In this document: positions 1 to 64,000 of the stretch, one piece after another
Layout of the letters: every line of letters begins with the position of its first letter
Position numbering within the stretch: position 1 is the first letter of the stretch
Origin: an uncultured Pseudomonadales bacterium
GTDB lineage: Bacteria; Patescibacteriota; Microgenomatia; UBA1400; PJMF01
DNA length: 64,000 nucleotides
Assembly (NCBI GenBank): GCA_964574595.1
Contig: CAZNOF010000004.1
Coordinates: 17,337 to 81,336, forward strand
Direction of reading: 5' to 3'
The notes under the pieces: model-generated
Databases searched by the model: none
What the model was told of the DNA's origin: nothing
Seen by the model: only the letters and a program-made list of their open reading frames with translations
Translations under genes and position numbers: made by a program

Positions 1-339
1 CCCGGCCCAGTGGAAGTATGGATTGGTGGCAAGAAAATTGCCAATCGCGAAATTCACGAATCAGACTATTCGATTTACGGTTACTTCAATCACCTAAATG
101 AATACGTTGTCTCGATCAAACGGACTGGTAGCGACATGACCGTTCCCGTTTACTTGACTGTGGCTGCTTATCCCGACCCGCGCCAGATGGGTGCTCCCTA
201 TGAATTAATTCATCTAGCCAATGGTAGAAAGGCTGAATTCATCATTCCTTTTGCCACCGTCGGTAAGTTGATCAAGGTCGTTATCGCAGGTCAACTCGAG
301 GCTCTCTTTAAAGTAGAAACTCGAGATGTAAGCTTTTAG
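1..339 (+). CDS. hypothetical protein, C-terminal fragment truncated by the window edge; paralog of the next gene
   Basis: Open frame runs to position 1. The translation (VWIGGKKIANREIHESDYSIYGYFNHLNEYVVSIKR) aligns with the C-terminal part of the 385..1176 product (IWIGGQLIAYRDIADAEFSLSAWFDKLHRYLISIIR). Confidence 0.4.
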   Translation, partial: PGPVEVWIGGKKIANREIHESDYSIYGYFNHLNEYVVSIKRTGSDMTVPVYLTVAAYPDPRQMGAPYELIHLANGRKAEFIIPFATVGKLIKVVIAGQLEALFKVETRDVSF

Positions 340-384
340 CCTAGTTTCCAATCTGTCCAGTTAACTCAAAGAGGAAAAAATCTG

Positions 385-1176
385 ATGACCCACAAGAAGA
401 AGTTCCAAATTCAGTTTGTCCGGGAAACGGGCATAACCACCCTGCTTTGCACCAACACTGGTGTGAAGCTCAGTCGTCGAACTATCGAAGCTGTCGATCA
501 GATCAATAATCGTTTGTTCGAGGTTGTTGAGCTCTCAGCTGGTCAATCAAAGACCTTCGATATCAGCCATATGGTTGGTCGAGTTGTGGTCAAAGTCAGC
601 GGCGTTTTCCTGATGGAAGACTTTGTTGACCCGCAAGAAGAACTGAGTCCGTTCACCATCTCGCAGGTACTCATCGGCTTGGATGGTGCCAGAACATTAC
701 TGATCACCAACAACGGGCCGACTTTGGAAGGTGAAGCAGCTACCATTAAGTTGGAGCGGATGGATGGCAGTACAATCCTAATGCGCTTCCCTACTCTAGA
801 AACAGGCAAGCCGTACTTGTTGGAAATGATTTTGATCCGTTCCAAGAAAATCGCTATCTGGATTGGCGGTCAGCTGATTGCCTACCGTGATATTGCCGAT
901 GCCGAGTTTTCTCTGAGCGCATGGTTTGACAAGCTACATCGGTATCTGATCAGCATTATCCGGATTGTAAAAGCCGTGAAGGATGAACAAGTGGCGTTAC
1001 AAATCCGGGTCTTACCCTCAACGGCGGCACCCACTCACATTCTGAGTTTCTACTATGGTGAAGAGCGGATCATTCAGGAAAATTATGCCGCGGTTGGACG
1101 AATTGTCACGGTTACCATGGATAACATTCTGGTCGCCGCTTTTACAGTTCAAGCGAATACGGATTTGATTCCGTAG
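385..1176 (+). CDS. hypothetical protein, paralog of the upstream fragment
   Basis: Long ORF with SD-like AAGAGGAAAAAA upstream. No recognisable motifs. Confidence 0.45.
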   Translation: MTHKKKFQIQFVRETGITTLLCTNTGVKLSRRTIEAVDQINNRLFEVVELSAGQSKTFDISHMVGRVVVKVSGVFLMEDFVDPQEELSPFTISQVLIGLDGARTLLITNNGPTLEGEAATIKLERMDGSTILMRFPTLETGKPYLLEMILIRSKKIAIWIGGQLIAYRDIADAEFSLSAWFDKLHRYLISIIRIVKAVKDEQVALQIRVLPSTAAPTHILSFYYGEERIIQENYAAVGRIVTVTMDNILVAAFTVQANTDLIP

Positions 1177-1301
1177 CAGTTTGCGCAGCACAGTGTCTGA
1201 AAAGTTTGAAAAGAATCCCGTCTGTTTAAGTACAGCGGGGTTCATTTGTATCAGGCCAAGAGCTACTTCCTTTTTTTAGCTCTAGGTCGCACAATGAAAA
1301 A

Positions 1302-2252
1302 ATGGCATTAACCACTAACCCCACCCAAGCTTTGATCGCTTTTCTCGAACACTTAGAAGTTGAAAGAAACGTCAGTCAACTCACTATTCGGAACTACGCC
1401 CATTACTTAAACCGCTTCAATGATTGGTTGTCGTCACAAAAAAAGTCGGATTTAAAAGAGCTCGATATGGATACTTTAAGGTCGTATAGACTCTATCTAG
1501 CTCATTTGGAAAATGAACGTGGCGAGACTTTATCGAAAAAAACACAGAGTTACCACGTGATTGCACTCAGGTCGTGGTTTAAGTGGCTCGTCAAAAATGA
1601 TCAACCAGTGCTCAATCCAGAAAAAATTGACTTACCAAAAGCTGAGTCAAAGCAAATGAAGTTTCTCAACTTAGATCAAATTGAGCGATTGCTCAGTCAG
1701 CCCGACTTAGACAAACCAAACGGTTTGCGCGATCGAGCGATTTTAGAAGTCCTCTTCTCCACCGGGTTGCGGGTAAGTGAACTCGTGTCTTTGAATCGGG
1801 ATCAGGTGGATGTACGGCGCCGAGAGTTTGGTGTAGTCGGGAAAGGTCGCCGGCCCCGTGTGGTTTTTTTGAGTGACCGCGCGGCAGACTGGTTACAAAA
1901 ATGGTTGGACTCGCGCGAAGACAATTGGCGGCCAGTCTTCATCCGCTTCTCCCAACATCATCCTGGCTTACTCGCTGATGGCGAGGAAACCCGATTGACC
2001 ACCCGGAGTGTGCAACGTTTTGTGGATGACTATTGCAGGAAAGCCAAGCTTCCAGTTAAGATTACCCCACACGGAATCCGCCACAGTTTTGCGACCGATC
2101 TCCTTTTTAATGGAGCCGGTCTTCGTGATGTTCAAGAAATGCTGGGGCACAAAAATATTGCCACCACGCAAATATACACACACGTTACGCAGCCTCAACT
2201 CAAGAAAGTGTACCAACAGTTCCACTCTGAAAAGTTAGCAGACAAGAAATAA
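1302..2252 (+). CDS. xerC: tyrosine site-specific recombinase, XerC/XerD family
   Basis: Phage-integrase core-binding N-domain. Catalytic C-terminus HGIRHSFATDLLFNGAGLRDVQEMLGHKNIATTQIYTHV carries the R..H..R..Y signature of XerC/D. Confidence 0.85.
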   Translation: MALTTNPTQALIAFLEHLEVERNVSQLTIRNYAHYLNRFNDWLSSQKKSDLKELDMDTLRSYRLYLAHLENERGETLSKKTQSYHVIALRSWFKWLVKNDQPVLNPEKIDLPKAESKQMKFLNLDQIERLLSQPDLDKPNGLRDRAILEVLFSTGLRVSELVSLNRDQVDVRRREFGVVGKGRRPRVVFLSDRAADWLQKWLDSREDNWRPVFIRFSQHHPGLLADGEETRLTTRSVQRFVDDYCRKAKLPVKITPHGIRHSFATDLLFNGAGLRDVQEMLGHKNIATTQIYTHVTQPQLKKVYQQFHSEKLADKK

Positions 2253-2554
2253 GACTGCTAAGTGCCGTTTTCTAGAATAAGTTGCGATAGATCAGTATTT
2301 TCAGCCCATATTCAGATTGAGAGATTTTTGAGAATTTTCTCTTTTAGACGAAAAACTGATCTTTTTTGATGTCTTTGTAGCACTTTTTGTACTAAATGAT
2401 TAGTAAAGTACTATTTATTCTGCAATTTCTCAAAATGTACTAGTTAAATAGGTATTTAAGTAGTTAGATCATCAATGATATAGACAATTTCTAGCAAGAC
2501 ATGATCACAATTGCCAACGTAACGCTTATGTAAAATTGGTTGGATCAGTCGAAA

Positions 2555-3334
2555 TTACAACGTTTCGTAACTTAGAGTCACAGTGTAGTTATATTGAGTG
2601 GATCCTGGTTGAATGTTGGTTGGACTGCCGCCACCACTGCCCTGGGCCACGTCTGCCGCTTTGGCCATCATTGGTACTACCATTTGACTTTGTGGAGCCT
2701 CTGTCACGTTAATGACTTTGCCTAACTGAACTCCAGACAGACGAGCTAACTCTTCTGCATTTTGGCGAGCATCTTGAATGGCTTGTTGTCTCGCTTCTTT
2801 TTGAACTTCCTTTTCTTTAGCATCACTCAAGGTAAATTGGATACCACTGATTTGATTCACACCAGCGGCGGTTGCCAGGTCCACCACCTTGTTTAACTTC
2901 TCAAAATCTTTTTCTTGAAGACTAACACTCAAGCTGATATCAACTGAGTAACCAATGATATTTTGGCCTTCCTTTTGATAATCGTAGTTTGGGTAGATGT
3001 TGTAGCTTGAAGTCTTGATGCCATCTTTACTGATACCTAAGTCAGTTAGCTGCTTGGTTAAAGAGTTGATAATGTTGTTGGCATTTGATTGAGCAGCCTT
3101 GATATCAGACTCTTTGCGAGAGATGCCTAAAGTGATTTCTGCTTTATCTGGTTGGGTGCTAATGCTGCTTTTGCCTGAGGCTACGAAGGCTTTGTCCTTT
3201 TGGACGGTTGTTTGACTGATGGAAATAGGAATTGGTGACACGTATTTACTGACGAGCACAATTGCCAGGACAGTCGCAGTGGCAATTAAAGCCGCCTGCA
3301 CAAAAAGGGTGGGAAGTTGTTTGAGGTTTAACAT
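2555..3334 (-). CDS. SIMPL-domain (DUF541, BP26-like) membrane-anchored periplasmic protein
   Basis: N-terminal TM helix. Segment ITLGISRKESDIKAAQSNANNIINSLTKQLTDLGISKDGIKTSSYNIYPNY...GYSVDISLSV is typical of the SIMPL family. AGGAGAA Shine-Dalgarno sits 5 nt upstream. Confidence 0.6.
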   Translation of the reverse strand: MLNLKQLPTLFVQAALIATATVLAIVLVSKYVSPIPISISQTTVQKDKAFVASGKSSISTQPDKAEITLGISRKESDIKAAQSNANNIINSLTKQLTDLGISKDGIKTSSYNIYPNYDYQKEGQNIIGYSVDISLSVSLQEKDFEKLNKVVDLATAAGVNQISGIQFTLSDAKEKEVQKEARQQAIQDARQNAEELARLSGVQLGKVINVTEAPQSQMVVPMMAKAADVAQGSGGGSPTNIQPGSTQYNYTVTLSYETL

Positions 3335-3419
3335 AAGTTCTCCTGTTTCTTAGTGTACTATAACCAATCCAGAAAGTCGTGGTAAAATATCTTTTATCGG
3401 TTTCAAGTAAACCAGAGAT

Positions 3420-3496
3420 GGGCCTGTAGCTCACTTGGCTAGAGCGCTGCTATGGCATAGCAGAGGTAAGGGGTTCGATTCCCCTCAGGTCCACCA
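3420..3496 (+). tRNA. tRNA-Ala (anticodon GGC), with encoded CCA
   Basis: Cloverleaf: acceptor GGGCCTG/CAGGTCC with a G3:U70 pair (the Ala identity element). Anticodon stem CTGCT/AGCAG with loop ATGGCAT. T-arm AGGGG-TTCGATT-CCCCT. 3' ACCA. Confidence 0.9.
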
Positions 3497-3538
3497 AAAT
3501 AGAACCTTCAATCAGATTTTTCCCATTCTTTTGCAGAA

Positions 3539-6523
3539 TTATCTCAGGCTTTTGCCATACTTATGGACTTCTCTAAAGTCCGGTGCTTTCAGGACTTTTT
3601 CCTTGAGGTTCGCGTACTTGTGCTTCAGTGTACCTCTATCAAACTTGGCATTTGCCAGCGTAGCAAAGATATTTAGCCAATCCGCCGGTTCCAAAATTCT
3701 GTCGTGAAGTGAAAGGATCGGATGACGCTCGTGCTTATCTTTCAGTTCAATACCAATTTTCTTAAGATACGCGGCTGCATTCTTCGAGGCCTCTTTTATT
3801 TGCTCAGTAATAAAGGCGTTAACTGCGTCAGGATCTTTCATACTGTGTCGCTCAAGGATATCAACAACTCCCTCGGGATTATTCATAATCAGCGAAGTCG
3901 CTTCAATTAAACTTTGACTATTTTCATCAACGGTTAAGTTATCAAGACTGTCCTCTACCGCTTCTTTATCGTAACCAACTACATCCGTAAGATAGTTGTA
4001 AGCCTGGAGTTTGGCTTTCTTGACGAGTTCCTCAGTGGAGTCATAGGTTAATTCGAGGTACGCGGCTTCCTCGTTAAGGAGGTCAGCTATCTTCTTTCGC
4101 TCCGTTACCTCACTAATATTGAGACGATCCGCATCCGCCACAATCAGCCGTTTCATAGCAACTTGAATCAGGCTTTTCTTTATTTCGGCAATTTTCCGAT
4201 TTTGAAAGTCAGTGGTTTCTTCATCAATTCGTTTAAACTTATCAAAATGTTCTGGGATTGCGCGTACAGCAAAGTTCTGAGGTTTATCCCACGCGCTTGG
4301 TTTCATGAACTCAACAGCCTGGGTGATGGCAGCCGTTTGTTCTGCCAGCCTCTTCTCCATCTCACCTACCACAGCATGAACTGCTGAAGTTCCTTTTGAT
4401 TCAAAGATAGTAGTTGTCAGTTTTAAGCGTGCTCTAGTGCTTTCAGTTTGAGCATTTGGATTTAACCGAGCATCGGTTTCTACATAGTTAAAGTCTTCTT
4501 CCAAGTCGTCCATCGAGTGATCTGCTAGATTCAAATGACTAACCGCTTCTGAAACCTCAGCTTGAAGCTGTGAAGTGGTATTGGAGACTAACTTGTCAAA
4601 GCGCTCCTTCCCTAAGACTGTGGCTAGGTTGTATGTCTCTGAAAATTGTTTCTGAACATAAAAAGGAATTGCTTTTACTAATGTTTGAGCTAGTACATCC
4701 GGCAAATCCTGACGGTCCATTTCAGCTATCTCTTGCCAATCACGTATCTGTTCAGTTTTGAATTTGGCAAAAACTTCTTGCGCTTTCTCAAGCAGGGTGA
4801 TTTCGGCCGAACTTTTTGGGGAAAATCGATTCCAGGTGGGCTCCATGTTGGGGTTGAACGAAGCAATCTGTGATGGCCTTAATCGATCAAACTGTTTTTT
4901 GCCATTTGTTTGAAACTCAGCCACCGCAGCTCTCAGTACCGCATACATATTTTTAATTGGTGTTTCTCGGTTCCCACTCTCAGTGTTGCTGAGAAGGATT
5001 GCTAAAAAGGAGTCAACTTTATACACTCTCTCAAGCTTTGATATGACTTCAGCTACTTTTTTAGAGATTTCTTTTTGAGGTATTTGTTCTCTTAAAAAAT
5101 CTTTTTCATTAAACAATTTGGTGGTCAGGTGTCCTAAGATGTCATTGTCGGTGACACCCACAGCTTTTAATTGCTCGGCAATTTTAAAGGTAGTGAAGTC
5201 CGTATTTAGTTGATCAACGGTACCTACATCATTCATTCTATCGACCATTATTTTGATAATCGTTCGATATTCTCTTGCTTGCTCAATAACCTTTGGGTTA
5301 GAAGTTGGTATGTTGATAATGTTGTCTAATGTCTGGATCAATTCGGATACATCTCTCTTTTGCAGAACGAGATTCTTCAATTTTTTAATCTCCTGAGCTG
5401 TTTGCTCAACGGCCTTTTTGGCAAGTTCCTGAGCTAATGTTCGGACCGCTTCGCGCACCTTAATGTCTGGAATTGCCTGTATTTTTTGAGTGGCATCTTT
5501 CTGATTAAGTATGTCTGCTTCAATCTCCATGACTTGATCAGCTAGCGCATCTTTGAAGTTATCTCTTAAGAAGTTAAACAAATCACTGAGATTGCGATCG
5601 TGGTGATTCATCAGTTTTTGAAGTTCATTGTTAAAATCTTGACGTATTCTGGCGATATCAAGGTTTGCTTTTGCCTGAGCTTTCGGAAGCAGGTTCTTTG
5701 TGGCCTGACGGATGATTGGGTTTTCGATGGCCGCGATCTGCTCCTGAATGAGTTCGGCGGTGGTGTCTTCTTCCCTGAGTCTGATAAGTAAGTTCGTGAG
5801 AATGTTCAAGTCATTGATCAATCCGTATTCACGATACTTTTGTTCCATCATTCGAATCACATTATCAAGATCATCTGTCTCGTTAGAAATATTTTGAAAG
5901 AAATATTCTTTTTGTTTTTCAATTCTTGCTTCTCCGGTGGGCAAACGTTTCAAGATAGCCTGTGAGACCTCAAGAACATCAGGATGTTGAAACGCCAGAG
6001 AGTGCTCAGAGATGTTCTTGCCATTGGCAAAGTCGGTTTGCAGTAGCTCAGCTTGGTGCCAGTCCGAAATGTATTGAGGGAATTTTTTTTGAAGTTGATA
6101 TAGCGCAGTAACAAGTGGTTGGAAGTCTACTACGCTGGAGTCTTTCCGCAACCTCCGTACTTTATCAATCTGGTTAAATTCAGCAAGTTTTTCACCTAAA
6201 ATTCGAGCTAGATTGTTTATGGCAGTATATAGTTGACCGCCCTCAGGTGTATTGATTAACAAGCTGAGTGGTTCAAGATCAGTGATGGCCGCAATCGCTG
6301 CCTTCTTAACCATTTCAGCGGGTGTACTGTCAGGTAGGCCAAGCATCTGCGTAAGTGACAATCGCTCATCCCCAACACTGCGGAATTTCTTAAGGAGCTC
6401 TACTCCCAGCGAAAGTTGACCAGATCTTGTCTCACGACGCGTGTCTTTTACGGGAGCTTCGGCACCATCGGCTTGAGGCTTATTGGCAGCCGCATCAGTT
6501 TTTCTAATATTCGATTCATTCAT
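3539..6523 (-). CDS. large (994 aa) hydrophilic, predicted coiled-coil-rich hypothetical protein; no signal peptide
   Basis: Uninterrupted 2985-nt ORF, E/K/L/Q-rich, no recognisable catalytic motifs. The start region is homologous to the start of the 8169..10097 gene (see findings). Confidence 0.5.
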   Translation of the reverse strand: MNESNIRKTDAAANKPQADGAEAPVKDTRRETRSGQLSLGVELLKKFRSVGDERLSLTQMLGLPDSTPAEMVKKAAIAAITDLEPLSLLINTPEGGQLYTAINNLARILGEKLAEFNQIDKVRRLRKDSSVVDFQPLVTALYQLQKKFPQYISDWHQAELLQTDFANGKNISEHSLAFQHPDVLEVSQAILKRLPTGEARIEKQKEYFFQNISNETDDLDNVIRMMEQKYREYGLINDLNILTNLLIRLREEDTTAELIQEQIAAIENPIIRQATKNLLPKAQAKANLDIARIRQDFNNELQKLMNHHDRNLSDLFNFLRDNFKDALADQVMEIEADILNQKDATQKIQAIPDIKVREAVRTLAQELAKKAVEQTAQEIKKLKNLVLQKRDVSELIQTLDNIINIPTSNPKVIEQAREYRTIIKIMVDRMNDVGTVDQLNTDFTTFKIAEQLKAVGVTDNDILGHLTTKLFNEKDFLREQIPQKEISKKVAEVISKLERVYKVDSFLAILLSNTESGNRETPIKNMYAVLRAAVAEFQTNGKKQFDRLRPSQIASFNPNMEPTWNRFSPKSSAEITLLEKAQEVFAKFKTEQIRDWQEIAEMDRQDLPDVLAQTLVKAIPFYVQKQFSETYNLATVLGKERFDKLVSNTTSQLQAEVSEAVSHLNLADHSMDDLEEDFNYVETDARLNPNAQTESTRARLKLTTTIFESKGTSAVHAVVGEMEKRLAEQTAAITQAVEFMKPSAWDKPQNFAVRAIPEHFDKFKRIDEETTDFQNRKIAEIKKSLIQVAMKRLIVADADRLNISEVTERKKIADLLNEEAAYLELTYDSTEELVKKAKLQAYNYLTDVVGYDKEAVEDSLDNLTVDENSQSLIEATSLIMNNPEGVVDILERHSMKDPDAVNAFITEQIKEASKNAAAYLKKIGIELKDKHERHPILSLHDRILEPADWLNIFATLANAKFDRGTLKHKYANLKEKVLKAPDFREVHKYGKSLR

Positions 6524-6563
6524 GATGAACTAAACTATATAACAAACCAAATTGGTTTGTCAT
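6516..6563 (-). other. 16-codon uORF (MTNQFGLLYSLVHHE) overlapping the start of the 994-aa gene, or a frame-shifted N-terminus; contains a perfect 9-bp-arm palindrome (6542..6560)
   Basis: Minus-strand ATGACAAACCAATTTGGTTTGTTATATAGTTTAGTTCATCATGAATGA. Its stop TGA overlaps the main ATG in the +1 frame. It is about 85% nt-identical to the first codons of the 642-aa gene (MAKQIGLLYSYER). Confidence 0.4.
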
Positions 6564-6604
6564 CTCTAAGAGTAGATGAGACCAGCTGGAATTGGTTGTG
6601 TTTT

Positions 6605-8146
6605 CTAGCGAATATCTTTCATTGACTGTTGTTTGAGGTGTTGGAATACTTGCTGATACAGTTTTGGTTCGATTTTGCGGCCTTTTCTCAAGACTTTTTC
6701 AGTCTCTCCCCGGCTGACGTCACCGGCGACTCGGAACTCAGCCTCAGAAGTTGTATGTAGCCGGAGGATTCTTCGGACAGTCTTGGCTCGGATGCCATCA
6801 TCGGTGATAGTAGTTTTTAATTCGTTATTCAGAGAGTTAGCTAACGAAGATACCACTGCAGTAGCTTCACTTGCGCTAATATCTCCACCGTCGTTCAGCC
6901 ATTTGAAATCGTTTTGATAAAGATAAAAATCACAGCCATCTGCCTCTACTCCACCCACATTCCGCGTGCCAACGATCAATAGATTATCTGGCCAGCCGCT
7001 CTGACTCTCGATATCTTTTCGGGCCCAATAAAAGTTATCATCTTTGTTCCCACCGGCACAGATAAATGTTTTTTCGGGAAATTGATTAGCGAGAGCCGCT
7101 AATTTTTTCAAGTTCTCAGCTGCCAATGCCTCGTTGTACGCCTCAATTCTTTCAGTCAAAAAGGAAGGTTCTTCATTGCTTAAGTCGCGAACAGTTTCAA
7201 TTCCCGCTGATGAGCCGGTCTTTTTATACTCGGCAATAGAGGCTTGGTGATACTCTGCATTTCTTTTGTTGTATTCATCTTCTGTCAGAATCTCTAATTC
7301 ATTTCCGTCTTTATCTACAGGCGTGTTCCCTTTAAAGTACTTTGGTTCATCTTCAGACTGAAGGATATAAAATGCGTCGTTTGGTTTTTCTTCTACAAAC
7401 TGAACTGACTTTGGCAAGTCTTTTGGGTATCGATAGATATATTTTTCTTGAGATTCGCCGACAATGAGACTCATATTAATTATTGGAACTTCGGTAGGCA
7501 GTTTGCGGATTGCCTCAGCAATCACATTTGTATCGATGACTGTTTTGGCTGTGATATTGCCAAGGTCATCGTACTCAAAAGAAGTGCTAATGGCGGGTTC
7601 GAGCGGAGTGATGTGCGGTGTTTCAACCGCAAAGCCATTTTGTTCGGCTGTTTGCACAAATGAGCCAGTGGTTAAGTCGCCGTGTCCTTTTTCAGTTGTC
7701 AACATTTTGTTGAGGATGGCGGTTTTAACTTCAGCTGGATCACTGCTCATGAAATAGGCTGAGTGATTCTCTGCGTACGCTTGAGATGTTACATCCATTT
7801 TGTCTGACCGATCCTCACTACCTAAGAGTTGATGAGTCATGCTTTTCACATCTTTATAAGTGAAGTCGATAAACTCCGTTTGAACTGACTGGGGTGCTTT
7901 TTCTTTATTCTTTTGGAGATCGATGCCTTCTGCGAAATCAGCTAGACCATTAGCGATGTCATTACTGACGAGTGGCAGAACCATACCAGCTTTAGCTACG
8001 TTCCCTACAAAGTCACGACGACTGGCATTGGCCGGTTTATCGTCAGCCGGATTAAAATACTGACGAATTCGGTCACGAACAGACAACCGTTTCTGTGATG
8101 GTTGTGATTCAGGCTGTGGAGTTGGCACTTCAGACATCGTAGACAC
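6605..8146 (-). CDS. hypothetical protein (513 aa), probably co-transcribed with the upstream 642-aa gene (22-nt gap)
   Basis: Long ORF with no signal peptide. Pro/Ser/Gln-rich N-terminus. No confident motif. Confidence 0.5.
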   Translation of the reverse strand: MSTMSEVPTPQPESQPSQKRLSVRDRIRQYFNPADDKPANASRRDFVGNVAKAGMVLPLVSNDIANGLADFAEGIDLQKNKEKAPQSVQTEFIDFTYKDVKSMTHQLLGSEDRSDKMDVTSQAYAENHSAYFMSSDPAEVKTAILNKMLTTEKGHGDLTTGSFVQTAEQNGFAVETPHITPLEPAISTSFEYDDLGNITAKTVIDTNVIAEAIRKLPTEVPIINMSLIVGESQEKYIYRYPKDLPKSVQFVEEKPNDAFYILQSEDEPKYFKGNTPVDKDGNELEILTEDEYNKRNAEYHQASIAEYKKTGSSAGIETVRDLSNEEPSFLTERIEAYNEALAAENLKKLAALANQFPEKTFICAGGNKDDNFYWARKDIESQSGWPDNLLIVGTRNVGGVEADGCDFYLYQNDFKWLNDGGDISASEATAVVSSLANSLNNELKTTITDDGIRAKTVRRILRLHTTSEAEFRVAGDVSRGETEKVLRKGRKIEPKLYQQVFQHLKQQSMKDIR

Positions 8147-8168
8147 ATTCCTTAGAACTGTAGGTAGC

Positions 8169-10097
8169 TTACTTTACATTGCTAAACACTTCACCGAGTG
8201 TGTTAAATAAATCCATGATATCTTCAGATCGAGAGATGGTACTGAAGTCGTCACTGGTGAATTCAAGCGCTCCTTCAACGAATGGGTTGACTCGGTTTAA
8301 ACGAGTATCTCTCGATATAAAGTTCTGAATTCGCTCCATATCTGTGCCTGGATATGTATCAGTTGGTAGCTGATTTACGGCGGCTTCAATCTGTGGGGTG
8401 AGTTCCTGGGCTTTTTGAAAAACGATTGATGGATTTGCTTTTTCACCTAAAGCTCTATGTATATATGGTTTGGCAACATCAGTGAGTTTGAGGATTAAAT
8501 CTCTTTTCAGATCTGCTCTCATCTGGTCAAGCTCTTTCACCCAATCCTTCAGCTCACTATCCTTATAATTCTGATACATCTTTTCAGCGATCTCTCTTAA
8601 TGCTGGTGTTATGATTTTATTTAAGACTGCCTCATCCATTCGAAATTTAAACTCGCCGTGTCGCTCTGGTGGTAAGGCAAAGAAGGCAGATTTCTGTTCT
8701 GTTACATTCTTCTTAAGAAGTTCCAAGTTATCATGCGCTTGTTTTAACGTGGGCACCTGATCTTTATTCTCTGCCAAAATGCTTAGGCACTCATCTAATG
8801 TGGTCGCCTCAGCAGCTCGTTTGGTGATCGCAGCTTCAATAGTTAACTTGGCTTCTGGACTCAACTCATTCCAAATTTTATCAGCTCTTTTAGCTGCCAA
8901 CTGAACGATCCTGTCAAGAATTTCTGGCTCTTTGATTGATGTACCAATCCATTCACGAATTCCATTTTCATCTAAAGGTGTCATATTTCTGTTTTTTCGT
9001 GCCTCAACCATTCCCTCAAATCGATCTAAAGTAATCATGTAATCATAAGCGAGCTGGGACATGGTTATTTCCGCCTCATTCGTCGCAGAGTATGGTTTAC
9101 TAAACTCTTGGAAAACTTTCCTTGCGTCATCGAAGTTTCTGACTCCCCCACCCAAGATAGTTCTGATCATGGAATCTTTTAACTGATCCAAGCTGGCTTC
9201 TGTTCGGCCAGTGTTTGTCTGATCATCAGAGAAATCGACCTTAAACTGTCTTGGAGCATCAATTGAAGTCTCCATCTGATCAAATGGCACACTTTCCGGA
9301 TTCACTGTATCTGGTCTGGTTGCGTCAACTTCAAAATGAGTCATATCAGATTCGGCGTCAGGATCAGTGTCCATCTCACCCACTGGTTCTGGCCTGGCGG
9401 AATCTTCACCGTCTTGAGGCTCTTTCCCCGGAGTTGTATCCATCTCACCGATGGGTTCTGGTCTGGCGACCTTGTATTTTCCATCTCCAATTTCGTCTGT
9501 ACGGAGTCCCTTATTGATAACTCTTTTTCTGATAATTTTTTGGGAAACCTCAGCCGCATAGCCTGCCAGGTTATCAACCATGATATTCATGATCGTGTCG
9601 GACTGCAGATAGTTTTCCAGAGCATCGTGAATATACTCACGAATACCCTGTTGTTCAGGGTTGAATTCAAGGAGAGCTTCGAGTTGTCCTGCAGTACCGG
9701 TTAATACTGACAAATATTGAGTTGCGGCTTGCTTTAAATATTGCTCTTCTTCTTTGTCTGAATCAGCCATGTTGGCGAGAGTGCTCAAATAATCGACGAG
9801 ATCTTTATAACTCCCTGCGGAAGCCATCGTTTTTTCGAGAGCCTTTGAGTAAACGTCGTTCACTGACATCTCTTTTCCAAGATCTCTTCCCTTGTCATCT
9901 TTTCTCTCGTACTTGGCAAAGTCGTCTCTAAGTGTCGTTTGTCTTCTATCCAAGCCAGCCATCTGCTTGGCAATGGTAGCATCTCTTATGGCTTCAGCTT
10001 CTTCATGGGTGTCAACTTCTTGTACTGGTTGGATAGGGCTGTGCTTGGCTTCATTCATACGTTCATAACTATATAACAAACCAATTTGCTTTGCCAT
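8169..10097 (-). CDS. hypothetical acidic protein (642 aa) with an internal tandem repeat ARPEP[IV]GEMDT[TD]P
   Basis: Long ORF with a conserved N-terminus MAKQIGLLYSYERMNEAKH. Repeat units are encoded around 9350..9480. Confidence 0.5.
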   Translation of the reverse strand: MAKQIGLLYSYERMNEAKHSPIQPVQEVDTHEEAEAIRDATIAKQMAGLDRRQTTLRDDFAKYERKDDKGRDLGKEMSVNDVYSKALEKTMASAGSYKDLVDYLSTLANMADSDKEEEQYLKQAATQYLSVLTGTAGQLEALLEFNPEQQGIREYIHDALENYLQSDTIMNIMVDNLAGYAAEVSQKIIRKRVINKGLRTDEIGDGKYKVARPEPIGEMDTTPGKEPQDGEDSARPEPVGEMDTDPDAESDMTHFEVDATRPDTVNPESVPFDQMETSIDAPRQFKVDFSDDQTNTGRTEASLDQLKDSMIRTILGGGVRNFDDARKVFQEFSKPYSATNEAEITMSQLAYDYMITLDRFEGMVEARKNRNMTPLDENGIREWIGTSIKEPEILDRIVQLAAKRADKIWNELSPEAKLTIEAAITKRAAEATTLDECLSILAENKDQVPTLKQAHDNLELLKKNVTEQKSAFFALPPERHGEFKFRMDEAVLNKIITPALREIAEKMYQNYKDSELKDWVKELDQMRADLKRDLILKLTDVAKPYIHRALGEKANPSIVFQKAQELTPQIEAAVNQLPTDTYPGTDMERIQNFISRDTRLNRVNPFVEGALEFTSDDFSTISRSEDIMDLFNTLGEVFSNVK

Positions 10098-10113
10098 CTG
10101 CTAGACTATACAT

Positions 10114-12498
10114 ATGTTGCAAAAAGCTCCGGAAATTACAGGTTTATCTTCAGCCCAAGTTCAGACTCAAATAAATGAAGGTCATCAGGTCAAATTACCA
10201 CTTCGCTCCAACCGAACGTATTGGAACATTATTCAAACCAACGTCTTTAACGTCTACAACGTGATCTTAATTGTTTCATCGTTGTTGGTCTTGTTGCTCA
10301 AAGGCAGCAAGGATGTCCTGGTAGCATTGACGCTGGTGTTAGCCAATATTGGCATTGGTCTTTTTCAAGAAATTCGAGCGAAGAGAACGTTGGATAAGTT
10401 GGCTACGCTGCAAACGCACGTGGTTCATGTTCGCCGGAATGGTCAAACAATGGAGATCCCACTGGCCACATTAGTCCAGGGCGATATCATTGAACTTTTT
10501 CCTGGCGAGCCAATTGTGGCTGACGGCAAGCTCCTCTACTCCGATAGTTTAGAGTTAGATGAATCTTCTCTAACAGGTGAATCAGAATCGGTGCCCAAGA
10601 AAGAACACGAGGAAGTCACTTCCGGAGCCTACTGTTTGGCTGGTTTTGGATTAATGAAAGCTGAAAAAGTGGGTGAGAAAAGTAGTCTCTACGAGTTAAC
10701 TGAAAAAGCCAAAAGTTTCCGTACCTCTCAAACCAGTTCTGAAAAATGGTTGAAGAAATTATTTCAATTTTTGCTCTATACGATTTTGATCTTAGCACCA
10801 CTTACATTAATTAGTGGGATAAATCAAGGTTTTTCTATACCACAAACCCTAACAAACGTCGTGAATTTAGTCAGCAGTTTAATCCCGCAAGGCATGATTG
10901 TGAGTATGACAATTTTATTTGCTTACGGGGTTGTGAATATTAGTAAACAAAATACGCTCATTCAGCGAGTCAACGTGATTGCGATTATGGGGACGATAAC
11001 TTTGTTGTGTGCTGACAAAACCGGCACGCTGACAACCAACCAACTGTCACTAGAAAAAATTATTCCTCTCAACGATCATCCCCTCTCTAAAATCAAAGCC
11101 GATCTCGTCCACTTCACCCAGCATGTTTCTTGGGCCAATAAAACCATGCAAGCCATCGCTACATTCTTGACCACTGAACCACATAAAGACACACCTCAAT
11201 TGATGAAAACTGCGGAAATTCCATTTACTTCCGAACGCAAATGGGGTGGCATGAGTTTTGAGGGCTTGTCATTAGTCTTGGGTGCGCCTGATATTTTGAC
11301 GACAGATGAAAAAATATTAGACCAGGTCACTGAGCTGGCCAAAAAAGGTTTCCGTGTCTTGGCTTTAGCTGAGTCAGAGCTTCCTCTTCAAAACAAAGAA
11401 GTCTTACCGAAACAATTGAAAGTCGTAGCATTGCTTACTTTCCAAGACCATCTTCGAACCGATGTAAAAGAGACAATTGCCGCCCTGGCCAAACAACATA
11501 TTCAACTTAAAATTATTTCTGGTGACAGTGCGGAAACGATTCGCAGTATTGCCGCTCAACTGCATTTGCCAATCTCATATTTATACCAGCAGTCAGACTT
11601 AGTTGATGTAGATCCAGACGAATTTTCTCGGAAAGTGAAGAATGGTCAATTCTTTGCCCGCATTACGCCTTCAATGAAGGAACGTATCATTGCGGAGCTC
11701 GTAGCTCAAGGTGAGTTAGTGGCCATGGTTGGTGATGGTGTCAATGATGTGCGGGCTCTGAAGAAATCTCACGTGGCGATTGCCGTCAATGAGTCATCCC
11801 AAATTACCAAAGATGTGGCAGATATTATTTTATTGGATAACTCTTTTGCTTCATTACCAAAGGCGATTGAAGAAGGTCGTGACATCACCCAGCGCGTTTA
11901 CGCAGTGGCTAAAATCTTTTTTGTGAAAGTGATTTATTTAATTACCCTGTTCTTATTAGCCGGCTTTGCCAGCTTTGCCTTCCCAATTTCTTTGCGTCAA
12001 ACGACTTGGCTCGGCTTCATTGTGGTTGGTGTACCTACCGCGTTGATCACCTTTAAAATTTTGCGACCAAGTGCCACCAAAAACATTCAAAAAGGCCTGG
12101 TACAGTACACGTTAACTGCCGGCATTATTGGTGGATTATTTATGGCGCTGATCATGATTGCCACACAGCTGATCTTCCAAAACGACATTGAAACGAGTCG
12201 CACGCAGGTGAGTTTATTTGCCTCTGTTTTTAGTAGCTTTATTTTGTTCCAAGTCCACGGTATCAACATTTTCTCATTCCCATCGGTGAAGAAAAATTGG
12301 CCATCATTTTTGATTATTGCTGCCATCGGCGCGATTGCGATTTTGTTCCCAAGTGAGTTAACACCTCGTGCATTTCAGTCAGCCCACTTAGACAGTTTAG
12401 ATTGGCTTATTTTGGCCTTTGGAATTGCCGGAAGCATAATGTTACTCCGCTTCATTCTGAAACGCGTAGCACGGTTCGTCGAGGCAAATGAATGGTAA
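10114..12498 (+). CDS. cation-transporting P-type ATPase
   Basis: DKTGTLT phosphorylation motif (CADKTGTLTTN). Hinge motif VGDGVNDVRALKKSHVAIAV. TM bundles before and after the cytoplasmic domain. Confidence 0.85.
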   Translation: MLQKAPEITGLSSAQVQTQINEGHQVKLPLRSNRTYWNIIQTNVFNVYNVILIVSSLLVLLLKGSKDVLVALTLVLANIGIGLFQEIRAKRTLDKLATLQTHVVHVRRNGQTMEIPLATLVQGDIIELFPGEPIVADGKLLYSDSLELDESSLTGESESVPKKEHEEVTSGAYCLAGFGLMKAEKVGEKSSLYELTEKAKSFRTSQTSSEKWLKKLFQFLLYTILILAPLTLISGINQGFSIPQTLTNVVNLVSSLIPQGMIVSMTILFAYGVVNISKQNTLIQRVNVIAIMGTITLLCADKTGTLTTNQLSLEKIIPLNDHPLSKIKADLVHFTQHVSWANKTMQAIATFLTTEPHKDTPQLMKTAEIPFTSERKWGGMSFEGLSLVLGAPDILTTDEKILDQVTELAKKGFRVLALAESELPLQNKEVLPKQLKVVALLTFQDHLRTDVKETIAALAKQHIQLKIISGDSAETIRSIAAQLHLPISYLYQQSDLVDVDPDEFSRKVKNGQFFARITPSMKERIIAELVAQGELVAMVGDGVNDVRALKKSHVAIAVNESSQITKDVADIILLDNSFASLPKAIEEGRDITQRVYAVAKIFFVKVIYLITLFLLAGFASFAFPISLRQTTWLGFIVVGVPTALITFKILRPSATKNIQKGLVQYTLTAGIIGGLFMALIMIATQLIFQNDIETSRTQVSLFASVFSSFILFQVHGINIFSFPSVKKNWPSFLIIAAIGAIAILFPSELTPRAFQSAHLDSLDWLILAFGIAGSIMLLRFILKRVARFVEANEW

Positions 12499-13204
12499 AA
12501 GTAGTGCCAGTGCCCGGCTTAGAAACAAACTCTAAGCTACCTCGGAAATGCGCTTCAATAATTTCGCGTGAGACATACAAGCCAATGCCCGTCCCCTGCT
12601 CTCCGGATTTGGTGGTGAACAGCGGTTCAAAGATTTGGCTTTGATCTTCTTCGCTCATGCCGCATCCCCAGTCCTGAACAGTGATCAAAATTTCTGCCGT
12701 TTCTTCTCTGATGGTGATAACTACCTTCTGGCCTTGGCAGTTTGATGGATAGGCGTCGAGGGCATTAGAAATCAAGTTCATCATGACTTGAAAAAATTGA
12801 GTTGAGTTGCCAAAGTGCTTGATGTCTTTCTGTTTGTTAATTTCTATTTTGATACTTTTAGACACAGCCTTCGATTTGAATAAAGAGACTGCCTGCTCAA
12901 TTTCCTGAGCCAACCAAAACTCACTCAAGACTTTCTTTTGCTGAATGTGCTGACGCGCCAATTGCAGAAATCTCACCATCCGTTGGGTTCCATCGAAGGC
13001 TCGGTTAATTGCTGTTTGAAATTCGGCGAAGTCTTCGTTGTCCATGCCTAATGATTGAGCTTTGAGTTCTTCTAAATTGAGCAGCACAATATTCAGAGGT
13101 GTTGCAAGATCGTGGAGTAAGCCAGCGGAGAGTCTGCCGAACTCGGCAAATTGTGACAGCTCTGCCAAGTTTTGCGCTTCAATTGAGTTGGTATCCAAGA
13201 CCAT
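12452..13204 (-). CDS. sensor histidine kinase (cytoplasmic, no TM segment)
   Basis: H-box LLHDLATPLN. N-box NLISNALDAY. G-boxes DWGCGM and GTGIGL. The 3' end overlaps the convergent ATPase gene by 47 nt. Confidence 0.75.
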   Translation of the reverse strand: MVLDTNSIEAQNLAELSQFAEFGRLSAGLLHDLATPLNIVLLNLEELKAQSLGMDNEDFAEFQTAINRAFDGTQRMVRFLQLARQHIQQKKVLSEFWLAQEIEQAVSLFKSKAVSKSIKIEINKQKDIKHFGNSTQFFQVMMNLISNALDAYPSNCQGQKVVITIREETAEILITVQDWGCGMSEEDQSQIFEPLFTTKSGEQGTGIGLYVSREIIEAHFRGSLEFVSKPGTGTTFTIHLPRRTVLRVSE

Positions 13205-13856
13205 AAATACTTTTAATAAATATTGATGTATCGTGTGAATTTATGAGAAGTTTTTTGCGAAGTTGTCTGATGTGAACGTCTATAGCATTGGTGTTTGGTT
13301 CGTCAGTTTCATCCCAAATATGTTCCAACAACATATCTCGCTTAATAATTTGGCCGCGGTGACGCACAAAGAATTCGAGAATCTGTCGCTCTTTTCTTCT
13401 GAGGTGAATTTCTTGATTGGCTTTCGTGACGGTGCCACTATTTATGTCGATGGTGATGTCGCCGTACTGCAAAGTGCGCTGTGGAGTCAGAAGTGGGTTT
13501 CGCCTAAATAGTGCTCGAATTCTGGCCAGTAATTCTTTTGTGGAAAAGGGTTTTGTCAGATAGTCGTCTACTCCGCCGTCTAAAGCTAGGACTTTGTCCT
13601 CAACTTCGCTGCGACCAGTCAGCATCAGGATGGGAGTTTTACAGTGATCGGCGCGGAGCTTGATACAAAGCTCTACTCCTGTTTCGTCTGGAAGATTAAA
13701 ATCGACGATCATGGCATCGTACTCATGAATTGCCGCCAGGTACTCACCTCGCTCAGCCGTGTAAGCAGTGTCCACAAGATACCGCGATTGCAAGGCATGA
13801 GTGAGCGTTTCCACGAGCTCAACATCGTCGTCTATGATCAGTAGGCGCATGTTCAA
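13179..13856 (-). CDS. OmpR/PhoB-family response regulator
   Basis: Receiver domain (LIIDDD...D...LMLTGR...K) plus winged-helix trans_reg_C domain (IHLRRKERQILEFFVRHRGQIIKRDMLLEHIW). Overlaps the kinase start by 26 nt. Confidence 0.8.
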   Translation of the reverse strand: MNMRLLIIDDDVELVETLTHALQSRYLVDTAYTAERGEYLAAIHEYDAMIVDFNLPDETGVELCIKLRADHCKTPILMLTGRSEVEDKVLALDGGVDDYLTKPFSTKELLARIRALFRRNPLLTPQRTLQYGDITIDINSGTVTKANQEIHLRRKERQILEFFVRHRGQIIKRDMLLEHIWDETDEPNTNAIDVHIRQLRKKLLINSHDTSIFIKSIYGLGYQLN

Positions 13857-13895
13857 AGTATATCAATTTGGTAAATACCTAACAAAAGTGTATCG

Positions 13896-16778
13896 TTACT
13901 CCGTCGGGTCTTCAGCTGGCTTAGCAAGCAGAATCTCTTCAGCTTCCTTCATGGTTAAGGCCACAGCTACGACTTTGTCACCGGCTTTTGGTCTCATCAA
14001 GATGACGCCTTGAGTTGGACGAGTCAGCACTGGAATGCTCTTGTCCTCTACTGAGAGTTTAATCATTTGTCCACTTTGAGTGGTGATCACCACTTCTTCA
14101 TGATCTTGAGTGACCATCATGGCTGCAACTACGTCACCAGTTTTGGCTGTGATCTCAGCAACCTTGACGCCTTGACCAGCACGTTTCTGGACTGGGTATT
14201 GAGACAAGACAGTTCGTTTGCCCAACCCTTTTTCAGTAATCAAAAGGAGTTGTTGGAAGGCTTTTTTCTTGCCTTTCTCTGGAGCCACAACTTCGCCACT
14301 GGCTGGGAATGCTTCCACACCAACCACGTAGTCGTCTTTCTTGAGTTCAATTCCCTTGACACCTTGGGTATCGCGTTGTGAATTCTTGACTTCTTTTTCA
14401 GTGAAGCGAATAGATTTACCTTGATGAGTGATCAACATAATGTGATCGTCACCACTGGTTAACTTGCCCCAGACGAGTTCGTCATTATCTTTCAGCAAGA
14501 TAGCGATGATACCGTTCTGGCGAATATTGTCATAGAGTTTAACTGCGGTTTTCTTGACCAATCCGTTGCGAGTAGCTAAGGTAATAAACTTCGTCTTATC
14601 TTTTTCCTCATCGAGGATTAAGATTGATTTAACAGTCTCTTCTCCACGTAGGTTGATTAAGTTGACTAAGGCAGTTCCCTTGGCTTGTCGGCCAGATTCT
14701 GGAATTTCGAAGGACTTCAATTTAAAGACACGACCCTTGTTCGTGAACATGAACAGACTGTCATGGGTTTGTGCAGTCAAGATACTTTGCACGGCATCTT
14801 CATCTTTGGTTTTGATACCAATTGCACCTTTACCACCACGTTGTTGTGATCGTAAGACACTTGGGTTGTATCGTTTAATGTAACCGGTTTGAGTCACGGT
14901 AATAACAGTTGGTTCATTGGCAATTAAGTCTTCTTCACTGAACTCACCAATCTTGCCTTTAATTAATTTGGTGCGACGAGCATCACCGTACTCAGTCATG
15001 ATCTGTTTGGTTTCATCAGCAATCACTTTCATGACGGATGATGGATGGTTCAGTAACTCGATTAAGAGACCCATTTGATCCTTAATAGCCTTGTACTCAT
15101 CTTCAATTTTCTTGCGCTCAAGAGCAGCTAAGCGTTTCAACTGCATTTCCAAAATGGCCAAAGATTGCAACTCACTCAAGCCAAATTTCTTCATCAAAGC
15201 AGCTTTAGCGGTATCCGTATCAGCTGATTTGCGAATGGTGGCAATTACTTCATCTAAGTTGTCTAGAGCGATTAACAAACCCTCCAAAATGTGGGCGCGT
15301 TGACGTGCTTGGTTCAATTCATATTGTGAGCGGCGGACGATGACGAGTTGGCGATGACCAATGTACTCCATCAAGATTTGCTTGATGTTCATGAGTTGTG
15401 GCGTACCTTCACTGGTTAAGGCCACCATGTTCATTGGGAAACTGGTTTGTAATTCAGAGTATTTAAATAATTTGTTTAAGACAACTTTTGGCCGTGCATC
15501 GCGCTTTAATTCAATGGTGATCTGCATGCCTGTTCGGTCGGAGTCATCATTTAAGTCTTTAATACCTTCAATTTTTTTGTTGCGAACTAAATCGGCAATC
15601 TTCATGATCAACTTGGCTTTGTTGACTTGGTATGGAATCTCTGTCACTAAAATTTGGAAGTTACCTTTTTTATCTTCAACAATGTTTGTCTTGGCACGGA
15701 TCACCACTTTGCCTTTACCAGTGTGGTAGCCTTCTTTAATTGCCTGGAAGTCATAGATAATACCGCCGGTTGGGAAATCTGGTCCGTTCACGTATGACAT
15801 GATTTCATCAATCTCAATTTCCGTGGTGAACTTACCAGCTAGCTGAGTTGGTGGTGTTGCCAAAATGACATCAATAATTTCATTTGTTTTCTTGATATCT
15901 TCTGTCTTCAAAGAGTGCATGGAAGGCACTTTTTCAATCTTCTTATCCATGCCATTTTCGGCACTTCCCTTTTCTAACATGGCCTCAATAGCTTTACAGA
16001 CCTCAGTCAAGTTATGTGGTGGAATCTTGGTTGCCATACCAACGGCAATACCTTCAGAACCCATTAAGAGTAAGTTTGGTAATCTAGTTGGTAAGACGAC
16101 AGGTTCTTGTAGTGATCCATCAAAGTTGTTGGTGAAGTTGACAGTTTCTTTATCCAGATCCGTCAGCATTTCTTTGGCAATTTTGGCCAAACGAGCTTCG
16201 GTGTAACGCATAGCAGCTGGACTATCGCCATCAACAGATCCAAAGTTACCCTGACCATCGATCAAAGGGTATCTCATACTGAAATCTTGACCTAAACGAA
16301 CAAGCGCCATGTAGACCGCCGAGTCACCATGCGGGTGATATCTACCTAAAACGTCTCCCACAATACGACCACATTTTTTGTATGGGCCGGTGTGGTGAAA
16401 GCCAGTCTTGTACATGGAGAATAAAATACGTCGGTGAACCGGTTTCAAACCATCGCGCACATCTGGTAAAGCCCGAGCCACGATCACACTCATTGAGTAG
16501 TCTAGGTAAGACTTCTCCATCTCGTTGATGATAGAGATGTGTTTAATCTTGCCAAAGCGACCTTCACTAATCGAATTGATAGCTGGACCTTCTGCCTCAT
16601 TGGAAACTAAGGTATCGCCAGACATCCGAGGAGCTTCCACCGCTTCATCTTCCGTGACGAGCTCTTCCATCTCCTCTGCTACAACCGGATCAGTCCCTTC
16701 AGAGGGCTCGGTCTTTTCAACGTCGTCATCTAAGGACTCTACTGTTACAAGTGGTTTCTTTTTTTTATCGTCTGCCAT
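13896..16778 (-). CDS. gyrA: DNA gyrase subunit A with an acidic N-terminal extension of about 75 aa
   Basis: Motifs SYLDYSMSVIVARALPDVRDGLKPVHRRILFSM, QDFSMRYPLIDGQGNFGS and the active-site Tyr region. C-terminal beta-pinwheel repeats. Confidence 0.9.
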   Translation of the reverse strand: MADDKKKKPLVTVESLDDDVEKTEPSEGTDPVVAEEMEELVTEDEAVEAPRMSGDTLVSNEAEGPAINSISEGRFGKIKHISIINEMEKSYLDYSMSVIVARALPDVRDGLKPVHRRILFSMYKTGFHHTGPYKKCGRIVGDVLGRYHPHGDSAVYMALVRLGQDFSMRYPLIDGQGNFGSVDGDSPAAMRYTEARLAKIAKEMLTDLDKETVNFTNNFDGSLQEPVVLPTRLPNLLLMGSEGIAVGMATKIPPHNLTEVCKAIEAMLEKGSAENGMDKKIEKVPSMHSLKTEDIKKTNEIIDVILATPPTQLAGKFTTEIEIDEIMSYVNGPDFPTGGIIYDFQAIKEGYHTGKGKVVIRAKTNIVEDKKGNFQILVTEIPYQVNKAKLIMKIADLVRNKKIEGIKDLNDDSDRTGMQITIELKRDARPKVVLNKLFKYSELQTSFPMNMVALTSEGTPQLMNIKQILMEYIGHRQLVIVRRSQYELNQARQRAHILEGLLIALDNLDEVIATIRKSADTDTAKAALMKKFGLSELQSLAILEMQLKRLAALERKKIEDEYKAIKDQMGLLIELLNHPSSVMKVIADETKQIMTEYGDARRTKLIKGKIGEFSEEDLIANEPTVITVTQTGYIKRYNPSVLRSQQRGGKGAIGIKTKDEDAVQSILTAQTHDSLFMFTNKGRVFKLKSFEIPESGRQAKGTALVNLINLRGEETVKSILILDEEKDKTKFITLATRNGLVKKTAVKLYDNIRQNGIIAILLKDNDELVWGKLTSGDDHIMLITHQGKSIRFTEKEVKNSQRDTQGVKGIELKKDDYVVGVEAFPASGEVVAPEKGKKKAFQQLLLITEKGLGKRTVLSQYPVQKRAGQGVKVAEITAKTGDVVAAMMVTQDHEEVVITTQSGQMIKLSVEDKSIPVLTRPTQGVILMRPKAGDKVVAVALTMKEAEEILLAKPAEDPTE

Positions 16779-16798
16779 AGCTCATTACCTTGTGTTTC

Positions 16799-17302
16799 TT
16801 ATTTACTGCCGAATTTTGCTTGGGCCTCTTCAATCTCCTTCATTGCTTCAGCTTTTCCGACAAATTTGTTAATTTTGACCCATTTTCCTGGCTCTAAATC
16901 TTTGTAGTGTTCGAAGAATTGTTTGATTTTGTTTAAGCGCCATTCTGGGACGTCACTTAAATCTTCCCAACTGCCGCACTCGATATCCATCTTGGCTTTA
17001 GCAGGAACACATAAGACTTTGTGATCGATACCTTCTTCGTCTTCCATTTCCAACATGCCAATGACGCGGGTTTTGATCCACATGCCTGGCAAAATTGGTT
17101 GGCAAGTTAAGACTAAAGCGTCTAACAAATCGCCATCTTTGCCTTTAGCACCTTCAATGGCACCGTAGTTCTCTGGGTAGAACATAGCGGTTGGCACAAA
17201 TCGGTCAACGTAAATTCGACCATTTTCCTCATCTTGCTCGTACTTGGTGTTTGAGCCAGCTGGGATCTCAACTAAAACGTGTAATGTTTGACTATCTGCC
17301 AT
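16799..17302 (-). CDS. ppa: inorganic pyrophosphatase (family I)
   Basis: 167 aa. Motifs YPENYGAIE, DGDLLDALVL and conserved Asp/Lys residues. Confidence 0.9.
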   Translation of the reverse strand: MADSQTLHVLVEIPAGSNTKYEQDEENGRIYVDRFVPTAMFYPENYGAIEGAKGKDGDLLDALVLTCQPILPGMWIKTRVIGMLEMEDEEGIDHKVLCVPAKAKMDIECGSWEDLSDVPEWRLNKIKQFFEHYKDLEPGKWVKINKFVGKAEAMKEIEEAQAKFGSK

Positions 17303-17328
17303 ATTGCTCCTTGTATATTATGTTTGTT

Positions 17329-19323
17329 TTAAACGTCTAACTCGGCTAATTTAGCATGAGTCTGAATAAATTTCTTGCGTGGTGGAACGTCGTCGCCCAT
17401 TAAGGTTTCAAAGACCTTGTCGGCGCGGTCAACGTCATCAATCGTGACTTGCTTCAACATTCTGGTTTCTGGATTCATGGTTGTCTCCCAGAGTTGCTCT
17501 GGGTTCATTTCTCCAAGACCTTTAAAGCGCTGGATAACTGGTTGTGCATTTGGATTTTTCTTCAAAATTTCATTGACTCGGTCATCTCTTTCTTGATCAG
17601 AGTAGACGTAGGTGTTTTCTTTGCCGTAGGCAATTTTGAACAATGGTGGCATGGCGATGTACAAGTATCCGCGGCGAATCACCTCTGGTAAGTGGCGATA
17701 GAAGAACGTCAAACCAAGCGTGGTAATGTGCTCTCCGTCCACGTCAGCATCGTTCATTAAAATGATTCGGTGATAGCGCATTTTATCTGGTTTGAAAGTT
17801 TCACCAATACCAGCACCTAAGGCCACAACTAAGTTCTTTAACTCTTCGAAAGCAATAATTTTATCAAGACGGGCTCGTTCGGTGTTTAAAATCTTGCCTC
17901 GAAGTGGGTAGACAGCCTGGAATCGACGGTCTCTCCCCTGTTTCACGGTACCACCGGCAGAGTCACCTTCTACGATATAGATTTCTGATTCAGAAGCTTC
18001 TTTACTCTGGCAGTCGGCTAGTTTACCAGGTAAGGTTGAGCCTTCTAAGGCTCCTTTGCGGATGACAGCGTCTTTAGCAGCGCGTGCAGCTAAACGAGCT
18101 CTGGCAGCCAACATGACTTTTTCGACGATTATACGAGCTGCTTTTGGATTCTCCTCGAGGAAAACTTCAAAACCATCTTTAAATACTTGATAAACGGCAG
18201 ATTGAGCTTCACTGTTGTTTAACTTACTCTTGGTCTGAGATTCAAACTGGATGTCATTGGATGGCATCTTGATGAAGACGACGGCGGTTAAACCTTCTCG
18301 TAAGTCTTCAGTGCTGAACAGTTCTTTTTCTTTAGCCAAGCCATTCTTTAAGGTGTAATCCTTCAAAACTTTGTTCAAACCCATTCGGAAACCGGTTAAG
18401 TGTGTTCCACCATCAGGGGTATTGATCACGTTGGCGTAACTTTCGACTTTTTCCACGTAGGAGTCGTTGTATTGCAAAGCCACTTCCACACCAATTTTCT
18501 TGCCGGAAACTTCATCGGTCCAAGTTCCAGAGGTATACACGACTTCGTGGAGAGGTTTTTTGGTCATGTTGATATGCTCAACGAGTGACCTGATACCACC
18601 TTCAAAGTAGAAGTGCTTGGAGAAGTTATGAACGGCGTCAGTGTATTGGAAGTAGAGACCAGCCATTAAGTAGGCACGATCTCGGATGACTTCGGTAATC
18701 ACTTTGGCATTAAACAACGTAGTAGAGAAAATTGATTTGTCTGGTTCAAAATAGACTAATGTACCAGTTTCATACTTGATGAAATCTTTGGTTTGGAGTG
18801 GGAACATTTCCACGACTTTAGCTTCTGGAATTTCTTTGACTTTGGCTTTTGGGGCACCAATTTGGTACTCCTGGAAGTAATACTTTTCGTCGCGCTTCAC
18901 GACGACTTGCATCAAGATTGATAAGGCGTTCACTGCGGCAGCACCTACACCGTGCAGACCACCAGATGCTTGATAGGCGGTTTCTTCAAACTTACCACCG
19001 GCATGTAAAGTCGTTAACACAACTTGCATGGCAGAGACGCCCATTTTTGGATGAATATCAACTGGAATACCACGGCCGTTATCGACCACAGTAATGCCGC
19101 CTTCTTCAGGTGCACCGTCTTTGATTGGAGTGTGATAAAGTTGAATTACCTTGCCGTATCCAGCTAAAGCCTCATCGACAGCGTTGTCCATGATTTCTTT
19201 AACCAAGTGGTGCAAACCACGGCCATCAGTCGAGCCGATGTACATACCCGGTCTTTTTCGGACTGGTTCTAGCCCTTCTAGGACTTTAATTTCGGCTGCT
19301 TTGTATTGGTTGGTAACTGGCAT
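17329..19323 (-). CDS. gyrB: DNA gyrase subunit B
   Basis: GHKL ATPase motifs (GLHHLVKEIMDNAVDEA, GLHGVGAAAVNALS). Toprim motifs EGDSAGG and PLRGKILN. Confidence 0.9.
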   Translation of the reverse strand: MPVTNQYKAAEIKVLEGLEPVRKRPGMYIGSTDGRGLHHLVKEIMDNAVDEALAGYGKVIQLYHTPIKDGAPEEGGITVVDNGRGIPVDIHPKMGVSAMQVVLTTLHAGGKFEETAYQASGGLHGVGAAAVNALSILMQVVVKRDEKYYFQEYQIGAPKAKVKEIPEAKVVEMFPLQTKDFIKYETGTLVYFEPDKSIFSTTLFNAKVITEVIRDRAYLMAGLYFQYTDAVHNFSKHFYFEGGIRSLVEHINMTKKPLHEVVYTSGTWTDEVSGKKIGVEVALQYNDSYVEKVESYANVINTPDGGTHLTGFRMGLNKVLKDYTLKNGLAKEKELFSTEDLREGLTAVVFIKMPSNDIQFESQTKSKLNNSEAQSAVYQVFKDGFEVFLEENPKAARIIVEKVMLAARARLAARAAKDAVIRKGALEGSTLPGKLADCQSKEASESEIYIVEGDSAGGTVKQGRDRRFQAVYPLRGKILNTERARLDKIIAFEELKNLVVALGAGIGETFKPDKMRYHRIILMNDADVDGEHITTLGLTFFYRHLPEVIRRGYLYIAMPPLFKIAYGKENTYVYSDQERDDRVNEILKKNPNAQPVIQRFKGLGEMNPEQLWETTMNPETRMLKQVTIDDVDRADKVFETLMGDDVPPRKKFIQTHAKLAELDV

Positions 19324-19427
19324 ATGCGTAAGAACTGTAATGATACCTTGATTTAATTTACTTGTCGAACCCTTTAAGAGACCCCTAGTTTTAGCAGAAA
19401 GTCAGCCAATCTGCAACAGAGAATGGA

Positions 19428-20120
19428 TCAAACGGCTTTAAACTGAAACAATAAATTCTCAAGAACTAGCCGAGTATTCACGTTTTTATTGAGGTAATCA
19501 ATTGAAACGAGTGTCTGCTGGAGCAGTTTCACATTTTTGCCGCTGGGTGTACGCATATTAACGCTGTGGAGTTCAACAAGCAACTCTTTCAAAAAGTCAT
19601 TGGCTTCTGTTTTTTCTTTATATTTGCCAGCCATTTCCATCAAATCTGTATATGAAGCCGAGCTAAATGTATCAAGATGAGCTGTGGCAGTTTTGCTAGC
19701 GCCTTTGTCAAGTTCAATGGCTGAGCACCTCGATAAAATGGTGGGTAGAACGCGCTGAATATTCGATGTAGTTAGGATGAATTGAACGTGAGCCGGCGGT
19801 TCTTCCAATGATTTTAAGAGGGCATTTTGAGCTGGAACAGATGCCAGTTCAATCTTACAAATGACGAAAATAGCCTGTTTGGCCTCCCCCATTCCTTCGT
19901 ACGGCCGCATCACCATTTCTCCACCCATGTCTCTGACCTGCTCAATAGACATCGCCCCAAATTCTTCAGGAACAGTATCTGGATTTAACCAGTGCAGATC
20001 TGGATTTTTCAATAGATCATGCTCAGAAAGATTGTATTTTTTTGCCAAAAACGCCGTCACCTGACTCACATGAGAGGCAGAATCATTACATTGCAGAAGA
20101 AGCGAGATATTCGATGGCAT
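19428..20120 (-). CDS. holB: DNA polymerase III delta-prime subunit-like, short form lacking a P-loop
   Basis: NALLKSLEEPP...FILTT...LPTILSRC matches the sensor-1 and SRC motifs of clamp-loader delta'. No Walker A. Confidence 0.6.
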   Translation of the reverse strand: MPSNISLLLQCNDSASHVSQVTAFLAKKYNLSEHDLLKNPDLHWLNPDTVPEEFGAMSIEQVRDMGGEMVMRPYEGMGEAKQAIFVICKIELASVPAQNALLKSLEEPPAHVQFILTTSNIQRVLPTILSRCSAIELDKGASKTATAHLDTFSSASYTDLMEMAGKYKEKTEANDFLKELLVELHSVNMRTPSGKNVKLLQQTLVSIDYLNKNVNTRLVLENLLFQFKAV

Positions 20121-20173
20121 TGGATAGTCAAAGTATACAGTAGGAGAAAGACGAGAGGAGGTATAATTAGTGG

Positions 20174-20623
20174 ATGAAACTGAATCAGATTCTTAACAAA
20201 AGGTATGAAAGTGTGATTCTGGATAGGGTTTTGGATTTTATAAAGAATCTTCTCGAAAACTTCATAATTTACGCATTGCTGACTTTTGCAATTAAATTAT
20301 TTTTAATCATTAATTTCTTGAGTTCCATATTTACCATAAGCTACTTTTCAGTTGCTTTTTATCTTGGAGATTTTATAGAGAATTTTTATTACTTAACACT
20401 TTTTACTTTATTTTTAATTCCAATAGTGGATGTCCCACTGTTCTCGTTGGTCTATCTTCATAACAGTAAAAAAGAAAGAACCGTTAAAAATTGGTTACTG
20501 GCTTTTATTGCTGGTTTAATTGGGGGTGTATTGGTAATTTTTCTTACTATTGTAGTTTTATACCTTTTGGTTCAACTTTTATTGTCGGGATATTTGAAAA
20601 CATCTTACCAATTAACTAAGTAA
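20174..20623 (+). CDS. small integral membrane protein, paralog 1 of 3
   Basis: 3-4 predicted TM helices. Conserved block YLTLFTLFLIPIVDVPLFSLVYLHNSKK....LLAFIAGLIGGVLVIF is shared with the next two ORFs. Confidence 0.5.
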   Translation: MKLNQILNKRYESVILDRVLDFIKNLLENFIIYALLTFAIKLFLIINFLSSIFTISYFSVAFYLGDFIENFYYLTLFTLFLIPIVDVPLFSLVYLHNSKKERTVKNWLLAFIAGLIGGVLVIFLTIVVLYLLVQLLLSGYLKTSYQLTK

Positions 20624-20658
20624 GAACAGGATATGCATCTGCTATATCATTTTTTAAA

Positions 20659-21027
20659 GTGTTGTCCGAATATCTAAAGAGAGGTTTCTTTATTTTTCTG
20701 ATCTGCAGAATCTTATTAATTATAATAGTCGCGGGTCTGTTCGGATCAAACGTTTTTGATAATGTTCATTTATTTGGTGATTTCCTACTGGATATTTATT
20801 ATTTGGTTCTTTTTTCCTTAGTTCTAGTTCCATTGTTAGATGTTCCATTTTTTAGCTATCTGTTTTTTAAAACCAGTAAGCCAAATCGATTAGGGCATGT
20901 TCTACTGGCAGTTATGCAGGGAGTTTTAGCTGGATTATTGGTTGTAGTCATAACAATAGTTATTAATCTTGTTACGAGTTATATTATTAGTCCGACTTTT
21001 TTTCCACATACCTTTACGGGATCTTAA
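20659..21027 (+). CDS. small integral membrane protein, paralog 2 of 3
   Basis: YLVLFSLVLVPLLDVPFFSYLFFKTSKPNRLGHVLLAVMQGVLAGLLVVV is homologous to paralog 1. A hairpin terminator lies at about 21035..21060. Confidence 0.5.
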   Translation: MLSEYLKRGFFIFLICRILLIIIVAGLFGSNVFDNVHLFGDFLLDIYYLVLFSLVLVPLLDVPFFSYLFFKTSKPNRLGHVLLAVMQGVLAGLLVVVITIVINLVTSYIISPTFFPHTFTGS

Positions 21028-21054
21028 AAAAATAGGGCGCTCTTTTAAAGAACG

Positions 21055-21140
21055 CCCTTTAACTTCGATCACGTTGAATACTGAGTTTTGCTCCATCTGA
21101 AAAGACAAGCTTGCACTAGCACTTGGGCCTGACCGAGTTG
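21055..21140 (-). pseudogene. decayed roughly 80-nt fragment of the SH3b-repeat gene
   Basis: About 85% nt identity to 22318..22400 and 22638..22720 inside the 21632..23551 CDS. A 2-nt deletion and an in-frame TAG are present relative to the intact copies. Confidence 0.45.
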
Positions 21141-21164
21141 TTAATCGTTTTATGAATAAGAACC

Positions 21165-21548
21165 GTGCTAAAATTAGTTATGAACATAAGCAAAAAAATT
21201 GAGTCAAGTAAGTTTAAATATTCTATTTACGGCGCTTTGGCCACATATCTAGCAATCATTTTTAAAATAGTGATTTTCTTACTAGTAGGTGGAATATTTA
21301 ATCTAACTGTACTAATTAAGCCCTTTTATATGGCACTGACTTTTGCTGCTTATTTCTATTGGTGGATTTCACTTCCTGCTGTATTTTCTACTGTTTTTAC
21401 AGTAATTAAGGAAAAAAAATCTAAACTTTTATTTAAAAACATTATTTTTAATGCATTTTTTGCTGTTCTCTTTACGCTTCTTGCGGGGACAATCTTATTC
21501 GTTATAGGAATGATTCCAGTGCTTCTAGTCCCAGGATTTAGTCCGTAA
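21165..21548 (+). CDS. small integral membrane protein, paralog 3 of 3
   Basis: Four hydrophobic helices with the same organisation as paralogs 1 and 2. Confidence 0.45.
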   Translation: MLKLVMNISKKIESSKFKYSIYGALATYLAIIFKIVIFLLVGGIFNLTVLIKPFYMALTFAAYFYWWISLPAVFSTVFTVIKEKKSKLLFKNIIFNAFFAVLFTLLAGTILFVIGMIPVLLVPGFSP

Positions 21549-21555
21549 TTTATAT

Positions 21556-21584
21556 AGGAGGCGTTTGATAATCAAACGCCTCCT
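21556..21584. terminator. bidirectional intrinsic terminator between convergent genes
   Basis: Perfect 13-bp stem AGGAGGCGTTTGA-taa-TCAAACGCCTCCT. Confidence 0.6.
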
Positions 21585-21631
21585 AATGAGGTAAACCTCC
21601 TTAAAAAGAAAGACGAATGCTGACGTTACCG

Positions 21632-23551
21632 TTAATATAGCCCTTGAGTTCGTGCAACATCATCCAGATTAGATATACTCAAGCTGAGTTTGCTTAAAGC
21701 TAACCCAACATTTCTCTGTGCAATATCATCTGGATTATCTGTGAATCTCCAACCCTCATGGGCTTGCAAAGATGCAAGTGTTTGATCCGTGTTGGCAATT
21801 CCATTTTGCCAGTAAATGTTGATTCCAAGATCAGTCATAAAATAGCCATAGGCTATATTGCCTACCCCAGAAAGATCCATAACCTTGGTTCCAACTGAGT
21901 AACGTATTCTGGATTTGCAGCTGTCAAACCCATGAATGCTTTGTTTACAGACTGCGTTGACTACTATGTCCTTGTTTTTATTGGAATCTCCTCCTATAGG
22001 GACAGCATAGAAGTAAAAAATCGTTCGCTGCACATCCATGTTCTGCCCGCTCAGTTTATTCTTCAATTTCTGAAGTTCATTGACCGTAAATTCATCTCCG
22101 TTAACGATTAATTCGTTTGCGGAGTCGTAAACAAAATTGAACCATGATCCATCAACTACCTGAACACTAATGATTAGGTTCTGACTTGAAGCTGACTGAC
22201 TCTGTCCCTCCCCTGCATATGCAACCCAGTTTTGGGCAGCGTTACCTTCTGCTGTCCAGCCGATTTGACCATTGTAGCTGATCTGCCACCAGCGGAATCC
22301 TTCTGCGCACTGAGGGCCACCGATCACGGTGAATACCGAGTTTTGCTCCATTTGGAAAGATAAGCTTGCACTAGCACTTGGACTGGATCGAACGTTGTTC
22401 TTTGGTCCGGGTAAAACTTTGCCAAGATTGCCGACGGCAAATGGTGCACGTGTATTACAGGCTGCTTCTGTGCTTTGGCCAGCATTACTGTTACTTGGAC
22501 CTTGTGGTTGAGAAGAACCTGATGAGCCTGAACCACGAGATACAGTTTGTATCCAGTTTGTTGAGCCATCACCTTCAGCCGTCCAACCAATTGTTCCCTT
22601 GAAGTTCACTTGCCACCAACGTAGGCCATCACTGCAAGCTGGTCCTCCGATCACGGTGAACTGACTGCCTTGTGACATCTTCGTCAGATAGATAGAACCT
22701 TTACTTGGGCCTGACCGAATGTTGTTCGGGTCTCCCGGAAGCACTACCGCTGTGTCACCAACTGAAACCAAACCACCACCACAAGATGGATCTGCATTGG
22801 AGTTGTTATTACTTCCGCTGTTTCCGCCATTGTTTTGGTTTTGATTGTTCTGATTGTTGTTCCCACTATTCGAGTTGTTGTTATTGTTATTTGAACTCCC
22901 CGAATTGGAATTGGTGTTTTCTGGCGCAACATATGTTGGTTGGGCGTTGCACGTCCAAGAATTGCGGTCACCGGCATTGTTAAGGCCGGGATATGGTAGT
23001 GCGCCACCGTATTGCCATGCACAAACTTCTTCGACTGTAAAACGGACTTCTTGATCTCCGCCTGCACAAAATAAGTCGTGTGCGTTCGCCGGATTGCCGC
23101 CAACCCGATCTAGATTTTTGCTGTTTTTACAAAAACCAGTGAAATCAGCTCCTCCTGTTTGAGGAGACTGACCCGGTGATGAGTTGCCTGATGAAATAAC
23201 GTTCACACTTTGGCATCGTTCTTCAGACTGAGCCTGCTGTTCACTCTGGCCATCGCGTTGAGCTACAGAGCAAATCGTTAAGGTGCCGAGTCCCCATTCA
23301 TTCGTCTTGATGGTGGAAGTGTGTTCCGGTCCACCAAAGTCGTTGAAATGCGGATCACTGCGCTGAGTGCCACGAATATCGAGCCAAGTTCTTGCTTGAA
23401 AGTCTGCTTTGACATACACATTGAGTATCGTGTCATCAGTGACGGTTCCGTTTGGACTGATATCAAATCGATACTCCGCCAGAACCAAACTTGCTGGTGC
23501 CAAAAGCACCGCTAACAGAAACAAGATACCGAGTCTACCAATCTTAGACAT
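21632..23551 (-). CDS. secreted modular protein: signal peptide, unknown N-domain, Asn-rich linker, two SH3b (SH3_3)-like domains, unknown C-terminal domain of about 200 aa
   Basis: Signal peptide MSKIGRLGILFLLAVLLAPASLVLA. Two copies of G..V.P.....RS.PS.....L.......FTVIGGP.C..G.RWWQ....G.IGWTAEG. Poly-Asn linker. An internal roughly 250-nt DNA repeat. Confidence 0.6.
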   Translation of the reverse strand: MSKIGRLGILFLLAVLLAPASLVLAEYRFDISPNGTVTDDTILNVYVKADFQARTWLDIRGTQRSDPHFNDFGGPEHTSTIKTNEWGLGTLTICSVAQRDGQSEQQAQSEERCQSVNVISSGNSSPGQSPQTGGADFTGFCKNSKNLDRVGGNPANAHDLFCAGGDQEVRFTVEEVCAWQYGGALPYPGLNNAGDRNSWTCNAQPTYVAPENTNSNSGSSNNNNNNSNSGNNNQNNQNQNNGGNSGSNNNSNADPSCGGGLVSVGDTAVVLPGDPNNIRSGPSKGSIYLTKMSQGSQFTVIGGPACSDGLRWWQVNFKGTIGWTAEGDGSTNWIQTVSRGSGSSGSSQPQGPSNSNAGQSTEAACNTRAPFAVGNLGKVLPGPKNNVRSSPSASASLSFQMEQNSVFTVIGGPQCAEGFRWWQISYNGQIGWTAEGNAAQNWVAYAGEGQSQSASSQNLIISVQVVDGSWFNFVYDSANELIVNGDEFTVNELQKLKNKLSGQNMDVQRTIFYFYAVPIGGDSNKNKDIVVNAVCKQSIHGFDSCKSRIRYSVGTKVMDLSGVGNIAYGYFMTDLGINIYWQNGIANTDQTLASLQAHEGWRFTDNPDDIAQRNVGLALSKLSLSISNLDDVARTQGLY

Positions 23552-23737
23552 GTTCCTTTTCCTTTATCTATACTCATTCGTCTTCACTTGTTAAGTTTCT
23601 CCGTTACGTAAGTAGTATTCGTCGCAAAAATGACCATCACTACTCGATGTAAAGGTGTCATATTGTATCACTATTTCTTAATTATGGGATACTTATTTAC
23701 CACTTGTTACGTAACACCTTTAACCCGCTAATCGTGA

Positions 23738-25954
23738 TTGAAGATTGAAATTTTCCTCAAAACAGTGAAGAATGGATATATTAGTTCTATGATCGATCCT
23801 GCCCAGACACAACCAGCCCTCACCGTGCCAGTTACGCCGATGATTTCGGTGACTCCGAGTGCGCAAAATACGGCTGCTCCTGCAACTTCACCAGCGTCCA
23901 CTTCAATTCCTGAGTCCAAGCCAACTTCTTTAACTGATGCTCCAGTACCTGATTTACGAGAAACCTCCTCTCTGAATGAGCCGGCAAAATCGACAGATGC
24001 TCCTATCGAAATTCAAGCAACGTCACTCGATTCAGCGGAAGATTTGCCAGCAGGTTTATCTATGTCTCCCGCAGCCCAAAATGATCAAGCCGCGAAAGAT
24101 ACGGTGGCTGATTTACCAACCATCTCACCTGTATCTGGAGATGATGCTAAAGCCAAAGCACCTGTGCCAGAAACCTTGCCAACTATGCCGTTGGCTCCTA
24201 TGCCTGATCAACCCAGTCCAGCTTCAACCGGAAGCTCCGTTTTAGATATTCTAAAAGAACAAGGTGCTTTAACTGGTGAACAAGTTGAGAACTTGGAACT
24301 GGAAGAAGCCAATACCGGTAAACCCATTGAGACGTTATTAGAAGAAAAGAATATTGTGACTGATTCCGTGCTGACTCAAGCTCGTGCCAAACTCTACAAC
24401 TTACCGTTTGCTCAACTAGCTGAGATTGGTGTCTCTCCAGAAGCCATCAGTTTAATTCCAGAGAGTGTAGCGCATCGTTATCAAATTCTGCCTTTTATGG
24501 TCAATAAACAAGATCGTGTCTTGTCAGTGGCCATGAAGAACCCACTCGATTTGTCGGCGATTGATTTTGTGGAGAAAAAAACTGGTTATAAGATTGTGCC
24601 CTACTTTGCCACGCCACAAGAAATTGCTCAAACAATTGCCGAGCGCTACGCCCAAAATTTATCAACGGAAGTAGATGAAGCCTTAAAAGAAACCAAGTTA
24701 GCGACCAATGAACGCAATTTAGATAACTTGTCAGTTTTGTCAAAAGAGGTGATCCGAGAAGCGCCTATCACCAAGATCGTGGAAACAATTTTGGGCTATG
24801 CCGTCAAAGCTCGGGCGTCTGACGTCCACATTGAGCCACAAGAAGACAGAACCAGAATTCGGTATCGTATCGATGGTATTTTGGGCGAGAAGCTGATCTT
24901 GCCAAGATCTGTGCATGATGCCGTTCTCTCTCGCGTCAAGATTTTATCGGACATGAAAATTGACGAGAAAAGAATTCCTCAGGATGGTCGGTTTACCTTT
25001 GTGGCAGATGGTGAAGAAGTTGACTTGCGTGTCTCTACTCTGCCCACTGTCCACGGCGAAAAAGTGGTCATGCGGTTATTGAAAAAGAACGCGGCAATTC
25101 CAAGTTTGGAAGAGCTCGGAATGTGGGGGCAAGGTTTACGAGATGTCCAAGAATCAATTAAAATTCCTCACGGAATTGTGCTAATTACCGGTCCAACAGG
25201 ATCTGGAAAAACTACTACCCTGTACTCTATCTTGCACATTCTCAACACAGCCAAAGTGAACATCTCTACCCTAGAAGATCCAGTTGAGTATCAGATTCCT
25301 GGAGTCAATCAGGTTCAGATTAATCCACAAGCGGGTTTGACGTTCGCATCAGGATTACGTGCTTTCTTACGTCAGGACCCAAACATCATCATGGTGGGAG
25401 AAATTCGGGATATGGAAACGGCGGATCTGGCTATTCAGGCTTCTTTGACCGGTCACTTAGTCTTCTCTACTTTACACACCAACTCAGCTGCGGGAGCTTT
25501 ACCTCGGTTAATGGATATGGGTGCCGAGCCGTTCTTAGTGGCCTCATCATTGACACTCTCTTTGGGTCAACGTGTGGTGAGAACCTTAAACCCTGAGTAC
25601 ACCGAAGAGTACAAACCAGAACAAGTGGTGATCGATGACATTAAAAATGTGTTAGGTCCTCAATTTGCTGCCTGGTGCACCAGAAATAAAAAAGATCCAA
25701 ATGATATCCGATTATATCGTGCTAAGAAGGATCGACCATCTACTGAACCAGATTACAAAGGTCGGATGGCCATCTTTGAGGTGCTGCGAATCAATGAAGA
25801 AATTAGTACCATGATTCTTGAAAAGAAACCGGCCACAGAAATTGAGAAAGTTGCATTAAAAAATGGTATGCTTTTAATGAAGCAGGACGGTTACTTAAAA
25901 GCGTTAGAAGGAAAAACAACCATCGAAGAAGTCCTTCGTGTGGCTGACATTTAA
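23738..25954 (+). CDS. pilB: type IV pilus assembly ATPase PilB (GspE family) with an N-terminal Pro/Ser/Thr/Ala-rich extension of about 170 aa
   Basis: T2SSE_N-like domain. Walker A GPTGSGKTTTL. Asp/His boxes. MVGEIRDMETADLAIQASLTGHLVFSTLHTNSAAGA. Confidence 0.85.
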   Translation: MKIEIFLKTVKNGYISSMIDPAQTQPALTVPVTPMISVTPSAQNTAAPATSPASTSIPESKPTSLTDAPVPDLRETSSLNEPAKSTDAPIEIQATSLDSAEDLPAGLSMSPAAQNDQAAKDTVADLPTISPVSGDDAKAKAPVPETLPTMPLAPMPDQPSPASTGSSVLDILKEQGALTGEQVENLELEEANTGKPIETLLEEKNIVTDSVLTQARAKLYNLPFAQLAEIGVSPEAISLIPESVAHRYQILPFMVNKQDRVLSVAMKNPLDLSAIDFVEKKTGYKIVPYFATPQEIAQTIAERYAQNLSTEVDEALKETKLATNERNLDNLSVLSKEVIREAPITKIVETILGYAVKARASDVHIEPQEDRTRIRYRIDGILGEKLILPRSVHDAVLSRVKILSDMKIDEKRIPQDGRFTFVADGEEVDLRVSTLPTVHGEKVVMRLLKKNAAIPSLEELGMWGQGLRDVQESIKIPHGIVLITGPTGSGKTTTLYSILHILNTAKVNISTLEDPVEYQIPGVNQVQINPQAGLTFASGLRAFLRQDPNIIMVGEIRDMETADLAIQASLTGHLVFSTLHTNSAAGALPRLMDMGAEPFLVASSLTLSLGQRVVRTLNPEYTEEYKPEQVVIDDIKNVLGPQFAAWCTRNKKDPNDIRLYRAKKDRPSTEPDYKGRMAIFEVLRINEEISTMILEKKPATEIEKVALKNGMLLMKQDGYLKALEGKTTIEEVLRVADI

Positions 25955-25959
25955 ACATT

Positions 25960-27033
25960 ATGCCCAATACCCTCATGGCCGTGCCAGAGATGCTGCAATT
26001 ACTGATCGATCGCAAAGGATCAGATCTTCATTTAGTAGCTGGTTATCCGCCTGCTATTCGTGTCGATGGTCAATTGTTTGCGATTGACGGACAACCTCGT
26101 TTGACTCGTGAGTTGGTTGAACAACTCGTCATCACCTTCATGACTCAAGAGCAGCGTGACTATGTGACAGTGAACCGTGAGTTGGACTTTAGTTACCAGT
26201 TCAAAGATCTTGCCCGCTTCCGTGTAAATGCCTACTTCCAACAAGGCGTGTTGTCCGCCGCTCTGCGGTTAATTCCGACGCAAATTAAAACGATTGATGA
26301 GCTGATGCTGCCACCAATTTTTCATGAATTCACTAAGTACAAACAAGGTTTAGTTCTGTTAACTGGTCCAACTGGTGAAGGTAAGTCCACCACGCTAGCT
26401 GCCATCATTCAAGAAATTAATCAAAATCGATCTGACCATATTGTGACTATTGAAGATCCAATTGAGTTTGTACATATTCCTGAGCGAAGTATTATTTCTC
26501 AGCGAGAAGTGCACCAAGATACGAATAGCTGGGAAATTGCTTTACGCTCTGCTCTCCGAGAAGACCCGGATGTGGTGCTAGTAGGAGAAATGCGTGACTT
26601 TGAGACAATTTCTGCCGCAATTACTGTTGCTGAAACTGGCCACTTAGTCTTTGCCACGCTTCACACTAACTCTGCTTCACAGACGATTGACCGTATCATT
26701 GACGTCTTCCCGGAGCATCAACAATCTCAAATTCGTCAACAGTTGTCATTAACCCTTCAAGCAGTTGTCTCACAGCGGTTAGTGCCAAAAGTGTCTGATG
26801 GTCGTGTGGCCGCGACGGAAATCATGATTGCTACTTCTGCCGTCCGGAACTTAATTCGTGAGCAAAAAACCTTTCAATTAGATAACGTAATTCAAACTTC
26901 TAGTGAGCAAGGCATGTCGCTGATGGAAAACAGTTTAATTCAGTGGGCAACTCGCGGTACCATCACTTTCGAAACTGCCAGAATGTATTCTATTCGACCA
27001 GAAGAATTTGATCGATTAAGTGGCAAAGGGTAA
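25960..27033 (+). CDS. pilT: twitching-motility retraction ATPase PilT
   Basis: GPTGEGKSTTLAA, EDPIEF, LVGEMRDFETISAAITVAETGHLVFATLHTNSA. Confidence 0.9.
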   Translation: MPNTLMAVPEMLQLLIDRKGSDLHLVAGYPPAIRVDGQLFAIDGQPRLTRELVEQLVITFMTQEQRDYVTVNRELDFSYQFKDLARFRVNAYFQQGVLSAALRLIPTQIKTIDELMLPPIFHEFTKYKQGLVLLTGPTGEGKSTTLAAIIQEINQNRSDHIVTIEDPIEFVHIPERSIISQREVHQDTNSWEIALRSALREDPDVVLVGEMRDFETISAAITVAETGHLVFATLHTNSASQTIDRIIDVFPEHQQSQIRQQLSLTLQAVVSQRLVPKVSDGRVAATEIMIATSAVRNLIREQKTFQLDNVIQTSSEQGMSLMENSLIQWATRGTITFETARMYSIRPEEFDRLSGKG

Positions 27034-27042
27034 TTCATTTAT

Positions 27043-28245
27043 ATGGCTATATTTCGATACGCAGCACACAATCAACACGGAGAGAAAATCAACGGTCGAG
27101 TTGAGGCGCAGTCAAAGAGCCAAGCTGCCGTGATTTTGCGTGAGAGGAACCTGTTACTTATCGATTTACAGCCAGTTGGTGAAGAAAAACTTCAAGCGTT
27201 GAACTCCATGTTTTCTGGAATCAAGTTTTCGGAAATCGTCAATTTTACGCGTCAATTATCAACCATGATCACCGCCGGTTTGACACTCATTGAAGGTTTG
27301 ACTATTCTTCAACAACAGTCTGAGGGATCAATGAAGAAGATGGTTGATGAAGTGCTGCGCGAAATTGAAGGTGGTGGTAGTTTTGCGAAAGCTTTGGAAG
27401 CTCAAGGAAAAACCTTTTCTAAAGTCTACATTCAATTAGTCAAAGCCGGTGAAACGGCTGGTGTCCTAGATGAAGTTCTTGAACGGTTGGCCGACACATT
27501 AGAAAAACAAAAAGAGTTTCAATCCAAAACAAAAGGTGCCTTAATTTATCCAGTGATCGTTATCATCGTCATGGCCATTGTAGGTTTTATCATGATGATT
27601 TTTGTGGTGCCAAAACTGACGCAAATGTATAAAGATTTAGGTGCGACCTTACCGCTCACTACTCAGATTTTAATTGGTACATCAGACTTTTTTGTTAATT
27701 TCTGGTGGCTGATTCTTGGTGTTGTTGTTGTTGGCGGATTTGGCTTTCAAGCTTGGAGAAAAGTTCCGTCCAACCAATTACTCTTAGATGGTTGGCAATT
27801 AAGACTTCCCATCTTAGGTGTTGTCCGTCAAAAAATTATTTTAACCGAGTTCTGCCGAACGATGGGATTGTTACTTGGTGCGGGTATTTCTGTCCTCCAA
27901 GCTTTGGAAATTCTCACTGAAGCACTTGATAATAAAGTCTATGAATACGATTTGAAAAAATCACGAGAAGAAGTTGAAAAAGGTATTCCTTTATCACAAT
28001 CTCTCGCCCAGTTCCCAGCCTTTCCACCTATTCTATCTCAGATGGTATCAGTTGGTGAGGAAACAGGAAAACTGGATGAAGTGCTCCTAAAATTGTCAGT
28101 CTACTTTGAAGCTGAAAGTGAGCAAGCCGTTAAAAACTTAACTACAGCCATTGAACCAGCAATTATGGTCGTTTTAGGATTGGGTGTTGGATTAATGGTG
28201 ATGGCGATCATTTTGCCAATTTACAATATTACGGCAAGCTTCTAG
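27043..28245 (+). CDS. pilC: type IV pilus inner-membrane platform protein PilC (GspF family)
   Basis: Two T2SSF repeats, 3 TM helices, about 400 aa. Confidence 0.85.
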   Translation: MAIFRYAAHNQHGEKINGRVEAQSKSQAAVILRERNLLLIDLQPVGEEKLQALNSMFSGIKFSEIVNFTRQLSTMITAGLTLIEGLTILQQQSEGSMKKMVDEVLREIEGGGSFAKALEAQGKTFSKVYIQLVKAGETAGVLDEVLERLADTLEKQKEFQSKTKGALIYPVIVIIVMAIVGFIMMIFVVPKLTQMYKDLGATLPLTTQILIGTSDFFVNFWWLILGVVVVGGFGFQAWRKVPSNQLLLDGWQLRLPILGVVRQKIILTEFCRTMGLLLGAGISVLQALEILTEALDNKVYEYDLKKSREEVEKGIPLSQSLAQFPAFPPILSQMVSVGEETGKLDEVLLKLSVYFEAESEQAVKNLTTAIEPAIMVVLGLGVGLMVMAIILPIYNITASF

Positions 28246-28254
28246 ATTCTAGCC

Positions 28255-29070
28255 ATGTTCTCTAGCCTCTTCTTACTCACTACTTTGTTCCTATTTATTT
28301 TTGGCACAGTTATTGGCAGTTTTTTAAATGTGGTCATCTATCGCACGCTGAAAGATGAATCTTGGGTGAAGGGCCGTTCTAAATGCGAGAACTGTCATAA
28401 GCTGATTCATTGGTATGACAATATTCCATTACTGTCGTACTTCATTTTAGGTGGCAAGTGTCGAAACTGTAAAACACCGATTGCCATCACTCATCCAGTT
28501 GTCGAGTTTTTAACCGGGACTCTGTTTGTCTGGTGGTATTGGGGAGGTTCACTTTTCTTCAGAATCACTCACGAACCACTCCGATATGTTCAGCCAATTT
28601 TTTGGTTAATGGTGGGTTTGATTTTATTAGTTATTTTGTGTGTCGATTTTATTTATTATGTCATTCCGGATGAGGCAATCGTCATCTTAACGGCTTTGAC
28701 ACTTTTGTACCGAATTGCCTTGATGGTGACCGGGGTGATGCAGGTAGCAGATTTTGGGAGAGCTTTGGTAGGTGCAGTTGGATTAAGTCTCTTTTTTGCT
28801 TTTTTATGGTTTGTTTCAAAGAAGAAAGGGATGGGGTTTGGAGATGTGAAGTTGGTTTTCCCGTTGGGGTTACTCATGGGTTGGCCAAACATGTTAGTGG
28901 GTATGTTTCTAGCATTTATTTTTGGAAGTATCATGGGCATCGGATTGATGTTCGCTCGTAAAAAAACTTGGAAACAAGCCATTCCATTTGGTCCGTTTTT
29001 AGTTATTGGCACAATTGGAGCACTGGTATGGGGAAATCAGCTCATGCAGTGGTACTTTCATTTGTTGTAA
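28255..29070 (+). CDS. pilD: prepilin peptidase / N-methyltransferase PilD (A24 family)
   Basis: N-terminal Zn-binding CxxC...CxxC (CENCHKL...CRNCKTP). Catalytic GFGDVKL motif. 8 TM helices. Confidence 0.85.
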   Translation: MFSSLFLLTTLFLFIFGTVIGSFLNVVIYRTLKDESWVKGRSKCENCHKLIHWYDNIPLLSYFILGGKCRNCKTPIAITHPVVEFLTGTLFVWWYWGGSLFFRITHEPLRYVQPIFWLMVGLILLVILCVDFIYYVIPDEAIVILTALTLLYRIALMVTGVMQVADFGRALVGAVGLSLFFAFLWFVSKKKGMGFGDVKLVFPLGLLMGWPNMLVGMFLAFIFGSIMGIGLMFARKKTWKQAIPFGPFLVIGTIGALVWGNQLMQWYFHLL

Positions 29071-29079
29071 GATGAATAC

Positions 29080-29985
29080 ATGCGTATTTTGAAGTTTCTT
29101 TTTTCATCGATTTTAGTTTTTGCCATATTAGCCGCAGTCGGATTCTTAAGCGCTCGTGAAGCACTCCTTTTCTGGGGTACTGCCACTGTCAAATCATCAC
29201 TCAGTAAACTTGTTTCAGCGTCTGTTAATACTGGTCAGTACGTGCGAATTTGTCGAGAGAAAGGTTCTCCTGGTGATCAAACTGCTATCGTCGGTATGCA
29301 GCTTCGATTTACGAGTTCTCAAGAGTACGTCTTGGAAGTTATTTGTACTGGTTTTCAGTTTGATCCCATTATTGTCGAGACCACGAAACTCCCACCGATC
29401 GTGAGTAAAGTACCTGGAGCGGGTGGAGTTGTTTTTGGTACGAATCTGAGTGCTGTCACACTTTCTGTCTGGGGTCGTCAACAAACAGTGGGTATTCAAG
29501 ATGAGGCCGTCGTGACTTCTTGGACTGCGGTCTCTACTGGTATCTCTCCCCAAACCACCTGCGGTGGCCGAGGTTATACCTGTTGTTCAGCCGACTCACA
29601 ATTTGGCACTGGTCAAATTCAGACTCAAGTGACTGATTGTCCTAAGAGTTGTTACGCTACTTGTTTACCAAGACCAGTAGTTCTCTCTTTTTCGACTGAT
29701 CCCATTGCCGATGCACAAACAAAAACTGTCACGATTGGTGCAAATCAAACGGTTTCTTTTGGATTTGTCGTCAGTTATGACACTAAGAAACCACTGACAG
29801 TAGTACTCGATTATGGTGATGGAAAAAGTGAGACCTTCAATACTTTTTCTGGTAAGTCAGATCACCTTTATACTTGCAATGTTGGCATCTGTAACTACAC
29901 GGTAAAACTCAATTTACAAACGAACGATCAAATTGATTCAGTTGATTCCAGTCTTTCTCAATTTACTGTCAGAGTTCAGCCATAA
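29080..29985 (+). CDS. membrane-anchored Cys-containing protein with a C-terminal PKD-like domain, inside the pilus operon
   Basis: N-terminal TM helix. DYGDGKSETF...HLYTC..G.CNYTVKL resembles the PKD-domain consensus. Confidence 0.45.
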   Translation: MRILKFLFSSILVFAILAAVGFLSAREALLFWGTATVKSSLSKLVSASVNTGQYVRICREKGSPGDQTAIVGMQLRFTSSQEYVLEVICTGFQFDPIIVETTKLPPIVSKVPGAGGVVFGTNLSAVTLSVWGRQQTVGIQDEAVVTSWTAVSTGISPQTTCGGRGYTCCSADSQFGTGQIQTQVTDCPKSCYATCLPRPVVLSFSTDPIADAQTKTVTIGANQTVSFGFVVSYDTKKPLTVVLDYGDGKSETFNTFSGKSDHLYTCNVGICNYTVKLNLQTNDQIDSVDSSLSQFTVRVQP

Positions 29986-30036
29986 TTCAGGTTTGGAATG
30001 TAGACAGCACTCTGATTTTTCGCTAAGCTTATTACC

Positions 30037-30474
30037 ATGTTCGAAAACAAAAAAACACGCGGTTTCACGCTCATTGAGTTAATGGTGGTCGTCACAATTA
30101 CGGGAATTATCATGGCCGCTGGAATTATTGCATTCACTAATGCCCAACGTAATTCTCGAGATTCAAAACGCAAAGCAGATGTGGACGCGATTTCCAAAGT
30201 CATGGAACAGTATTTCCAAATCAATCGAGTCTACCCTTTATCACCATACCCTGCGGCAATAGGTTCGTACTTCCCTGCTGGATATATTCCCACTACGCCA
30301 AACGGCGGCTCGTATACCATCACTTCCACTGCTTCAACGTACTGTATTTGTGACAAGTTAGACAAGCCAGCTACCGGCAATGCAACCAGTTTGGGATCTG
30401 GAGGAACTTGTGCCTATGTCTTACAAGCAAACGTTGGAACGGGTGACTATATTTGTACATCACAGCGTCAATAA
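30037..30474 (+). CDS. type IV pilin (prepilin with class III signal)
   Basis: KKTRG|FTLIELMVVVTITGIIMAAGI N-terminal methylation domain. C-terminal disulfide-loop Cys pair. Confidence 0.8.
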   Translation: MFENKKTRGFTLIELMVVVTITGIIMAAGIIAFTNAQRNSRDSKRKADVDAISKVMEQYFQINRVYPLSPYPAAIGSYFPAGYIPTTPNGGSYTITSTASTYCICDKLDKPATGNATSLGSGGTCAYVLQANVGTGDYICTSQRQ

Positions 30475-30570
30475 AAACTGACTACTGGACAACCTATTAA
30501 CAACTATTCTATTATTAAATATACGAAAGAAAAAACTGCCCAATTAACGCAGAAAAAAGGAGAAAGACAT

Positions 30571-31029
30571 ATGTTAAAAAAGACTTTACAGAAGGGTTTC
30601 ACATTAATTGAGTTAATGGTTGTGGTTTCAATCATTGGTATCTTAATGGCTGCTGGTATTTTAGCTTTTAGTAATGCTCAACAAACCGCTCGTGACGCAA
30701 AACGCAAAGCTGATATTGATGCCATTTCTAAAGCTGAAGAACAATACAACAGTCAAAATGGTTCTTACCCATTAGCTGCCAACATCACTAGTGCGATTAC
30801 TAGTTACTTCCCAGCCGGATACTTACCAGTTGACCCACAAAATGCTGGTGCATTTGTTTATACAGTGACGGCCTCTGCTGCTAATCCAAACTTGGCCTAC
30901 TGTGCTTGTGCAAAACTTGAGAAAGCAACAGGAAATGCTACAACAGCCGGTGCTGCTGGAGTATGTGCTTGGGTGACTGCTGCTAACGCAGGAACCGGTG
31001 GCTTCCAATGTGCCGCTCAGCGACAATAG
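30571..31029 (+). CDS. type IV pilin paralog, likely the major pilin (strong RBS)
   Basis: KG|FTLIELMVVVSIIGILMAAGI. AAGGAGAAAGACAT precedes the ATG. Tail CAWVTAANAGTGGFQCAAQRQ is homologous to the previous pilin. Confidence 0.8.
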   Translation: MLKKTLQKGFTLIELMVVVSIIGILMAAGILAFSNAQQTARDAKRKADIDAISKAEEQYNSQNGSYPLAANITSAITSYFPAGYLPVDPQNAGAFVYTVTASAANPNLAYCACAKLEKATGNATTAGAAGVCAWVTAANAGTGGFQCAAQRQ

Positions 31030-31109
31030 TTAGTTAGAATTAATAACAGAAAGAGGGGGAGGAAACTCCCCCTTTTTTGTACCTTTCGAAGTGTTGTATA
31101 ACTGTATAC

Positions 31110-31499
31110 ATGCGTAAAATACTCTCCAAAAATGGCTTTACTTTAATTGAATTAATGATTGTGGTATCACTCATATCTTTATTGATCACCGCCGGTGTCG
31201 TGGCATACACCAAAATCATGGCAAACTCCAGAAATGCCAAGCGCCAAGCTGACTTGGAATCGGTCAAAAGTTCTTTGGTGTTGTATCGAACTGATGTCGG
31301 TTCTTACCCAGCAAGTGTTAGCTTTACAGATATGTCTCCAATTGCTTCCTATATCAGCGTCAAATCTATGAAAGGTCCTCAAGGAGATTCGTATACCTAC
31401 ACTGCTGGTGGTTGTGTGAGTGGTGCCTGTAAGACATTTAGTGTGTGTACTAATTTGGAAAACACCTCGCCATCAAGTTATTGTGTGACGAATCCGTAG
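31110..31499 (+). CDS. type IV pilin paralog 3 (start chosen at MRKILSKNG|FTLIEL)
   Basis: Prepilin N-terminal domain. The ORF-track start at 31077 is probably too early. Confidence 0.7.
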   Translation: MRKILSKNGFTLIELMIVVSLISLLITAGVVAYTKIMANSRNAKRQADLESVKSSLVLYRTDVGSYPASVSFTDMSPIASYISVKSMKGPQGDSYTYTAGGCVSGACKTFSVCTNLENTSPSSYCVTNP

Positions 31500-31508
31500 A
31501 TAAGCCTT

Positions 31509-31991
31509 ATGAATCAATTTGACAATCGCGGTTTCACCCTCATTGAGTTGCTCGTAGCAGTTTCGATTATGGTGCTCATGTTTGGGGTGGGCATTAGTTC
31601 CTATATTCACTTCAATGATAATCAAACGGCAATCGTGACTGGTCAGAAAATTCAGCTGATGTTGCGAACAGCTCAGAAAAAAGCTCGGGTTGGTGATAAG
31701 CCTGCCGGGTGTGGAATTTTACAAGGATACCAAGTGAGTGGCTCTACTGCTGTAAATGCAGTGATAACCCTGAGTGCGATATGCAACTCGGGCACCTTAA
31801 TCAGTGCTGAGACCTATACCCTACCTAATGCAGTTAAGCTTAGTCAGAACCTGTTAATGAATTTTAAAGTACTTACTGGTGGTACTGATCAGCCAGGTAC
31901 AGTAACATTAACTGGAGGAACAGGAACTACTTACTCATTCACCGTGGGTGCGGGTGGAGATATTAGTGAAGGAACAACAGTCGCGCAATAA
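31509..31991 (+). CDS. minor pilin / pseudopilin
   Basis: NRG|FTLIELLVAVSIMVLMFGVGI. Confidence 0.7.
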   Translation: MNQFDNRGFTLIELLVAVSIMVLMFGVGISSYIHFNDNQTAIVTGQKIQLMLRTAQKKARVGDKPAGCGILQGYQVSGSTAVNAVITLSAICNSGTLISAETYTLPNAVKLSQNLLMNFKVLTGGTDQPGTVTLTGGTGTTYSFTVGAGGDISEGTTVAQ

Positions 31992-31996
31992 GAATT

Positions 31997-34900
31997 ATGC
32001 AGAAAAATCGTGGAGCTGCCCTACTAGAAGTGATCGTCGCAATTGGTATTGTGACGCTTGTCATGACCACGATTGTGAGTTTAGTTTCTGTCTCTCTGAA
32101 AAGTGCTTCTTTTGCTCAATCAAAAACGCTCGGCACTAAGTACTCCCAAGAAGGCATGGAGTCACTCAGACAAATGAGAACAGTGTTGGGTTGGGATTCT
32201 TTCTTAGCCACTCTCCAAGCGGATGGAACAACGATTCGCTACTGTTTGCCCACAGTGCCCCGCTCTGCTACCGAATTTGCGGCTTTAACAAATGCAGCTT
32301 GTTCTTCATCCCAATTTGTCGATGCCAAAAATTTGTTTCAACGACAGGCTGATATTACCGTGACCACCAATGCAGGTAGGACCTCTGTGGCCATCACTGT
32401 TAGAACAACTTGGAATGACTCCGGTGTTCAAAAGACTTCTACAATTAATCAACAATTTGAGCAGTACAACGTTGATGACGCTCCTGCCCCGATTATTTAT
32501 AGTCCTTTACCATATATTCCGTATGGTTTTACAGCTGGAATTTGGCTGTATCGACAGGCTATTCCAGTCACTAACTCATCAGGTTCGGCATTAACTGATT
32601 ATCAAGTTATGGCGACTCTGAATACTTCGTCCCTGATCTCAGCCAATAAAATGCAAAGTAACTGCGCGGACTTGCGAGTTACAACTTCTGATGGAACGAC
32701 CAATATTCCCTACTGGATCGAGCCATCTACCTGCAACACCGCCAGCACAAAAGTGTGGATAAAAGTCCCCAATATTCCAACATCAGGTACCACGCTGTAT
32801 GCGATTTATGGCAATGCCAATGCGACTGAAGCAGGTTACTTCACAACTGACGTTTTCGTTCGAAACATTACATCTTTAGGTGCTGCTTACGCAATGAATG
32901 AATCAGTTTGGTCTGGAGCCGCCGGTGAAGTCAAAGATACCAGTGGCAACAACAATAATGGTACCCCAACAGCGGCTAGTATCACGTCTGGGAAGTTTGG
33001 AAATGGTGGACTTTTTAACGGTACTGCATCTCTAGTCACCGTGCCTGATAGTCCGACCGTTGGTCCAACCTCGATTGTCTCAGTAGCAGCCTGGTTGAAG
33101 ACCACGGCTACCAATGTGAATGGTGTGGTTGTGGGAAAAACGACGGGTTGCGCCACAACTGGTTACCTTGTTTGGTTGAATGAAAATGCTGTGGGTGCTG
33201 GTAAACCAGGATTTTATACAAATCCCGGTGGCTGGCTGGTAGCGTCTAACGTCATTAATGACAATAACTGGCACTACGTTGTAACGACATTTAACGGGGC
33301 AACTGCAAATGTATATGTCGACGGAGTCTTATCTATTAGTGCAGCCAGAACTGCAAATTTAGATAATGTGAATCCGCTACAAATTGGTGGCTCAAATGCT
33401 GCCGGAGGTGGCTGCGCGAACCAGTGGTTCAATGGAGTGCTGGATGATGTTCAGATTTACGACAAATATCTCTCAGCAGCTGAAGTAACAGATATGTTTG
33501 GTGCAGGGAAAAACCAAGTCTACTCTACTACCAATTTCCCAAGTGTCGGCTTAGTTCGTAAGCTTGTTGGTGGTGTGAGCGTAGGATCTACTGGTGCCGA
33601 ACAAGTAGGTAGCTATGTATTTAGCAGTCAGGTTGCGGCAGATGTTGCAGTTGTTGCTAACTATAAATTTAATGAAGGTGGTGGTACTACCGTCGCCGAT
33701 TCAAGCGGAAGTGGTCTGACAGGGACCTTTGCCGGAACTGGAACTCACTGGGTTCGGGCTGGACTTGATCACATGGCAGGTACCTTTAATGGTGCTGGTG
33801 ATGGTGTGAGTTTGGGAAGTCCAACCCAGTTGGACTTTGGAGATAATGGACCATTCACTTTTGATGGATGGATCAAACCAAGTCTCTTAAAAGATTATGG
33901 TGGTTTTGTCAGTAAAAATACGGCTGGAAGACTTAATCCATATTCCTATATGACAGTGACGATGGCGAATGGTCGCCTAGCAGCGTACAACGGTGCGAAC
34001 TGGATCGACCTCTGCCCTGCCGGCTCAGTTGTGCAAGGAGCGTGGCAGCACATCGCATTCTCATACAATGGCTCAATTTTAAACGGATACGTGAATGGAA
34101 ATAACTGTGGTTCTGTCCCGTTTACATATACGGATAATGCAGCATATGCCGTTTGGATTGGTAGCTGGTATAGCCCGGTCACAGTCTATGACTTTAATGG
34201 CACGATTGACGAAGTCAAAATTTACAGCGGTGCATTAACAACAGCTCAAGTCCAAGCAGATTACCAAGCTGGTGCAGCAATTTTCAACCCAATATTTAAC
34301 TTAGCCTTCAATGATGGGACAGGTTCAGTCATTAGTGATAGCGGGACTAATAATTTAGATGGAACTTGGGTTGGAACAGGAGCCCACTGGGTAGGCAGTT
34401 CTCCAAACTACGCTGGGAAATTTAATGGGAATGGTGATGGTGTCAATATGGGTACTAATGCTCTCTACAATCTTGGCAGCAGTGAGCCATTTAGTCTTGA
34501 GGGCTGGGTTAAACCGGCGGTCATGAAAGACTATGCTGGCTTTATTTCAAAGGATGCAGCTGGAAGAACTTCTCCTTACTCATACTTAACAGCCATCATG
34601 GCGGATGGTCGCCTCTTTATCTATGACAATGTTGTTGGCTGGCACAGTATTTGTGCTGCTGGTTCAGTGACCGTAGGAAATTGGCAGCATATTGCCATTA
34701 CTTTTGACGGCGCAACGGTTAATGGGTATGTGAACGGAGTGGCGTGTGGTAGTGTTGCTGGATTTACTTACGTTGACACACCAACACATTATGTAAACAT
34801 TGGTAGCTGGTCAAACGGTCTTGTCTACGACTTTAATGGCTTGATGGATCAAATGTCGATGTACGACTACAAGCGGTCCGCCACTCAAATTCTGGCTGAT

Positions 34901-35884
34901 AAGAATGCCTATACACCTCCTGCAAGTAATGTGTGGGCGTATCGAGTTCCAATTACCATTACTAACACGTATGGAAGTACCTTAAGTAATTACCAGGTGA
35001 AAACGGTTATGAATACTGCAGCTCTTGTGACTGCTGGAAAGATGAATGCTGATTGTTCTGACCTGCGGATCACCGCCTCTAATGGGACTACTGCCCTTCC
35101 CTATTGGGTAGAAACTGGTACAAACGGTTGTAATACGGCTGCTACTGCAGTTTGGGTAAAAGTTCCTTCTATTCCGACATCTGGAGTGTCACTGTACGCA
35201 TACTATGGAAATGGTCTGGCAACTACCACTGAAGATGGAAATCAGACCTTTGATTTTTTTGACGATTTTTCCGATACAACTTTGGATTCAGCGAAGTGGA
35301 CATCTTCAGCTGGGGCGGCAGGCTATACCGTGAGTGGTGGAATTTTGACTGTCCTAACAGGCTCAATTTATTCAAAAGCCCCGGTGACTGCTTCTGTACA
35401 GAATGAACAATTTGAGATGCGAAATGCTTGGGGTTCAGTCTACGTTTATTATTCAGGACTGACTCTTTCAGAAACGAGTGCTGTCGCAGGAGGAAACGCT
35501 GGTGCTAGTACGATGGCAATGCTTCAAACGGTGGGTGCTAGTCAACCAGTGGCAGCTTACTCCTCCGATGGTGTAGCCGCCGGGTACAATTTGCAGAGCG
35601 CTGTTGCTTACAGCACTCCGGTTGCGGCAACATACTACATCACTGGAATTGGATACTCACCTACGGCTTTGACCACCTATAAAGATCGAGTTGCTGTGAA
35701 TTCTGCAGCTACATCAATAGGTTACTCTCCATATTTAAGTTTAGGTTTCTTTTTTGGATCCGGTGCAGGCACACAAGATGTCACCAACTTGTTTGTCGAC
35801 TTCGTAGTCGCCAGAAAATCAGTCACTCCAGCACCAGCTGCTGCCGTCTCCACAGAACAAACAGGTACCTGGTCAGGGTTATAA
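31997..35884 (+). CDS. giant (1295 aa) MshQ-like minor pilin/adhesin: prepilin N-terminus, 2 DUF2341-like domains, 3 LamG (ConA-like lectin) domains
   Basis: N-terminus NRGAALLEVIVAIGIVTLV. Repeated blocks F(N/T)G.GDGV..G.......PF...GW.KP...KDY.GF.SK...W.H.A....G....GYVNG..CGS...FNG..D...(I/M)Y. Two blocks Y(R/A)...I.TN..GS.L..YQV....NT..L.....M...C.DLR.T.S.GTT..PYW.E......T....VW.KVP.IPTSG..LYA.YGN. Confidence 0.7.
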   Translation: MQKNRGAALLEVIVAIGIVTLVMTTIVSLVSVSLKSASFAQSKTLGTKYSQEGMESLRQMRTVLGWDSFLATLQADGTTIRYCLPTVPRSATEFAALTNAACSSSQFVDAKNLFQRQADITVTTNAGRTSVAITVRTTWNDSGVQKTSTINQQFEQYNVDDAPAPIIYSPLPYIPYGFTAGIWLYRQAIPVTNSSGSALTDYQVMATLNTSSLISANKMQSNCADLRVTTSDGTTNIPYWIEPSTCNTASTKVWIKVPNIPTSGTTLYAIYGNANATEAGYFTTDVFVRNITSLGAAYAMNESVWSGAAGEVKDTSGNNNNGTPTAASITSGKFGNGGLFNGTASLVTVPDSPTVGPTSIVSVAAWLKTTATNVNGVVVGKTTGCATTGYLVWLNENAVGAGKPGFYTNPGGWLVASNVINDNNWHYVVTTFNGATANVYVDGVLSISAARTANLDNVNPLQIGGSNAAGGGCANQWFNGVLDDVQIYDKYLSAAEVTDMFGAGKNQVYSTTNFPSVGLVRKLVGGVSVGSTGAEQVGSYVFSSQVAADVAVVANYKFNEGGGTTVADSSGSGLTGTFAGTGTHWVRAGLDHMAGTFNGAGDGVSLGSPTQLDFGDNGPFTFDGWIKPSLLKDYGGFVSKNTAGRLNPYSYMTVTMANGRLAAYNGANWIDLCPAGSVVQGAWQHIAFSYNGSILNGYVNGNNCGSVPFTYTDNAAYAVWIGSWYSPVTVYDFNGTIDEVKIYSGALTTAQVQADYQAGAAIFNPIFNLAFNDGTGSVISDSGTNNLDGTWVGTGAHWVGSSPNYAGKFNGNGDGVNMGTNALYNLGSSEPFSLEGWVKPAVMKDYAGFISKDAAGRTSPYSYLTAIMADGRLFIYDNVVGWHSICAAGSVTVGNWQHIAITFDGATVNGYVNGVACGSVAGFTYVDTPTHYVNIGSWSNGLVYDFNGLMDQMSMYDYKRSATQILADKNAYTPPASNVWAYRVPITITNTYGSTLSNYQVKTVMNTAALVTAGKMNADCSDLRITASNGTTALPYWVETGTNGCNTAATAVWVKVPSIPTSGVSLYAYYGNGLATTTEDGNQTFDFFDDFSDTTLDSAKWTSSAGAAGYTVSGGILTVLTGSIYSKAPVTASVQNEQFEMRNAWGSVYVYYSGLTLSETSAVAGGNAGASTMAMLQTVGASQPVAAYSSDGVAAGYNLQSAVAYSTPVAATYYITGIGYSPTALTTYKDRVAVNSAATSIGYSPYLSLGFFFGSGAGTQDVTNLFVDFVVARKSVTPAPAAAVSTEQTGTWSGL

Positions 35885-35915
35885 ACATTCAGCCAAAAGT
35901 GAGAAAAGGATAAGA

Positions 35916-35945
35916 GTTATTAAATAAATGAAGTTATTTAATAAC
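35916..35945. terminator. AT-rich 12-bp-stem hairpin between convergent pilus operons
   Basis: GTTATTAAATAA-atgaag-TTATTTAATAAC. It overlaps the stop of the minus-strand pseudopilin gene. Confidence 0.45.
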
Positions 35946-36495
35946 TTCTAATTGCCACACCCGTTTTAAAGTCTTGGGTTAAAGTGGTTGGAGTATTTGC
36001 TGCAGTATCATCTTTTGATAAGGAGAAGCTGGCGGTTACATATGTCCCGTAATTTGTGCCAGCTTGAGAGCAGTCAAACTTTAAATTTGACAGCACTGTT
36101 GCCGGTGTCGTTAAGTAACTGGCTGTGGCTGCAGTGGCTGATTTTGAGGCAATTAAGCTGTTCACCGAACCTAATGTAGTGATTCCCCCATCAATCTCTT
36201 TAAAACTGATTGAATCCATGTTGTTCTCACAAATTGGATCAGTATTTGACTGAGGATTTTGGACGACAGAAATTGCATTGCGTAATAGGAACTCAATCTG
36301 ACTTAAAGCGTAGTCCCCTTCTGTTTTGACCTCACTCACCTGGGTGCCCTTACTATTTGACCGGATAGTCGACAAAAATAGCCCAGTGGCGGCGATCATC
36401 ATAATCACTGTAATGGTAGTGGCTACAACCACTTCTAGGAGTGTAAAACCGGCTTGACTATAAATAACTGAGGAATTGGCGGGTAGTTTTTTCAT
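35938..36495 (-). CDS. pseudopilin / minor pilin (prepilin-type N-terminal cleavage/methylation domain)
   Basis: QAG|FTLLEVVVATTITVIMMIAATGLFL. Confidence 0.7.
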   Translation of the reverse strand: MKKLPANSSVIYSQAGFTLLEVVVATTITVIMMIAATGLFLSTIRSNSKGTQVSEVKTEGDYALSQIEFLLRNAISVVQNPQSNTDPICENNMDSISFKEIDGGITTLGSVNSLIASKSATAATASYLTTPATVLSNLKFDCSQAGTNYGTYVTASFSLSKDDTAANTPTTLTQDFKTGVAIRSY

Positions 36496-36536
36496 TAGGC
36501 AGATACTTCTTTAAATAATAATAGCACAGAACAGGC

Positions 36537-37220
36537 TCAACTTATTTCGTTTCTTAGGTCTTGTTTGAACATATCATCTAGTCCAAGGTCATGTATGAGA
36601 TTCGGATGCTCTTGATTTATCTTCTGAAGTGTATCAATGAACCATTTCCACTCCTCTTGATAATTATCTTTTGATAGCAAGAAAAAGCACAATTCGCTTA
36701 CGGGATTCTTTTTTATTTCTAGAGGAAATTGATCAAACAAATAGAAGTTACCTTCTGCAACCCCTTTTACCGCAGTTTCAGGATAACCATATAAAATGCC
36801 ATCCAGAGATGATGAATGGCTTTGCTTAATCTTTTCTAAGCTGTCTTTATTGTCTGCAAAATGAAGGAAAAAATAGTGCCTTTCATCTTCGGGCTCATCT
36901 GGAGATTTAATTTCCCCGCCATCATCATGCGTGTCAACAATAAACCCAAGACTTTGTAATTCTGACACAAGATCTGCCATGCATTCTGGCCGACTTGAAT
37001 ATCCAATTTCTTCAGCATATTCAAAAGGGAATGACTTCTCACTTAAGTGGCAAGCCCCTTGTTTCATAAATAATATTTTTACTTTAAGTCTATTATCAAA
37101 ACATAACTTTATTACTGGATAATTTGAATCTGTTTCTTCAACAAGCTGCTCATGATGCGGTGAAAAATGTTCTTTTGATGGAAGCGGAGGCAGAGAGCTA
37201 TGCTTAGATTCTAATGTCAT
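36537..37220 (-). CDS. hypothetical cytoplasmic protein encoded in a locally AT-rich segment
   Basis: 227-aa ORF between the pseudopilin and the Cys-rich surface protein gene. No motifs. Confidence 0.4.
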   Translation of the reverse strand: MTLESKHSSLPPLPSKEHFSPHHEQLVEETDSNYPVIKLCFDNRLKVKILFMKQGACHLSEKSFPFEYAEEIGYSSRPECMADLVSELQSLGFIVDTHDDGGEIKSPDEPEDERHYFFLHFADNKDSLEKIKQSHSSSLDGILYGYPETAVKGVAEGNFYLFDQFPLEIKKNPVSELCFFLLSKDNYQEEWKWFIDTLQKINQEHPNLIHDLGLDDMFKQDLRNEIS

Positions 37221-37242
37221 ATAAGCACAATAAGGAAGTTCT

Positions 37243-40158
37243 CTAGTTCGTCTCTTGCCATAAGTATAATGGTTTCGTCATTTTCTCTGGCACGGTTACG
37301 AGGAAGTCGGGTCTGAAAGTGAACGTTTCAATTGCCTGGGTATTCCCTTTCAAGACGTTGGCGTTATTGAAAGTTCTTTGCAGTTGTACTCCACCCCATC
37401 CTACGAACGTACCTTGTCCGATAAACTTCAACTCATCTGCAGGCGCATTACTTTCAGTAATAATTGAGCCATTGGCAATGTAGACACCGGCTACACTTGG
37501 AGCACTTGAAGTGTTAGATCCGAGAGACTTATCAAAGATAATATTGCCTTTGACGATGAAAGCTAAGAAAGCACCTTGAGCAACTTGAATTGGTTGAGTA
37601 ATTCGTAAATCACCATTTACGAAAACCACGATTGAGTCGGTGGTATTCAGTGTCCAAGTAGTATTAATCGTAACGTTTCCATTGGCATAGTAACCGTGAG
37701 TTAAGCTAGACGCTGGCTGAGCCCCAGTAAAGTCTGGAGTGGTGCCTGTGCCAATACCATAGAGTTGACTAAAGTAGTTGTAATCTTCTCTTGGACCATT
37801 CAACTTCATCCCCTCAGCATGGGTGTTCGTTGCGCCTTCGTTGAGGTATGAATATGATGTCGTAACATCAGCCGTAGAATCAATTGCTCCACCAGCCGAT
37901 AAACTTGTACTATCACTATTAGCTGTGCCAGCTAAATCCTTCATGGAAATTGCCGCTACACAAGTTGCTGCATTGGCACAGGTCAGCGGAATCTGGGAGG
38001 TTATTGCAGGTCCTGCTGCGGCACCAGAATAGACGTAGCCGTTGGCCGTTTGCCACCAACCTGCCGGAGCTTGGGTTAGGAAAAAGTTAATGTTGCCAGC
38101 AGGAACTGAAATTCCAGAGTATGAACAGCCTGCCGGACAAGTACATCTATATCCTGCTGGGGCGGTTAAACTCAGAATGGAGTTTTGGTCATAGTTAAGA
38201 TTCGAGAAGGAATACGCAGTTCCGGAAACGGTTTTTGTCGTTGGTGTGCCATTAATTGTGGCAGTCATGGTAGTTGAAGGTAAGTTTAATAGTGGTTCGG
38301 CGGTGCTACAGATGCCGGTGTCATCCTGGAAGAAAGTGCCACTAAATCCTCCACCTAATGTAAAGGTGATTGGAGTAGTCCAAGGGCTATATAACGTTGA
38401 TCCACAGCTGGTGTTGATGGCCCTGACGCGCCAGTTGTAACTGGTCACTCCAGCATCGGCAGTGAAGGTGTAGTTGTTTGAAGCGGCTGGAGCTGGACAG
38501 TGATGATTGGCCACTGTGCATTCCTGACCGGCGGCTGTGCCAGTTGGAAAGACTTGGACTTCATATAGATCCGCTTTAGCAACTGGACTCCAACCTAAGG
38601 TGATTTGACCATTGGTTGGGACGACGGCATATCCATTCGGTGGATTCAAGCCAGTTGGAGTCGTTGGGGTTCCGGCATCGATATTTGAACAAGTACCACT
38701 ACAGCCGTCACTTTGACCACAAGCTGATGTACAGCTTGGCGTACAAGATGGTGGACAAGATCCACAGTCGTGCGGACAGCTGCCACAGTTCTCACCATTA
38801 TTACAAGAGTTATCACCACAGTAAGGTCCTGAAGGAGGGGTACAAACACCACAGTCGCCAGCACAACTTGAACAAGTCTCTCCACCGGCACAAACTCCGT
38901 TTCCACAACACGGAACTGCCGGACATGTAACCGTGTCAACTTGTCCGCAACTACTTGTTCTTGTTTTGGTTCCGGCTACGCCACAAGTATTAGCGTTGGT
39001 ACATGCTGAGTATGCTGGCCAAGTACAGGTTGGTGCGCTACATACTCCAATTCCACATCCGCAGCCAATGACTGCACAGGTTGACCCAGATTGGACGCAG
39101 GCTTCATCTGGTGACGATACTTGGCAAGTTTGTGGAGTATATCCCCCGCATGTACCTTTTCCTGCTCCACATGTACCTGTGCAGTAATCACCTGCACCAG
39201 TTGTTGTTGAAACAGTGATACACGTTCCATCATATGGTCCACATGCAACAGAAGTACAATCTTTACCGCTGATTGAGCATGTTTTTGAAGTTGTAGTGAC
39301 TCCAGTACAGTATCCATATCCACCAACAAGAACACCACAACGAGCACCTGAACATGCCGCATATGCTTGAGGAACTATTAAATTCTTTAAAGAAAGCAAT
39401 GAATTAAAAAATGCTTGCGTAGTTGGCGTAGTTATTTTAAAGATAGGAGCACTGACGTTTTTAGTCTTTTCCGCATAAACATTTGTGGCACTAGGGAATG
39501 TGGGTATTTCTTTATCATAGAAATTATAAAAAAAGCTTTTCAGAAAAGATGATGTGAGATACTCAGATGGAGTTAGGCCAAATTGGGTTGCTATTTCTGG
39601 ATCAATATAAACAGATATCTCAAATGTATCACCATTGGCAACACCACCGAAAAATGCGTTAGCAATTTTTCCCTTTACAACTTCGTTCATCAGACTATGC
39701 AGTGGAAATTTTTGAGTACTTGAATAATCGGCTGGCAATAACGATGCCGGTAAAAATGTGACTCTGATTCTTTTATAATCAGCTTTCCGCACTTTACTTT
39801 GCATGGCACCATTTTTGGCAACTGAATACTCTATAAATTCTTTATTGGCTAAAGGATTCAGACCTAAATCTTGAAGGTAACTAATTAATTGTTTTTGATC
39901 AACTTTATTATCTGCAATTTGATATTCAGGAATTTTACTAATTGCTTCAAATACCGTTTGATCAACAACTACAGCTGCCTGCCCATTTACATCAGGATTT
40001 CCGGTTAGTTTGTTTAAGCCAGGAACATTATCTTGTAGCGAAATAATTGCTGGAGATTGTGGTAAGTTATGAGATAACGCCAAGAATCTTAATGCAAAGA
40101 TGCCAACTAATCCCAAGAACAGGATAAAACTCAAGGCAATTATGACTCTTTTTTTCAC
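37243..40158 (-). CDS. large (971 aa) Cys-rich cell-surface protein with an N-terminal signal anchor
   Basis: N-terminus MKKRVIIALSFILFLGLVGIFAL. Central region with dozens of CxxC/CG repeats (CGDNSCNNGENCGSCPHDCGSCPPSCTPSC...). Ig/FN3-like segments. Confidence 0.55.
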   Translation of the reverse strand: MKKRVIIALSFILFLGLVGIFALRFLALSHNLPQSPAIISLQDNVPGLNKLTGNPDVNGQAAVVVDQTVFEAISKIPEYQIADNKVDQKQLISYLQDLGLNPLANKEFIEYSVAKNGAMQSKVRKADYKRIRVTFLPASLLPADYSSTQKFPLHSLMNEVVKGKIANAFFGGVANGDTFEISVYIDPEIATQFGLTPSEYLTSSFLKSFFYNFYDKEIPTFPSATNVYAEKTKNVSAPIFKITTPTTQAFFNSLLSLKNLIVPQAYAACSGARCGVLVGGYGYCTGVTTTSKTCSISGKDCTSVACGPYDGTCITVSTTTGAGDYCTGTCGAGKGTCGGYTPQTCQVSSPDEACVQSGSTCAVIGCGCGIGVCSAPTCTWPAYSACTNANTCGVAGTKTRTSSCGQVDTVTCPAVPCCGNGVCAGGETCSSCAGDCGVCTPPSGPYCGDNSCNNGENCGSCPHDCGSCPPSCTPSCTSACGQSDGCSGTCSNIDAGTPTTPTGLNPPNGYAVVPTNGQITLGWSPVAKADLYEVQVFPTGTAAGQECTVANHHCPAPAASNNYTFTADAGVTSYNWRVRAINTSCGSTLYSPWTTPITFTLGGGFSGTFFQDDTGICSTAEPLLNLPSTTMTATINGTPTTKTVSGTAYSFSNLNYDQNSILSLTAPAGYRCTCPAGCSYSGISVPAGNINFFLTQAPAGWWQTANGYVYSGAAAGPAITSQIPLTCANAATCVAAISMKDLAGTANSDSTSLSAGGAIDSTADVTTSYSYLNEGATNTHAEGMKLNGPREDYNYFSQLYGIGTGTTPDFTGAQPASSLTHGYYANGNVTINTTWTLNTTDSIVVFVNGDLRITQPIQVAQGAFLAFIVKGNIIFDKSLGSNTSSAPSVAGVYIANGSIITESNAPADELKFIGQGTFVGWGGVQLQRTFNNANVLKGNTQAIETFTFRPDFLVTVPEKMTKPLYLWQETN

Positions 40159-40221
40159 TCATCAATCTTAAATTTTTTCCCAAGTCAATACAAGTAGAAA
40201 AAACAAGAGCTTGCTCTGATG

Positions 40222-42474
40222 TTATTTTGCAGCTGGCTCAGGCGCGATAATGTCTAGAAAATCAAAGTCGACATTCGGATCCTTAGAGTTCAATCCCTTA
40301 ACAACAGAATAGATTTGTTTGTCAGGAGAAACTTGAGCAGCTGAGTTAGGCATCGTCTCTAATTTTAATGCTGCCAAAATAGCAGTACTTATAAACTGTC
40401 CATAACGAGTTTCAAATGGAATTACTTTTCCGACACTATCAGTATTATTTGACCAGCCATTTTCAATAAATCGGGATGATGCAAAGATTACGACCTCATC
40501 TTCACCGTTTGGTCCTTTGCCATAAGCAAATTCCATGACAGGTACGCCTGCTCCGATGAGCAATGTTTGCCCTGTTCGAACAGTGAGTCCCATTTCTTCT
40601 GCTTTTTTCTTCATCTCCACACCAGATTTAGACATAACAATTTTGATATCTTTGATGGAGTTAGCAGGCATATTCTTGAGGTCTAATCCAACGTCTTTTA
40701 ATGCATCATTGATAGAACCGGTGACTTGTAGATCTGTGGCGCCTTCCATTCCAATCACACTAATGCGGAAGGTATGGTTGGCTCCATTTTCATCAGTTAA
40801 TAACGTTTCAAGTCCGGTCGTAGCACCAATCACGGATAGTTCTTCTGGACTCAAGGCTCTTTGGTTAGTGTATTGCTGGACTTCTAGTTTGAAATCGACC
40901 GGGGTTTCCGTCAAAGTAAGTTCTGGGAAAGCGGTGTTAGGTACATCTGTTGGGACTGCTGTTGCTGGCGCTGCTTGAGCACCTTCCAGAGGTTTTCCTA
41001 CTGGTGCTACAGACACGATCATGTCCTTAGCTGGGTTGCCAACTTCAGGTTGAGCAATGGTCGCGATAATTCTTTTTTGTGGATCTAGTAGTTCATCAAT
41101 TGTAACAACAACAGAGTCGGTTAAAGCTAACGTTTTTTGACCAGGTTTAATGAGTCCAGCAGTTTGTTCAGCACTTACTAAATCAATTGCTGCGATTGGG
41201 GCAATGAAATCGCCTTCCTTGGCAACTGGGAAAAGTCTTTGAGACCCATCGTCCAGATGCATAACGAGAGAATTAGGTTTCATGTTAGTGGTAGTTTCTT
41301 GACCATTATTAGTTGAAATTAGATTCACTTCTTGAACAATCTTAATGGCAATTGTGAATTGATCAGCAGCATAGTAGACAGCAACCCTAGAGACTGTATC
41401 TCCAGCCCTTGTGTTAAGGTCTTTAACATATGCTTTTGCATCTGCCATTTGTTTATCAAAATCAGGTCCATAACTGCCAAAGTCTGCATTGTCATTTAAT
41501 ACGATTTCATAGTAATCACTTCCGTAGGCTCTAGCTTTTGATCCAGGCAGGGCGTCTTGAGCGTGCGTCAGAAACTGATCTATTACCGGGCGACGATCTG
41601 ACCCAACGAGTCCACCTTTTGGTAAATCAAACAACGTAAAGTTGGCAGGTAAAAATGTCTCTGAACTTTGTAAATTTGGAGACAATTCACTAGATTTACT
41701 TGTAGAATCAACAATTTTCCCATCATCTGCTGGAGAGATAGGTCTACCACCACCATCGATACCTTTATTGGCGGGAGAAATACCTTTGTCTGCCAATTTT
41801 GCTTGAATCAGGTTTAAAGAGGCAAGAATATTTCGATCAATGGAGTTTGTAAGAACTCTAACTTCTTCTTGTGATTGGTCGTTCATTGTTTGCGTTTGAG
41901 TAACATCAGGAAGCTTGTTATCTGCTCCTGCTACGGCGTCCACTGCCCCACCGAGGAATGCAGCAGTCATGACTACGCCAATTGCTTTCCAAACACTTGG
42001 GAAACGAGGAGGTCGTTGTGCTTCTTTAAGTGAGTCAAAAGCGGTTTGACCATTCAAATGTAACAGCATATCTAGTCCGGCAATGGTATTTTCCAATTTT
42101 CTTTGCAAATTGCGGATCATGATGAAAACCGATGACTTTAACTCTGCTTCACCTGGTTGGCGGAGCAAGGTTGTCTTGGATTCTAAGAAACCCATTAAGA
42201 AGTCATAAACACCATTTACTTTTTTCTGAGTTGAAATGAGTTCTGATAAGACACTTTTAATCTCGTCTGGGGTGTCTAGTCTAAGGTCTGAGTCTACGGG
42301 GACTTCAGTTTCTGATAAAGCAGATTTAATGACGTTCAATACGCCTGGAACAGTAGCAGTTTCCTGTCCTTTATTATTTATGATTTTCTCTACATCATTC
42401 CCATAAAACTCAACACCAGATTGTTTATCTGTTTGCATATATCTCGATCTTCTTGGTTCGTATTCTTTTAACAT
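40222..42474 (-). CDS. hypothetical bitopic membrane protein (750 aa), first gene of the minus-strand pilus-associated operon
   Basis: Single TM helix (WKAIGVVMTAAFLGGAVDAV) about 160 aa from the N-terminus. Large C-terminal extracytoplasmic region. Confidence 0.5.
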   Translation of the reverse strand: MLKEYEPRRSRYMQTDKQSGVEFYGNDVEKIINNKGQETATVPGVLNVIKSALSETEVPVDSDLRLDTPDEIKSVLSELISTQKKVNGVYDFLMGFLESKTTLLRQPGEAELKSSVFIMIRNLQRKLENTIAGLDMLLHLNGQTAFDSLKEAQRPPRFPSVWKAIGVVMTAAFLGGAVDAVAGADNKLPDVTQTQTMNDQSQEEVRVLTNSIDRNILASLNLIQAKLADKGISPANKGIDGGGRPISPADDGKIVDSTSKSSELSPNLQSSETFLPANFTLFDLPKGGLVGSDRRPVIDQFLTHAQDALPGSKARAYGSDYYEIVLNDNADFGSYGPDFDKQMADAKAYVKDLNTRAGDTVSRVAVYYAADQFTIAIKIVQEVNLISTNNGQETTTNMKPNSLVMHLDDGSQRLFPVAKEGDFIAPIAAIDLVSAEQTAGLIKPGQKTLALTDSVVVTIDELLDPQKRIIATIAQPEVGNPAKDMIVSVAPVGKPLEGAQAAPATAVPTDVPNTAFPELTLTETPVDFKLEVQQYTNQRALSPEELSVIGATTGLETLLTDENGANHTFRISVIGMEGATDLQVTGSINDALKDVGLDLKNMPANSIKDIKIVMSKSGVEMKKKAEEMGLTVRTGQTLLIGAGVPVMEFAYGKGPNGEDEVVIFASSRFIENGWSNNTDSVGKVIPFETRYGQFISTAILAALKLETMPNSAAQVSPDKQIYSVVKGLNSKDPNVDFDFLDIIAPEPAAK

Positions 42475-42737
42475 AATTACTCTACTCTCTGTTGTTCTAC
42501 TTGGTCAATCGATGTTTGAGCATAAAGCTCATCCGTTTAAATATTATTCTAGGCCTTTGAATTGCGAAAAAATTATTTTCCGCCAAGACATAGTATATTG
42601 ACTTGATGTAATTATACCTCTGGGCTTATAATTTTACATACATAGCCGTTACACACGATTTTCAGCAGTTATTGCTTGGTATGCAGGTCAAAAAGATCTG
42701 GAATACATATCTACTATGTGTAAAAAACTATCAAAAG

Positions 42738-42790
42738 TGTTATAATTTCCTCTTGAGTAACGATCTGGTTAAATTCAGATCTCGTTTTTT
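42738..42790 (+). promoter_or_regulatory. extended -10 promoter (TGtTATAAT) followed by the inverted repeat GATCTG-n8-CAGATC
   Basis: TGTTATAAT at 42738..42746. IR at 42762..42781. A second GATCTGG lies at 42695. Upstream of the methyltransferase gene in a 340-bp AT-rich spacer. Confidence 0.35.
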
Positions 42791-42813
42791 ATTATGGGTT
42801 TAATTTAAATCAC

Positions 42814-43872
42814 ATGGCACTGCACGAAACGCTTCGACGATCTGATATGGCATACCAAAATGGCAAACGAGCCACTGGAGAAGTTGCTGCGGCTAAAGAG
42901 GTGACTTACAGGTATCTGGATGAATCTTGGGATGTAACCAGTGCTCAAAAAGCTACAACAATTAAGTCATATGATTCTGCAGCGAATCTATATCAGGAGC
43001 AAAATGGTGGACTTGAAATAATAAAGGTGATGTGGGAAAAAGTTTTCAAAGATTACAAAGAAACAATAATCCAACTTCCAGAAAGAGCAAAAATATTTCT
43101 TCCGGGTATTGGTACATCAAGGGACGCTTTTTTTCCAACTTTGCTTAGGCCGGGCATAAAAGTAGTTGGCTCTGATCTTTCTCCTGGGATGTTAGCTGTT
43201 GGTCAATCCAAAATTGAGCAGCTAACCTGGACTGATATAAAAGAAATTGGTGATTTTATCCGTGAGCTTGATCCTATGGGCGGTCGATGGATGATCAACA
43301 GGTTAATTGATTCACTCCAGGATAATGCGGATATTCTTTCATATGAGAAGGGATCTGAGGGTTCCGCAAGTGAAAGAATTGACATTCAAAAGCTTTTTAA
43401 GATGGAGGAGGTAGTGAAAAGCTTAGTGAAAAGAATTTTCTTGTTGCAGGAAGATCTAAGACACCTTTCGTATGCTGACAATACTTTTGATATGGTGATG
43501 GCGATTGCTGTATATCCCCATTTGTCAAAGAGAGACGTTCTTCCAGCAGTTTTAGAATCTTTAAGGGTTTTAAAACCTGGCCAGATTTTCTATTTCGACC
43601 TAAGAGCTGATCTTGCAAATTGGTATAGTAAGCCTAAAGGTCGAACTTTTGAAGACAATGTCTTGAACGGAGGAAGTCGTTTTTTCAGCACTTATACCTT
43701 ATCCGAAGTTCTAGAACTCATTACTGAACTAAAAAGAATAATTCCTCCAATTGAGGTTACATTTGATAACCACTTTTCTCCTCACTTTGACACTCATAAG
43801 CCTCCCTTCTTGCAATTTCAAATTAGAAAAGCAAAAGAAGTTACTCGTCCTTCTCTTAAGAATGCGCCTTGA
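42814..43872 (+). CDS. class I SAM-dependent methyltransferase
   Basis: Motif I-like FLPGIGTS. Acidic post-I VVGSDL. Motif II NTFDMVMA. Motif III LKPGQIFYF. Confidence 0.6.
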   Translation: MALHETLRRSDMAYQNGKRATGEVAAAKEVTYRYLDESWDVTSAQKATTIKSYDSAANLYQEQNGGLEIIKVMWEKVFKDYKETIIQLPERAKIFLPGIGTSRDAFFPTLLRPGIKVVGSDLSPGMLAVGQSKIEQLTWTDIKEIGDFIRELDPMGGRWMINRLIDSLQDNADILSYEKGSEGSASERIDIQKLFKMEEVVKSLVKRIFLLQEDLRHLSYADNTFDMVMAIAVYPHLSKRDVLPAVLESLRVLKPGQIFYFDLRADLANWYSKPKGRTFEDNVLNGGSRFFSTYTLSEVLELITELKRIIPPIEVTFDNHFSPHFDTHKPPFLQFQIRKAKEVTRPSLKNAP

Positions 43873-43942
43873 GATAAACCATGACTATTCAAAAAATATT
43901 CATTTGGTACAATACACCAAATTAAATTAGAGGCTATAGTTT

Positions 43943-44521
43943 ATGAAAATCTATTTCAGTGCAGCTATCTACGCGAAAGAGAAATACGACAAGTACTATC
44001 TTCAGATTGCGAAAACACTGGAGAGTTTGGGTCATGCTGTTCAGCATGAACATATCACCGGGGCAGTAAGTCTTGACGACATAAAGAGTGATACTCAGGA
44101 ACAAACCGACGCCTATTACAAAAAATTTCTCCGCTGGATGAATGCCGCTGATATCGTCGTTTTCGAAGCTTCTTTCCCATCAAGTTTAAACATTGGTCAT
44201 GAAATCACTTTAGCTTTAGACAAAGGCAAGCCAGTAGTTGTCTTCTACAAAAAAGGATTTGATTCCATTTTCTTAAACGGTTTGCATTCCGATAAACTCT
44301 TCTTAGTTGAATACACTGATGAAAACTTAGTTGAAACTGTCAAAGACAGTATCGATTATGCCAAGGATCAATCAGACACTCGATTTAACTTTTTCTTGCC
44401 ACCATCCTTAATGTCTTACATGGACTGGATTTCTGAGAAACGAAAAGTTCCTCGATCCGTTTATTTGCGAGAATTAATTGAGCGAGACCGCGAACGAAAT
44501 CGCGAGTACAACGAAGCGTAA
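43943..44521 (+). CDS. nucleoside 2-deoxyribosyltransferase-like (Rossmann/flavodoxin-like) domain fused to a C-terminal ribbon-helix-helix-like motif
   Basis: KIYFSAAIY....ADIVVFEASFPSSLNIGHEITLALDKGKPVVVF parallels the NDT/DNPH1 family, with the Glu of GHE at the catalytic position. Tail RFNFFLPPSLMSYMDWISEKRKVPRSVYLRELIERD resembles RHH/CopG. Confidence 0.45.
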   Translation: MKIYFSAAIYAKEKYDKYYLQIAKTLESLGHAVQHEHITGAVSLDDIKSDTQEQTDAYYKKFLRWMNAADIVVFEASFPSSLNIGHEITLALDKGKPVVVFYKKGFDSIFLNGLHSDKLFLVEYTDENLVETVKDSIDYAKDQSDTRFNFFLPPSLMSYMDWISEKRKVPRSVYLRELIERDRERNREYNEA

Positions 44522-44741
44522 ACTCCTTTCAGTTCTAAATTTTTAACCTATTTCAATAACTATGAGTAGCATTTTGCTGCTTTTTTTTGTGACTTTTATG
44601 ACTTATCTTGCATACGTAATAATTGAGTAATTTAGATTTTTATATCTATTTATCAATCTAAAGCATGTATGTAATTTAGTATTGACAACTCGGCAACCTT
44701 CCTCTAAATTCTACTATTACTAGATTAGAAAAAGGAAAATT

Positions 44742-45254
44742 ATGTCAGAAGTTGTTCGTACTCGCGAAAGATTTAAACTATCTTCGTCAGTTTTTTTATT
44801 ATTTTTACAGGGTAATGAAATTCTTTTTTTATTGAGATCAAATACTGGTTGGTTAGATGACCATTACAGTCCTCCAGGAGGTGTCAAAGAACCAGGTGAA
44901 ACACTCCCTGCAGCTGCAATCCGAGAAGCCACAGAAGAAGTTGGGTTAACGGTTTTGCCAGAAAATCTTATGTTGGCTCATGTCATGCATAACTTTACTA
45001 GTGGCCAAGAATGGATTGCCGCTTTTTTCATTACAGAAAAATGGAGTGGTACCCCAGGGATAAAAGAACCACATAAACATTCGGATCTTAAATGGGTGCA
45101 TATTGAAAATTTGCCCGAAAATACATCACCTTATGTAAGACAGGCCATTGAAGCATATCTTGAAGAGATGCCTTATTCAGAATTCGGTTGGAATATTCCT
45201 GCTGACTCAAAAGATGAGGAATATGATCATAGACATGTGCCAAGAAAGAAGTGA
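44742..45254 (+). CDS. NUDIX hydrolase
   Basis: Nudix box GGVKEPGETLPAAAIREATEEVGL (Gx5Ex7REUxEExGU). TTGACA-17-TAAATT promoter-like sequence upstream. Confidence 0.8.
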   Translation: MSEVVRTRERFKLSSSVFLLFLQGNEILFLLRSNTGWLDDHYSPPGGVKEPGETLPAAAIREATEEVGLTVLPENLMLAHVMHNFTSGQEWIAAFFITEKWSGTPGIKEPHKHSDLKWVHIENLPENTSPYVRQAIEAYLEEMPYSEFGWNIPADSKDEEYDHRHVPRKK

Positions 45255-45303
45255 GCTATCTGCCCCTATTTACTCCACACCTCGCCTTTGCTAAGCTTAT
45301 CTC

Positions 45304-46242
45304 ATGTGGAATTTCTCGGATCGAACAGTTCAAGTCAGAACAGCAATTATCACGTTGGTGGGAATTCTAGCTGTCTTTGGGGTGATTTTTGTAATTTTGT
45401 TAAATAAATCTGGGATTACAAACACTGACAGTGGATCCGGAAGTGGCACTCAAACAGCTGAAAAGTCTAGGCCAGAAACGGTCGATGTATCACCATTTAT
45501 TCCTGTTAACACTATCTCCCCAATGATCAAGCCATGTCTGTTTGTTTTACTGAATTCTTGTGCTGAAACAGTAGGTGCCTCAATTGCTGTCGATCCTAAC
45601 CCAGTAGTGGATCCCACTAAAAATACAGGTGATGAGCAAAAGGCAGTTGATGATGTTTACGCAACAATTCATATGGGCTCGAATCCGGGGTTAGCGAGTT
45701 ACTCGGCGCCGATCGATAAAAATATGGTGGCTGCCTACTTTCCAGAATACAAACAGACGGCAAGCACCAGTGCATTGACAGTACCTTCAGGTATTGTGGT
45801 TGGGCGTGTAGCGGCAAAATTTGATATTAATCAACGTGTCCTACTAGGATTAATGGCAGTGGTAAATCGCGGCGGTGGTCCTCTCTTCTCTTCCTCAAAT
45901 GACTACACCACACCTTATTTCGCCAAAGATCCAGGATTCTTAAAACAATTAGTCGCAGTGGCCACAGATCTAGAGGCTACTAAAACAAAATATGTACTCA
46001 TGCAGTCAGACCAAAAGAAATTGCCTACTGCCGTGACCTTCTTTGGAAAGCAGTACACGGTTGATCCCAAGACAAATGCCGAGTCCTTAGCCATTGCCGA
46101 CTTTTTAAGCAGAAACATCTCAGATAAAAAGGATTTTGAGCGCGCAATATACTTCCCACAATCTCCAGATACATCTGGAATTCCAATTTCTCAGAACTTC
46201 ATTTTGTTGTATCAAACCATGTATAAGATCAATCCATATTGA
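45304..46242 (+). CDS. hypothetical membrane-anchored extracytoplasmic protein
   Basis: N-terminal TM helix followed by a GSGSGT linker. Preceded by the conserved TTTGCTAAGCTTATC pre-ATG motif. Confidence 0.5.
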   Translation: MWNFSDRTVQVRTAIITLVGILAVFGVIFVILLNKSGITNTDSGSGSGTQTAEKSRPETVDVSPFIPVNTISPMIKPCLFVLLNSCAETVGASIAVDPNPVVDPTKNTGDEQKAVDDVYATIHMGSNPGLASYSAPIDKNMVAAYFPEYKQTASTSALTVPSGIVVGRVAAKFDINQRVLLGLMAVVNRGGGPLFSSSNDYTTPYFAKDPGFLKQLVAVATDLEATKTKYVLMQSDQKKLPTAVTFFGKQYTVDPKTNAESLAIADFLSRNISDKKDFERAIYFPQSPDTSGIPISQNFILLYQTMYKINPY

Positions 46243-46285
46243 TCTTTACAGTCACTGAAAGCTTGATACAATCAGAAAAATACTG

Positions 46286-47050
46286 TTGAGCTACATTATG
46301 GTTCTTGAAGAACGCTTTGAGCAAACAAATACCTTCGACATCCCTTTCTCAAAAGAACGACATCCTTCCTATTTTCAAATTGCTATCGATGGTCCGATGG
46401 GCGCTGGTAAAACGGCAGTCTCAGAAATGGTCGCTAAAGAGCTGGGTTTGCTGTTTATTAGCACAGGACAACTCTATCGGTCGCTGACACTCTTAGCCTT
46501 ACGAGAAAATGTCTCGCTTGATGATGAACAAGGGCTGTTGCAACTTCTGCAATCACACAACATTGTGCTTAAGCCCGCCTCCCACACAGATGGGAACGAG
46601 AAAGCGTGCGTCTACATTGATGATGAAGACGTGACCGAGTATCTGCACGATAACGTAATTAGTCAAAAGACGCCCCAAGCAGCACGGCACAAGTTAGTTC
46701 GTGCCGAAATTGTTAAAAAGCAGCAAGCCTTTATTGATTCAGGTTCCGTGATCATGGAAGGGCGTGATATTACCCACACAGTTTTGCCGCAGGCGCAATT
46801 AAAGATTTATCTAGATGCTGCTCCGGAAGCTCGCGCATATCGCAGATGGTTGGATGTAGTAGTAAAAAATCCCAAGATCACACTGGAAGATGTATTGGCA
46901 GATCTTTATGCGCGTGATGCTCAAGATTCCAAAGAAAACCTCCGGAAAGTGCCCGGCGTGTGGATCATTGATACTACAGACATGCCAATTGAAGATGTCG
47001 TGAATGTCATTTGTGACAGAGTCCGAGCGATGATGGGCAAGCTCATCTAA
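46286..47050 (+). CDS. cmk: cytidylate kinase (N-terminal extension of about 30 aa relative to typical CMK)
   Basis: IAIDGPMGAGKTAV P-loop followed by STGQLYRSLT (compare DTGAMYR). LID arginines. About 220-aa core. Confidence 0.75.
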   Translation: MSYIMVLEERFEQTNTFDIPFSKERHPSYFQIAIDGPMGAGKTAVSEMVAKELGLLFISTGQLYRSLTLLALRENVSLDDEQGLLQLLQSHNIVLKPASHTDGNEKACVYIDDEDVTEYLHDNVISQKTPQAARHKLVRAEIVKKQQAFIDSGSVIMEGRDITHTVLPQAQLKIYLDAAPEARAYRRWLDVVVKNPKITLEDVLADLYARDAQDSKENLRKVPGVWIIDTTDMPIEDVVNVICDRVRAMMGKLI

Positions 47051-47094
47051 TGGTCGCTATTTACTCTGCTCTTCCCCTTTGCTAAGCTTATCCT

Positions 47095-47910
47095 ATGGAA
47101 AATGTTTTTCCGAAGCGTCGTGCTACTCAATCAGGCCAAATTGGTATTATTGTCGTGCTAATTATGGTGGTCTTGCTGACAATTGGTTTGTCTTTAGCAA
47201 GTCGAACCACCAAAGAAGTTGCGTTATCTACTCAAGAAGAAGAATCTACCCGTGTCTTTAATGCGGCTGAAGTTGGTGTGGAGCAAGCGCTCTCTTCTAA
47301 TCTCGCTTTTGCTGGTGATGTGTACACTTCAAATCCAATTACTCCAGCTGGTTCCAACTCTACTGTGACGTACACCATTAATAAGCAGTACCAACTCCAA
47401 ATGCAGATTTTTCAAGGTGTGAGTGCCATGATTCAGCTAACTGATGCAACGCATCCGACGCCACCTTCATCACTTTATACGGATTGGTCAATCGAAAATA
47501 GCTGTGCAACGCAAACTCCGGCAGCATTGTTAGTCTCGATTTACTCAGTTGATAACACTACATTACCACCTTCTGTAAAAGTCAGATATCAAACGTTTGA
47601 TCCTTGTTCTAGAGGAAATAACTTCAACACGGCTGGGATTGCTGCTGGTCAAAATGGCTACTTTAAGCGAGCAACTATTTCCTTACAGCCAAGTGATAGT
47701 TTTGTTCGAATAAAGCCAATTTATAACGACACCAAAATGTTAGTTCAACCAAGTTCAGGTCAGATGCCAGTTCAGTCTTATGCCATTCGTTCTACGGGAA
47801 ACAACAACGGCGGTACGGAAAACCGGAACGTCCAGGTTGTGAGAAGTTTACCCTCAGCTCCGTCCATCTTTGATTATGTCTTATTCAGTGGAAGTACTAT
47901 CGTTAAGTAG
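47095..47910 (+). CDS. PilX_N-like type IV pilus minor assembly protein
   Basis: N-terminus QSGQIGIIVVLIMVVLLTIGLSLASRTTKEVALSTQEEESTRVFNAAEVGVEQAL resembles the PilX N-terminal domain. Sits immediately upstream of pilMNO. Preceded by the conserved pre-ATG motif. Confidence 0.5.
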   Translation: MENVFPKRRATQSGQIGIIVVLIMVVLLTIGLSLASRTTKEVALSTQEEESTRVFNAAEVGVEQALSSNLAFAGDVYTSNPITPAGSNSTVTYTINKQYQLQMQIFQGVSAMIQLTDATHPTPPSSLYTDWSIENSCATQTPAALLVSIYSVDNTTLPPSVKVRYQTFDPCSRGNNFNTAGIAAGQNGYFKRATISLQPSDSFVRIKPIYNDTKMLVQPSSGQMPVQSYAIRSTGNNNGGTENRNVQVVRSLPSAPSIFDYVLFSGSTIVK

Positions 47911-47933
47911 TGGAGTTAAAGGAAGGCCTGCCT

Positions 47934-48950
47934 ATGCCACAATTATCTGTCGCAATTGATTTGGGAAGTTATGCAGTTAAAGCGTTACAAGTCAGACAAG
48001 GAAAAAAACTTGTTATTGAGCGTGCAATTGAAGTGCCCAACTCTGTTGGTGTCAGCAGTCCAACAGATGATGTAACAGCCGACAAACTCGTTCAACTTAT
48101 TACCAATATCTTTACTGACCATAAACTCAGTAAGGCTGATGTTCGATTAGCTCTTCCAGAAGCTCTCGTTTCCACCAAGATTATCTCCATTCCAGTCTTA
48201 ACTGATGCTGAGCTAGCTTCTGCAATCAACTGGCAGGCTGAGCAGCATATTCCTATTCCACTTGATGAGTTATCTCTCGAGTACCAAGTCCTCTATCGAC
48301 CAGATAAAAAGAATCAAAATGAACAAATGCGGGTCTTAATGGTGGGTACTCGAAAAGTCTTAATTGAAAAATATTTAAATGTTTTCCTAAGAGCTGGCAT
48401 TGAACCAAGTATTCTGGAAACCCAAACGATCGCTTTAATTCGAGCCATGCAGTTTACCGCTGAAGATGCGCCTACGCTCGTCGTGAACATGGGTGCGGTT
48501 TCCACTGATTTAGCAATTGTGTATCAAGGTGAGTTGCGATTTGTTTACACCTTTAACAGTGGTGGCCAAGTTCTCACCAGAACAACTGAACAAGCTGTGC
48601 AGCTCGATGCCAAACAGGCTGAAGAGTACAAACGCACTTACGGGTTAGATGGTTCTCAATTGGCTGGCAAAATGCGCGATATTCTATTGCCACCAGTCAA
48701 GACAAGTATTTTAGAGATGCAAAAAGCACTTCAGTTCTTCGCGTCTCAAAACACCTTGGATCCTGTCAAAAGAGTCTTATTGGCAGGCGGCGGCTCTCAA
48801 TTACCTGGTCTATCCCAATTTATTGCTGAGCAGCTGAACTGTGAGGTGCTGATGGCTGCCCCATTTACCAATGTAGAAGGTGAAATTCCGGCTGCAAACC
48901 AGCTTGCCTATGGAGTGGCAATGGGATTGATCTTGAAACCGTTAAAATAA
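47934..48950 (+). CDS. pilM: type IV pilus assembly protein PilM (actin-like ATPase fold)
   Basis: Start moved to the ATG with AAGGAAGG Shine-Dalgarno 7 nt upstream. N-terminus MPQLSVAIDLGSYAVKALQV. About 340 aa. Confidence 0.75.
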   Translation: MPQLSVAIDLGSYAVKALQVRQGKKLVIERAIEVPNSVGVSSPTDDVTADKLVQLITNIFTDHKLSKADVRLALPEALVSTKIISIPVLTDAELASAINWQAEQHIPIPLDELSLEYQVLYRPDKKNQNEQMRVLMVGTRKVLIEKYLNVFLRAGIEPSILETQTIALIRAMQFTAEDAPTLVVNMGAVSTDLAIVYQGELRFVYTFNSGGQVLTRTTEQAVQLDAKQAEEYKRTYGLDGSQLAGKMRDILLPPVKTSILEMQKALQFFASQNTLDPVKRVLLAGGGSQLPGLSQFIAEQLNCEVLMAAPFTNVEGEIPAANQLAYGVAMGLILKPLK

Positions 48951-48953
48951 GCT

Positions 48954-49508
48954 ATGTCACGAGAAATTAACTTTCTATCTGATCGACACAAAGAGATCGT
49001 CAAACAAGAACTTGCTGATCGTCGAATCATGACGCTTTGCTCGATTGGTTTAGGAATTTGTTTTGCGATATTTGTGGCATTTTCGGCTATTCAACTCTTC
49101 TTCTCGTATCAGTTGAATAAAACCAAAGTTGAAGAAGCCTCGTTAAGACAACAGATTGTTGGTGATCAGGAGACCGAACGAACTTTTGTGATTTTTGTTC
49201 ATAAATTGAGCAGCTTAGTGCAAATTGATCAAGATCGACAAGATAAAAAAGTGATTATTCAGTTCTTTAACACCTATTTTGGTGGTTCGATTTCGATTGT
49301 GGGTGTGGAGTTTAATCAATCTCAAAAATTACTGACCTTAAAATTAGAATCTGACTCAGTTTTCACTTTAAAGAATGTTTTAACTAAACTGAATGACCCG
49401 GAAGTACTATCTAAGTTCTCTTCTGTCAGTCCGAGCAACTTAACTAGAACACCAGATGGCAAATATCAAATAGATGTCACAGTTTCGACTGTAGCTCCGA
49501 AAATATGA
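48954..49508 (+). CDS. pilN: PilN-like bitopic pilus alignment protein
   Basis: Single N-terminal TM helix (IMTLCSIGLGICFAIFVAF) then periplasmic domain. Position after pilM. Confidence 0.55.
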   Translation: MSREINFLSDRHKEIVKQELADRRIMTLCSIGLGICFAIFVAFSAIQLFFSYQLNKTKVEEASLRQQIVGDQETERTFVIFVHKLSSLVQIDQDRQDKKVIIQFFNTYFGGSISIVGVEFNQSQKLLTLKLESDSVFTLKNVLTKLNDPEVLSKFSSVSPSNLTRTPDGKYQIDVTVSTVAPKI

Positions 49509-50341
49509 AATTAGACTTTAAAAAAGAAAACATTCAAGCATTTTTGTTCAGTCGTAGGTACGTCTTGTTTGCTGGCTTGATGGTAATAATTGGTTTAGGC
49601 ATTGTGATTTTGGGTGTTTTCGCTCAAATTAGCGGCTTGATCGATCTGGTCAACGCGAATAACACAGCTCATGAAACCACTGTTCAGCTGCAAAAGAAGG
49701 CCAAGTCTCTTCAAGAAGTAAACTACTTAGAGGAATTTTCTAAGAGTAGCCAAGTTGACCTTGCCTTGCCATCTGAAAAGCCACTTCTTCAACTTATTAC
49801 CGGGGTAAATAGTGTTGCCCAACAAGCTGGCGTGAGTATTTCCGATGTCACCACTTCCCCCGGAAAATTGGCCACCCAGAGTGCAGTCTTGAATTTAAAT
49901 GGGACGGTGAGTAGCCCTACTTCCTCTGGTTTGGATGACACCAAGTCTACGGTCAATGGCGTCAACATTTTAACCATTGGCATGAAAGCTCGTGGTTCAC
50001 TTGCTCAAATTAACTCTTTCTTAGACTTAATTGAGAAGATTACGCCAATTACCCAAGCTACTAGATTGAAACTCGCCATAGATACAAATCAGGCTGCTCC
50101 AAAAGTTGCTTCTGGCTCTGCAGCTCCAGTCACAGGCAGCCAATATGAAGCTGAGCTAGAACTCAGTACCTATTACTTCTCACAACCAATTTCAGTGACG
50201 ATTGATACTCCGTTACCAAGTATTGGCGTCAAAGAAGAAGCATTCTTGAAGAGTTTGGATACGTTCCAATTCCCAGATTATCAGAAACAGCAACAAATCC
50301 AGGGTGGCGGATCAACAGACCTATTTGGCACCAGTCAATAA
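49505..50341 (+). CDS. pilO: PilO-like bitopic pilus alignment protein
   Basis: Start overlaps the pilN stop (ATGA). TM helix YVLFAGLMVIIGLGIVILGVF then coiled-coil segment. Confidence 0.5.
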   Translation: MKLDFKKENIQAFLFSRRYVLFAGLMVIIGLGIVILGVFAQISGLIDLVNANNTAHETTVQLQKKAKSLQEVNYLEEFSKSSQVDLALPSEKPLLQLITGVNSVAQQAGVSISDVTTSPGKLATQSAVLNLNGTVSSPTSSGLDDTKSTVNGVNILTIGMKARGSLAQINSFLDLIEKITPITQATRLKLAIDTNQAAPKVASGSAAPVTGSQYEAELELSTYYFSQPISVTIDTPLPSIGVKEEAFLKSLDTFQFPDYQKQQQIQGGGSTDLFGTSQ

Positions 50342-50410
50342 TAGGTGCACGAAGCATTAAGACGGCACAAAAAACTTCACGATGAAGAAAAAAGAAAAGA
50401 ACTGAGGAAT

Positions 50411-50641
50411 TTACTCGGCTAAGTTAACAAAAGCACGAATGTGCTCTTTGACGGCACGAACCTTGGCTAAAGTGCGCAGTGATTGAATGATTCTGCCATT
50501 TTTACCAATGATTTTACCCATATCTTCAGAGTGAACGTGAATGGTGTAGGTAAAGCCATCTGCAGATTCAGTCTCATCGACTTTGACATCTTCTGGATGA
50601 TCAACTAAATGATTGACGATGAATTCAAGGAGGTTTTTCAT
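50411..50641 (-). CDS. KH-domain RNA-binding protein (YlqC/UPF0109 family)
   Basis: GKIIGKNGRIIQSLRTLAKV GxxG KH motif. Conserved position downstream of rpsP. Confidence 0.8.
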   Translation of the reverse strand: MKNLLEFIVNHLVDHPEDVKVDETESADGFTYTIHVHSEDMGKIIGKNGRIIQSLRTLAKVRAVKEHIRAFVNLAE

Positions 50642-50659
50642 AAGGATCTTATCTTACGA

Positions 50660-51067
50660 TTATTTTGCGGCTTCGTCTGTAGCAACTTCTTCAGTAGGAG
50701 CTTCTGGAGCGACTTCTGGAGCAGCTTCTTCGGCTGGTTTGGCTTCTTCTGCTTTAGCGGCTTCAGCAGCGGCAGTGGCTTTTGCTTTAGCTTTTTTAGA
50801 CAAATGGTTGGTTTTGGCTGGGAATGGGTTACCTGATTTGAATCGAGTAACTAAGGCCTGCACTGTGTCAGTTGGCTGAGCACCTTTTGCGACCCATTGA
50901 TCATATTTCTTGATATCAATTTCTAAAACCTTTGGAGTCATGGTTGGTGCGTAGTTACCAATCATTTCTACGTATTTACCATCACGTTTATCACGAGCTT
51001 CGTTAATAACGATTCTGTAGTGAGGTTGTTTCTTTTTGCCAAAGCGAGCGAGTTTTATTTTTAACAT
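50660..51067 (-). CDS. rpsP: 30S ribosomal protein S16 with a C-terminal Ala/Lys/Glu-rich extension
   Basis: MLKIKLARFGKKKQPHYRIVINEARDKRDGKYVEMIGNYAP matches the S16 consensus. Confidence 0.9.
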   Translation of the reverse strand: MLKIKLARFGKKKQPHYRIVINEARDKRDGKYVEMIGNYAPTMTPKVLEIDIKKYDQWVAKGAQPTDTVQALVTRFKSGNPFPAKTNHLSKKAKAKATAAAEAAKAEEAKPAEEAAPEVAPEAPTEEVATDEAAK

Positions 51068-51195
51068 AAGGCGAAATTATACGATGTTTCGTCGTCTTTC
51101 TCAAGTAGGAATGAGTATGTAACGATAACTTTATTATAGGATTATATTCTTGAAAATCCGGTTGAAGAGTAGTATAACAGACGATCTTGTAAAAG

Positions 51196-51621
51196 TTGCT
51201 TGATCTGTCAAAGAATTTGATCACGATTCAAGCGGTTGCGCAAGATAAAAACCCAATCAGGCCACTCTGTTTAGCGAAAGAAAAGTGCTCAGTGGCAACT
51301 GTAAGGAATATTGAGGGTCCATCAGGACGTGGTGAAGAATGGACAATTATGTTCGATGATGGTGGTGTTATTACCACCGCCAAGGTCATGGAAGCGCCCA
51401 TTATTGGAGCGCATCCCCAACAACGAGACTGGTATAACCGTTCTCTCTGGTGGGTTCGCCTTCACAAGGAGGGTCAAGAACGGACCTATTACATCGTAGA
51501 AAAGCCGGTGGCAGGTAACGAGGTCCAGCTTTGGGATCTACGGACTGGCGACTCACAAAGTGTGTCGCTCTGGAAAAGTTTAGCTGTGGCCGTAGTCGGC
51601 CAAGACGATTTTCGTCATTAA
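51196..51621 (+). CDS. hypothetical protein
   Basis: 141-aa ORF followed by a hairpin (GCCTCCGAG-caa-TCGGGGGC) plus T-run at about 51645..51680 resembling an intrinsic terminator. Confidence 0.4.
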   Translation: MLDLSKNLITIQAVAQDKNPIRPLCLAKEKCSVATVRNIEGPSGRGEEWTIMFDDGGVITTAKVMEAPIIGAHPQQRDWYNRSLWWVRLHKEGQERTYYIVEKPVAGNEVQLWDLRTGDSQSVSLWKSLAVAVVGQDDFRH

Positions 51622-51730
51622 CCAAACAAACCGACAGCAGCGTGTGGACGAATTGGGTTTTAGCCTCCGAGCAATCGGGGGCGTTTTTATATTTTCCATG
51701 TAGGACTTCTCTTCTAAAGCACCTGGATTT

Positions 51731-51860
51731 TTGATACAAAAATGATACATCTTATGTATCAGATTGCGATTTAATACACGCTCATTTCGCCTGGAGAATT
51801 TTTCTTTTGATCTGGGAACACCAGTGTATCACTTCTGGAGCTGATACACTTTTTGTGTAA
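51731..51860. repeat. array of TGATACA(T/C) half-sites forming two inverted repeats
   Basis: TGATACAT-ctt-ATGTATCA at 51744..51762. GTGTATCA-n10-TGATACAC at about 51826..51851. An extra TGATACA at 51732. Confidence 0.4.
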
Positions 51861-51904
51861 AAAATGTATTAAAAGTCCTAGTGGTTATTAGTTATTAGTT
51901 AGAG

Positions 51905-52357
51905 TTAAAGTGGGCAGATTATGAAATAGTGGTTAAAGTTATGTGAAACGAGTGTTTCTTTGTAGTCATATTGTCTTTTTAAGCCTAAAGATTTCAAAAA
52001 CCTGTTCATGATCTTTTTTAGCTCATCTGGATACTCATGAGAACCAAACCATAGGCACATTAATTCATTGGGAATACCAACCGCAACTAAAAATAGACCT
52101 TGGTTAGTCTCTATCAAGGATCTTTTTAACTCAATTTTTCTGTGGAAAACTTGCGTTTGATTTTTTTTATCGCCGCGAATGTAACCAATGTAAGTAAAAT
52201 TTTCATCTGTATCTACTTCAAAGAAGGAACTAGGAAGTTCAAAAATAAATGAGATCTTACCTAAAGATTGTTTATCAAATGCTCGCTGGTATTCTTTTTC
52301 AGAGAAGTGCTGCATTCTTTTATTGTAAAGCAATAGATTTAAATTAAATACATACAT
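51905..52357 (-). CDS. hypothetical protein in an AT-rich islet
   Basis: 150-aa ORF. GC well below flanks. Confidence 0.4.
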   Translation of the reverse strand: MYVFNLNLLLYNKRMQHFSEKEYQRAFDKQSLGKISFIFELPSSFFEVDTDENFTYIGYIRGDKKNQTQVFHRKIELKRSLIETNQGLFLVAVGIPNELMCLWFGSHEYPDELKKIMNRFLKSLGLKRQYDYKETLVSHNFNHYFIICPL

Positions 52358-52499
52358 ATATTTTATCTATTAATCAATCTAATATATTAAAATACTTGAT
52401 TTATACGCATCATAATATACAATTCTCATTGTTCCATGAACAGGCTGAAATTTCTTCAGGTTGAATGGAGCTAGTTTATCCTTGTAGGAGGTAAACAAA

Positions 52500-52808
52500 G
52501 TGGCTTCGTATTTTTATAATGCGAATGGGGACCCTATTCCGACATCTTATGTGGAAGATGATAAACAGGAATACAAAGGTACGAATCTGGATAACGATCA
52601 GATTTACCACACAGTGTACTATGACAACAGTCGTCGTAAGCACATTTCCTACGATACGATTCTTGTAAATGGTACTCACCATTACATTCCGGGAAGCGGT
52701 CATGAAAGGAACCATGATTCGCAAGAAAAAATTCCTTGGGATACAGGTAATCGTGTTAACTGGCAGGATGCGTTAAAGAAGCGAACCCGCGACACCATAC
52801 GCATCTAG
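52500..52808 (+). CDS. hypothetical protein (GTG start)
   Basis: Strong AGGAGG Shine-Dalgarno 9 nt upstream of the GTG. Preferred over the overlapping minus-strand ORF 52476..52724. Confidence 0.4.
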   Translation: MASYFYNANGDPIPTSYVEDDKQEYKGTNLDNDQIYHTVYYDNSRRKHISYDTILVNGTHHYIPGSGHERNHDSQEKIPWDTGNRVNWQDALKKRTRDTIRI

Positions 52809-52873
52809 CTAGTCCACAAATGGGTCGGTTGCATAATGTGACCGACCCTAAATCTTTTTTAAAATGCTAATAT

Positions 52874-53251
52874 TTGCATATGCTTAAAGAAAGTTATCAA
52901 TTAATTGGTTTCCCATTAGAAAAGAAGGATCCAAGTACTCTACTAGATCTTTATCTTCGGGAGTTTGAGGTGGCAAACCTAGAGAATTATTCAAATCTAT
53001 TGCTAATCTTTACTCATGGATTAAGAGATTATTTGGCAGGAAAAATAGATGAAGATGCTTTTGGCTCCCTTTCATTCTCATTATTTACTGATAAAAAAGT
53101 CCAAAAATATTTGAGGAAAAGAAATTCTAGGCTATATAGCCTATTACTTGATTGTCTAGACATTTCTTGGCTCTCTGATGGAGTGTATTTTGGAGAATTT
53201 AAGAAACAGTTGGAGCTAAATCTTACGGAATTACAAAATGAACTTACTTGA
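52874..53251 (+). CDS. hypothetical protein
   Basis: 125-aa ORF. Its 3' end overlaps the convergent rnc stop by 8 nt. Confidence 0.35.
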   Translation: MHMLKESYQLIGFPLEKKDPSTLLDLYLREFEVANLENYSNLLLIFTHGLRDYLAGKIDEDAFGSLSFSLFTDKKVQKYLRKRNSRLYSLLLDCLDISWLSDGVYFGEFKKQLELNLTELQNELT

Positions 53252-53918
53252 GCTTCAGCTCGTCCAGGTGGTCAAGCACGTATTGAGCGGCAGCTTGTTG
53301 AGCAAGTTGCTTACTTTTGCCCTTACCTCTCCCCGCTTCCAGGCCGTCAACTAAAACTTTAATGGTGAACTGACGATCGTGATCTGGTCCAGATTCATCA
53401 ATTACCAAGTATTCTGGGGCGGCAAAGCCCTTTGATTGGACAAATTCCTGGAGCTGGCTCTTGGCGTCTTTATAGAGTTTTTTGGTTTTAATTTCTTCTA
53501 ATCGAGGGAAAAGTGCGCCTTCTATGAAGGTGTAGGCGGCTTCAAAGCCTTGATCAAGGTAAAGGGCGCCAATGACTGCTTCTACCGTATTTGCCAATAA
53601 TCCGGCATTCTGACGGCCTCCAGAGGCTTCCTCCCCTTTGCTCATGAAGAGTTTCTCCCCGAGACCGAGCTCAATGGCCACTTCAGCCAAAGTGGTGGTT
53701 TTAACCAGGGCACTTCGATATGCTGTCAGCATGCCTTCTTGTTCTTCTGGCATGGCGGCAAACAAGAATTTAGTGGCTGCCAACTCGAGGACTGCATCAC
53801 CTAGAAATTCGAGGCGTTCATTTGATTCGGTGGATGTTGACAGGTGTTCGTTTAAGGCACTTCGATGAGTGAGTGCGTTGGTTAAGAGGTCTTGATTCTT
53901 GAATGTGGGGAAAGACAT
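53244..53918 (-). CDS. rnc: ribonuclease III
   Basis: Signature ERLEFLGDAVLE. C-terminal dsRBD. Confidence 0.9.
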   Translation of the reverse strand: MSFPTFKNQDLLTNALTHRSALNEHLSTSTESNERLEFLGDAVLELAATKFLFAAMPEEQEGMLTAYRSALVKTTTLAEVAIELGLGEKLFMSKGEEASGGRQNAGLLANTVEAVIGALYLDQGFEAAYTFIEGALFPRLEEIKTKKLYKDAKSQLQEFVQSKGFAAPEYLVIDESGPDHDRQFTIKVLVDGLEAGRGKGKSKQLAQQAAAQYVLDHLDELKLK

Positions 53919-53923
53919 AAAAT

Positions 53924-54187
53924 TTAGAACAGCTCATCATCAATTCGCTCGACCAATTCAGCTACAGTAGCGCAAGATAAAATATCTTGATTTGGCAAGC
54001 TAATTTCCTTAAATTCCATTTTAATAACTGGAATCAAGTTTGGAAAATCCGTATCTGCATCAAGACCTAAGTCATCTTCAAAATCCGTGTCTAACGTGAT
54101 TTCTTCAATGTCGTGGCCGGTTGATTCAGCAATTACTCGTTGTAATCGAGTAAAGGTATCTTCTGGTTTTTGCGTATTTGGTTGCAT
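53924..54187 (-). CDS. acyl carrier protein-like small acidic protein lacking the canonical phosphopantetheine Ser
   Basis: FEDDLGLDADTDF aligns with ACP FVEDLGADSLDTV, but the DSL serine is replaced (Ala or Thr). Conserved acp-rnc synteny. Confidence 0.55.
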   Translation of the reverse strand: MQPNTQKPEDTFTRLQRVIAESTGHDIEEITLDTDFEDDLGLDADTDFPNLIPVIKMEFKEISLPNQDILSCATVAELVERIDDELF

Positions 54188-54194
54188 AATCTCC

Positions 54195-54617
54195 TTATTT
54201 TTCTTGTTCAGTCAATAGTTTTGCCAACACACCGTTGACAAACTTGGGAGAACTTTCAGTGCCAAACTCTTTGGCAATTTCAACTCCTTCGTTAATTAAG
54301 ACTTTAACTGGAGTATGACTTGTTTCCCATTCAAACATAATCGTTCGTAGAATAGCAAGATCAACTTTATTAATCTGGTCTAACGGTCGTTCACTGGCTG
54401 CTACTTGAATCTTTTCGTCAAGTTCAGTCAATTTGCCGATGAATGCCACCATTTCTGGATTAGCAATCAAAAAATCAGATTGAGTCTCTGGTGATGGTAA
54501 AAATGTATATGAGAAAGCAAGTTGCATCACTCCGACCCGACGAACGTGCCGTGGATCCTGAGGATTACTCTTGTGGTCGTCTTTCTGTTCTTCGACCATT
54601 TCTTCATCATTTTGCAT
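54195..54617 (-). CDS. nusB: transcription antitermination factor NusB
   Basis: DLAILRTIMFEWETSHTPVKVLINEGVEIAKEFGTESSPKFVNGVLAKL matches the NusB C-terminal consensus. Confidence 0.8.
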   Translation of the reverse strand: MQNDEEMVEEQKDDHKSNPQDPRHVRRVGVMQLAFSYTFLPSPETQSDFLIANPEMVAFIGKLTELDEKIQVAASERPLDQINKVDLAILRTIMFEWETSHTPVKVLINEGVEIAKEFGTESSPKFVNGVLAKLLTEQEK

Positions 54618-54746
54618 ATTGATTACACATCGCTAGCCTATAAGAGGTATATTACGATTCTTTTCTAATAGGACAAGGGGCAAACAGTTCTGCCTCACTA
54701 GAGATCAGTGTAGTGAAGTTATATGGGAATGAAAAGCGGTAAAAGA

Positions 54747-55454
54747 TTACAACTGGCCAGTCAGAATAGTAAAGGCTTTTGGGAAGCGGTGAGACACGGT
54801 TCTCCCCTTCTCAGCTTGTTCTCGCAAAATACGCTCCCCTGTGGGAAAGAGGTAAGCGATTCTCTTGATTAATTCTCGGCGTCTAAACTCCTTCTCGTCT
54901 TGAGAAGTAAGGACTTCAGTCACTTTTTGTTCATAAGCCTGGTGACCAATGTCCCCTGGAATCTTGAGCAGAATATCTTCAGCTGCCAAGGTAGTTCCCT
55001 GAATTTGGGTACCGGTGGTGTGTCGTTTATAGAGTTGATCAATGGTAGTTAAGTGGGTTTGGCTAGAAAGCGAGGCAACTCTGGCAAATTTGTGTTGTTG
55101 AGCAAATTGAATAAATCCCTGAATCTCACTGGAACTATCGACAATTGGTTTGAGTTGACCGTCATCATCTTTCCAATCAGGTAGGAATGTCACTTCAGAG
55201 TCTACTTTTGCTGCTTTGAGCTCGCGAATTGCGGCGCGCGCGTTCACAAGACCAATTGGTAATCGTTCTGTCTCGCCCCAGTAATGTTTCCCAGTAAAAA
55301 CCAGATGCGGCAGGAATTGTGGGTTTTCAGCATGGGCCAAGTATGCCCAGTAGACACTAGCAATCACCAGCGTCATCCCGCGGAGATGTGGTTCCTCTTT
55401 ATCATCCTCTGTGCCCATTGAGTGCACGAGAACAGCTTCATAGTTCTTTGACAT
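54747..55454 (-). CDS. hypothetical protein
   Basis: 235-aa ORF immediately downstream of rpmF. No confident motif. Confidence 0.4.
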   Translation of the reverse strand: MSKNYEAVLVHSMGTEDDKEEPHLRGMTLVIASVYWAYLAHAENPQFLPHLVFTGKHYWGETERLPIGLVNARAAIRELKAAKVDSEVTFLPDWKDDDGQLKPIVDSSSEIQGFIQFAQQHKFARVASLSSQTHLTTIDQLYKRHTTGTQIQGTTLAAEDILLKIPGDIGHQAYEQKVTEVLTSQDEKEFRRRELIKRIAYLFPTGERILREQAEKGRTVSHRFPKAFTILTGQL

Positions 55455-55463
55455 AGTCAGGAA

Positions 55464-55625
55464 TTACTTAGTGGTTGGAAAAAGTGCTGAAATTTTGCCA
55501 AAAAGAGTCTTTTTGTGCAATGGCATTTTTGCCGTTTTAGCATCTTTATTGAGTTTTGGCGTGTTGCCAGCTCGGCGCATGCCTTGTTCTGCTCGAGTGA
55601 TTTTGTTTTTTGGTTGTGCTCCCAT
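55464..55625 (-). CDS. rpmF: 50S ribosomal protein L32 (53 aa; below the ORF-track size cutoff)
   Basis: Manual translation MGAQPKNKITRAEQGMRRAGNTPKLNKDAKTAKMPLHKKTLFGKISALFPTTK. N-terminus matches L32 consensus MAVQQNKKSRSRRGMRRSH. Confidence 0.7.
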   Translation of the reverse strand: MGAQPKNKITRAEQGMRRAGNTPKLNKDAKTAKMPLHKKTLFGKISALFPTTK

Positions 55626-55705
55626 GTGGGTCCTTTAAGAATTGTTTACGTTTCTGATAGACGAAGATTATAGTCTGGAGCAAGCTATTTGGCAAGGTTG
55701 GCGTG

Positions 55706-57736
55706 CTAATTCGCCAACGGGATCTCTTCCGTCTGTGTTTGGGCAATTTCGATAAACGGCTTGAAGGAGATGTTCTGTTGAACTAATTGATCAGAAACGC
55801 GTTTTGCTAATGTTACTAAGGTTAAGTTGGTCCATTCGGCAAACTGCAGTTGATCCAAGCCATGTTGCTGAGTGCCAAATAAATCACCTGCTCCTCTTCT
55901 TTGCAGATCTAATTCGGCCAGTTCTAAACCATTGTGAATGTCACAGAATTTTTTAAGTCGATCTTTGGTTTCTCCAGATTTGGAATTGGTAAAAAGCAGA
56001 CAATACGCTTGCTGACCGGCTCGGCCAACTCGGCCACGAAGTTGGTGCAAACTGGCCAAACCAAATCGCTCGGCAGCTTCAATGACAATGATGCTGGCAG
56101 CTGGCAGATCTACTCCGACTTCCACAATTGGCGTAGTAACGAGCACATCGATTTCTCTTTTATAGAGCCGATCCGTAATCTCGGACTGTTCTGGTTTTTT
56201 GATTCGACCATGTAATAGCTCGATCTTCAGATCTGTTTTCTTATAAAACTTTTTAATATCTTCAAAGGTTTGGGTGGCCGCGGCTATGTGATCCATGCCT
56301 TCGGCTTCTGAGGTGTCAATAAATGGACAGACGATCAACGCTTGTGAGCGCTGACCAGTTTCTGTTTCAGCTTTGGCAATTTCCTCTGCAATCCAGTTCA
56401 AACTGTCGGCTCGTTTTTTTTCTGGAACTAACCAAGTTTTAATCGGCTTGCGGCCAGCTGGCATCTCATCGATGACACTGAGCTGGAGGTGCGAGAAAAG
56501 TGTCAACATTAAGGTTCTAGGAATAGGCGTTGCGGACAAAGTTAAAATATGAGGTGGTCTGGCCAAATTTTGACTTGCGGAGCGTTGTTTAACACCAAAT
56601 CGATGTTGCTCATCGTAAATCAGGAGTGCTGGTTGAGCTTGTTCTAAATAGTTTAAAACCGAGTGGGTGCCAATATAGAGTTTTGGTTCGGCAGTAATGT
56701 CTTTTTTAGCTACTTTGGTTTTGGCGGTTAAGATTTGGATTGGTAAATCTGGGAATAATTTCTTAAAAGTCTCGGCATGCTGCTCTGCCAAGATTTGGGT
56801 TGGTGCTACCAATGCGGCAGAATGTCCCTGGCGAATAAATTGACCGCAAGCAATCCCAGCCACCGCTGTTTTCCCAGAACCCACATCTCCAATTAACAAT
56901 CGGTTCATTGGTACATTTTTTTCTAAATCGCTCAAAATTTCATTGACAGATCTCTGTTGTGCGCCAGTCAAAGAAAACGGTAAATGGTACGTTTCTAAAA
57001 CATTTGCTGAGTTGGTAATGCTGTACGCATTTCCCAGTTTCTGCCACTCTTCTTTCAAGCGTTGTGAGTGTTGAATGAGACCGAGTAATTCTTCTAAGGC
57101 TAGTCGCTCACGAGCGGAAACAACTTTGGCATCTTCTGATGGAAAATGGATCTGATACAGCGTCTCTTGCAAACTAGAAAGTGGCACGTCTGTTTGAATT
57201 GAAAGTTCACTCATCCAGTCGGTGACTGGCGCCAAGTGATCAACAATTTCTTTTAAAATTCTCCGAAATGTAGCTGGCGGAATATCTTGCACCATCGAGT
57301 AAATTGGCACGAGTCGACCAGTGTGAATCGTATCTTCTTTCGCTGCTTCAATGATTGGCTGCACCATGGCGCCACGATCACCAAGTTTGCCACTGATTAA
57401 AAAATGTTTACCTTTGACTAAGTTTTTGGCTACATGTGGATTGTTGAACCACATCAGTTTGAGCTTGCCACTGTCGTCTTTGACCGTAGCGCTTTGAATT
57501 GAGCGACGACCTTTATAAAAATTACTACTTGTCACAACCTCAGCCTCTAAGGTTACCATTTCACCCACGACAAGCTCGCTGATTTTTTTAATGATCGAAC
57601 GATCCTCATACCGGAGTGGAATGAACAGCAGCACATCTTTGACAGTGGTAAAGCCTTTTTGATCAAAAGCCATGGCAAGAGCCGGGCCAATGCCTTTGAC
57701 GGCACGCAAAGGTGATGAAAGAAGGTACTGTGACAT
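55706..57736 (-). CDS. recG: ATP-dependent DNA helicase RecG
   Basis: N-terminal wedge/OB domain. Walker A GDVGSGKTAVA. DEQH box IYDEQHRFGV. Helicase C motifs. Confidence 0.9.
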   Translation of the reverse strand: MSQYLLSSPLRAVKGIGPALAMAFDQKGFTTVKDVLLFIPLRYEDRSIIKKISELVVGEMVTLEAEVVTSSNFYKGRRSIQSATVKDDSGKLKLMWFNNPHVAKNLVKGKHFLISGKLGDRGAMVQPIIEAAKEDTIHTGRLVPIYSMVQDIPPATFRRILKEIVDHLAPVTDWMSELSIQTDVPLSSLQETLYQIHFPSEDAKVVSARERLALEELLGLIQHSQRLKEEWQKLGNAYSITNSANVLETYHLPFSLTGAQQRSVNEILSDLEKNVPMNRLLIGDVGSGKTAVAGIACGQFIRQGHSAALVAPTQILAEQHAETFKKLFPDLPIQILTAKTKVAKKDITAEPKLYIGTHSVLNYLEQAQPALLIYDEQHRFGVKQRSASQNLARPPHILTLSATPIPRTLMLTLFSHLQLSVIDEMPAGRKPIKTWLVPEKKRADSLNWIAEEIAKAETETGQRSQALIVCPFIDTSEAEGMDHIAAATQTFEDIKKFYKKTDLKIELLHGRIKKPEQSEITDRLYKREIDVLVTTPIVEVGVDLPAASIIVIEAAERFGLASLHQLRGRVGRAGQQAYCLLFTNSKSGETKDRLKKFCDIHNGLELAELDLQRRGAGDLFGTQQHGLDQLQFAEWTNLTLVTLAKRVSDQLVQQNISFKPFIEIAQTQTEEIPLAN

Positions 57737-57841
57737 ACGAGCGTCTCTTACAACAACGAAAACAGACCGGCAAAGCTACTGAAGATCAAACTGATGATCG
57801 AGACGATAGCAAAAATCATTAAAATGCGTTGACGTGTTTTA

Positions 57842-59035
57842 TTACTCATGGCTGATTTTGAAGTAACGACGTTTGCCAACCTTCATTACCTCAACCTTTG
57901 TCGTATCAATTTCCGTATTTATATCTGTTGGTCGATCTTCGGCTGGTAATAACTCTACTCCACCTTGCTCAATTAAGCGCTTTAAGTTGGAAGAACTTTC
58001 ATCTGGAATTGCCAATTTGAGCAGGTCCAGTAATCTCATGTTGCCGGACTTTGGAACTGACACAGACTCCATTTCGTCTGGCAACTCTTTCTTTTGGACG
58101 GTCTTTTCAAAATTCGCTTGAGCTTCGTCAGCATCTTTTTTACTGTGCAGTTCTAAGACAATTTGATGTGCTAGTTCTTTTTTGAGCGTCATTGGGTTTT
58201 CTGTTTGCAATCGTTTCTCAATTTCAGCAATTTCATCCAACGATAAACACGTTGCCAAAGTGAAGTAGTTAATGATTAAGTCATCATTTAAAGACATGAC
58301 TTTGCCAAACATTTCATCAGGGCTATCCGTCAACCAAATTGCGTTGCCCCAAGATTTACTCATTTTGCGTCCATCAGTGCCCGCTAAAAAGCCATTCGCT
58401 AAGATAAATGATTCTTTTTCTCGCAAATCTTTTTGCAAAACTCTGCCGGCTTGCATGTTGAATGTTTGATCAGTTCCACCAAGTTGAATATCCGTGTTCA
58501 TGAAGTAACTATCGTAGCCCTGCATGACTGGGTATAACAGCTCATGAAGTCCCACTTTTTTCCCAGCAGCTAAACGTTTTTTAATTAACTCACGTCCCAC
58601 AAACTCGCCGGCAGAAAAATGCTGTGTCAGTTTGACAATGTCAGCAAAAGTCAACTTCTGCAGCCACTCACTGTTAAAGCGAACAGTGACTTGATCAAAG
58701 TCGAGAATCTTTTCAGCTTGTTTTTTGTACGTTTCAAAGTTCTGTTTAATTTGTTCCGAAGTCAACACTGGTCGTTCAGTATCTTTATCTGATGTATCGC
58801 CAATTAATGCAGTGAAATCGCCAATCAAAAACGTAACATGATGCCCCATCTCTGCCAAGGTTTGCAGTTTCCGTAATGGTACGGCGTGACCAATGTGAAT
58901 ATTTGTAGCGGTTGGATCAATTCCCAAATAAATATTGAGCTTTTTGCCACTGGCTAAAAGTTGCTCTAATTTTTCTGAGCTAGGAATAATATTTTCAACT
59001 CCCCGAGTCAAAATATCTTGAATGTTTGATTTCAT
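57842..59035 (-). CDS. tyrS: tyrosine--tRNA ligase
   Basis: HIGH (TNIHIGHAVPL). KMSKS (KMSKSWGNAI). C-terminal S4-like domain. About 400 aa, fitting TyrRS rather than TrpRS. Confidence 0.85.
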   Translation of the reverse strand: MKSNIQDILTRGVENIIPSSEKLEQLLASGKKLNIYLGIDPTATNIHIGHAVPLRKLQTLAEMGHHVTFLIGDFTALIGDTSDKDTERPVLTSEQIKQNFETYKKQAEKILDFDQVTVRFNSEWLQKLTFADIVKLTQHFSAGEFVGRELIKKRLAAGKKVGLHELLYPVMQGYDSYFMNTDIQLGGTDQTFNMQAGRVLQKDLREKESFILANGFLAGTDGRKMSKSWGNAIWLTDSPDEMFGKVMSLNDDLIINYFTLATCLSLDEIAEIEKRLQTENPMTLKKELAHQIVLELHSKKDADEAQANFEKTVQKKELPDEMESVSVPKSGNMRLLDLLKLAIPDESSSNLKRLIEQGGVELLPAEDRPTDINTEIDTTKVEVMKVGKRRYFKISHE

Positions 59036-59778
59036 ATAGGACCTTTAATCTCTGCTAATAAATCTGTTACAACTTTTGAGAACTGCTGTCTCATCTGATT
59101 ACCAAAGGGGTTTTTTCTCTGAATATCAAAGAAAAGTTCCTCTGTATCATGTTCAACGGCATTTTTTTCCTCTATAAGAAGTTTATACCACATCGTATCT
59201 ATTGGGGTGGATTGAATATCCATTCTTTGAGCTATTTTACCAATTAAAAAAGCGTATGCCTGACTAAATGCTACAAATTGGTCGTGTTCCTCTGCTGAAA
59301 GATGAACGACTTTCAGTCCTAGTGAACTGAAAAGTCTATTTATAAACTGCCATGTCTCATCTCTAGTCTTAACCCTAGTGAGGACGATTGGTAATCCTGT
59401 TACTCCCCCATTTTTTACTACAGAGTCAGGTCCAAACAGCGGATGCGTACCAATAATTTCAACTGTCTTAGGCAAAATGTCTGTCATTTGTTGAATGGGG
59501 AAAATCTTTACTGAGCAGACATCCATGACTACAGCAGTGGGTTTCAACTGATGTGCTAGTTCAATCAATGTTGATCGAAAAGCACTGATTGGCACGCAAG
59601 GAATTACCACGTCTACTTCTGATAAAGGAATAGTTGGTGTAAGACGCCGCGAAAACATCACAACTTGAAAATCTGCCTTTGGCAGCTGCTTACTAAAAGT
59701 GTCAGCAAGCAGCGTACCAAATCGGCCAGTTCCAATGATGCCAATTATTTTTGGTTGTCTAAAATCAGGTTCTGGCAT
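59032..59778 (-). CDS. tyrA: prephenate/arogenate dehydrogenase
   Basis: Rossmann IGIIGTGRFG. Signature GTHPLFGP (HPMFGP motif). Overlaps tyrS start by 4 nt. Confidence 0.7.
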   Translation of the reverse strand: MPEPDFRQPKIIGIIGTGRFGTLLADTFSKQLPKADFQVVMFSRRLTPTIPLSEVDVVIPCVPISAFRSTLIELAHQLKPTAVVMDVCSVKIFPIQQMTDILPKTVEIIGTHPLFGPDSVVKNGGVTGLPIVLTRVKTRDETWQFINRLFSSLGLKVVHLSAEEHDQFVAFSQAYAFLIGKIAQRMDIQSTPIDTMWYKLLIEEKNAVEHDTEELFFDIQRKNPFGNQMRQQFSKVVTDLLAEIKGPI

Positions 59779-60610
59779 TGTCGATTTCCTCCATTAAGTT
59801 GATAAATTCTGGCACAGAGAGCTGTTGCCGAGCATCAGTCAAAGCACCCTTAGGATCTGCATGTACTTCAATCATGAAACCATCAAAGTTAACAGAGGGA
59901 TCTAGGATTGCTTCCCGTACAACTTTGATCACTTTATCTTGTCTGCCACCAATATGAGATGGATCCAAAATCATCTTTAATCCAGTGCTTCTTTTGACTC
60001 TCATGGCCATGTCAAAGTCGGGAGTATTTCTCCACTGTTCAGGATTTGCCGTGCCCTATGGCGAAAATCCGCGATGAATCATCGCGACTCTTGTTTTGAG
60101 TTCTTCTTCACTCATCTGAGCGCCTTTGGCAACATGCTGAAGAATCCCCTCCCAGTGGCGTTGATCTCCCCAAGGTTGATTCTTGATAAGCAATAACGTA
60201 TTTTCTGGTGAGTCTTTTAGTGCTCTACCAGCATCGGCTTGCATGGTGTGAACTTGCATTCTTGATCCTAGCCAGACAACTAACTGTTTTTCACCCGGAA
60301 CAGCCGTCAATTTATTGACAAGTGTTTGAATGTCACCGCCGTTTGTGATCTCGGTTGCTACCGCAACATCATGTTTCCGAACCACTTCGGCAAACCACTC
60401 GCCACCTTTTTCGTAACCAACCCCCTCCCAACCCGGCTCCGTTCTTGGTTTGAAGAGACTGGCGCGCATGGCAGGAATTGCCAATGCTTCCATGGCTGCA
60501 CCCATCTGTAAGACCTGCTCCAGCGATTCTGCTGCGCAAGGTCCGGCAATGATCAAGGGGTTCTCCCTTGAATGTTTTTCTAGTTCTATAGGCATAAATG
60601 CCCTTTCCAA
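59765..60610 (-). pseudogene. DAHP synthase (Bacillus/Thermotoga-type AroA(G)/KDO8PS fold) interrupted by a single in-frame TAG (complement of 60056..60058)
   Basis: N-part IIAGPCAAESLEQ...FKPRT. C-part RNTPDFDMAMRVKRSTGLKMILDPSHIGGR. Both halves are in the same frame with only one amber codon between HRGFSP and GTANPEQW. Confidence 0.65.
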
Positions 60611-60613
60611 TAC

Positions 60614-60636
60614 AAAAAACCCGACTAATGGTCGGG
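60614..60636 (-). terminator. intrinsic terminator-like hairpin (minus-strand sense) in the leader of the DAHP synthase gene
   Basis: Minus strand reads CCCGAC-CATTA-GTCGGG followed by TTTTTT. About 20 nt upstream of the GGAAAGGG Shine-Dalgarno. Confidence 0.45.
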
Positions 60637-60765
60637 TATGTATTTTTGTATTAATTATTCTTTATATGTAATGAATCAAAATAAGCCCAACCGTAATTTC
60701 TTAAAGCTAAAATAGAATTGATAGTAGTTTTGATGTTTAAGTGTCATATTTTCCTTTTAAATACT

Positions 60766-60788
60766 AAAAAACCCCTCTTGTGGAGGGG
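60766..60788 (-). terminator. second minus-strand-sense intrinsic terminator with no annotated gene to terminate
   Basis: Minus strand reads CCCCTC-CACAA-GAGGGG followed by TTTTTT. Confidence 0.45.
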
Positions 60789-60876
60789 CTGTTGCATGTA
60801 ATGTTTTAATTTTTTTCTACGAAAGAACCGCTCCACTGTGTTTAGAAGAGTAAAAATAATAGGCGGTGCAAAATAA

Positions 60877-63651
60877 TTGTTGTCTCATATCGAACTGGCG
60901 GAAATTATAACATACCTGCTATACTGGGAAGCTATGGAAATCAATTTAACAGCAATTTGGCAAAATATTACTGCCCCCTTCTATTGGTTGAAGGCCAAGG
61001 TGACTGGGAAGTCCAGACCTCGAAGATATGCTGCCCGCCCCTTATCTGCCGCCGAGAAGAAAATTCGATTCATGAAGTTATTACGACTTGCAGCAGTCTT
61101 AGCTCTGCTTGGTGTGGTAGTTGCTGTGATTCTCTTTTTTGTGGTCTATGCCTTAGTCGCTAAAGATCTGCCAAAGCCAGGTCAAATTGTTCGCCATGAT
61201 GGATACAGCACCAAGATATTTGATCGTAAAGGAAAATTACTCTATGACCTTTATGAAGATGAGCAACGTGAGCCAGTCTCGTCTGAACAAATTGCCCCAA
61301 TTTTGAAGCAAGCCACTGTTTCTATTGAGGACAAAGATTTTTATAACCACGGTGGTTTTGATTTCTTAACTCCTTTCCGCATTGTCTACAACTATATTTT
61401 CCGAGGAGGCCGCGTTGTCGGTGGCTCAACACTTACTCAACAGCTAGTGAAAATGGTGCTGCTTAGCAACGAACGAACGGTCATTCGTAAGTTTAAAGAG
61501 TTTGTGTTAGCTATTGAAATAGAGCGAAGTTTCTCCAAGGATCAAATCCTGGTCATGTATTTAAATGAAGCGCCATACGGTGGAAACTCTGCCGGTGTGG
61601 GTGCTGCGTCTAAAATGTATTTTGGCAAACCAGCCAGTGACCTCAACTTAGTTGAAGCGGCTGTAATGGCTGGATTACCTCAATCACCAAGTCGTTACTC
61701 GCCTTTTGCAGACAGAAGATCATCCGATGGTGTGCCACTTTGGAAAGTTAGAGCTCAAGGTGTTTTGAACAGTATGTATCAAAATAAATACATTACGAAG
61801 GATCAATTAGCTCAAGCTGTCAAAGATTTAGATACCCTTCAATTCCAAACTCCTCAGAGTCAAATTGTGGCCCCGCACTTTGTGTTTTACGTCAGAGATC
61901 AACTGGAAAAACAGTTTGGTCAGGATGCGGTTTCTAAAGGCTTACAAGTGACTACCACGCTTGATTTAGATGTTCAGCAAAAAGCGCAACAAATTGTCAA
62001 AGATGAAATTGGCAAAGTGAAAAATATCAATATTAGTAACGGTGCCGCCATGGTACTGAACCCACAAACTGGTGAGATTTTAAGTATGGTGGGAAGTGCT
62101 GATTACAACGATAAAACAATTGATGGTCAGTTTAACGTGGCAGTAGATGGTTTGAGACAGCCAGGCTCCTCGATTAAGCCAATTACCTACTTAGGCATGT
62201 TCCGCAAGGGCTACACCCCATCTAGCATGTTGGTAGATGCGCCAACTACGTTCCAACAAAATGACAAAATTGACCCATATACTCCAGTCAACTACGACGG
62301 CAAGTTCCGCGGCCCTGTTAACCTAAGAAATAGTATTGGTAACTCTTTGAACATTCCGGCAGTTAAATCGTTAGCGATTGTTGGCATTCCAGATTTCTTG
62401 CAGATGGCATACGACATGGGTTTCCCAACCTTAGAACCATCTTCTGCCAATCTGAGACGTTTTGGTCTAGCTTTGACATTAGGTGGTGGTGAAGTTCATT
62501 TGATTGATACAGTCTCGGCATATAGTGCATTTGCGAATGGTGGAACCAAAGTTGAGCCAGTATCTATCTTAAAAGTTACAGACGTCAAAAATAACACCTT
62601 ATACGAGTTTCATCCCGTAGTAGGCAAACGAGTGATGACCCCAGAAGAGGCATTTTTAATCAACAGTGTTTTATCTGACAATAATGCTAGAGCAATGGAG
62701 TTTGGTCTCAATTCTCTCTTCAACACTGGTAAACCAATCGCCGTGAAGTCTGGTACCACCAACGATAAAAAAGATAACTGGGCAGTTGGTTGGAGTCAAA
62801 ACTTTATGGTAGGTGTTTGGGTGGGAAACAGTAATAATACGGCCATGAAGTCAGTTGCCTCTGGTGTGACAGGTGCCTCCCCTATTTGGAGACAAATTGT
62901 GAATGGTTTGATTGCTGATGGGTACAAAGCTCCAGACTGGAACATCCCTTCAGGAATTGATCAAGTTGATGTAGATAATATTTCCGGATATCCACAGCAC
63001 GATGGCTATGCATCTCATAAGGAGTATGTGATCCATGGAACACTGCCTAACTTGCCAGATGCAGTCCATGCCAAACTGAGAGTTTGTAAAGGTGAGAATA
63101 AACTAGCAACTGACGCTAAAATCGGGGCTGGTGACTACGAGGAAAAAGAGTTTGTGGTTTTGAAAGAAGAAGATCCTTACAGCCAAGATGGCAAGAATCG
63201 ATGGCAAGATGGAATTAACTCTTGGGTCTCTTCTCAAAATAACGACATCTACAAATATCCAACTGAGTACTGTGGTAGTACCAGTGACATTTCGGTCAAA
63301 GTGAATGCGCCAAATAATCAACAAAAACTTGACGGTGAAGATGTGAACATTGAAGGTTCTGCAAGTTCCGGAGATGGAATTGATAAGTTGGAACTTTGGG
63401 TAGACGGTGCCGTCAAGGAATCAGTCAACAGTAATAGCTATAAACAAACAGTTCATCTGCCTGCAGGTCAGCACCAAATTTACTTTAAAGCCTATGCACA
63501 TAACGGGCAAACTGCCCAAAGTGGTACAGTCAATATTGGTACTGGTGGTCAAGATTGGCAGAAACCAAATCCTTCACCAACTCCAACACCGAGTCCAACA
63601 CCAAGTCCATCACCTTCCCCAATTTTACCGTTACCGTCACCTAGTCCGTGA
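60877..63651 (+). CDS. ponA: class A penicillin-binding protein (GT51 transglycosylase + transpeptidase) with C-terminal Ig-like domain and Pro/Thr/Ser tail
   Basis: GT51 motifs EDKDFYNHGGFD and RKFKEFVLAIEIER. TPase motifs SSIKP (SxxK), SGN region and KSGTT (KTG). True start probably at a later Met (60934 or 61075), before the TM helix LRLAAVLALLGVVVAVILFFVV. Confidence 0.85.
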   Translation: MLSHIELAEIITYLLYWEAMEINLTAIWQNITAPFYWLKAKVTGKSRPRRYAARPLSAAEKKIRFMKLLRLAAVLALLGVVVAVILFFVVYALVAKDLPKPGQIVRHDGYSTKIFDRKGKLLYDLYEDEQREPVSSEQIAPILKQATVSIEDKDFYNHGGFDFLTPFRIVYNYIFRGGRVVGGSTLTQQLVKMVLLSNERTVIRKFKEFVLAIEIERSFSKDQILVMYLNEAPYGGNSAGVGAASKMYFGKPASDLNLVEAAVMAGLPQSPSRYSPFADRRSSDGVPLWKVRAQGVLNSMYQNKYITKDQLAQAVKDLDTLQFQTPQSQIVAPHFVFYVRDQLEKQFGQDAVSKGLQVTTTLDLDVQQKAQQIVKDEIGKVKNINISNGAAMVLNPQTGEILSMVGSADYNDKTIDGQFNVAVDGLRQPGSSIKPITYLGMFRKGYTPSSMLVDAPTTFQQNDKIDPYTPVNYDGKFRGPVNLRNSIGNSLNIPAVKSLAIVGIPDFLQMAYDMGFPTLEPSSANLRRFGLALTLGGGEVHLIDTVSAYSAFANGGTKVEPVSILKVTDVKNNTLYEFHPVVGKRVMTPEEAFLINSVLSDNNARAMEFGLNSLFNTGKPIAVKSGTTNDKKDNWAVGWSQNFMVGVWVGNSNNTAMKSVASGVTGASPIWRQIVNGLIADGYKAPDWNIPSGIDQVDVDNISGYPQHDGYASHKEYVIHGTLPNLPDAVHAKLRVCKGENKLATDAKIGAGDYEEKEFVVLKEEDPYSQDGKNRWQDGINSWVSSQNNDIYKYPTEYCGSTSDISVKVNAPNNQQKLDGEDVNIEGSASSGDGIDKLELWVDGAVKESVNSNSYKQTVHLPAGQHQIYFKAYAHNGQTAQSGTVNIGTGGQDWQKPNPSPTPTPSPTPSPSPSPILPLPSPSP

Positions 63652-64000
63652 CTGCCTGGTCGTCGCCATCGAGGTGGAACATAAAAAGAAAGAAGACACT
63701 AATCAAGAGTCCAGTTTGTTGTGTCAAAAGATAATGATCTAATGCCAAGATTGGTAACAGAATACTAATTGGAAGTAAAAATGAGCTCTTATGTGGCCAA
63801 GATTTTAGGGTTCTTTGCTTAAATACGTAGTACGTCATGCCAATCAATAAAACCCCAATTAGACCGGTTTCAGCGACCCAGAGTATGGCTACGTTATGGA
63901 CTGGCTGGATAAAACGGACGGCTTCCCGAGTTTGCTCATACGTGTCCACCTTGGTAGTGAAGTTATTCAATCCTACTCCCACAATTGGGTGATCAATTAT
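63641..64000 (-). CDS. O-antigen ligase / Wzy_C-family membrane protein, C-terminal part (N-terminus lies beyond the window)
   Basis: GVGLNNF....PVHNVAILWVAETGLIGVLL matches the Wzy_C consensus. The ORF is open to the window edge. Confidence 0.45.
   Translation of the reverse strand: MIDHPIVGVGLNNFTTKVDTYEQTREAVRFIQPVHNVAILWVAETGLIGVLLIGMTYYVFKQRTLKSWPHKSSFLLPISILLPILALDHYLLTQQTGLLISVFFLFMFHLDGDDQAVTD

Follow-up and report, generated by a model that had tools for sequence, protein, structure and literature searches.

Three adjacent minus-strand genes, which we call A, B, and C, lie near one end of the 64,000-nucleotide stretch of DNA that we analyzed (the window). Our best explanation, in which we place slightly more belief than doubt, is that they are accessory genes, native to this genome, that evolve fast and are specific to the lineage, and not a conserved three-protein machine. 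As part of the same explanation, the locus would consist of two transcription units, each of which opens with a predicted promoter cassette: gene A (629 amino acids from position 10058) would be followed after 22 to 31 nt by gene B (510 amino acids), and gene C (994 amino acids) would form the second unit alone. Gene B is probably a very divergent subtilase, and A and C are distant paralogs with almost no relatives. The features of the locus are listed in Table 1.

Table 1. Features of the three-gene locus (positions are those of the window)
Feature	Coordinates	Strand	Description
Gene A	8169..10058	-	629 aa from the proposed ATG at 10058 (MNEAKHS...); longest ORF 642 aa, to 10097
Gene B	6605..8137	-	510 aa from ATG at 8137; 513 aa from GTG at 8146
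Gene C	3539..6523	-	994 aa, cysteine-free, no Pfam domain, all-helical (predicted), paralog of gene A
Predicted promoter/operator, copy 1	10059..10097	-	Within the 5'-terminal part of the 642-aa ORF
Predicted promoter/operator, copy 2	6524..6563	-	Upstream of gene C
Twin-arginine-like signal region	7961..8026	-	Gene B aa 41-62: ASRRDFVGNVAKAGMVLPLVSN
Region of gene A homologous to gene C aa 503-688	8295..8798	-	aa 421-588 (numbering of the 629-aa protein)
Acidic tandem repeat in gene A	9367..9468	-	ARPEP[I/V]GEMDT[T/D]P... (translation); repeat family D4
Conserved C-terminal part of gene C	3542..4804	-	aa 574-994; shared with the sole remote homolog, P0006

A preliminary description of this locus, made from the sequence, reported three minus-strand open reading frames (ORFs), of 994, 513, and 642 aa, within 3539-10097, with 22 nt between the latter two. 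We obtained the same ORFs, at 3539-6523, 6605-8146, and 8169-10097, respectively, and the same spacing. We also agree that all three products are hydrophilic and lack transmembrane helices (the top 19-residue Kyte-Doolittle averages are 1.17, 1.03, and 0.69), and that the neighbors include a tRNA, which is tRNA-Ala(GGC) at 3420-3496, and a xerC-family gene, which encodes a XerC-type integrase (1302-2252). The three proteins were said to belong to no recognizable family. This still applies to A and C, which are near-orphans, but not to gene B, given its probable relationship to subtilases. No match to any of the three proteins reached the curated score cutoff in Pfam or NCBIfam, and none was significant in PADLOC or in PHROGs (where E was at least 0.03 at best). 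Searches of PDB sequences with the three proteins, with alignments A1 and A4 (A4 is the alignment of gene C with P0006), and with the gene B homolog P0004 also gave no match.

The deposited NCBI protein and the alignment to the closest homolog both place the start of gene B at ATG 8137. For gene A, the start is probably ATG 10058 and not 10097, because the sequence upstream of 10058 is homologous to the promoter of gene C and this homology continues into the start itself (ATG AAT GAA). The ATG at 10097 falls on the -35-like hexamer of the duplicated promoter. The preliminary description pointed out that the 642-aa ORF begins 16 nt from the divergent ORF of a P-type ATPase, and proposed that the promoter lies inside neighboring coding sequence. 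The 16-nt distance is correct, but a promoter in that position is not needed: if gene A starts at 10058, then the 16-bp puzzle disappears.

The two copies of the promoter/operator element have the same layout: a -35-like hexamer, an 18-nt spacer that is filled by an 8-1-8 palindrome, and a -10 hexamer. In copy 1, these are ATGGCA (10097-10092) and TATAGT (10073-10068), and the ATG at 10058 follows after 9 nt. In copy 2, they are ATGACA (6563-6558) and TATAGT (6539-6534), and the ATG at 6523 follows after 10 nt. The palindrome is perfect in copy 2 (CAAACCAA-T-TTGGTTTG at 6559-6543), and a palindrome search found it with one mismatch in copy 1 (10093-10077). When we scanned positions 3300-10600 for promoters, copy 2 was the top-scoring site (10/12) and copy 1 scored 9/12. 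Together, the two copies make up repeat family D1 (42 nt, 83% identity), which ranks first among the direct repeats in 14 kb, and a 20-mer from the element is present at these two sites only (0.00 matches were expected by chance). Their similarity ends right after ATG AAT GAA on one side and just upstream of the -35-like hexamer on the other (alignment A3). A 42-nt noncoding element at 83% identity, as compared to about 25% identity for the paralogous proteins, points to a real, selected regulatory site.

Since TATAGT lies just 9 to 10 nt before the ATG, a leaderless or near-leaderless transcript is predicted. TANNNT sequences are frequent shortly 5' of start codons across the window, and a gene B homolog in another genome (locus L003) has TATAAT, 6 nt, and then ATG. 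The palindrome itself has no copy in any of the retrieved homolog loci, and no helix-turn-helix regulator was found among the small ORFs that we scanned in the window. In our best explanation, one dimeric DNA-binding protein on the palindrome would switch both units together. The preliminary suggestion of cotranscription is borne out in that the three genes look coregulated, because the same predicted promoter/palindrome element stands before both transcription units.

Gene B is probably a subtilase (clan SB, family S8), as judged from its predicted structure. The model has a subtilisin-like alpha/beta fold and can be superposed on S8/S53 structures over about 170-195 residues; its confidence is low (pLDDT of 44). 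When the model was compared to the PDB with Foldseek, the best subtilase had rank 25 (E = 0.68) and no match was significant. By sequence, the gene B family has three members: the window protein, P0003, and P0004. None of them reaches the gathering score of PF00082: P0004, the only one with a match, has 18.3 bits (the cutoff is 21.8; E = 0.0015), and the window protein has no match. A comparison of gene B with a subtilase by hhalign was not significant (E = 0.15, probability of 0.4%). An HMM built from four S8 sequences did no better on the B family than on shuffled controls, and the same was true of a B-family HMM on subtilisins. No S8 sequences were obtained from the retrieved loci.

The candidate catalytic residues of gene B (D94, H155, N367, and S426, in the numbering of the 513-aa form) are invariant in all three members. 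The motifs run Asp, His, NMSLG-like, GGN (with the oxyanion Asn), and Ser-x-Ala, which is the order found in subtilases (MEROPS clan SB, S8, PF00082). Of these residues, just the serine was placed by alignment: both BLASTP of P0004 against subtilisin Carlsberg and hhalign match its motif to Ser221. The Asp, His, and Asn were placed by motif resemblance only. There are also differences from the subtilases, beyond a divergence that puts gene B out of reach of Pfam and NCBIfam. The distance from the NMS motif to the oxyanion Asn is about 140 residues, versus about 30 in subtilisin BPN'. Pfam detected no I9-type propeptide in any family member, and the first candidate catalytic motif comes only about 30 residues after the signal region. 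Unlike subtilases, gene B has 40 hydrophilic residues ahead of its RR motif, and it carries two invariant cysteines (C363 and C405).

The signal region suggests that gene B is exported. R43, R44, and F46 are invariant in the three family members (SRRDFVG, ERRAFLK, and SRRTFLS), and in each of them RRxF is followed by 12-18 mostly uncharged, mildly hydrophobic residues. In gene B, a motif of the [ST]-R-R-x-F-L-K type is combined with a mildly hydrophobic h-region (the top Kyte-Doolittle average is 1.03, at aa 46-64). P0003 has a weak match to TIGR02811, "formate_TAT" (aa 36-58, E = 0.066); the dedicated Tat-signal HMMs of Pfam and NCBIfam had no match to the window's gene B or to P0004. Subtilases that are exported by the Tat pathway are known: the haloarchaeal halolysins SptA and Nep have a twin-arginine-type signal, as gene B appears to (PMC6085418). 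The preliminary description considered all three proteins to be cytoplasmic. That fits A and C, which have no export signal, but gene B, with its invariant RRxF, looks exported.

Genes A and C are distant paralogs (about 25% protein identity) in a tiny family of all-helical, acidic proteins. The product of gene A is acidic, has one cysteine, and has no Pfam domain. The acidic tandem repeat that had been reported in the 642-aa protein is indeed there, as two copies of a 33-nt unit with a period of 69 nt (23 aa). Word-indexed searches of 5.8 billion proteins returned self-matches only, for gene A and for gene C alike. An exhaustive search with gene C against 1.84 billion cluster representatives, which stand for about 15 billion predicted proteins, found a single remote homolog, P0006. 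The two proteins are similar by phmmer (E = 7.7e-21, over aa 574-895 of gene C) and by BLASTP (E = 8e-27), with a second block at the extreme C-termini (EPADWLNIF... and TPIDWLNIL...; alignment A4).

The 994-aa protein had been described as rich in E, K, Q, and L and as looking like a coiled coil. The compositional bias is present, if modest, but the resemblance to a coiled coil did not hold up: by a crude in-house test, 8% of the residues of gene C are in heptad-like windows. By the same crude test, coverage by such windows was 0.08 for gene C, 0.08 for gene A, 0.05-0.11 for the controls (GyrA and a 676-aa ORF at 55706-57736), and 1.0 for tropomyosin. The predicted model of gene C has about 41 short helices of 4-38 residues, with many breaks. 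Given the failed heptad test and a longest predicted helix of 38 residues, we rejected the idea that gene C encodes a long-coiled-coil protein. Crescentin and proteins of the FilP/Scy type are likewise large, hydrophilic, and helix-rich, with no signal peptide, but the 8% heptad coverage and the short, broken helices set gene C apart from them.

We infer the function of the trio as follows. Gene B would leave the cytoplasm via the Tat pathway and would act as a serine protease outside it. Genes A and C have no export signal. Their products would stay in the cytoplasm or leave by another route; they would act as scaffold or partner proteins.

A synteny check had been proposed for the trio, and linkage of the three genes is not conserved: homologs of B and C sit in other neighborhoods. 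Two other genomes have gene B homologs, and no neighbor of these resembles A or C. Instead, unrelated genes adjoin them, including an IS1595 transposase in one locus (L001). P0006 has no neighbor that resembles A or B. In locus L085, its gene lies just upstream of those for an AAA_5 (MoxR-like) ATPase and for a vWA protein that contains HExxH, with a gene of the opposite strand intervening; this arrangement was seen once. No vWA or AAA_5 genes were found among the window ORFs that we scanned. When we scanned public genome contigs with the neighboring P-type ATPase, the best match had 38% identity and no synteny, and scans of metagenomes for the B and C families found no match.

We considered three other explanations. 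One of them retains what the preliminary description called a shared N-terminal tag: the 5' element would be a translated leader peptide or tag (M[T/A][N/K]Q[F/I]GLLYS), not a promoter/operator, and would act in translational control or targeting. It would be fused in frame to gene A and would form a 15-codon upstream ORF that overlaps the start of gene C. Both copies do open with ATG and can be read for at least 10 codons, and the gene A copy shares the frame of the long ORF. However, all 3 of the differences within the 10 codons are nonsynonymous, and 18 nt in a row are identical, third positions included. The gene C copy is out of frame and its stop overlaps the real start, neither ATG is preceded by a Shine-Dalgarno-like motif, and the sequence fits a promoter with a palindrome in its spacer. 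We therefore consider a peptide improbable and read the element as a repeat at the DNA level; a gene A start at 10058 explains the apparent tag. Even less probable, in our view, is that the nearby tyrosine recombinase inserted a mobile element or genomic island beside the tRNA-Ala and that the trio, perhaps a defense or conflict system, is what this element carries. Gene C ends 42 nt from the tRNA, an integrase-family gene is 1.2 kb further on, one gene B homolog adjoins a transposase, and P0006 is beside a vWA/AAA_5 pair, a pairing that is used in conflict systems (PMC7159879). However, the window has no second copy of the tRNA's 3' end (allowing up to 3 mismatches) and, among the ORFs scanned, no vWA or AAA_5 gene. 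The integrase has the usual XerC/D domain pair and lies outside the trio, beyond the tRNA and a SIMPL gene, and the trio does not stand out within the window in GC content, GC3, or codon usage. Neither PADLOC nor PHROGs had significant matches, tblastn with all three proteins found nothing in phages or plasmids, and four scans of viral contigs found no relatives. We rejected both a tRNA-inserted island and a phage or plasmid gene set. The window-typical composition, the lack of a tRNA 3'-end copy, and the lack of phage, plasmid, or viral relatives all argue for a native origin.

The remaining explanation, which is unlikely but deserves more weight than the other two, is that the three genes form one dedicated host-interaction, effector, or cytoskeletal module. 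The subtilase would process or mature both of the large helical proteins, much in the way that mycosin (MycP) operates beside ESX substrates. The 22-nt spacing of A and B and the predicted promoter/operator that is common to both units make joint expression probable, and A and C are acidic proteins with no known domains and almost no cysteine. However, gene B homologs stand alone in two other genomes, the gene C homolog has no A- or B-like neighbor, and gene C fails the heptad test. Also, gene B appears to be exported and A and C have no export signal, so the enzyme and its supposed substrates would be in different compartments. The comparison with mycosins and ESX type VII secretion shows further differences: the trio's neighbors include no EccC-type or other secretion ATPase, no EccB/D/E, and no WXG100 or other WXG-type gene, gene B has no C-terminal membrane anchor, and the linkage of the trio is not conserved. 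We also compared the trio to the ternary vWA-MoxR systems that include VMAP proteins (Kaur et al. 2020, PMC7159879). P0006 is likewise near vWA and AAA_5 genes, and the middle regions of VMAPs are fast-diverging and all-helical (PMC7159879), which also seems to hold for the N-terminal halves of A and C. However, VMAP-C is an alpha+beta domain (PMC7159879) and gene C is predicted to be all-helical, neither gene C nor P0006 matches VMAP in Pfam, and no vWA or MoxR gene adjoins the trio. On these grounds, we rejected gene C and P0006 as VMAP components.

Overall, the cluster amounts to a set of lineage-specific genes and does not qualify as a proven new system; as it stands, it opens no long-standing question. 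It would mean more if A and C were the first members of a previously unrecognized family of large helical proteins that evolve fast and have as their partner an exported subtilase or, among relatives, a vWA/MoxR pair, with one palindrome-binding repressor controlling them together. The locus would then be an undescribed envelope, host-interaction, or conflict module from an uncultured and poorly sampled lineage; we think that this is a long shot. The locus does illustrate that a promoter can end up inside a gene when the longest ORF is called, which produces a spurious "N-terminal tag," and that a subtilase may diverge past the curated profiles yet stay visible to fold comparison. If expression or interaction data appear, A and C are a defined pair of targets. 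With one detected relative outside this genome, which matches gene C only, the A/C family is a clear-cut case of lineage-restricted "dark" proteins.

All three of the large minus-strand ORFs in the preliminary description were found with the coordinates and lengths it gave, and they are real genes, since chance cannot give stop-free frames of 500-1000 codons at 42% GC. We call them A, B, and C. The neighborhood is also as described: the tRNA and the XerC-type recombinase gene, along with a SIMPL/DUF541 gene, lie to the left of the trio, and just 16 nt separate the 642-aa ORF from the start of a divergent P-type ATPase gene. Past this gene, whose product had a best match of just 38% identity, come genes for a histidine kinase and a response regulator, and then gyrA. 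The gap between A and B is 22 nt. As had been said, the products are hydrophilic; none of them contains a TM-grade segment, and the acidic tandem repeat of A is real as well (a 33-nt unit with a 69-nt period).

Positions of the features discussed (nucleotides of the window)
Feature	Position	Strand	Description
Gene A ORF	8169-10097	minus	642 aa
Gene B ORF	6605-8146	minus	513 aa, GTG start
Gene C ORF	3539-6523	minus	994 aa
tRNA-Ala(GGC)	3420-3496		
Palindrome upstream of A	10077-10093		
Gap between probable A start and P-type ATPase gene	10059-10113		
P-type ATPase gene, start	10114		
Atypical ORF	385-1176	plus	263 aa
Low-GC stretch	20001-22000		
Small ORFs in low-GC stretch	20174-20623, 20659-21027, 21165-21548		
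Type IV pilus gene set	23738-36495, 47095-50341		
Second promoter-like cassette	45264-45303, 47055-47094		
ORFs behind second cassette	45304-46242, 47095-47910	plus	
ORF in heptad comparison	55706-57736		676 aa

The trio had been described as cytoplasmic proteins without recognizable domains. None of them had a significant match in Pfam, NCBIfam, PHROGs, or PADLOC, but B is very probably a divergent subtilase, and a probably exported one. The invariant motifs of B and its two homologs, P0003 and P0004, are IDFT, GHG, INMSL, CAGGN, LLxVG, and S-[ED]-ATAxVS. They follow the order of the corresponding motifs of subtilisin BPN', namely IDSG, HGTH, INMSLG, AAAGN, IAVGA, and TSMASPHVA. BLASTP of P0004 against subtilisin Carlsberg, whose sequence was checked against PDB, gave E = 0.009 and placed Ser221 on the family's invariant Ser. 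Pfam's Peptidase_S8 matched P0004 with E = 0.0015 (18.3 bits versus a cutoff of 21.8), exactly on the Ser-motif part of the profile. With hhalign, only the Ser region of the B family aligned (E = 0.15); two HMM tests of kinship to subtilases gave scores no better than shuffled sequences, and Foldseek on an AlphaFold model of B (pLDDT 44) gave no significant match. B differs from classical subtilases in the distance from the NMS motif to the oxyanion Asn (about 140 residues), in having an invariant Cys pair, and in lacking a detectable propeptide. B is rather likely to be catalytically competent.

Near the N terminus, R43-R44-x-F46 is invariant in the three-member alignment (SRRDFVG, ERRAFLK, and SRRTFLS), with a weakly hydrophobic stretch after it. 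This motif is a predicted twin-arginine-type signal. Tat-signal HMMs did not match the B family, except for TIGR02811, which matched P0003 weakly. We slightly favor export of B by Tat; halolysins are known Tat-exported subtilases (PMC6085418).

The description of A and C as orphans was nearly right. In a word-indexed search of 5.8 billion proteins, A and C each matched only themselves, and the relatives of B were P0003 (51% identity) and P0004 (31%). An exhaustive phmmer search of 1.84 billion cluster representatives found, for C, itself and one remote homolog, P0006 (E = 7.7e-21, 26% identity); the match spans residues 574-895 of C, and the extreme C termini also align in BLASTP. Scans of phages, plasmids, viral contigs, and metagenome contigs found no further relatives of the trio. 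Sequence comparison shows that A and C are paralogs: they stood out when all ORFs of the window were compared to each other, their pairwise BLASTP E value is 5e-6, and a three-way alignment with P0006 has W...R-x-[DE]-L, P[FY], and D-x-R-[LW]-N...P in common. C, which had been thought to look coiled-coil, is helical but does not look like a coiled coil: a crude test, which measures the fraction of residues in heptad-like windows, gave 0.08 for both C and A, versus 1.00 for tropomyosin, the positive control (0.05 for GyrA and 0.11 for a 676-aa ORF). A single-sequence model of C has about 41 helices of just 4-38 residues each.

One element occurs both at the 5' end of A, as its ORF was annotated, and directly upstream of C: AGATG[A/G]CAAA[C/G]CAA[T/A]TTGGTTTGTTATATAGTT - 7 or 8 nt - ATGAATGAA. 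Within the first 14 kb of the window, no other direct repeat is as strong (42 nt, 83% identity), and the 20-mer core of the element is confined to these two sites in the whole window (chance expectation, 0.00). This element had been taken for a shared N-terminal tag, and as a minor alternative, it might encode a leader peptide, as it does lie within the A ORF as annotated. Upstream of C, however, its frame differs from that of the gene and closes with a stop codon; none of the three differences among the first ten codons is synonymous, and a run of 18 nucleotides is identical. This is what one would expect of a constraint on the DNA rather than on a peptide. The DNA element reads as a predicted sigma-70-type promoter (ATGACA or ATGGCA, an 18-nt spacer, and TATAGT), and in a promoter scan, the copy upstream of C was the top promoter-like site of the region. 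A palindrome, CAAACCAA-N-TTGGTTTG, fills the spacer; the C copy is perfect, and the A copy contains a single mismatch.

By homology, A probably starts at the ATG at 10058 (MNEAKHS..., 629 aa), and the ATG at 10097 is probably the -35-like hexamer. The preliminary description had placed the promoter of A inside neighboring coding sequence because of the 16-bp gap; the new start widens the gap to 55 nt, a stretch that contains the predicted promoter. In both copies, TATAGT is 9-10 nt from the start codon, and no Shine-Dalgarno motif precedes the starts of A and C. Because the element has kept its similarity while the A and C proteins drifted to about 25% identity, it appears to be under selection. 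The trio is probably expressed together, as had been claimed, but as two predicted transcription units, A-B and C, each with the same operator-like site in a duplicated promoter-like cassette. We infer that one dimeric DNA-binding protein co-regulates both; a scan of small ORFs turned up no HTH regulator. The palindrome upstream of A is also 21 nt upstream of the divergent ATPase start, where that gene's own promoter is expected, and one bound protein could control both genes.

Of the window's 43 ORFs that are 150 aa or longer, only about one third show a Shine-Dalgarno-like motif in the 18 nt ahead of the start; in many, TANNNT takes its place at a distance of 6-16 nt, which suggests that leaderless or very-short-leader mRNAs are frequent in the window. 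One B homolog has TATAAT-6 nt-ATG, and short-leader promoters seem to be common here as well as in related genomes. A second duplicated cassette, C[C/G]CTATTTACTC...CCTTTGCTAAGCTTATC[TC/CT]-ATG, with TAAGCT 6 nt ahead of the start codon, precedes two ORFs with N-terminal hydrophobic segments near the pilus-assembly genes. This genome may habitually reuse short-leader promoters.

The trio is not a conserved unit: a synteny check found no other member near any homolog. By tblastn, no A- or C-like sequences are near either B homolog: P0003 is flanked by small hypothetical genes and an IS1595 transposase gene, and the other has an aldo-keto reductase gene on one side and a PAP2 gene on the other. 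The IS1595-family gene (L001, 11615-12508) overlaps the 3' flank of P0003, the closest homolog, and the B family may move or suffer local disruption in that genome. P0006 has no A- or B-like neighbor on its contig (L085), whose end cuts the locus; an opposite-strand 83-aa ORF follows it, and vWA and AAA_5 genes are next to it (2846-6142). A 587-aa protein combines HEIDH (metallopeptidase-like) with a vWA domain containing a DRSGSM MIDAS-like motif, and the AAA_5 (MoxR-like) ATPase has at least 509 aa and a long helical N terminus. The two form a MoxR/vWA-type pair. Their position is reminiscent of vWA-MoxR ternary systems, a lead from a single contig; there, an alpha+beta VMAP-C domain is the defining feature of VMAP proteins (PMC7159879), but C and P0006 have no VMAP match and are predicted to be all-helical.

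We considered whether the trio is a mobile island next to the tRNA and rejected this: a search for a further copy of the tRNA 3' end found none. The tRNA lies between the trio and the recombinase gene; in GC, GC3, and codon usage, the trio is mid-range for the window, and it has no phage or plasmid relatives. It looks native and old in this lineage.

Elsewhere in the window, a 263-aa ORF without a Pfam, NCBIfam, PHROG, or PADLOC match has the window's maximum GC3 (0.553) and atypical codon usage (distance 0.62). The stretch with the lowest GC (0.341 versus about 0.43) has three small ORFs without Pfam matches. The large type IV pilus gene set has two T2SSE-family ATPases, one of them PilB-like with an MshEN domain, as well as several ORFs that resemble pilins by their N-terminal hydrophobic segments alone, and a 1295-aa LamG/DUF2341 protein whose N terminus is similar to theirs. 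This set and a class A penicillin-binding protein together point to a small-genome, surface-active organism.

In our model, a repressor on the palindrome would control both units, B would be exported and proteolytic, and A and C would be acidic helical scaffold or partner proteins. A direct functional tie of B with A or C is possible, given the short A-B gap, and has no support from conservation. Overall, the preliminary observations were largely right and their interpretation partly so. The cluster would be of modest significance unless expression or interaction data tie its parts together; it is a lineage-specific accessory gene set with a very divergent version of a known enzyme family.

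Follow-up and report, generated by a model that had tools for sequence, protein, structure and literature searches.

We analyzed a segment of about 50 bases that recurs before two minus-strand genes of the window (the whole stretch of 64,000 nucleotides that was analyzed), and this module is best read as a compact promoter of the housekeeping-sigma (sigma-70) type plus the actual start codon of the genes in a small, rapidly diverging paralogue family in Patescibacteria (CPR). We put the probability of this reading at roughly 70%, and from sequence pattern and conservation we infer that the promoter is active, where transcription starts and what operator function there may be. The element as such is most likely a commonplace of gene regulation, found here in an unusual bacterium. 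The earlier note had listed a shared cis-regulatory DNA element as the last of several hedged options; conservation over five copies bears out that part, and the promoter itself had not been named there.

The two copies in the window share so many bases that the chance expectation of such a pair is nil. They form the longest direct repeat of the interval 2300..10400 (D1; 42 nt, 83% identity, ungapped), and the 22-mer CAAWTTGGTTTGTTATATAGTT occurs at 6533..6554 and 10067..10088 only, with 0.00 occurrences expected in shuffles. Hand counts on alignment A6 gave ~80% identity with one 1-nt indel over the full 51-nt block, 30 identical bases of 33 from AGATG to TATAGTT, and complete identity (9/9) over ATGAATGAA at the start codon. 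The minus-strand strings that had been quoted at both genes were exact on re-reading, and the shared segment described with them is real. Its second copy, placed in the earlier note at 10060..10105, lies at 10050..10097, with weak similarity reaching to 10108. The features of the locus are listed in the table.

Table. Features of the module and of the surrounding genes (positions counted from the first base of the window)
Feature	Position	Strand	Remark
Module copy A, ATGACAAACCAATTTGGTTTGTTATATAGTTTAGTTCATCATGAATGAA	6515..6563	-	Before the 994-aa gene; repeat D1; aligned with four other copies
-35-like hexamer ATGACA	6558..6563	-	5/6 to TTGACA; holds the 'ATG' of the supposed uORF
-10-like hexamer TATAGT	6534..6539	-	10 nt 5' of the main ATG; inside invariant GTTTGTTATATAGTT
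Alternative extended -10, TGtTATATA	6536..6544	-	994 copy
Perfect palindrome ACAAACCAA-N-TTGGTTTGT	6542..6560		Between the hexamers; possible operator
Actual start of 994-aa gene, ATGAATGAA (MNE)	6515..6523	-	Start kept in all copies
994-aa gene	3539..6523	-	Orphan all-helical protein; distant paralogue of the 642-aa protein
513-aa orphan gene	6605..8146	-	Twin-arginine-like RRDFVG motif; between the two paralogues, same direction
642-aa ORF as called (longest ORF)	8169..10097	-	First 13 codons probably promoter DNA
Module copy B, ATGGCAAAGCAAATTGGTTTGTTATATAGTTATGAACGTATGAATGAA	10050..10097	-	Before the 642-aa gene; repeat D1; in the five-copy alignment
-35-like hexamer ATGGCA	10092..10097	-	Its ATG is where the 642-aa ORF is annotated to start
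-10-like hexamer TATAGT	10068..10073	-	9 nt 5' of the ATG at 10058
Probable true start of the '642-aa' gene, ATGAATGAA (MNEAKH...)	10050..10058	-	629-aa product
P-type ATPase gene	10114..12498	+	Divergent; ATG 16 nt from the module

Next, the anatomy of the module was compared with that of a promoter. Read in the direction of the genes, it would comprise AG-ATG[A/G]CA with a -35-like hexamer, an 18-nt spacer, TATAGT as the -10 hexamer, 9-10 variable nt and ATGA[A/G]TGAA, which encodes Met-Asn/Ser-Glu; alternatively, a 16-nt spacer would be combined with an extended -10 (TGtTATATA). ATGACA-18-TATAGT of the 994 copy (6563..6534) scored 10/12 and was the top sigma-70-like site in the 8.1 kb of 2300..10400, and ATGGCA-18-TATAGT of the 642 copy scored 9/12 and ranked third in the same interval, which was not enriched in promoter-like sites overall (20 sites vs. 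13.8 ± 3.6 in shuffles). Both hexamers and their spacing are retained in all five copies described below, and the 18-nt spacer is within the 16-18 nt criterion. TATAGT is followed after 9-10 nt by the ATG, within the ~6-10 nt taken from PMC6028130 as the criterion for a leaderless or short-leader promoter, and no Shine-Dalgarno motif (GGAG, GAGG or AGGA) is present. As this promoter layout comes without a Shine-Dalgarno sequence, RNA polymerase would start 0-5 nt 5' of the ATG and yield a leaderless or nearly leaderless mRNA. A recognised sign of leaderless transcription is a Pribnow box located ~10 nt before the start codon (PMC6028130), and in M. tuberculosis an mRNA counts as leaderless if it begins no more than 5 bp from the start codon (PMC3898074). 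For the module genes, a leader of 2-5 nt appears likelier than none at all, because the gap of 9-10 nt exceeds the modal 6 nt of the other genes in these loci. The promoter reading would also predict MNEAKHSPIQPVQEVDTHEEAEAIR as the N-terminal peptide, with or without the initiator Met, rather than MAKQIGLLYSYER. An invariant GTTTGT 5' of the -10 hexamer and an invariant ATG at the -35 position were additionally observed, neither of which is demanded by a plain promoter model.

Many further genes of this genome were found to have the same arrangement at their 5' side. At 5-11 nt before start codons, strong -10-like hexamers are concentrated (17 of 44 hexamers fall in these 7 of 45 positions, ~6.8 being expected, in a small sample that counts the orthologues in three loci), and an SD-like motif precedes just 18 of 82 genes. 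The rpsP gene has TATAAT, 8 nt and ATG; the response regulator gene has TGaTATACT, 6 nt and ATG; pilB, the pilin gene and others show the same abutting layout, and two further genes, dissimilar to each other, likewise have a -35/-10 module in common directly before the ATG. Since the genome uses this layout often, as in rpsP, the response regulator gene and the pilin gene, leaderless or near-leaderless mRNA is likely, and many mRNAs of this Patescibacteria lineage are probably of that kind. The module resembles known leaderless promoters (lambda PRM-cI; those of Mycobacterium and Deinococcus; GeneMarkS-2 'group C') in having a -10 hexamer ~10 nt before the ATG and no Shine-Dalgarno sequence. 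It differs from them in its gap, which suggests the short leader, in keeping nearly every base from paralogue to paralogue and from genome to genome, and in the near-palindrome that it contains; moreover, it is known here as a sequence pattern. The module thereby adds an example of promoters that sit right against start codons in this lineage, and in such genomes longest-ORF gene calling can absorb promoter DNA into proteins.

Three more copies were found in related uncultured Patescibacteria (CPR) genomes, at loci L088, L007 and L091, and were aligned with the two of the window; the five come from very few genomes related by descent, so that the counts over them are not independent. Of the matches to a second search pattern in metagenomes, one was a true copy (L091) and two were due to chance (L089, L090), and the first pattern, GTTTGTTATATAGTN{8,13}ATGAATGA, had no match in genome or metagenome contig collections, which evidently lack these genomes. 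A GyrA-based genome scan placed the lineage in the Patescibacteria, with best matches at 70% identity, and found the module at 0 of these 80 loci; a viral scan gave chance matches only, in unrelated sequence (L092, L093). Conservation runs from AGATG through ATGA.TGAA with unalignable flanks on either side; within these limits the DNA is 80-100% conserved across the five copies, and the 15-nt block GTTTGTTATATAGTT is invariant in all of them, third codon positions included. The module region is also the best conserved local DNA between relatives. The window and L088 agree by 95-97% over the module and its upstream flank (10205..10056), by ~85% over the ATPase coding sequence and by ~50% in the middle of the gene. 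Similarly, L007 and L091 show 3 differences in the 48-nt module (hand count) vs. 47-80% in neighbouring coding DNA.

By contrast with the DNA, the frame that leads through the module is broken. It is fused to the gene in one of the five copies (the 642-aa gene of the window), shifted in one (994) and stopped in three; in L088, L007 and L091, an in-frame TAA directly follows TATAGT (M..LLYS-stop), 6 nt 5' of the main ATG. The 642-aa gene reads through because one base differs from the close orthologue in L088 (TAA>TAT), and the shift in the 994 copy is due to a 1-nt indel. All five genes begin ATGA[A/G]TGAA (MNE/MSE). The called N-termini of the homologues agree with this start: the L088 orthologue P0008 begins MNEAQH after the in-frame TAA, the paralogue P0009 begins MNEP, and both align from residue 1 of an MNE-started query. 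The 642-aa ORF is thus probably annotated 13 codons too far upstream, because the upstream frame runs open into the gene in that window copy only; the corrected product should have 629 aa and begin MNEAKH. The supposed peptide MxxQ[IF]GLLYS would then be promoter DNA read as codons.

Furthermore, the two genes behind the module are related, which overturns the earlier description of their products as otherwise unrelated proteins. BLASTP aligned the 642- and 994-aa proteins with an E value of 5e-6, and hhalign aligned the 642/591 pair with the 994-aa protein with a probability of 94.7% (E 5.7e-8, 225 columns); the real 994-aa sequence scored above 1000 locally shuffled versions. The two proteins are therefore fast-diverging paralogues with a homologous region of ~225 residues, and this paralogy accounts for the same promoter before both genes. 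The genes would be old duplicates whose coding sequences diverged nearly past recognition, while the promoter was kept under purifying selection. At the 642 copy, the ATG of the ATPase gene on the other strand is so near to the module that two promoters would stand back to back.

Among the alternatives, a short uORF or leader peptide (M-x-x-x-x-x-L-L-Y-S) that couples termination to reinitiation at the SD-less main ATG, and that could also regulate, survives best, and we nevertheless consider it unlikely. The upstream ATG plus at least nine sense codons is kept in all five copies, and the uORF ends by the TAA 6 nt before the main ATG in three, by a TGA overlapping it in one and by fusion in one. 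The main ATG has no SD, the uORF ATG of L091 directly follows the stop of the gene before it (TAGATG), and the 642-type copies carry a TATAGT 7 nt 5' of the upstream ATG. In the 994 copy, the uORF MTNQFGLLYSLVHHE-stop overlaps the annotated start in the +1 frame by its TGA, as the earlier note had read it. However, its stop and length are not conserved (10 codons with TAA in three copies, 15 codons with TGA in one, read-through in one), no promoter-like element 5' of it is common to all five copies, and it would be off the transcript if the TATAGT inside it is the promoter. The substitutions also argue against a selected peptide. In 'codons' 2-6, 5/5 variable sites are non-synonymous, a number too small for a formal test, and the four 'codons' 7-10 vary at none of their three positions; this pattern indicates a constraint on nucleotides and not on the peptide. 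As a test for a leader peptide, the alignment showed a conserved start, an unconserved length and stop, and no excess of synonymous changes. Leaders of the trpL/ermCL type likewise end at the main start or within a few nt of it, as the 10-15-codon ORF does, but the module has no conserved stop, attenuator or terminator hairpin, conserved RNA structure or peptide-level selection.

It is rather improbable that the module is a dedicated cassette of promoter, palindromic operator and 10-codon coupling uORF, serving a hypervariable mosaic family in an episymbiotic CPR bacterium. Were this so, it would permit coordinated or switchable expression of rapidly diversifying proteins, perhaps of host interaction, and the module would be a functional analogue of the constant 5' regions of variable surface-protein genes in mycoplasmas. 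The Mycoplasma vlp/vsp/vsa surface-protein families combine a conserved 5' expression region with variable bodies. Here, too, a reduced genome carries divergent or mosaic paralogues with a conserved promoter and first codons; in contrast to the mycoplasmas, there are two genes per locus, ~50 nt are conserved, and signal peptide and lipobox are missing. No homopolymer tract, invertible element or silent cassette was found at the module locus.

The near-palindrome between the hexamers may also bind a dimeric regulator. That the block is mainly such an operator, co-regulating the paralogues through half-sites AT[G/A]ACAAA and TTTGTTAT 9 bp apart, is improbable, and less probable than a dedicated cassette, although repressor sites are typically located between -35 and -10. 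The perfect 9+1+9 palindrome at 6542..6560, which had been reported from the 994 copy together with two mismatches in the 642 copy, was confirmed in both respects. All four copies compared carry the inverted repeat ATGACAAA...TTTGTTAT, with the same bases conserved in L091, and the invariant GTTTGT is not accounted for by the -10/-35 consensus alone. Nevertheless, the other copies keep only the outer ACAAA/TTTGT arms, whose pairs are invariant without compensatory changes, and the inner arms are unconserved, with 2-3 mismatches that arise from changes in one arm only. The 64 kb contain a single ACAAA-N9-TTTGT, where 0.34 would be expected by chance and 31 of 100 shuffles have at least one match, so there is no wider regulon in the window; searches for the palindrome half-site and the -10 core gave no further sites there either. 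No candidate regulator was found, and the neighbouring OmpR-type regulator is expected to bind direct repeats. An operator role would in any case be compatible with the promoter reading. The RNA hairpin proposed for both transcription units holds for the 994 copy alone: single-sequence folding gave z-scores of -2.64 for it and of 0.17, -0.11 and 0.48 for the other three copies tested. In the RNAalifold structure (-6.75 kcal/mol), the hairpin showed neither compensatory pairs nor covariation, and Rfam had no match at E<=1 in the segments.

We also considered that the module is a constant junction for recombination or gene conversion, which would swap hypervariable gene bodies behind one expression site, and we regard this as very improbable. 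The gene bodies behind it are indeed mosaic and hypervariable between close relatives, with identity falling from 95% to ~50% and then recovering, and genomes with GyrA proteins at least 90% identical differ in the genes that fill the slot beside tRNA-Ala and a tyrosine recombinase gene. However, the breakpoints of the hypervariable segment lie ~120 nt or more inside the gene and not at the module, only two copies exist in 64 kb, with no silent cassettes or further repeats, and all relatives possess the recombinase gene, which is conserved and XerC/D-like. We also rejected an att site or the end of a mobile element, as there are no flanking repeats.

We give almost no credence to a genuine N-terminal targeting or export tag on both proteins, reached in the 994 copy by a programmed +1 frameshift or hidden by an assembly indel. 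The 642-aa ORF is open through the module, and the loss of a single base would fuse the 994 copy, but the tag MxxQ[IF]GLLYS...MNE is in frame without a stop in one of five copies, the in-frame TAA falls inside it in three, including the near-identical orthologue of the 642-aa gene (a single T/A difference), homologues (P0008, P0009) are called from MNE, and the peptide is, on our own reading of the sequence, not recognisable as a signal peptide. As in the prfB-type +1 frameshift, the frame-0 stop of the 994 copy overlaps the +1-frame start of the long ORF; unlike it, the module has no CUU-UGA-C-like shifty stop and no internal or upstream SD, and the 0/+1 relation is confined to the 994 copy, the frames coinciding in the other four. 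An indel artefact masking a common N-terminus is contradicted by the stop codons in L088, L007 and L091, which make an assembly indel irrelevant. With these results, a false lead of tag, frameshift or assembly error is removed.

Finally, we searched for relatives of the encoded proteins. Word-indexed searches with the 994-aa protein and the 642/591 alignment returned the queries themselves only, and a full HMMER search against 1.84 billion representatives returned two relatives only. Pfam and NCBIfam had no match for the 642-, 994- and 513-aa proteins, nor had a PDB sequence search for the 513-aa protein. AF2 modelled the 629-aa protein as all-helical, with a mean pLDDT of 60.8 and a C-terminal domain at 72-91, and Foldseek gave no match below E = 1 for the model against the PDB. 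The protein family is of greater interest than the shared segment and possibly bears on symbiont-host interaction. In this orphan all-helical family, the coding sequence turns over very fast (mosaic segments of ~50% identity between strains that agree by 85-97% in the adjoining DNA), while the promoter is frozen.

A minus-strand segment of about 50 nt is common to the starts of the 994-aa and 642-aa genes of the window and was analyzed together with three copies from other genomes and metagenomes. Its 22-mer core was found at only two sites, one per copy (0.00 expected by chance), and the pair formed the longest direct repeat within 2300..10400 (42 nt, 83%). Both minus-strand reads therefore confirmed two shared strings near gene starts, as the earlier note had observed. 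The perfect palindrome in the 994 copy (6542..6560) and a short upstream reading frame (uORF, 15 codons) overlapping the 994-aa start in the +1 frame were likewise found. This module is a real, conserved element. The best explanation is an ordinary promoter together with its start codon, which two paralogues both inherited before diverging; promoters in this genome lie directly against start codons.

Features of the window and the five aligned module copies
Feature	Positions	Strand	Details
994-aa ORF	3539..6523	-	ORF listing
513-aa ORF	6605..8146	-	ORF listing; between the 642- and 994-aa ORFs
642-aa ORF	8169..10097	-	ORF listing
P-type ATPase gene	start 10114	+	divergent
OmpR-type response regulator	13179..13850	-	TGaTATACT, 6 nt, ATG
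Further gene with canonical -10	20174..20623	+	
rpsP	50660..51067	-	TATAAT, 8 nt, ATG
Module copy, 994-aa gene	6566..6512	-	gagATGACAAACCAATTTGGTTTGTTATATAGTTTAGTTCATCATGAATGAATCG
Module copy, 642-aa gene	10100..10047	-	cagATGGCAAAGCAAATTGGTTTGTTATATAGTTATGAACGTATGAATGAAGCC
Module copy, L007 591-aa gene (MAG GCA_040384245.1)			ATGACAAAGCATTTTAGTTTGTTATATAGTTAAGATTGCATGAATGAA; upstream frame ends at TAA; called start ATGAATGAA (MNEP)
Module copy, L088, protein P0008 (261 aa, 1.2-kb contig)			ATGGCAAAGCAAATTGGTTTGTTATATAGTTAAGAACGTATGAATGAA; upstream frame ends at TAA; called start MNEAQH
Module copy, L091			ATGACAAAGCATTTTGGTTTGTTATATAGTTAAGATTACATGAGTGAA; upstream frame ends at TAA; called start MSE

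In a simple consensus scan, ATGACA-18-TATAGT (6563..6534) scored 10/12 and ranked first among all sites in 8.1 kb, and ATGGCA-18-TATAGT (10097..10068) scored 9/12. The -35 hexamer, ATGACA or ATGGCA, spans the ATG of the uORF; therefore, the supposed uORF start codon is part of the -35. Between TATAGT and the main ATG of the MNE or MSE start lie 9-10 nucleotides with little conservation, and an alternative extended -10, TGtTATATA, sits two bases upstream of TATAGT. No Shine-Dalgarno (SD) motif precedes the main ATG in the five aligned copies. In published work, the signature of leaderless bacterial transcription is a Pribnow box located about 10 nt from the start codon (PMC6028130), and for M. 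tuberculosis, transcripts that start at most 5 bp from this codon count as leaderless (PMC3898074). Because of this distance and signature, we infer that RNA polymerase would use the module as a promoter, with the transcript beginning 0-5 nt upstream of ATGAATGAA and its equivalents at the main ATG. For the 642-aa gene, the start annotated at 10097 is probably an error, and translation likely begins at 10058.

The L088 copy was obtained by an exhaustive HMMER search with the 642-aa protein, which found only two relatives, and the L091 copy by a metagenome pattern scan. The conserved stretch of the five copies runs from AGATG to ATGA.TGAA, and the flanks on both sides are unalignable. Within the module, L088 differs from the 642 copy only by TAT to TAA. 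The 15-nt GTTTGTTATATAGTT is unchanged in 5/5 copies, would-be third codon positions included, and all five variable sites in "codons" 2-6 alter the amino acid. Compared with L088, the window showed ~85% identity over the coding part of the ATPase gene but 95-97% over the module and its upstream flank; inside the 642-aa gene it was ~85% in the first 100 nt, ~50% in the next 450 nt, and 85-93% thereafter. By our own count, L007 and L091 differ at 3/48 module positions, whereas identity is 47-80% in the coding DNA next to it and ~50% beyond the start. Taken together, the invariance, the amino acid-changing sites and the identity profiles argue for selection on the module as a DNA or RNA sequence, not as a peptide.

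The most serious rival, translation of the uORF with termination and reinitiation, appears unlikely. An ATG and nine sense codons are present in all copies, the stop, where present, lies at or adjoining the main ATG, and the L091 upstream ATG abuts the stop codon of the preceding gene. However, the uORF end is not conserved, the substitution pattern speaks against it, and no upstream promoter is common to the copies. The promoter may also overlap a binding site for a regulator; this would account for the invariant GTTTGT, and the outer arms AT[G/A]ACAAA and TTTGTTAT are retained in all copies, although the inner palindrome arms are not and the 64 kb contain no further match to the half-site pattern. 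An RNA hairpin held up only as an unusually good fold of the 994 copy (z -2.64): the other three tested copies gave z ~0 with differing minimum-energy folds, RNAalifold returned a weak hairpin with no compensatory changes, and the module segments had no Rfam match. The shared N-terminal tag, programmed frameshift and assembly indel raised in the earlier note are all incompatible with an upstream frame that is stopped in 3/5 copies, shifted in 1/5 and fused in 1/5.

The two proteins, previously taken as unrelated, are orphans in a 5.8-billion-protein database. The 642-aa protein is homologous over its whole length to the L007 591-aa protein (24% identity, E 1e-41). The 994-aa protein matched these two by BLASTP in the same region (E 5e-6 and 2e-6, respectively) and the pair by hhalign (probability 94.7%, E 5.7e-8, 225 columns); with both queries, its real sequence beat 1000/1000 locally shuffled versions. 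The genes are therefore old paralogues that share the module because they retained the ancestral promoter and first three codons, while the remainder diverged. The family is predicted to be all-helical, with neither a family nor a fold match. The 642-aa gene is a mosaic at 9463..9935 (-): over ~450 nt its identity to the L088 orthologue is only ~50%, between flanks of 85-97%; L007 and L091 show the same pattern. Such a profile is suggestive of very rapid diversification, or of replaced segments, in this orphan family. The 642-aa gene also has a 69-nt (23-aa) unit repeated in tandem at 9367..9468 (-), ARPEP[IV]GEMDT[TD]P..., which is kept in the L088 orthologue.

The arrangement of the module recurs often in this genome. 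Strong -10-like hexamers clustered 5-11 nt before start codons (17/44 matches in 7/45 positions; ~6.8 expected), also with the studied elements left out (13/40), and an SD-like motif preceded only 18/82 surveyed genes. Leaderless mRNAs seem common in this Patescibacteria (CPR) lineage. Their apparent prevalence and the hypervariable mosaic protein family are more interesting than the module itself. Clear cases include pilB and a pilin gene (30019..30033, CGCTAAGCTTATTACC-ATG), and rpsP, the response regulator and others carry a canonical -10 6-8 nt before ATG without SD. Genes starting at 45304 and 47095, whose proteins lack similarity (BLASTP E 3.6), have a common -35/-10 module ending 6 nt before ATG (45264..45303 and 47055..47094, +; CTATTTACTC-N10-CCTTTGCTAAGCTTATC-NN-ATG). 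It resembles -35 TTTACT, 17 nt, TGc-TAAGCT, 6 nt, ATG, and looks like another leaderless-type promoter.

The ATPase ATG lies 16 nt from the -35 hexamer at 10097..10092, and the ATPase gene has its own -10-like TAGACT, whose complement overlaps another minus-strand TATAGT. Together they would form back-to-back, overlapping divergent promoters, and the 10092..10130 stretch is 95-97% conserved in L088. At its 3' end, the ATPase ORF (+) overlaps a convergent histidine-kinase ORF (-) by 47 nt as called (12452..12498).

Relatives of the window's GyrA (13896..16778) at ≥90% identity came from a few metagenomes and one MAG, GCA_040384245.1; among GTDB species representatives, the best matches reached 70%, the named ones being Patescibacteria, Amesbacteria and Beckwithbacteria MAGs. 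These matches place the source among uncultured Patescibacteria (CPR). The G+C content is 42%. Close relatives keep the order gyrB-ppa-gyrA ... P-type ATPase, a variable slot, tRNA-Ala(GGC), SIMPL and XerC-like recombinase. Slot content varies among genomes with GyrA ≥90% identical: 642-, 513- and 994-aa genes in the window (3500..10100), 182- and 591-aa genes in L007 (18130..20800), and a single 506-aa gene in L001-L003 (L001, 17200..19200), the shorter L004-L006 contigs ending before or within the slot. The 513-aa orphan and the L001 506-aa protein (17272..18792) had no significant BLASTP similarity (E 0.49). Both contain an 'AGGN' motif; the former has a twin-arginine-like motif, SRRDFVGNVAKAG, and the latter RRNFLRVIVVG. 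The GTG start of the 513-aa gene at 8146 is doubtful because an ATG lies at 8137.

Follow-up and report, generated by a model that had tools for sequence, protein, structure and literature searches.

The 64,000-nt stretch of DNA analysed here (the window), which probably comes from an ultrasmall Patescibacteria bacterium, contains the distal part of a single, rearranged type IV pilus locus, whose operon is split and partly inverted. A lineage-specific surface module encoded in the window is genetically coupled to a minor pilin of this pilus. This arrangement suggests, and does not prove, that the two large proteins of the module (971 and 750 aa) help the pilus to contact other cells.

Four minus-strand ORFs were confirmed, encoding proteins of 750, 971, 227 and 185 aa in head-to-tail order (Table 1). 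They are separated by 63 nt (750/971), 22 nt (971/227) and 41 nt (227/185); gaps this short are compatible with one transcription unit, and the four genes are probably co-transcribed. The promoter of the unit would be expected in the AT-rich divergent intergenic region, which contains a minus-strand promoter-like site (42508–42479); such sites are no commoner than in shuffled sequence.

The coordinates, the spacing and a shared hairpin bear out the preliminary description of a head-to-tail unit converging on a plus-strand pilin operon. The AT-rich hairpin that was said to be common to both operons is real, with a perfect 13-bp A/T stem (35915–35946). It is located between the stop of the 1295-aa gene (35884, plus strand) and the pseudopilin gene, whose stop codon it overlaps (35938–35940), and it folds with z-scores of −3.0 on the plus strand and −2.1 on the minus strand. 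The hairpin was not called by a G+C-dependent terminator scan. Because it has no G-C pairs, we regard it as a candidate bidirectional terminator that would be weak at best.

Table 1. Features of the window referred to in the text (window positions; residues are those of the encoded protein)
Feature	Position	Strand	Basis or remark
PilD (A24_N_bact + Peptidase_A24), PilB, PilT, PilC	23738–29070		Profile matches
1295-aa modular pilin, PilV/GspI-like N-terminus with LamG and DUF2341 modules	31997–35884	+	Last gene of the pilin operon
Perfect 13-bp all-A/T inverted repeat, 6-nt loop	35915–35927 / 35934–35946	.	Fold z-scores
185-aa type IV (pseudo)pilin	35938–36495	−	GFTLLE, N_methyl match
227-aa acidic soluble orphan ORF	36537–37220	−	Probable orphan insertion, variable slot
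971-aa Cys-rich anchored protein	37243–40158	−	GTG start
Conserved C-terminal domain, residues 701–971	37246–38058	−	WWQ...GEGTFVGW...RPDF...WQETN; beta-rich, short periodic strands
Ig-like beta-sandwich, residues 601–700, conserved CTCPxGCSYSG motif	38059–38358	−	Alignment, model, Foldseek
Probable fibronectin type III (fn3) domain, residues 506–600	38359–38643	−	Sub-threshold PF00041, model, Foldseek
Disulfide-rich stalk, residues 269–505	38644–39354	−	Cys content, conserved Cys columns; low pLDDT
Putative relic signal peptide, residues 247–268 (...LIVPQAYA/AC)	39355–39420	−	Alignment; model helix 247–261
Cys-free ~220-aa N-domain, residues 28–246	39421–40077	−	Alignment of relatives
Predicted N-terminal transmembrane anchor, residues 5–27	40078–40146	−	KD 2.94 at residues 5–23; model helix 2–27
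750-aa putative bitopic protein	40222–42474	−	Fast-evolving, clade-restricted
AT-rich divergent intergenic region	42475–42813	.	GC 0.33–0.35; expected promoter place of the minus-strand unit
PilX_N-like, 271 aa	47095–47910	+	PilX_N E = 1.3e-3
PilM	47910–48950	+	PilM_2 E = 4.5e-46
PilN/PilO-like, 184 aa and 278 aa	48954–50341	+	PilO E = 0.035

A displaced minor pilin in a split pilus locus

The 185-aa protein is a type IV (pseudo)pilin, as its GFTLLEV motif had already suggested. It scores above cut-off against N_methyl in Pfam (PF07963, residues 13–36; 25.9 bits, cut-off 21.2) and against TIGR02532 in NCBIfam (18.1 bits, cut-off 16.3). A class III signal, defined here by a short positive leader, G at −1, an N-methylation motif with E at +5 and then a hydrophobic helix, is present as QAG/FTLLEVVVATTITVIMMIAATGLF; it carries GFTLLE and is followed by a helix with a KD value of 2.26. 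Prepilin peptidase and assembly genes are present in the same locus. The protein remained below the equivalog cut-offs for ComGF (21.7 vs 80 bits), GspJ (15.0 vs 64.85 bits) and PRK08808 (17.2 vs 295 bits), and a profile search against the PDB matched it through the N-terminal helix only. Two Cys (C89 and C142) are conserved in the family alignment, and the protein is 73–74% identical in the related loci L001, L002 and L036.

The identity of this pilin within the pilus system is given by its position in relatives. In L039 the genes are colinear, in the order PilB-PilT-PilC-pilin-PilD-pilins-PilV-like-185-aa-type pilin-PilX_N-like-PilM...PilO-like, with no Cys-rich gene; the 185-aa-type pilin of L037 and L038 is likewise colinear and follows the PilV-like gene. 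The slot occupied in L039, between the PilV/GspI-like and PilX/GspK-like genes, is that of a minor pilin of the PilW/GspJ/ComGF type. Because the 185-aa-type pilin stands between the PilV-like and PilX-like genes in colinear relatives, the 185-aa gene of the window is a displaced, inverted core minor pilin in the PilW/GspJ/ComGF position. The minus-strand genes are thus not a second pilus operon, as they had been called; their pilin belongs to the one system whose remaining genes lie at 47095–50341, in an order identical in L001, L002 and L039. Housekeeping genes, encoding a methyltransferase, a nucleoside deoxyribosyltransferase-like protein, a NUDIX protein and a cytidylate kinase, are also found within the split pilus locus.

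Adhesive modules (lectin-like, fn3/Ig) carried on type IV pili are known from bimodular minor pilins such as PilB/PilC of Streptococcus sanguinis and PilX1/PilX2 of Nanosynbacter lyticus (PMC11623550), which, as here, operate with no outer membrane. The 1295-aa LamG pilin of the window is exactly this kind of modular minor pilin, and is a more obvious candidate for a pilus adhesin than the 971-aa protein. The latter differs from modular minor pilins in having no class III signal, its modules being carried on an ordinary N-terminal transmembrane helix.

Architecture of the Cys-rich protein

The N-terminal helix of the 971-aa protein is predicted to stay uncleaved and would anchor this end of the protein in the membrane. 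The protein contains 48 Cys, 39 of them within residues 266–505 (the first Cys of the stalk is residue 269). The stalk carries two CGDGxC...ETCxxCxxDCGxC repeats (residues 418–439 and 447–468) and a degenerate thrombospondin-type-1 (TSP1)-like motif (residues ~378–417, CTWPAYSAC...CGVAGTKTRTSSC) that has no Pfam match; both CGDGxCxxGETCxxCxxDCGxC and the TSP1-like motif recur in relatives. The aligned TSP1-like segment of P0003 fits the six-Cys pattern WxxWxxC...CGxGxxxRxR...C, and one aligned relative matches Pfam TSP_1 (PF00090) at E = 2.2e-4. Taken alone, the Cys-rich segment matched no Pfam family even at E ≤ 1 and gave no EGF or disintegrin match, so the EGF/disintegrin-like stalk originally envisaged was not borne out.

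The proposed Ig-like segments fared better: both the AlphaFold model and the Foldseek search favour them, and the fn3 sequence score is sub-threshold. The fn3 segment scores 20 bits against PF00041 (cut-off 25 bits) and was modelled with pLDDT 74–85, and the fn3/Ig region of the model matches tandem fn3 proteins in Foldseek (E = 4e-6 to 1e-3), in favour of the seven-strand sandwich fold of fn3. The models are poor overall, with a mean pLDDT of 55 for the 971-aa protein and 57.8 for the 750-aa protein. Together, the secretion signals, the high Cys counts and the fn3/Ig folds point to a surface protein.

Ig-like and fn3 domains in the 971-aa protein could also be taken to indicate a different filament or secretion system, such as Pam pili assembled by donor-strand exchange, or cargo that a pseudopilus would drive through the wall. 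At least one non-type-IV pilus of Ig-like subunits with membrane-anchored chaperones has been described in the Candidate Phyla Radiation; its pilins are 39–55 kDa and combine a β-sandwich with a truncated Ig domain, and its chaperones have C-terminal transmembrane helices (bioRxiv 10.64898/2026.03.03.709456). Compared by description only, these parts are unlike both the 971-aa protein, which is Cys-rich with an N-terminal anchor, and the 750-aa protein, which has an internal transmembrane segment. We consider a system of this sort very improbable.

Large Cys-rich extracellular proteins have been noted in the Candidate Phyla Radiation, in Peribacteria, where they vary between strains and have a proposed role in attachment (PMC4736985). 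Those proteins, like the 971-aa protein, are large, signal-bearing and very Cys-rich, and they weakly resemble a Myxococcus Cys-rich repeat (PMC4736985). They have been described only as a class, whereas the family considered here is defined by a 276-aa C-terminal domain, by upstream partners and, in some clades, by pilin linkage (see below). One distant match to the 971-aa protein carries DUF4215. Patescibacteria have machinery for extracellular disulfide bonds, and their pili are thought to be central to host contacts (bioRxiv 10.1101/335083; PMC11623550).

The N-terminal part of the architecture suggests a composite origin. Residues 247–268 align with the signal-peptide cleavage regions of unfused homologs and are best read as a relic signal peptide. 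The Cys-free N-domain that precedes them is found only in the four closest relatives, with matches limited to L001 and L002. Elsewhere, a small N-anchored ORF lies directly upstream of the homolog in 17 of the 21 loci having such an ORF, and in L005 the two are in the same frame, separated by TAA-ATG only. We infer that the 971-aa protein arose when a small anchored protein became fused to a secreted Cys-rich one; elsewhere the two are encoded by separate adjacent genes. No sequence similarity was detected between either the N-domain or the 750-aa protein and the small and large proteins encoded upstream in other loci; the proposed fusion and the notion of a three-gene module are argued from position, topology and reading frame.

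The C-terminal-domain family and its linkage to pilins

The 276-aa C-terminal domain of the 971-aa protein has 48 relatives, nearly all from Patescibacteria, in which it lies at the protein end (0–1 residues from the end in 45 of the 48, and ≤7 in the rest). The N-terminal parts of these homologs vary from ~80 to 1150 aa. Between the 971-aa protein and its close relatives, the N-terminal parts are 39–58% identical, as against 81, 71 and 64% for the C-terminal domain. Nearly all full-length homologs contain 24–62 Cys, with fewer in L033 and in the split L010/L014 fragments. The domain had no sequence relative in the PDB and was found in none of the viral contigs searched. In the 971-aa model, residues 790–930 have pLDDT 78–93, and short periodic strands occupy residues 823–926. 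We found no description in the literature of a family with this C-terminal domain, conserved upstream partners and pilin linkage.

Only DUF7305 (PF23981), a family of no known function, recurs among the profile matches of the domain, and it is also the best of them; the match covers residues 820–896. The whole 971-aa protein scores 21.1 bits and the domain alone 23.7 bits, below the 27-bit gathering threshold, and only the middle of the profile is matched (positions 47–128 of 185). DUF7305 is matched at E ≤ 0.01 by 9 of 35 family members (best 7.3e-6). We regard the C-terminal domain as at most a distant relative of DUF7305.

In nine loci a pilin lies 4–21 nt downstream of the C-terminal-domain gene or shares a 19-nt overlap with it. 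The tree of the C-terminal domain places these nine loci in two separate clades that are only ~30% identical to each other in that domain, and further pilin-adjacent arrangements occur in L037 (convergent) and L009 (two other pilin-like genes follow). The suggested co-occurrence with pilin genes therefore holds for part of the family: in the two clades the same pseudopilin is 4–21 nt away, but 24 of 32 species-level loci encoding the domain lack a pilin-like ORF in the recovered flanks (up to 10 kb, but far less or none at all where contigs are short). L038 and L039 are pilus loci with no C-terminal-domain gene. The 24 loci with no nearby pilin indicate that the family is not intrinsically tied to pili, and homologs in non-pilus contexts, which the preliminary description had named as evidence against a pilus role, do in part exist.

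This distribution lends weight to a pilus-independent envelope protein, one with a general role at the Patescibacterial surface or cell wall or in binding glycans, and possibly an enzyme, whose pilin adjacency would have arisen from rearrangement at an operon junction prone to recombination and not from a common function. Most family members sit among housekeeping genes with no pilin nearby, genes of that kind also occur within the split pilus locus, and small anchored and single-pass upstream partners accompany the gene with or without pilins near. The junction itself is a variable hot spot: L023 has a CHAP+PD40 gene there, L001 has two genes (see below) and the window has the 227-aa orphan. 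It is however unlikely by chance, in genomes of ~1000 genes, that the gene should adjoin the same pilin in two clades this divergent and pilins again in L037 and L009, and the close spacing or overlap implies co-expression. We judge pilus independence to be unlikely, though far from negligible.

The explanation we propose, tentatively and with slightly less than even confidence, is a rearranged single pilus locus with a lineage-specific surface module serving as a contact or adhesion device that cooperates with the pilus. The core minor pilin has been inverted and lies at the end of the minus-strand unit, behind the module formed by the 750-aa and 971-aa proteins. From the membrane outward, the 971-aa protein would present a disulfide-braced stalk, the fn3 domain, the Ig-like domain and the conserved β-rich C-terminal head, which could be the working or docking end of a device made with the pilus. 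The 227-aa orphan gene would have landed in a recombination-prone junction. Both adhesion and cooperation with the pilus are functions predicted from gene order and protein sequence.

The Cys-rich protein could alternatively be, by analogy, a PilY1-like tip adhesin whose C-terminal domain docks on the PilW-like minor pilin or on the priming complex. It would then stand at the pilus tip or nucleate assembly, its variable N-terminal part would bind the host, and the 750-aa protein would serve specifically in assembly or loading. A large non-pilin gene directly upstream of the minor pilin in PilW/GspJ position resembles the pilW-pilX-pilY1 gene neighbourhood known from type IVa pili. Like PilY1/PilC of Pseudomonas, Neisseria and Myxococcus, the 971-aa protein is large, secreted and not a pilin, pairs a C-terminal domain that is conserved with an N-terminal region that varies, and may function in adhesion at or with the pilus. 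The tight spacing in two clades suggests translational coupling, and proteins of the second pilus-linked clade have a cleavable-looking signal peptide and no anchor, and would thus need a partner to stay on the cell. In Saccharibacteria, an adhesin role has been suggested for large, non-canonical accessory proteins of the pilus (PMC11623550).

PilY1 differs, however, in being a seven-bladed propeller, whereas the C-terminal domain of the 971-aa protein is predicted to form short periodic strands, and no vWA domain is present. As anticipated, neither large protein has a PilY1/PilC match in Pfam at E ≤ 0.1; the 971-aa protein has none in NCBIfam at that level either, its model has no propeller blades, and it was rejected as a member of PilY1/PilC. 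The strong N-terminal anchor of the window's copy is hard to reconcile with travel to a pilus tip, and three quarters of the family are not near pilins. Profile comparison found no relation between the C-terminal domain and pilin families, though docking would not require one. A PilY1-like tip adhesin is in our estimation doubtful. We hold equally doubtful the broader proposal that the C-terminal-domain family is a functional counterpart of PilY1, specific to Patescibacteria and unrelated to it in fold, in which the conserved domain would dock on the PilW-position minor pilin, the pilus would present the rapidly diversifying Cys-rich part for recognition of host cells, the bitopic and small anchored proteins would serve as loading or retention factors, and unlinked paralogs would provide spare or alternative heads.

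The 750-aa and 227-aa proteins

The 750-aa protein consists of a helical N-terminal ~160 aa, a single weak hydrophobic segment (residues 164–182) and a ~560-aa α/β outer part, with no N-terminal signal. Its description as bitopic is plausible, the transmembrane segment being marginal (KD 1.85), and the N-terminal ~160 aa would be cytoplasmic. Its family is tiny, diverges fast and shows no fold that can be recognised: only 4 cluster representatives were found among 1.84 billion, and the model gave no PDB fold match below E = 0.03. It is 34% identical to its counterpart in L001 and 27% in L036, while neighbouring genes are 60–91% identical. The 750-like, 971-like and pilin genes are syntenic in L001, L002 and L036; positional analogues of the 750-aa gene in other loci have no detectable homology to it.

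The 227-aa protein has no hydrophobic segment. A search of 5.8 billion proteins returned only the protein itself, and there was no match in Pfam, NCBIfam, PADLOC, PHROG or the PDB. The earlier statement that these proteins have no recognisable family therefore stands for the 750-aa and 227-aa proteins, and the 971-aa protein has only the sub-threshold DUF7305 and fn3 matches.

None of the four close relatives has the 227-aa ORF in the corresponding slot. In L002 and L036 nothing occupies the slot (gaps of 4 and 19 nt, respectively), which points to a lineage-specific insertion in the window, and in L001 it holds unrelated 174-aa and 249-aa genes. No mark of a mobile element was found: the flanks contain no repeats beyond chance-level matches of 9–18 nt, and no recombinase adjoins the gene. 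The preliminary description had inferred an insertion from an AT-rich patch; the relatives' slot supports the insertion, but AT-richness is poor evidence for it. The GC content of the gene is indeed low (0.36, with GC3 0.285) but only partly distinctive (z = −1.4 among window genes), and values as low or lower occur in several other window genes and within the 971-aa gene, in its 5' half (GC3 0.24–0.25). The GC1 > GC2 = GC3 pattern of the 227-aa gene suggests real coding.

The minus-strand unit within a single pilus locus

The four minus-strand ORFs lie exactly where the preliminary description placed them, head-to-tail and separated by gaps of 63, 22 and 41 nt in the order 750-aa, 971-aa, 227-aa and 185-aa (Table). 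The AT-rich hairpin proposed for the end of the unit is present; it overlaps the stop codon of the 185-aa pilin and starts 31 nt past the stop of the convergent plus-strand 1295-aa gene. The hairpin folds better than shuffled sequence (z = -3.0 and -2.1), contains no G-C pair and was not called by a G+C-based terminator scan. No paralogs of the four unit proteins were found elsewhere in the window.

Table. Features of the minus-strand unit and segments of the 971-aa protein. Nucleotide coordinates are window positions.
Feature	Position	Strand	Description
750-aa ORF	40222-42474	minus	
971-aa ORF	37243-40158	minus	GTG start
227-aa ORF	36537-37220	minus	
185-aa ORF	35938-36495	minus	
Hairpin	35915-35946		end of minus-strand unit; perfect 13-bp all-A/T inverted repeat
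971-aa protein	residues 5-27		transmembrane helix
971-aa protein	residues 28-246		Cys-free domain, only in four closest relatives
971-aa protein	residues 247-268		...LIVPQAYA/AC; aligns with signal-peptide cleavage regions of shorter homologs
971-aa protein	residues 269-505		39-Cys region: degenerate thrombospondin-type-1-like motif and two CGDGxC...ETCxxCxxDCGxC repeats
971-aa protein	residues 506-600		fn3 domain
971-aa protein	residues 601-700		Ig-like domain
971-aa protein	residues 701-971		conserved C-terminal domain

On the upstream side of the unit, the plus strand carries a complete type IV pilus set, including PilB, PilT, PilC and PilD, together with a conserved 301-aa membrane protein, four pilins (30037-31991) and the 1295-aa pilin, which bears LamG and DUF2341 modules. 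On the far side, five housekeeping-type genes are followed by a PilX_N-like 271-aa protein, PilM and PilN/PilO-like proteins (47095-50341). The presence of pilus genes on both sides places the unit inside one pilus locus, not beside it. Outside this locus, the window carries ordinary chromosomal genes (gyrA, gyrB, ppa, holB, rnc, recG and a class A PBP).

The 185-aa protein is a bona fide class III signal protein, in agreement with its earlier description as a pseudopilin. No other protein of the unit is as well conserved: identity to three relatives is 73-74%, and the family alignment shows two invariant Cys. A metagenome search started from this pilin was dominated by the generic GFTLIE pattern and gave only three full-length relatives. 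Because its matches to the ComGF and GspJ models fell far under the cut-offs, the pilin type is not assignable from sequence. Gene order is more informative. The colinear metagenomic locus L039 reads PilB, PilT, PilC, pilin, PilD, pilins, PilV-like, 185-aa pilin, PilX_N-like, PilM ... PilO-like, and in two further related loci (L037 and L038) the 185-aa pilin counterpart follows the PilV-like gene on the same strand. This order identifies the 185-aa protein as the PilW/GspJ-position minor pilin of a single system, and the arrangement in the window amounts to an inversion plus an insertion, by which the operon is split at the boundary of its PilV-like and PilX-like genes. The unit is thus not the "second" pilus-associated operon for which it had been taken.

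Three other genes of this locus deserve mention. The 301-aa protein (29080-29985), with an N-terminal transmembrane helix, 10 Cys and a weak PKD match, lies between PilD and the pilins in most of the Patescibacterial pilus loci recovered (L001, L002, L005, L018, L020, L022, L023, L025, L031 and L037) and was not detected in L039; it may be an undescribed lineage-specific pilus component. The methyltransferase gene divergent from the unit (42814-43872) adjoins the 750-aa gene in the closest syntenic relatives L001, L002 and L036 as well, and is fast-evolving like the 750-aa protein (36% identity to the L001 ortholog, with neighbouring genes at 60-91%). L001 and L002 have no NUDIX gene matching that at 44742-45254 in their syntenic regions, which adds a further small insertion or deletion within the split pilus locus.

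The 971-aa protein and its C-terminal-domain family

We derived the layout of the 971-aa protein (Table) from an alignment with 12 relatives, composition and a predicted model. The model is poor overall (mean pLDDT 55) and confident in the fn3 and Ig-like parts and in residues 790-930 (pLDDT 78-93), where short periodic strands suggest a predicted beta-solenoid within the C-terminal domain. Foldseek searches with this model matched only tandem fn3/Ig proteins. As originally stated, the large proteins have no recognisable family: none of the 971-aa, 750-aa and 227-aa sequences has an above-threshold match in Pfam, NCBIfam, PADLOC, PHROGs or PDB sequences. The proposed resemblance to EGF/disintegrin-like stalks was not borne out by any EGF or disintegrin match in the 971-aa protein. 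The only recurrent profile match of the C-terminal domain is to DUF7305, at sub-threshold scores, and a C-terminal-domain profile built from 35 sequences found only noise among PDB sequences. A phage tail-fibre origin of the domain was considered and dropped, with zero relatives in viral contigs.

In 45 of the 48 homologs the C-terminal domain stops 0-1 residues short of the protein terminus, and in the remaining three the distance is at most 7 residues; the stretch ahead of the domain varies from about 80 to 1150 residues. Nearly all full-length homologs contain 24-62 Cys. Among close relatives the domain is the most conserved part (81, 71 and 64% identity, versus 39-58% for the front half). 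Relatives with informative titles are mostly labelled as Patescibacteria (Woesebacteria, Collierbacteria, Paceibacterota); about half of the titles read 'uncultured Pseudomonadales/Gammaproteobacteria', which we take as mislabelled. These labels are the basis on which the window is assigned, probably, to Patescibacteria. One member lies outside Patescibacteria, on a 2.18-Mb Anaerolineales-labelled contig (L004, 9671-11797; 36% identity over residues 416-970), with a single-pass protein upstream and no pilins nearby; it could reflect horizontal transfer or a wider family distribution. Another locus (L014, 9647-12225) has two tandem genes (492 and 358 aa), each with the domain, and one MAG holds two unlinked copies (L013 and L021), indicating that the family expands by duplication within genomes.

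The co-occurrence with pilin genes expected in related genomes holds in part. The C-terminal domain occurs at 32 loci of a species-dereplicated genome collection. Eight of these adjoin pilin genes; for the remaining 24, no pilin-like ORF is seen in the flanking sequence available, which reaches 10 kb at most and, where contigs are short, is far less or absent. In a neighbour-joining tree of this domain, the copies linked to pili group into two coherent clades, one of them with L020, L022, L023 and L025, and one singleton. In the two clades the C-terminal-domain gene ends 4-21 nt ahead of the pilin start or overlaps it by 19 nt; elsewhere it is convergent on the pilin (L037) or followed by two other pilin-like genes (L009). 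The link is thus recurrent and tight where present, and not family-wide. A serious rival reading, which we judge less likely than not, is that the 971-aa protein is a pilus-independent envelope protein moved next to the pilin by rearrangement.

The many relatives without a pilin link weaken a PilY1-like reading, attractive by analogy, in which the C-terminal domain would dock on the 185-aa pilin; so does the N-terminal anchor of the 971-aa protein, and we regard this reading as improbable. Searches of the 971-aa protein found no match to PilY1 or PilC, and profile comparisons revealed no relation of the C-terminal domain to the PilX_N-like protein or to the pseudopilin family.

Upstream partners and the variable junction

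At 17 loci the C-terminal-domain gene has, directly upstream and often overlapping it, a small ORF of about 100-270 aa that encodes an N-terminal transmembrane helix, for example at 1277-1828 in L005 and 8707-9444 in L022. Before this ORF there is usually a single-pass protein of 300-850 aa. The small anchored gene is missing from the window and from its three closest relatives; there, the 971-aa-type proteins instead have an extra N-terminal anchor, an extra domain and a relic signal peptide. The closest relative without the fusion is L005, whose small ORF and domain ORF share a reading frame with only TAA-ATG between them, and losing one stop codon in such an arrangement would yield the 971-aa architecture. 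Comparisons of the extra domain with the small anchored proteins (phmmer, iterated HMM, hhalign, BLASTP) detected the transmembrane helix only, so we infer the fusion from position, topology and reading frame. Such a fusion points to physical interaction between the fused parts. The GC3 of the 971-aa gene (37243-40158) steps from 0.24-0.25 over residues 1-505 to 0.41-0.43 over residues 506-971, consistent with a mosaic gene or with a variable front half that was exchanged recently.

Among 1.84 billion representatives searched exhaustively with HMMER, the 750-aa protein has four relatives. Its identity is 34% to the ortholog in L001 and 27% to that of L036, with neighbouring genes at 60-91%. 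In its predicted model the N-terminal part is helical, the surroundings of a weak hydrophobic segment (164-182) are unstructured, and the alpha/beta domains have no significant PDB match; comparison with the large upstream proteins of other loci detected only the transmembrane helix. The description that suits it best is a membrane protein that evolves fast and is confined to its clade.

The 227-aa ORF has zero relatives among 5.8 billion proteins and no profile match; the GC pattern across its codon positions, and an ORF of this length in AT-rich DNA, speak for a real gene. The AT-rich patch noted there is real and unremarkable (GC3 0.285, z = -1.4 among window genes), and GC3 is even lower in the first half of the 971-aa gene. 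Its suggested status as a later insertion is upheld by the relatives: nothing lies between the Cys-rich gene and the pilin in L002 and L036, and two unrelated genes do in L001. At the same convergent junction in L023, an 824-aa CHAP (peptidoglycan hydrolase) and PD40 beta-propeller protein (12038-14512), which may be a host-wall-degrading accessory, directly follows the pseudopilin. The differing content marks the junction as a variable slot and the 227-aa ORF as a lineage-specific arrival; no insertion scars, repeats or recombinase were found at the gene.

Possible roles and other orphan regions

Patescibacteria are thought to live attached to other microbes, with type IV pili as the best-documented contact organ. 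The reading that we tentatively favour has a surface protein, tethered to the membrane and braced by disulfides, and a membrane protein as its companion; both would be expressed together with the displaced core minor pilin and may cooperate with the pilus in contacting other cells. A relation to Pam pili, which were described only recently, is unlikely on their published architecture. The Candidate Phyla Radiation is already known for large Cys-rich surface proteins and for type IV pili (PMC4736985; bioRxiv 10.1101/335083; PMC11623550). Literature searches on DUF7305/PF23981 or thrombospondin-like proteins in Patescibacteria returned nothing relevant, and we did not find the C-terminal-domain family, its upstream partners, the putative fusion or the clade-specific coupling to a PilW-position pilin described. 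What is now defined is a family of surface proteins whose C-terminal domain is fixed and whose Cys-rich front varies; likely partners are encoded just upstream, and a genetic link to one particular minor pilin recurs. If that link is functional, the family offers a concrete host-recognition candidate in cultivable members of the group; if not, the unit encodes a lineage-specific surface protein of an ordinary kind, next to a pilus operon that has been rearranged.

Two other regions of the window contain orphan genes. The first (1302-10097) includes a tyrosine recombinase (1302-2252), tRNA-Ala (3420-3496) and, from there on the minus strand, three large proteins without a family match (994, 513 and 642 aa); it could be an integrated element or another orphan module. 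The second (20174-21548), between holB and an SH3_3 surface protein, consists of three small plus-strand ORFs (149, 122 and 127 aa) with no Pfam match and a GC content of 0.28-0.33, the most deviant genes of the window in composition.
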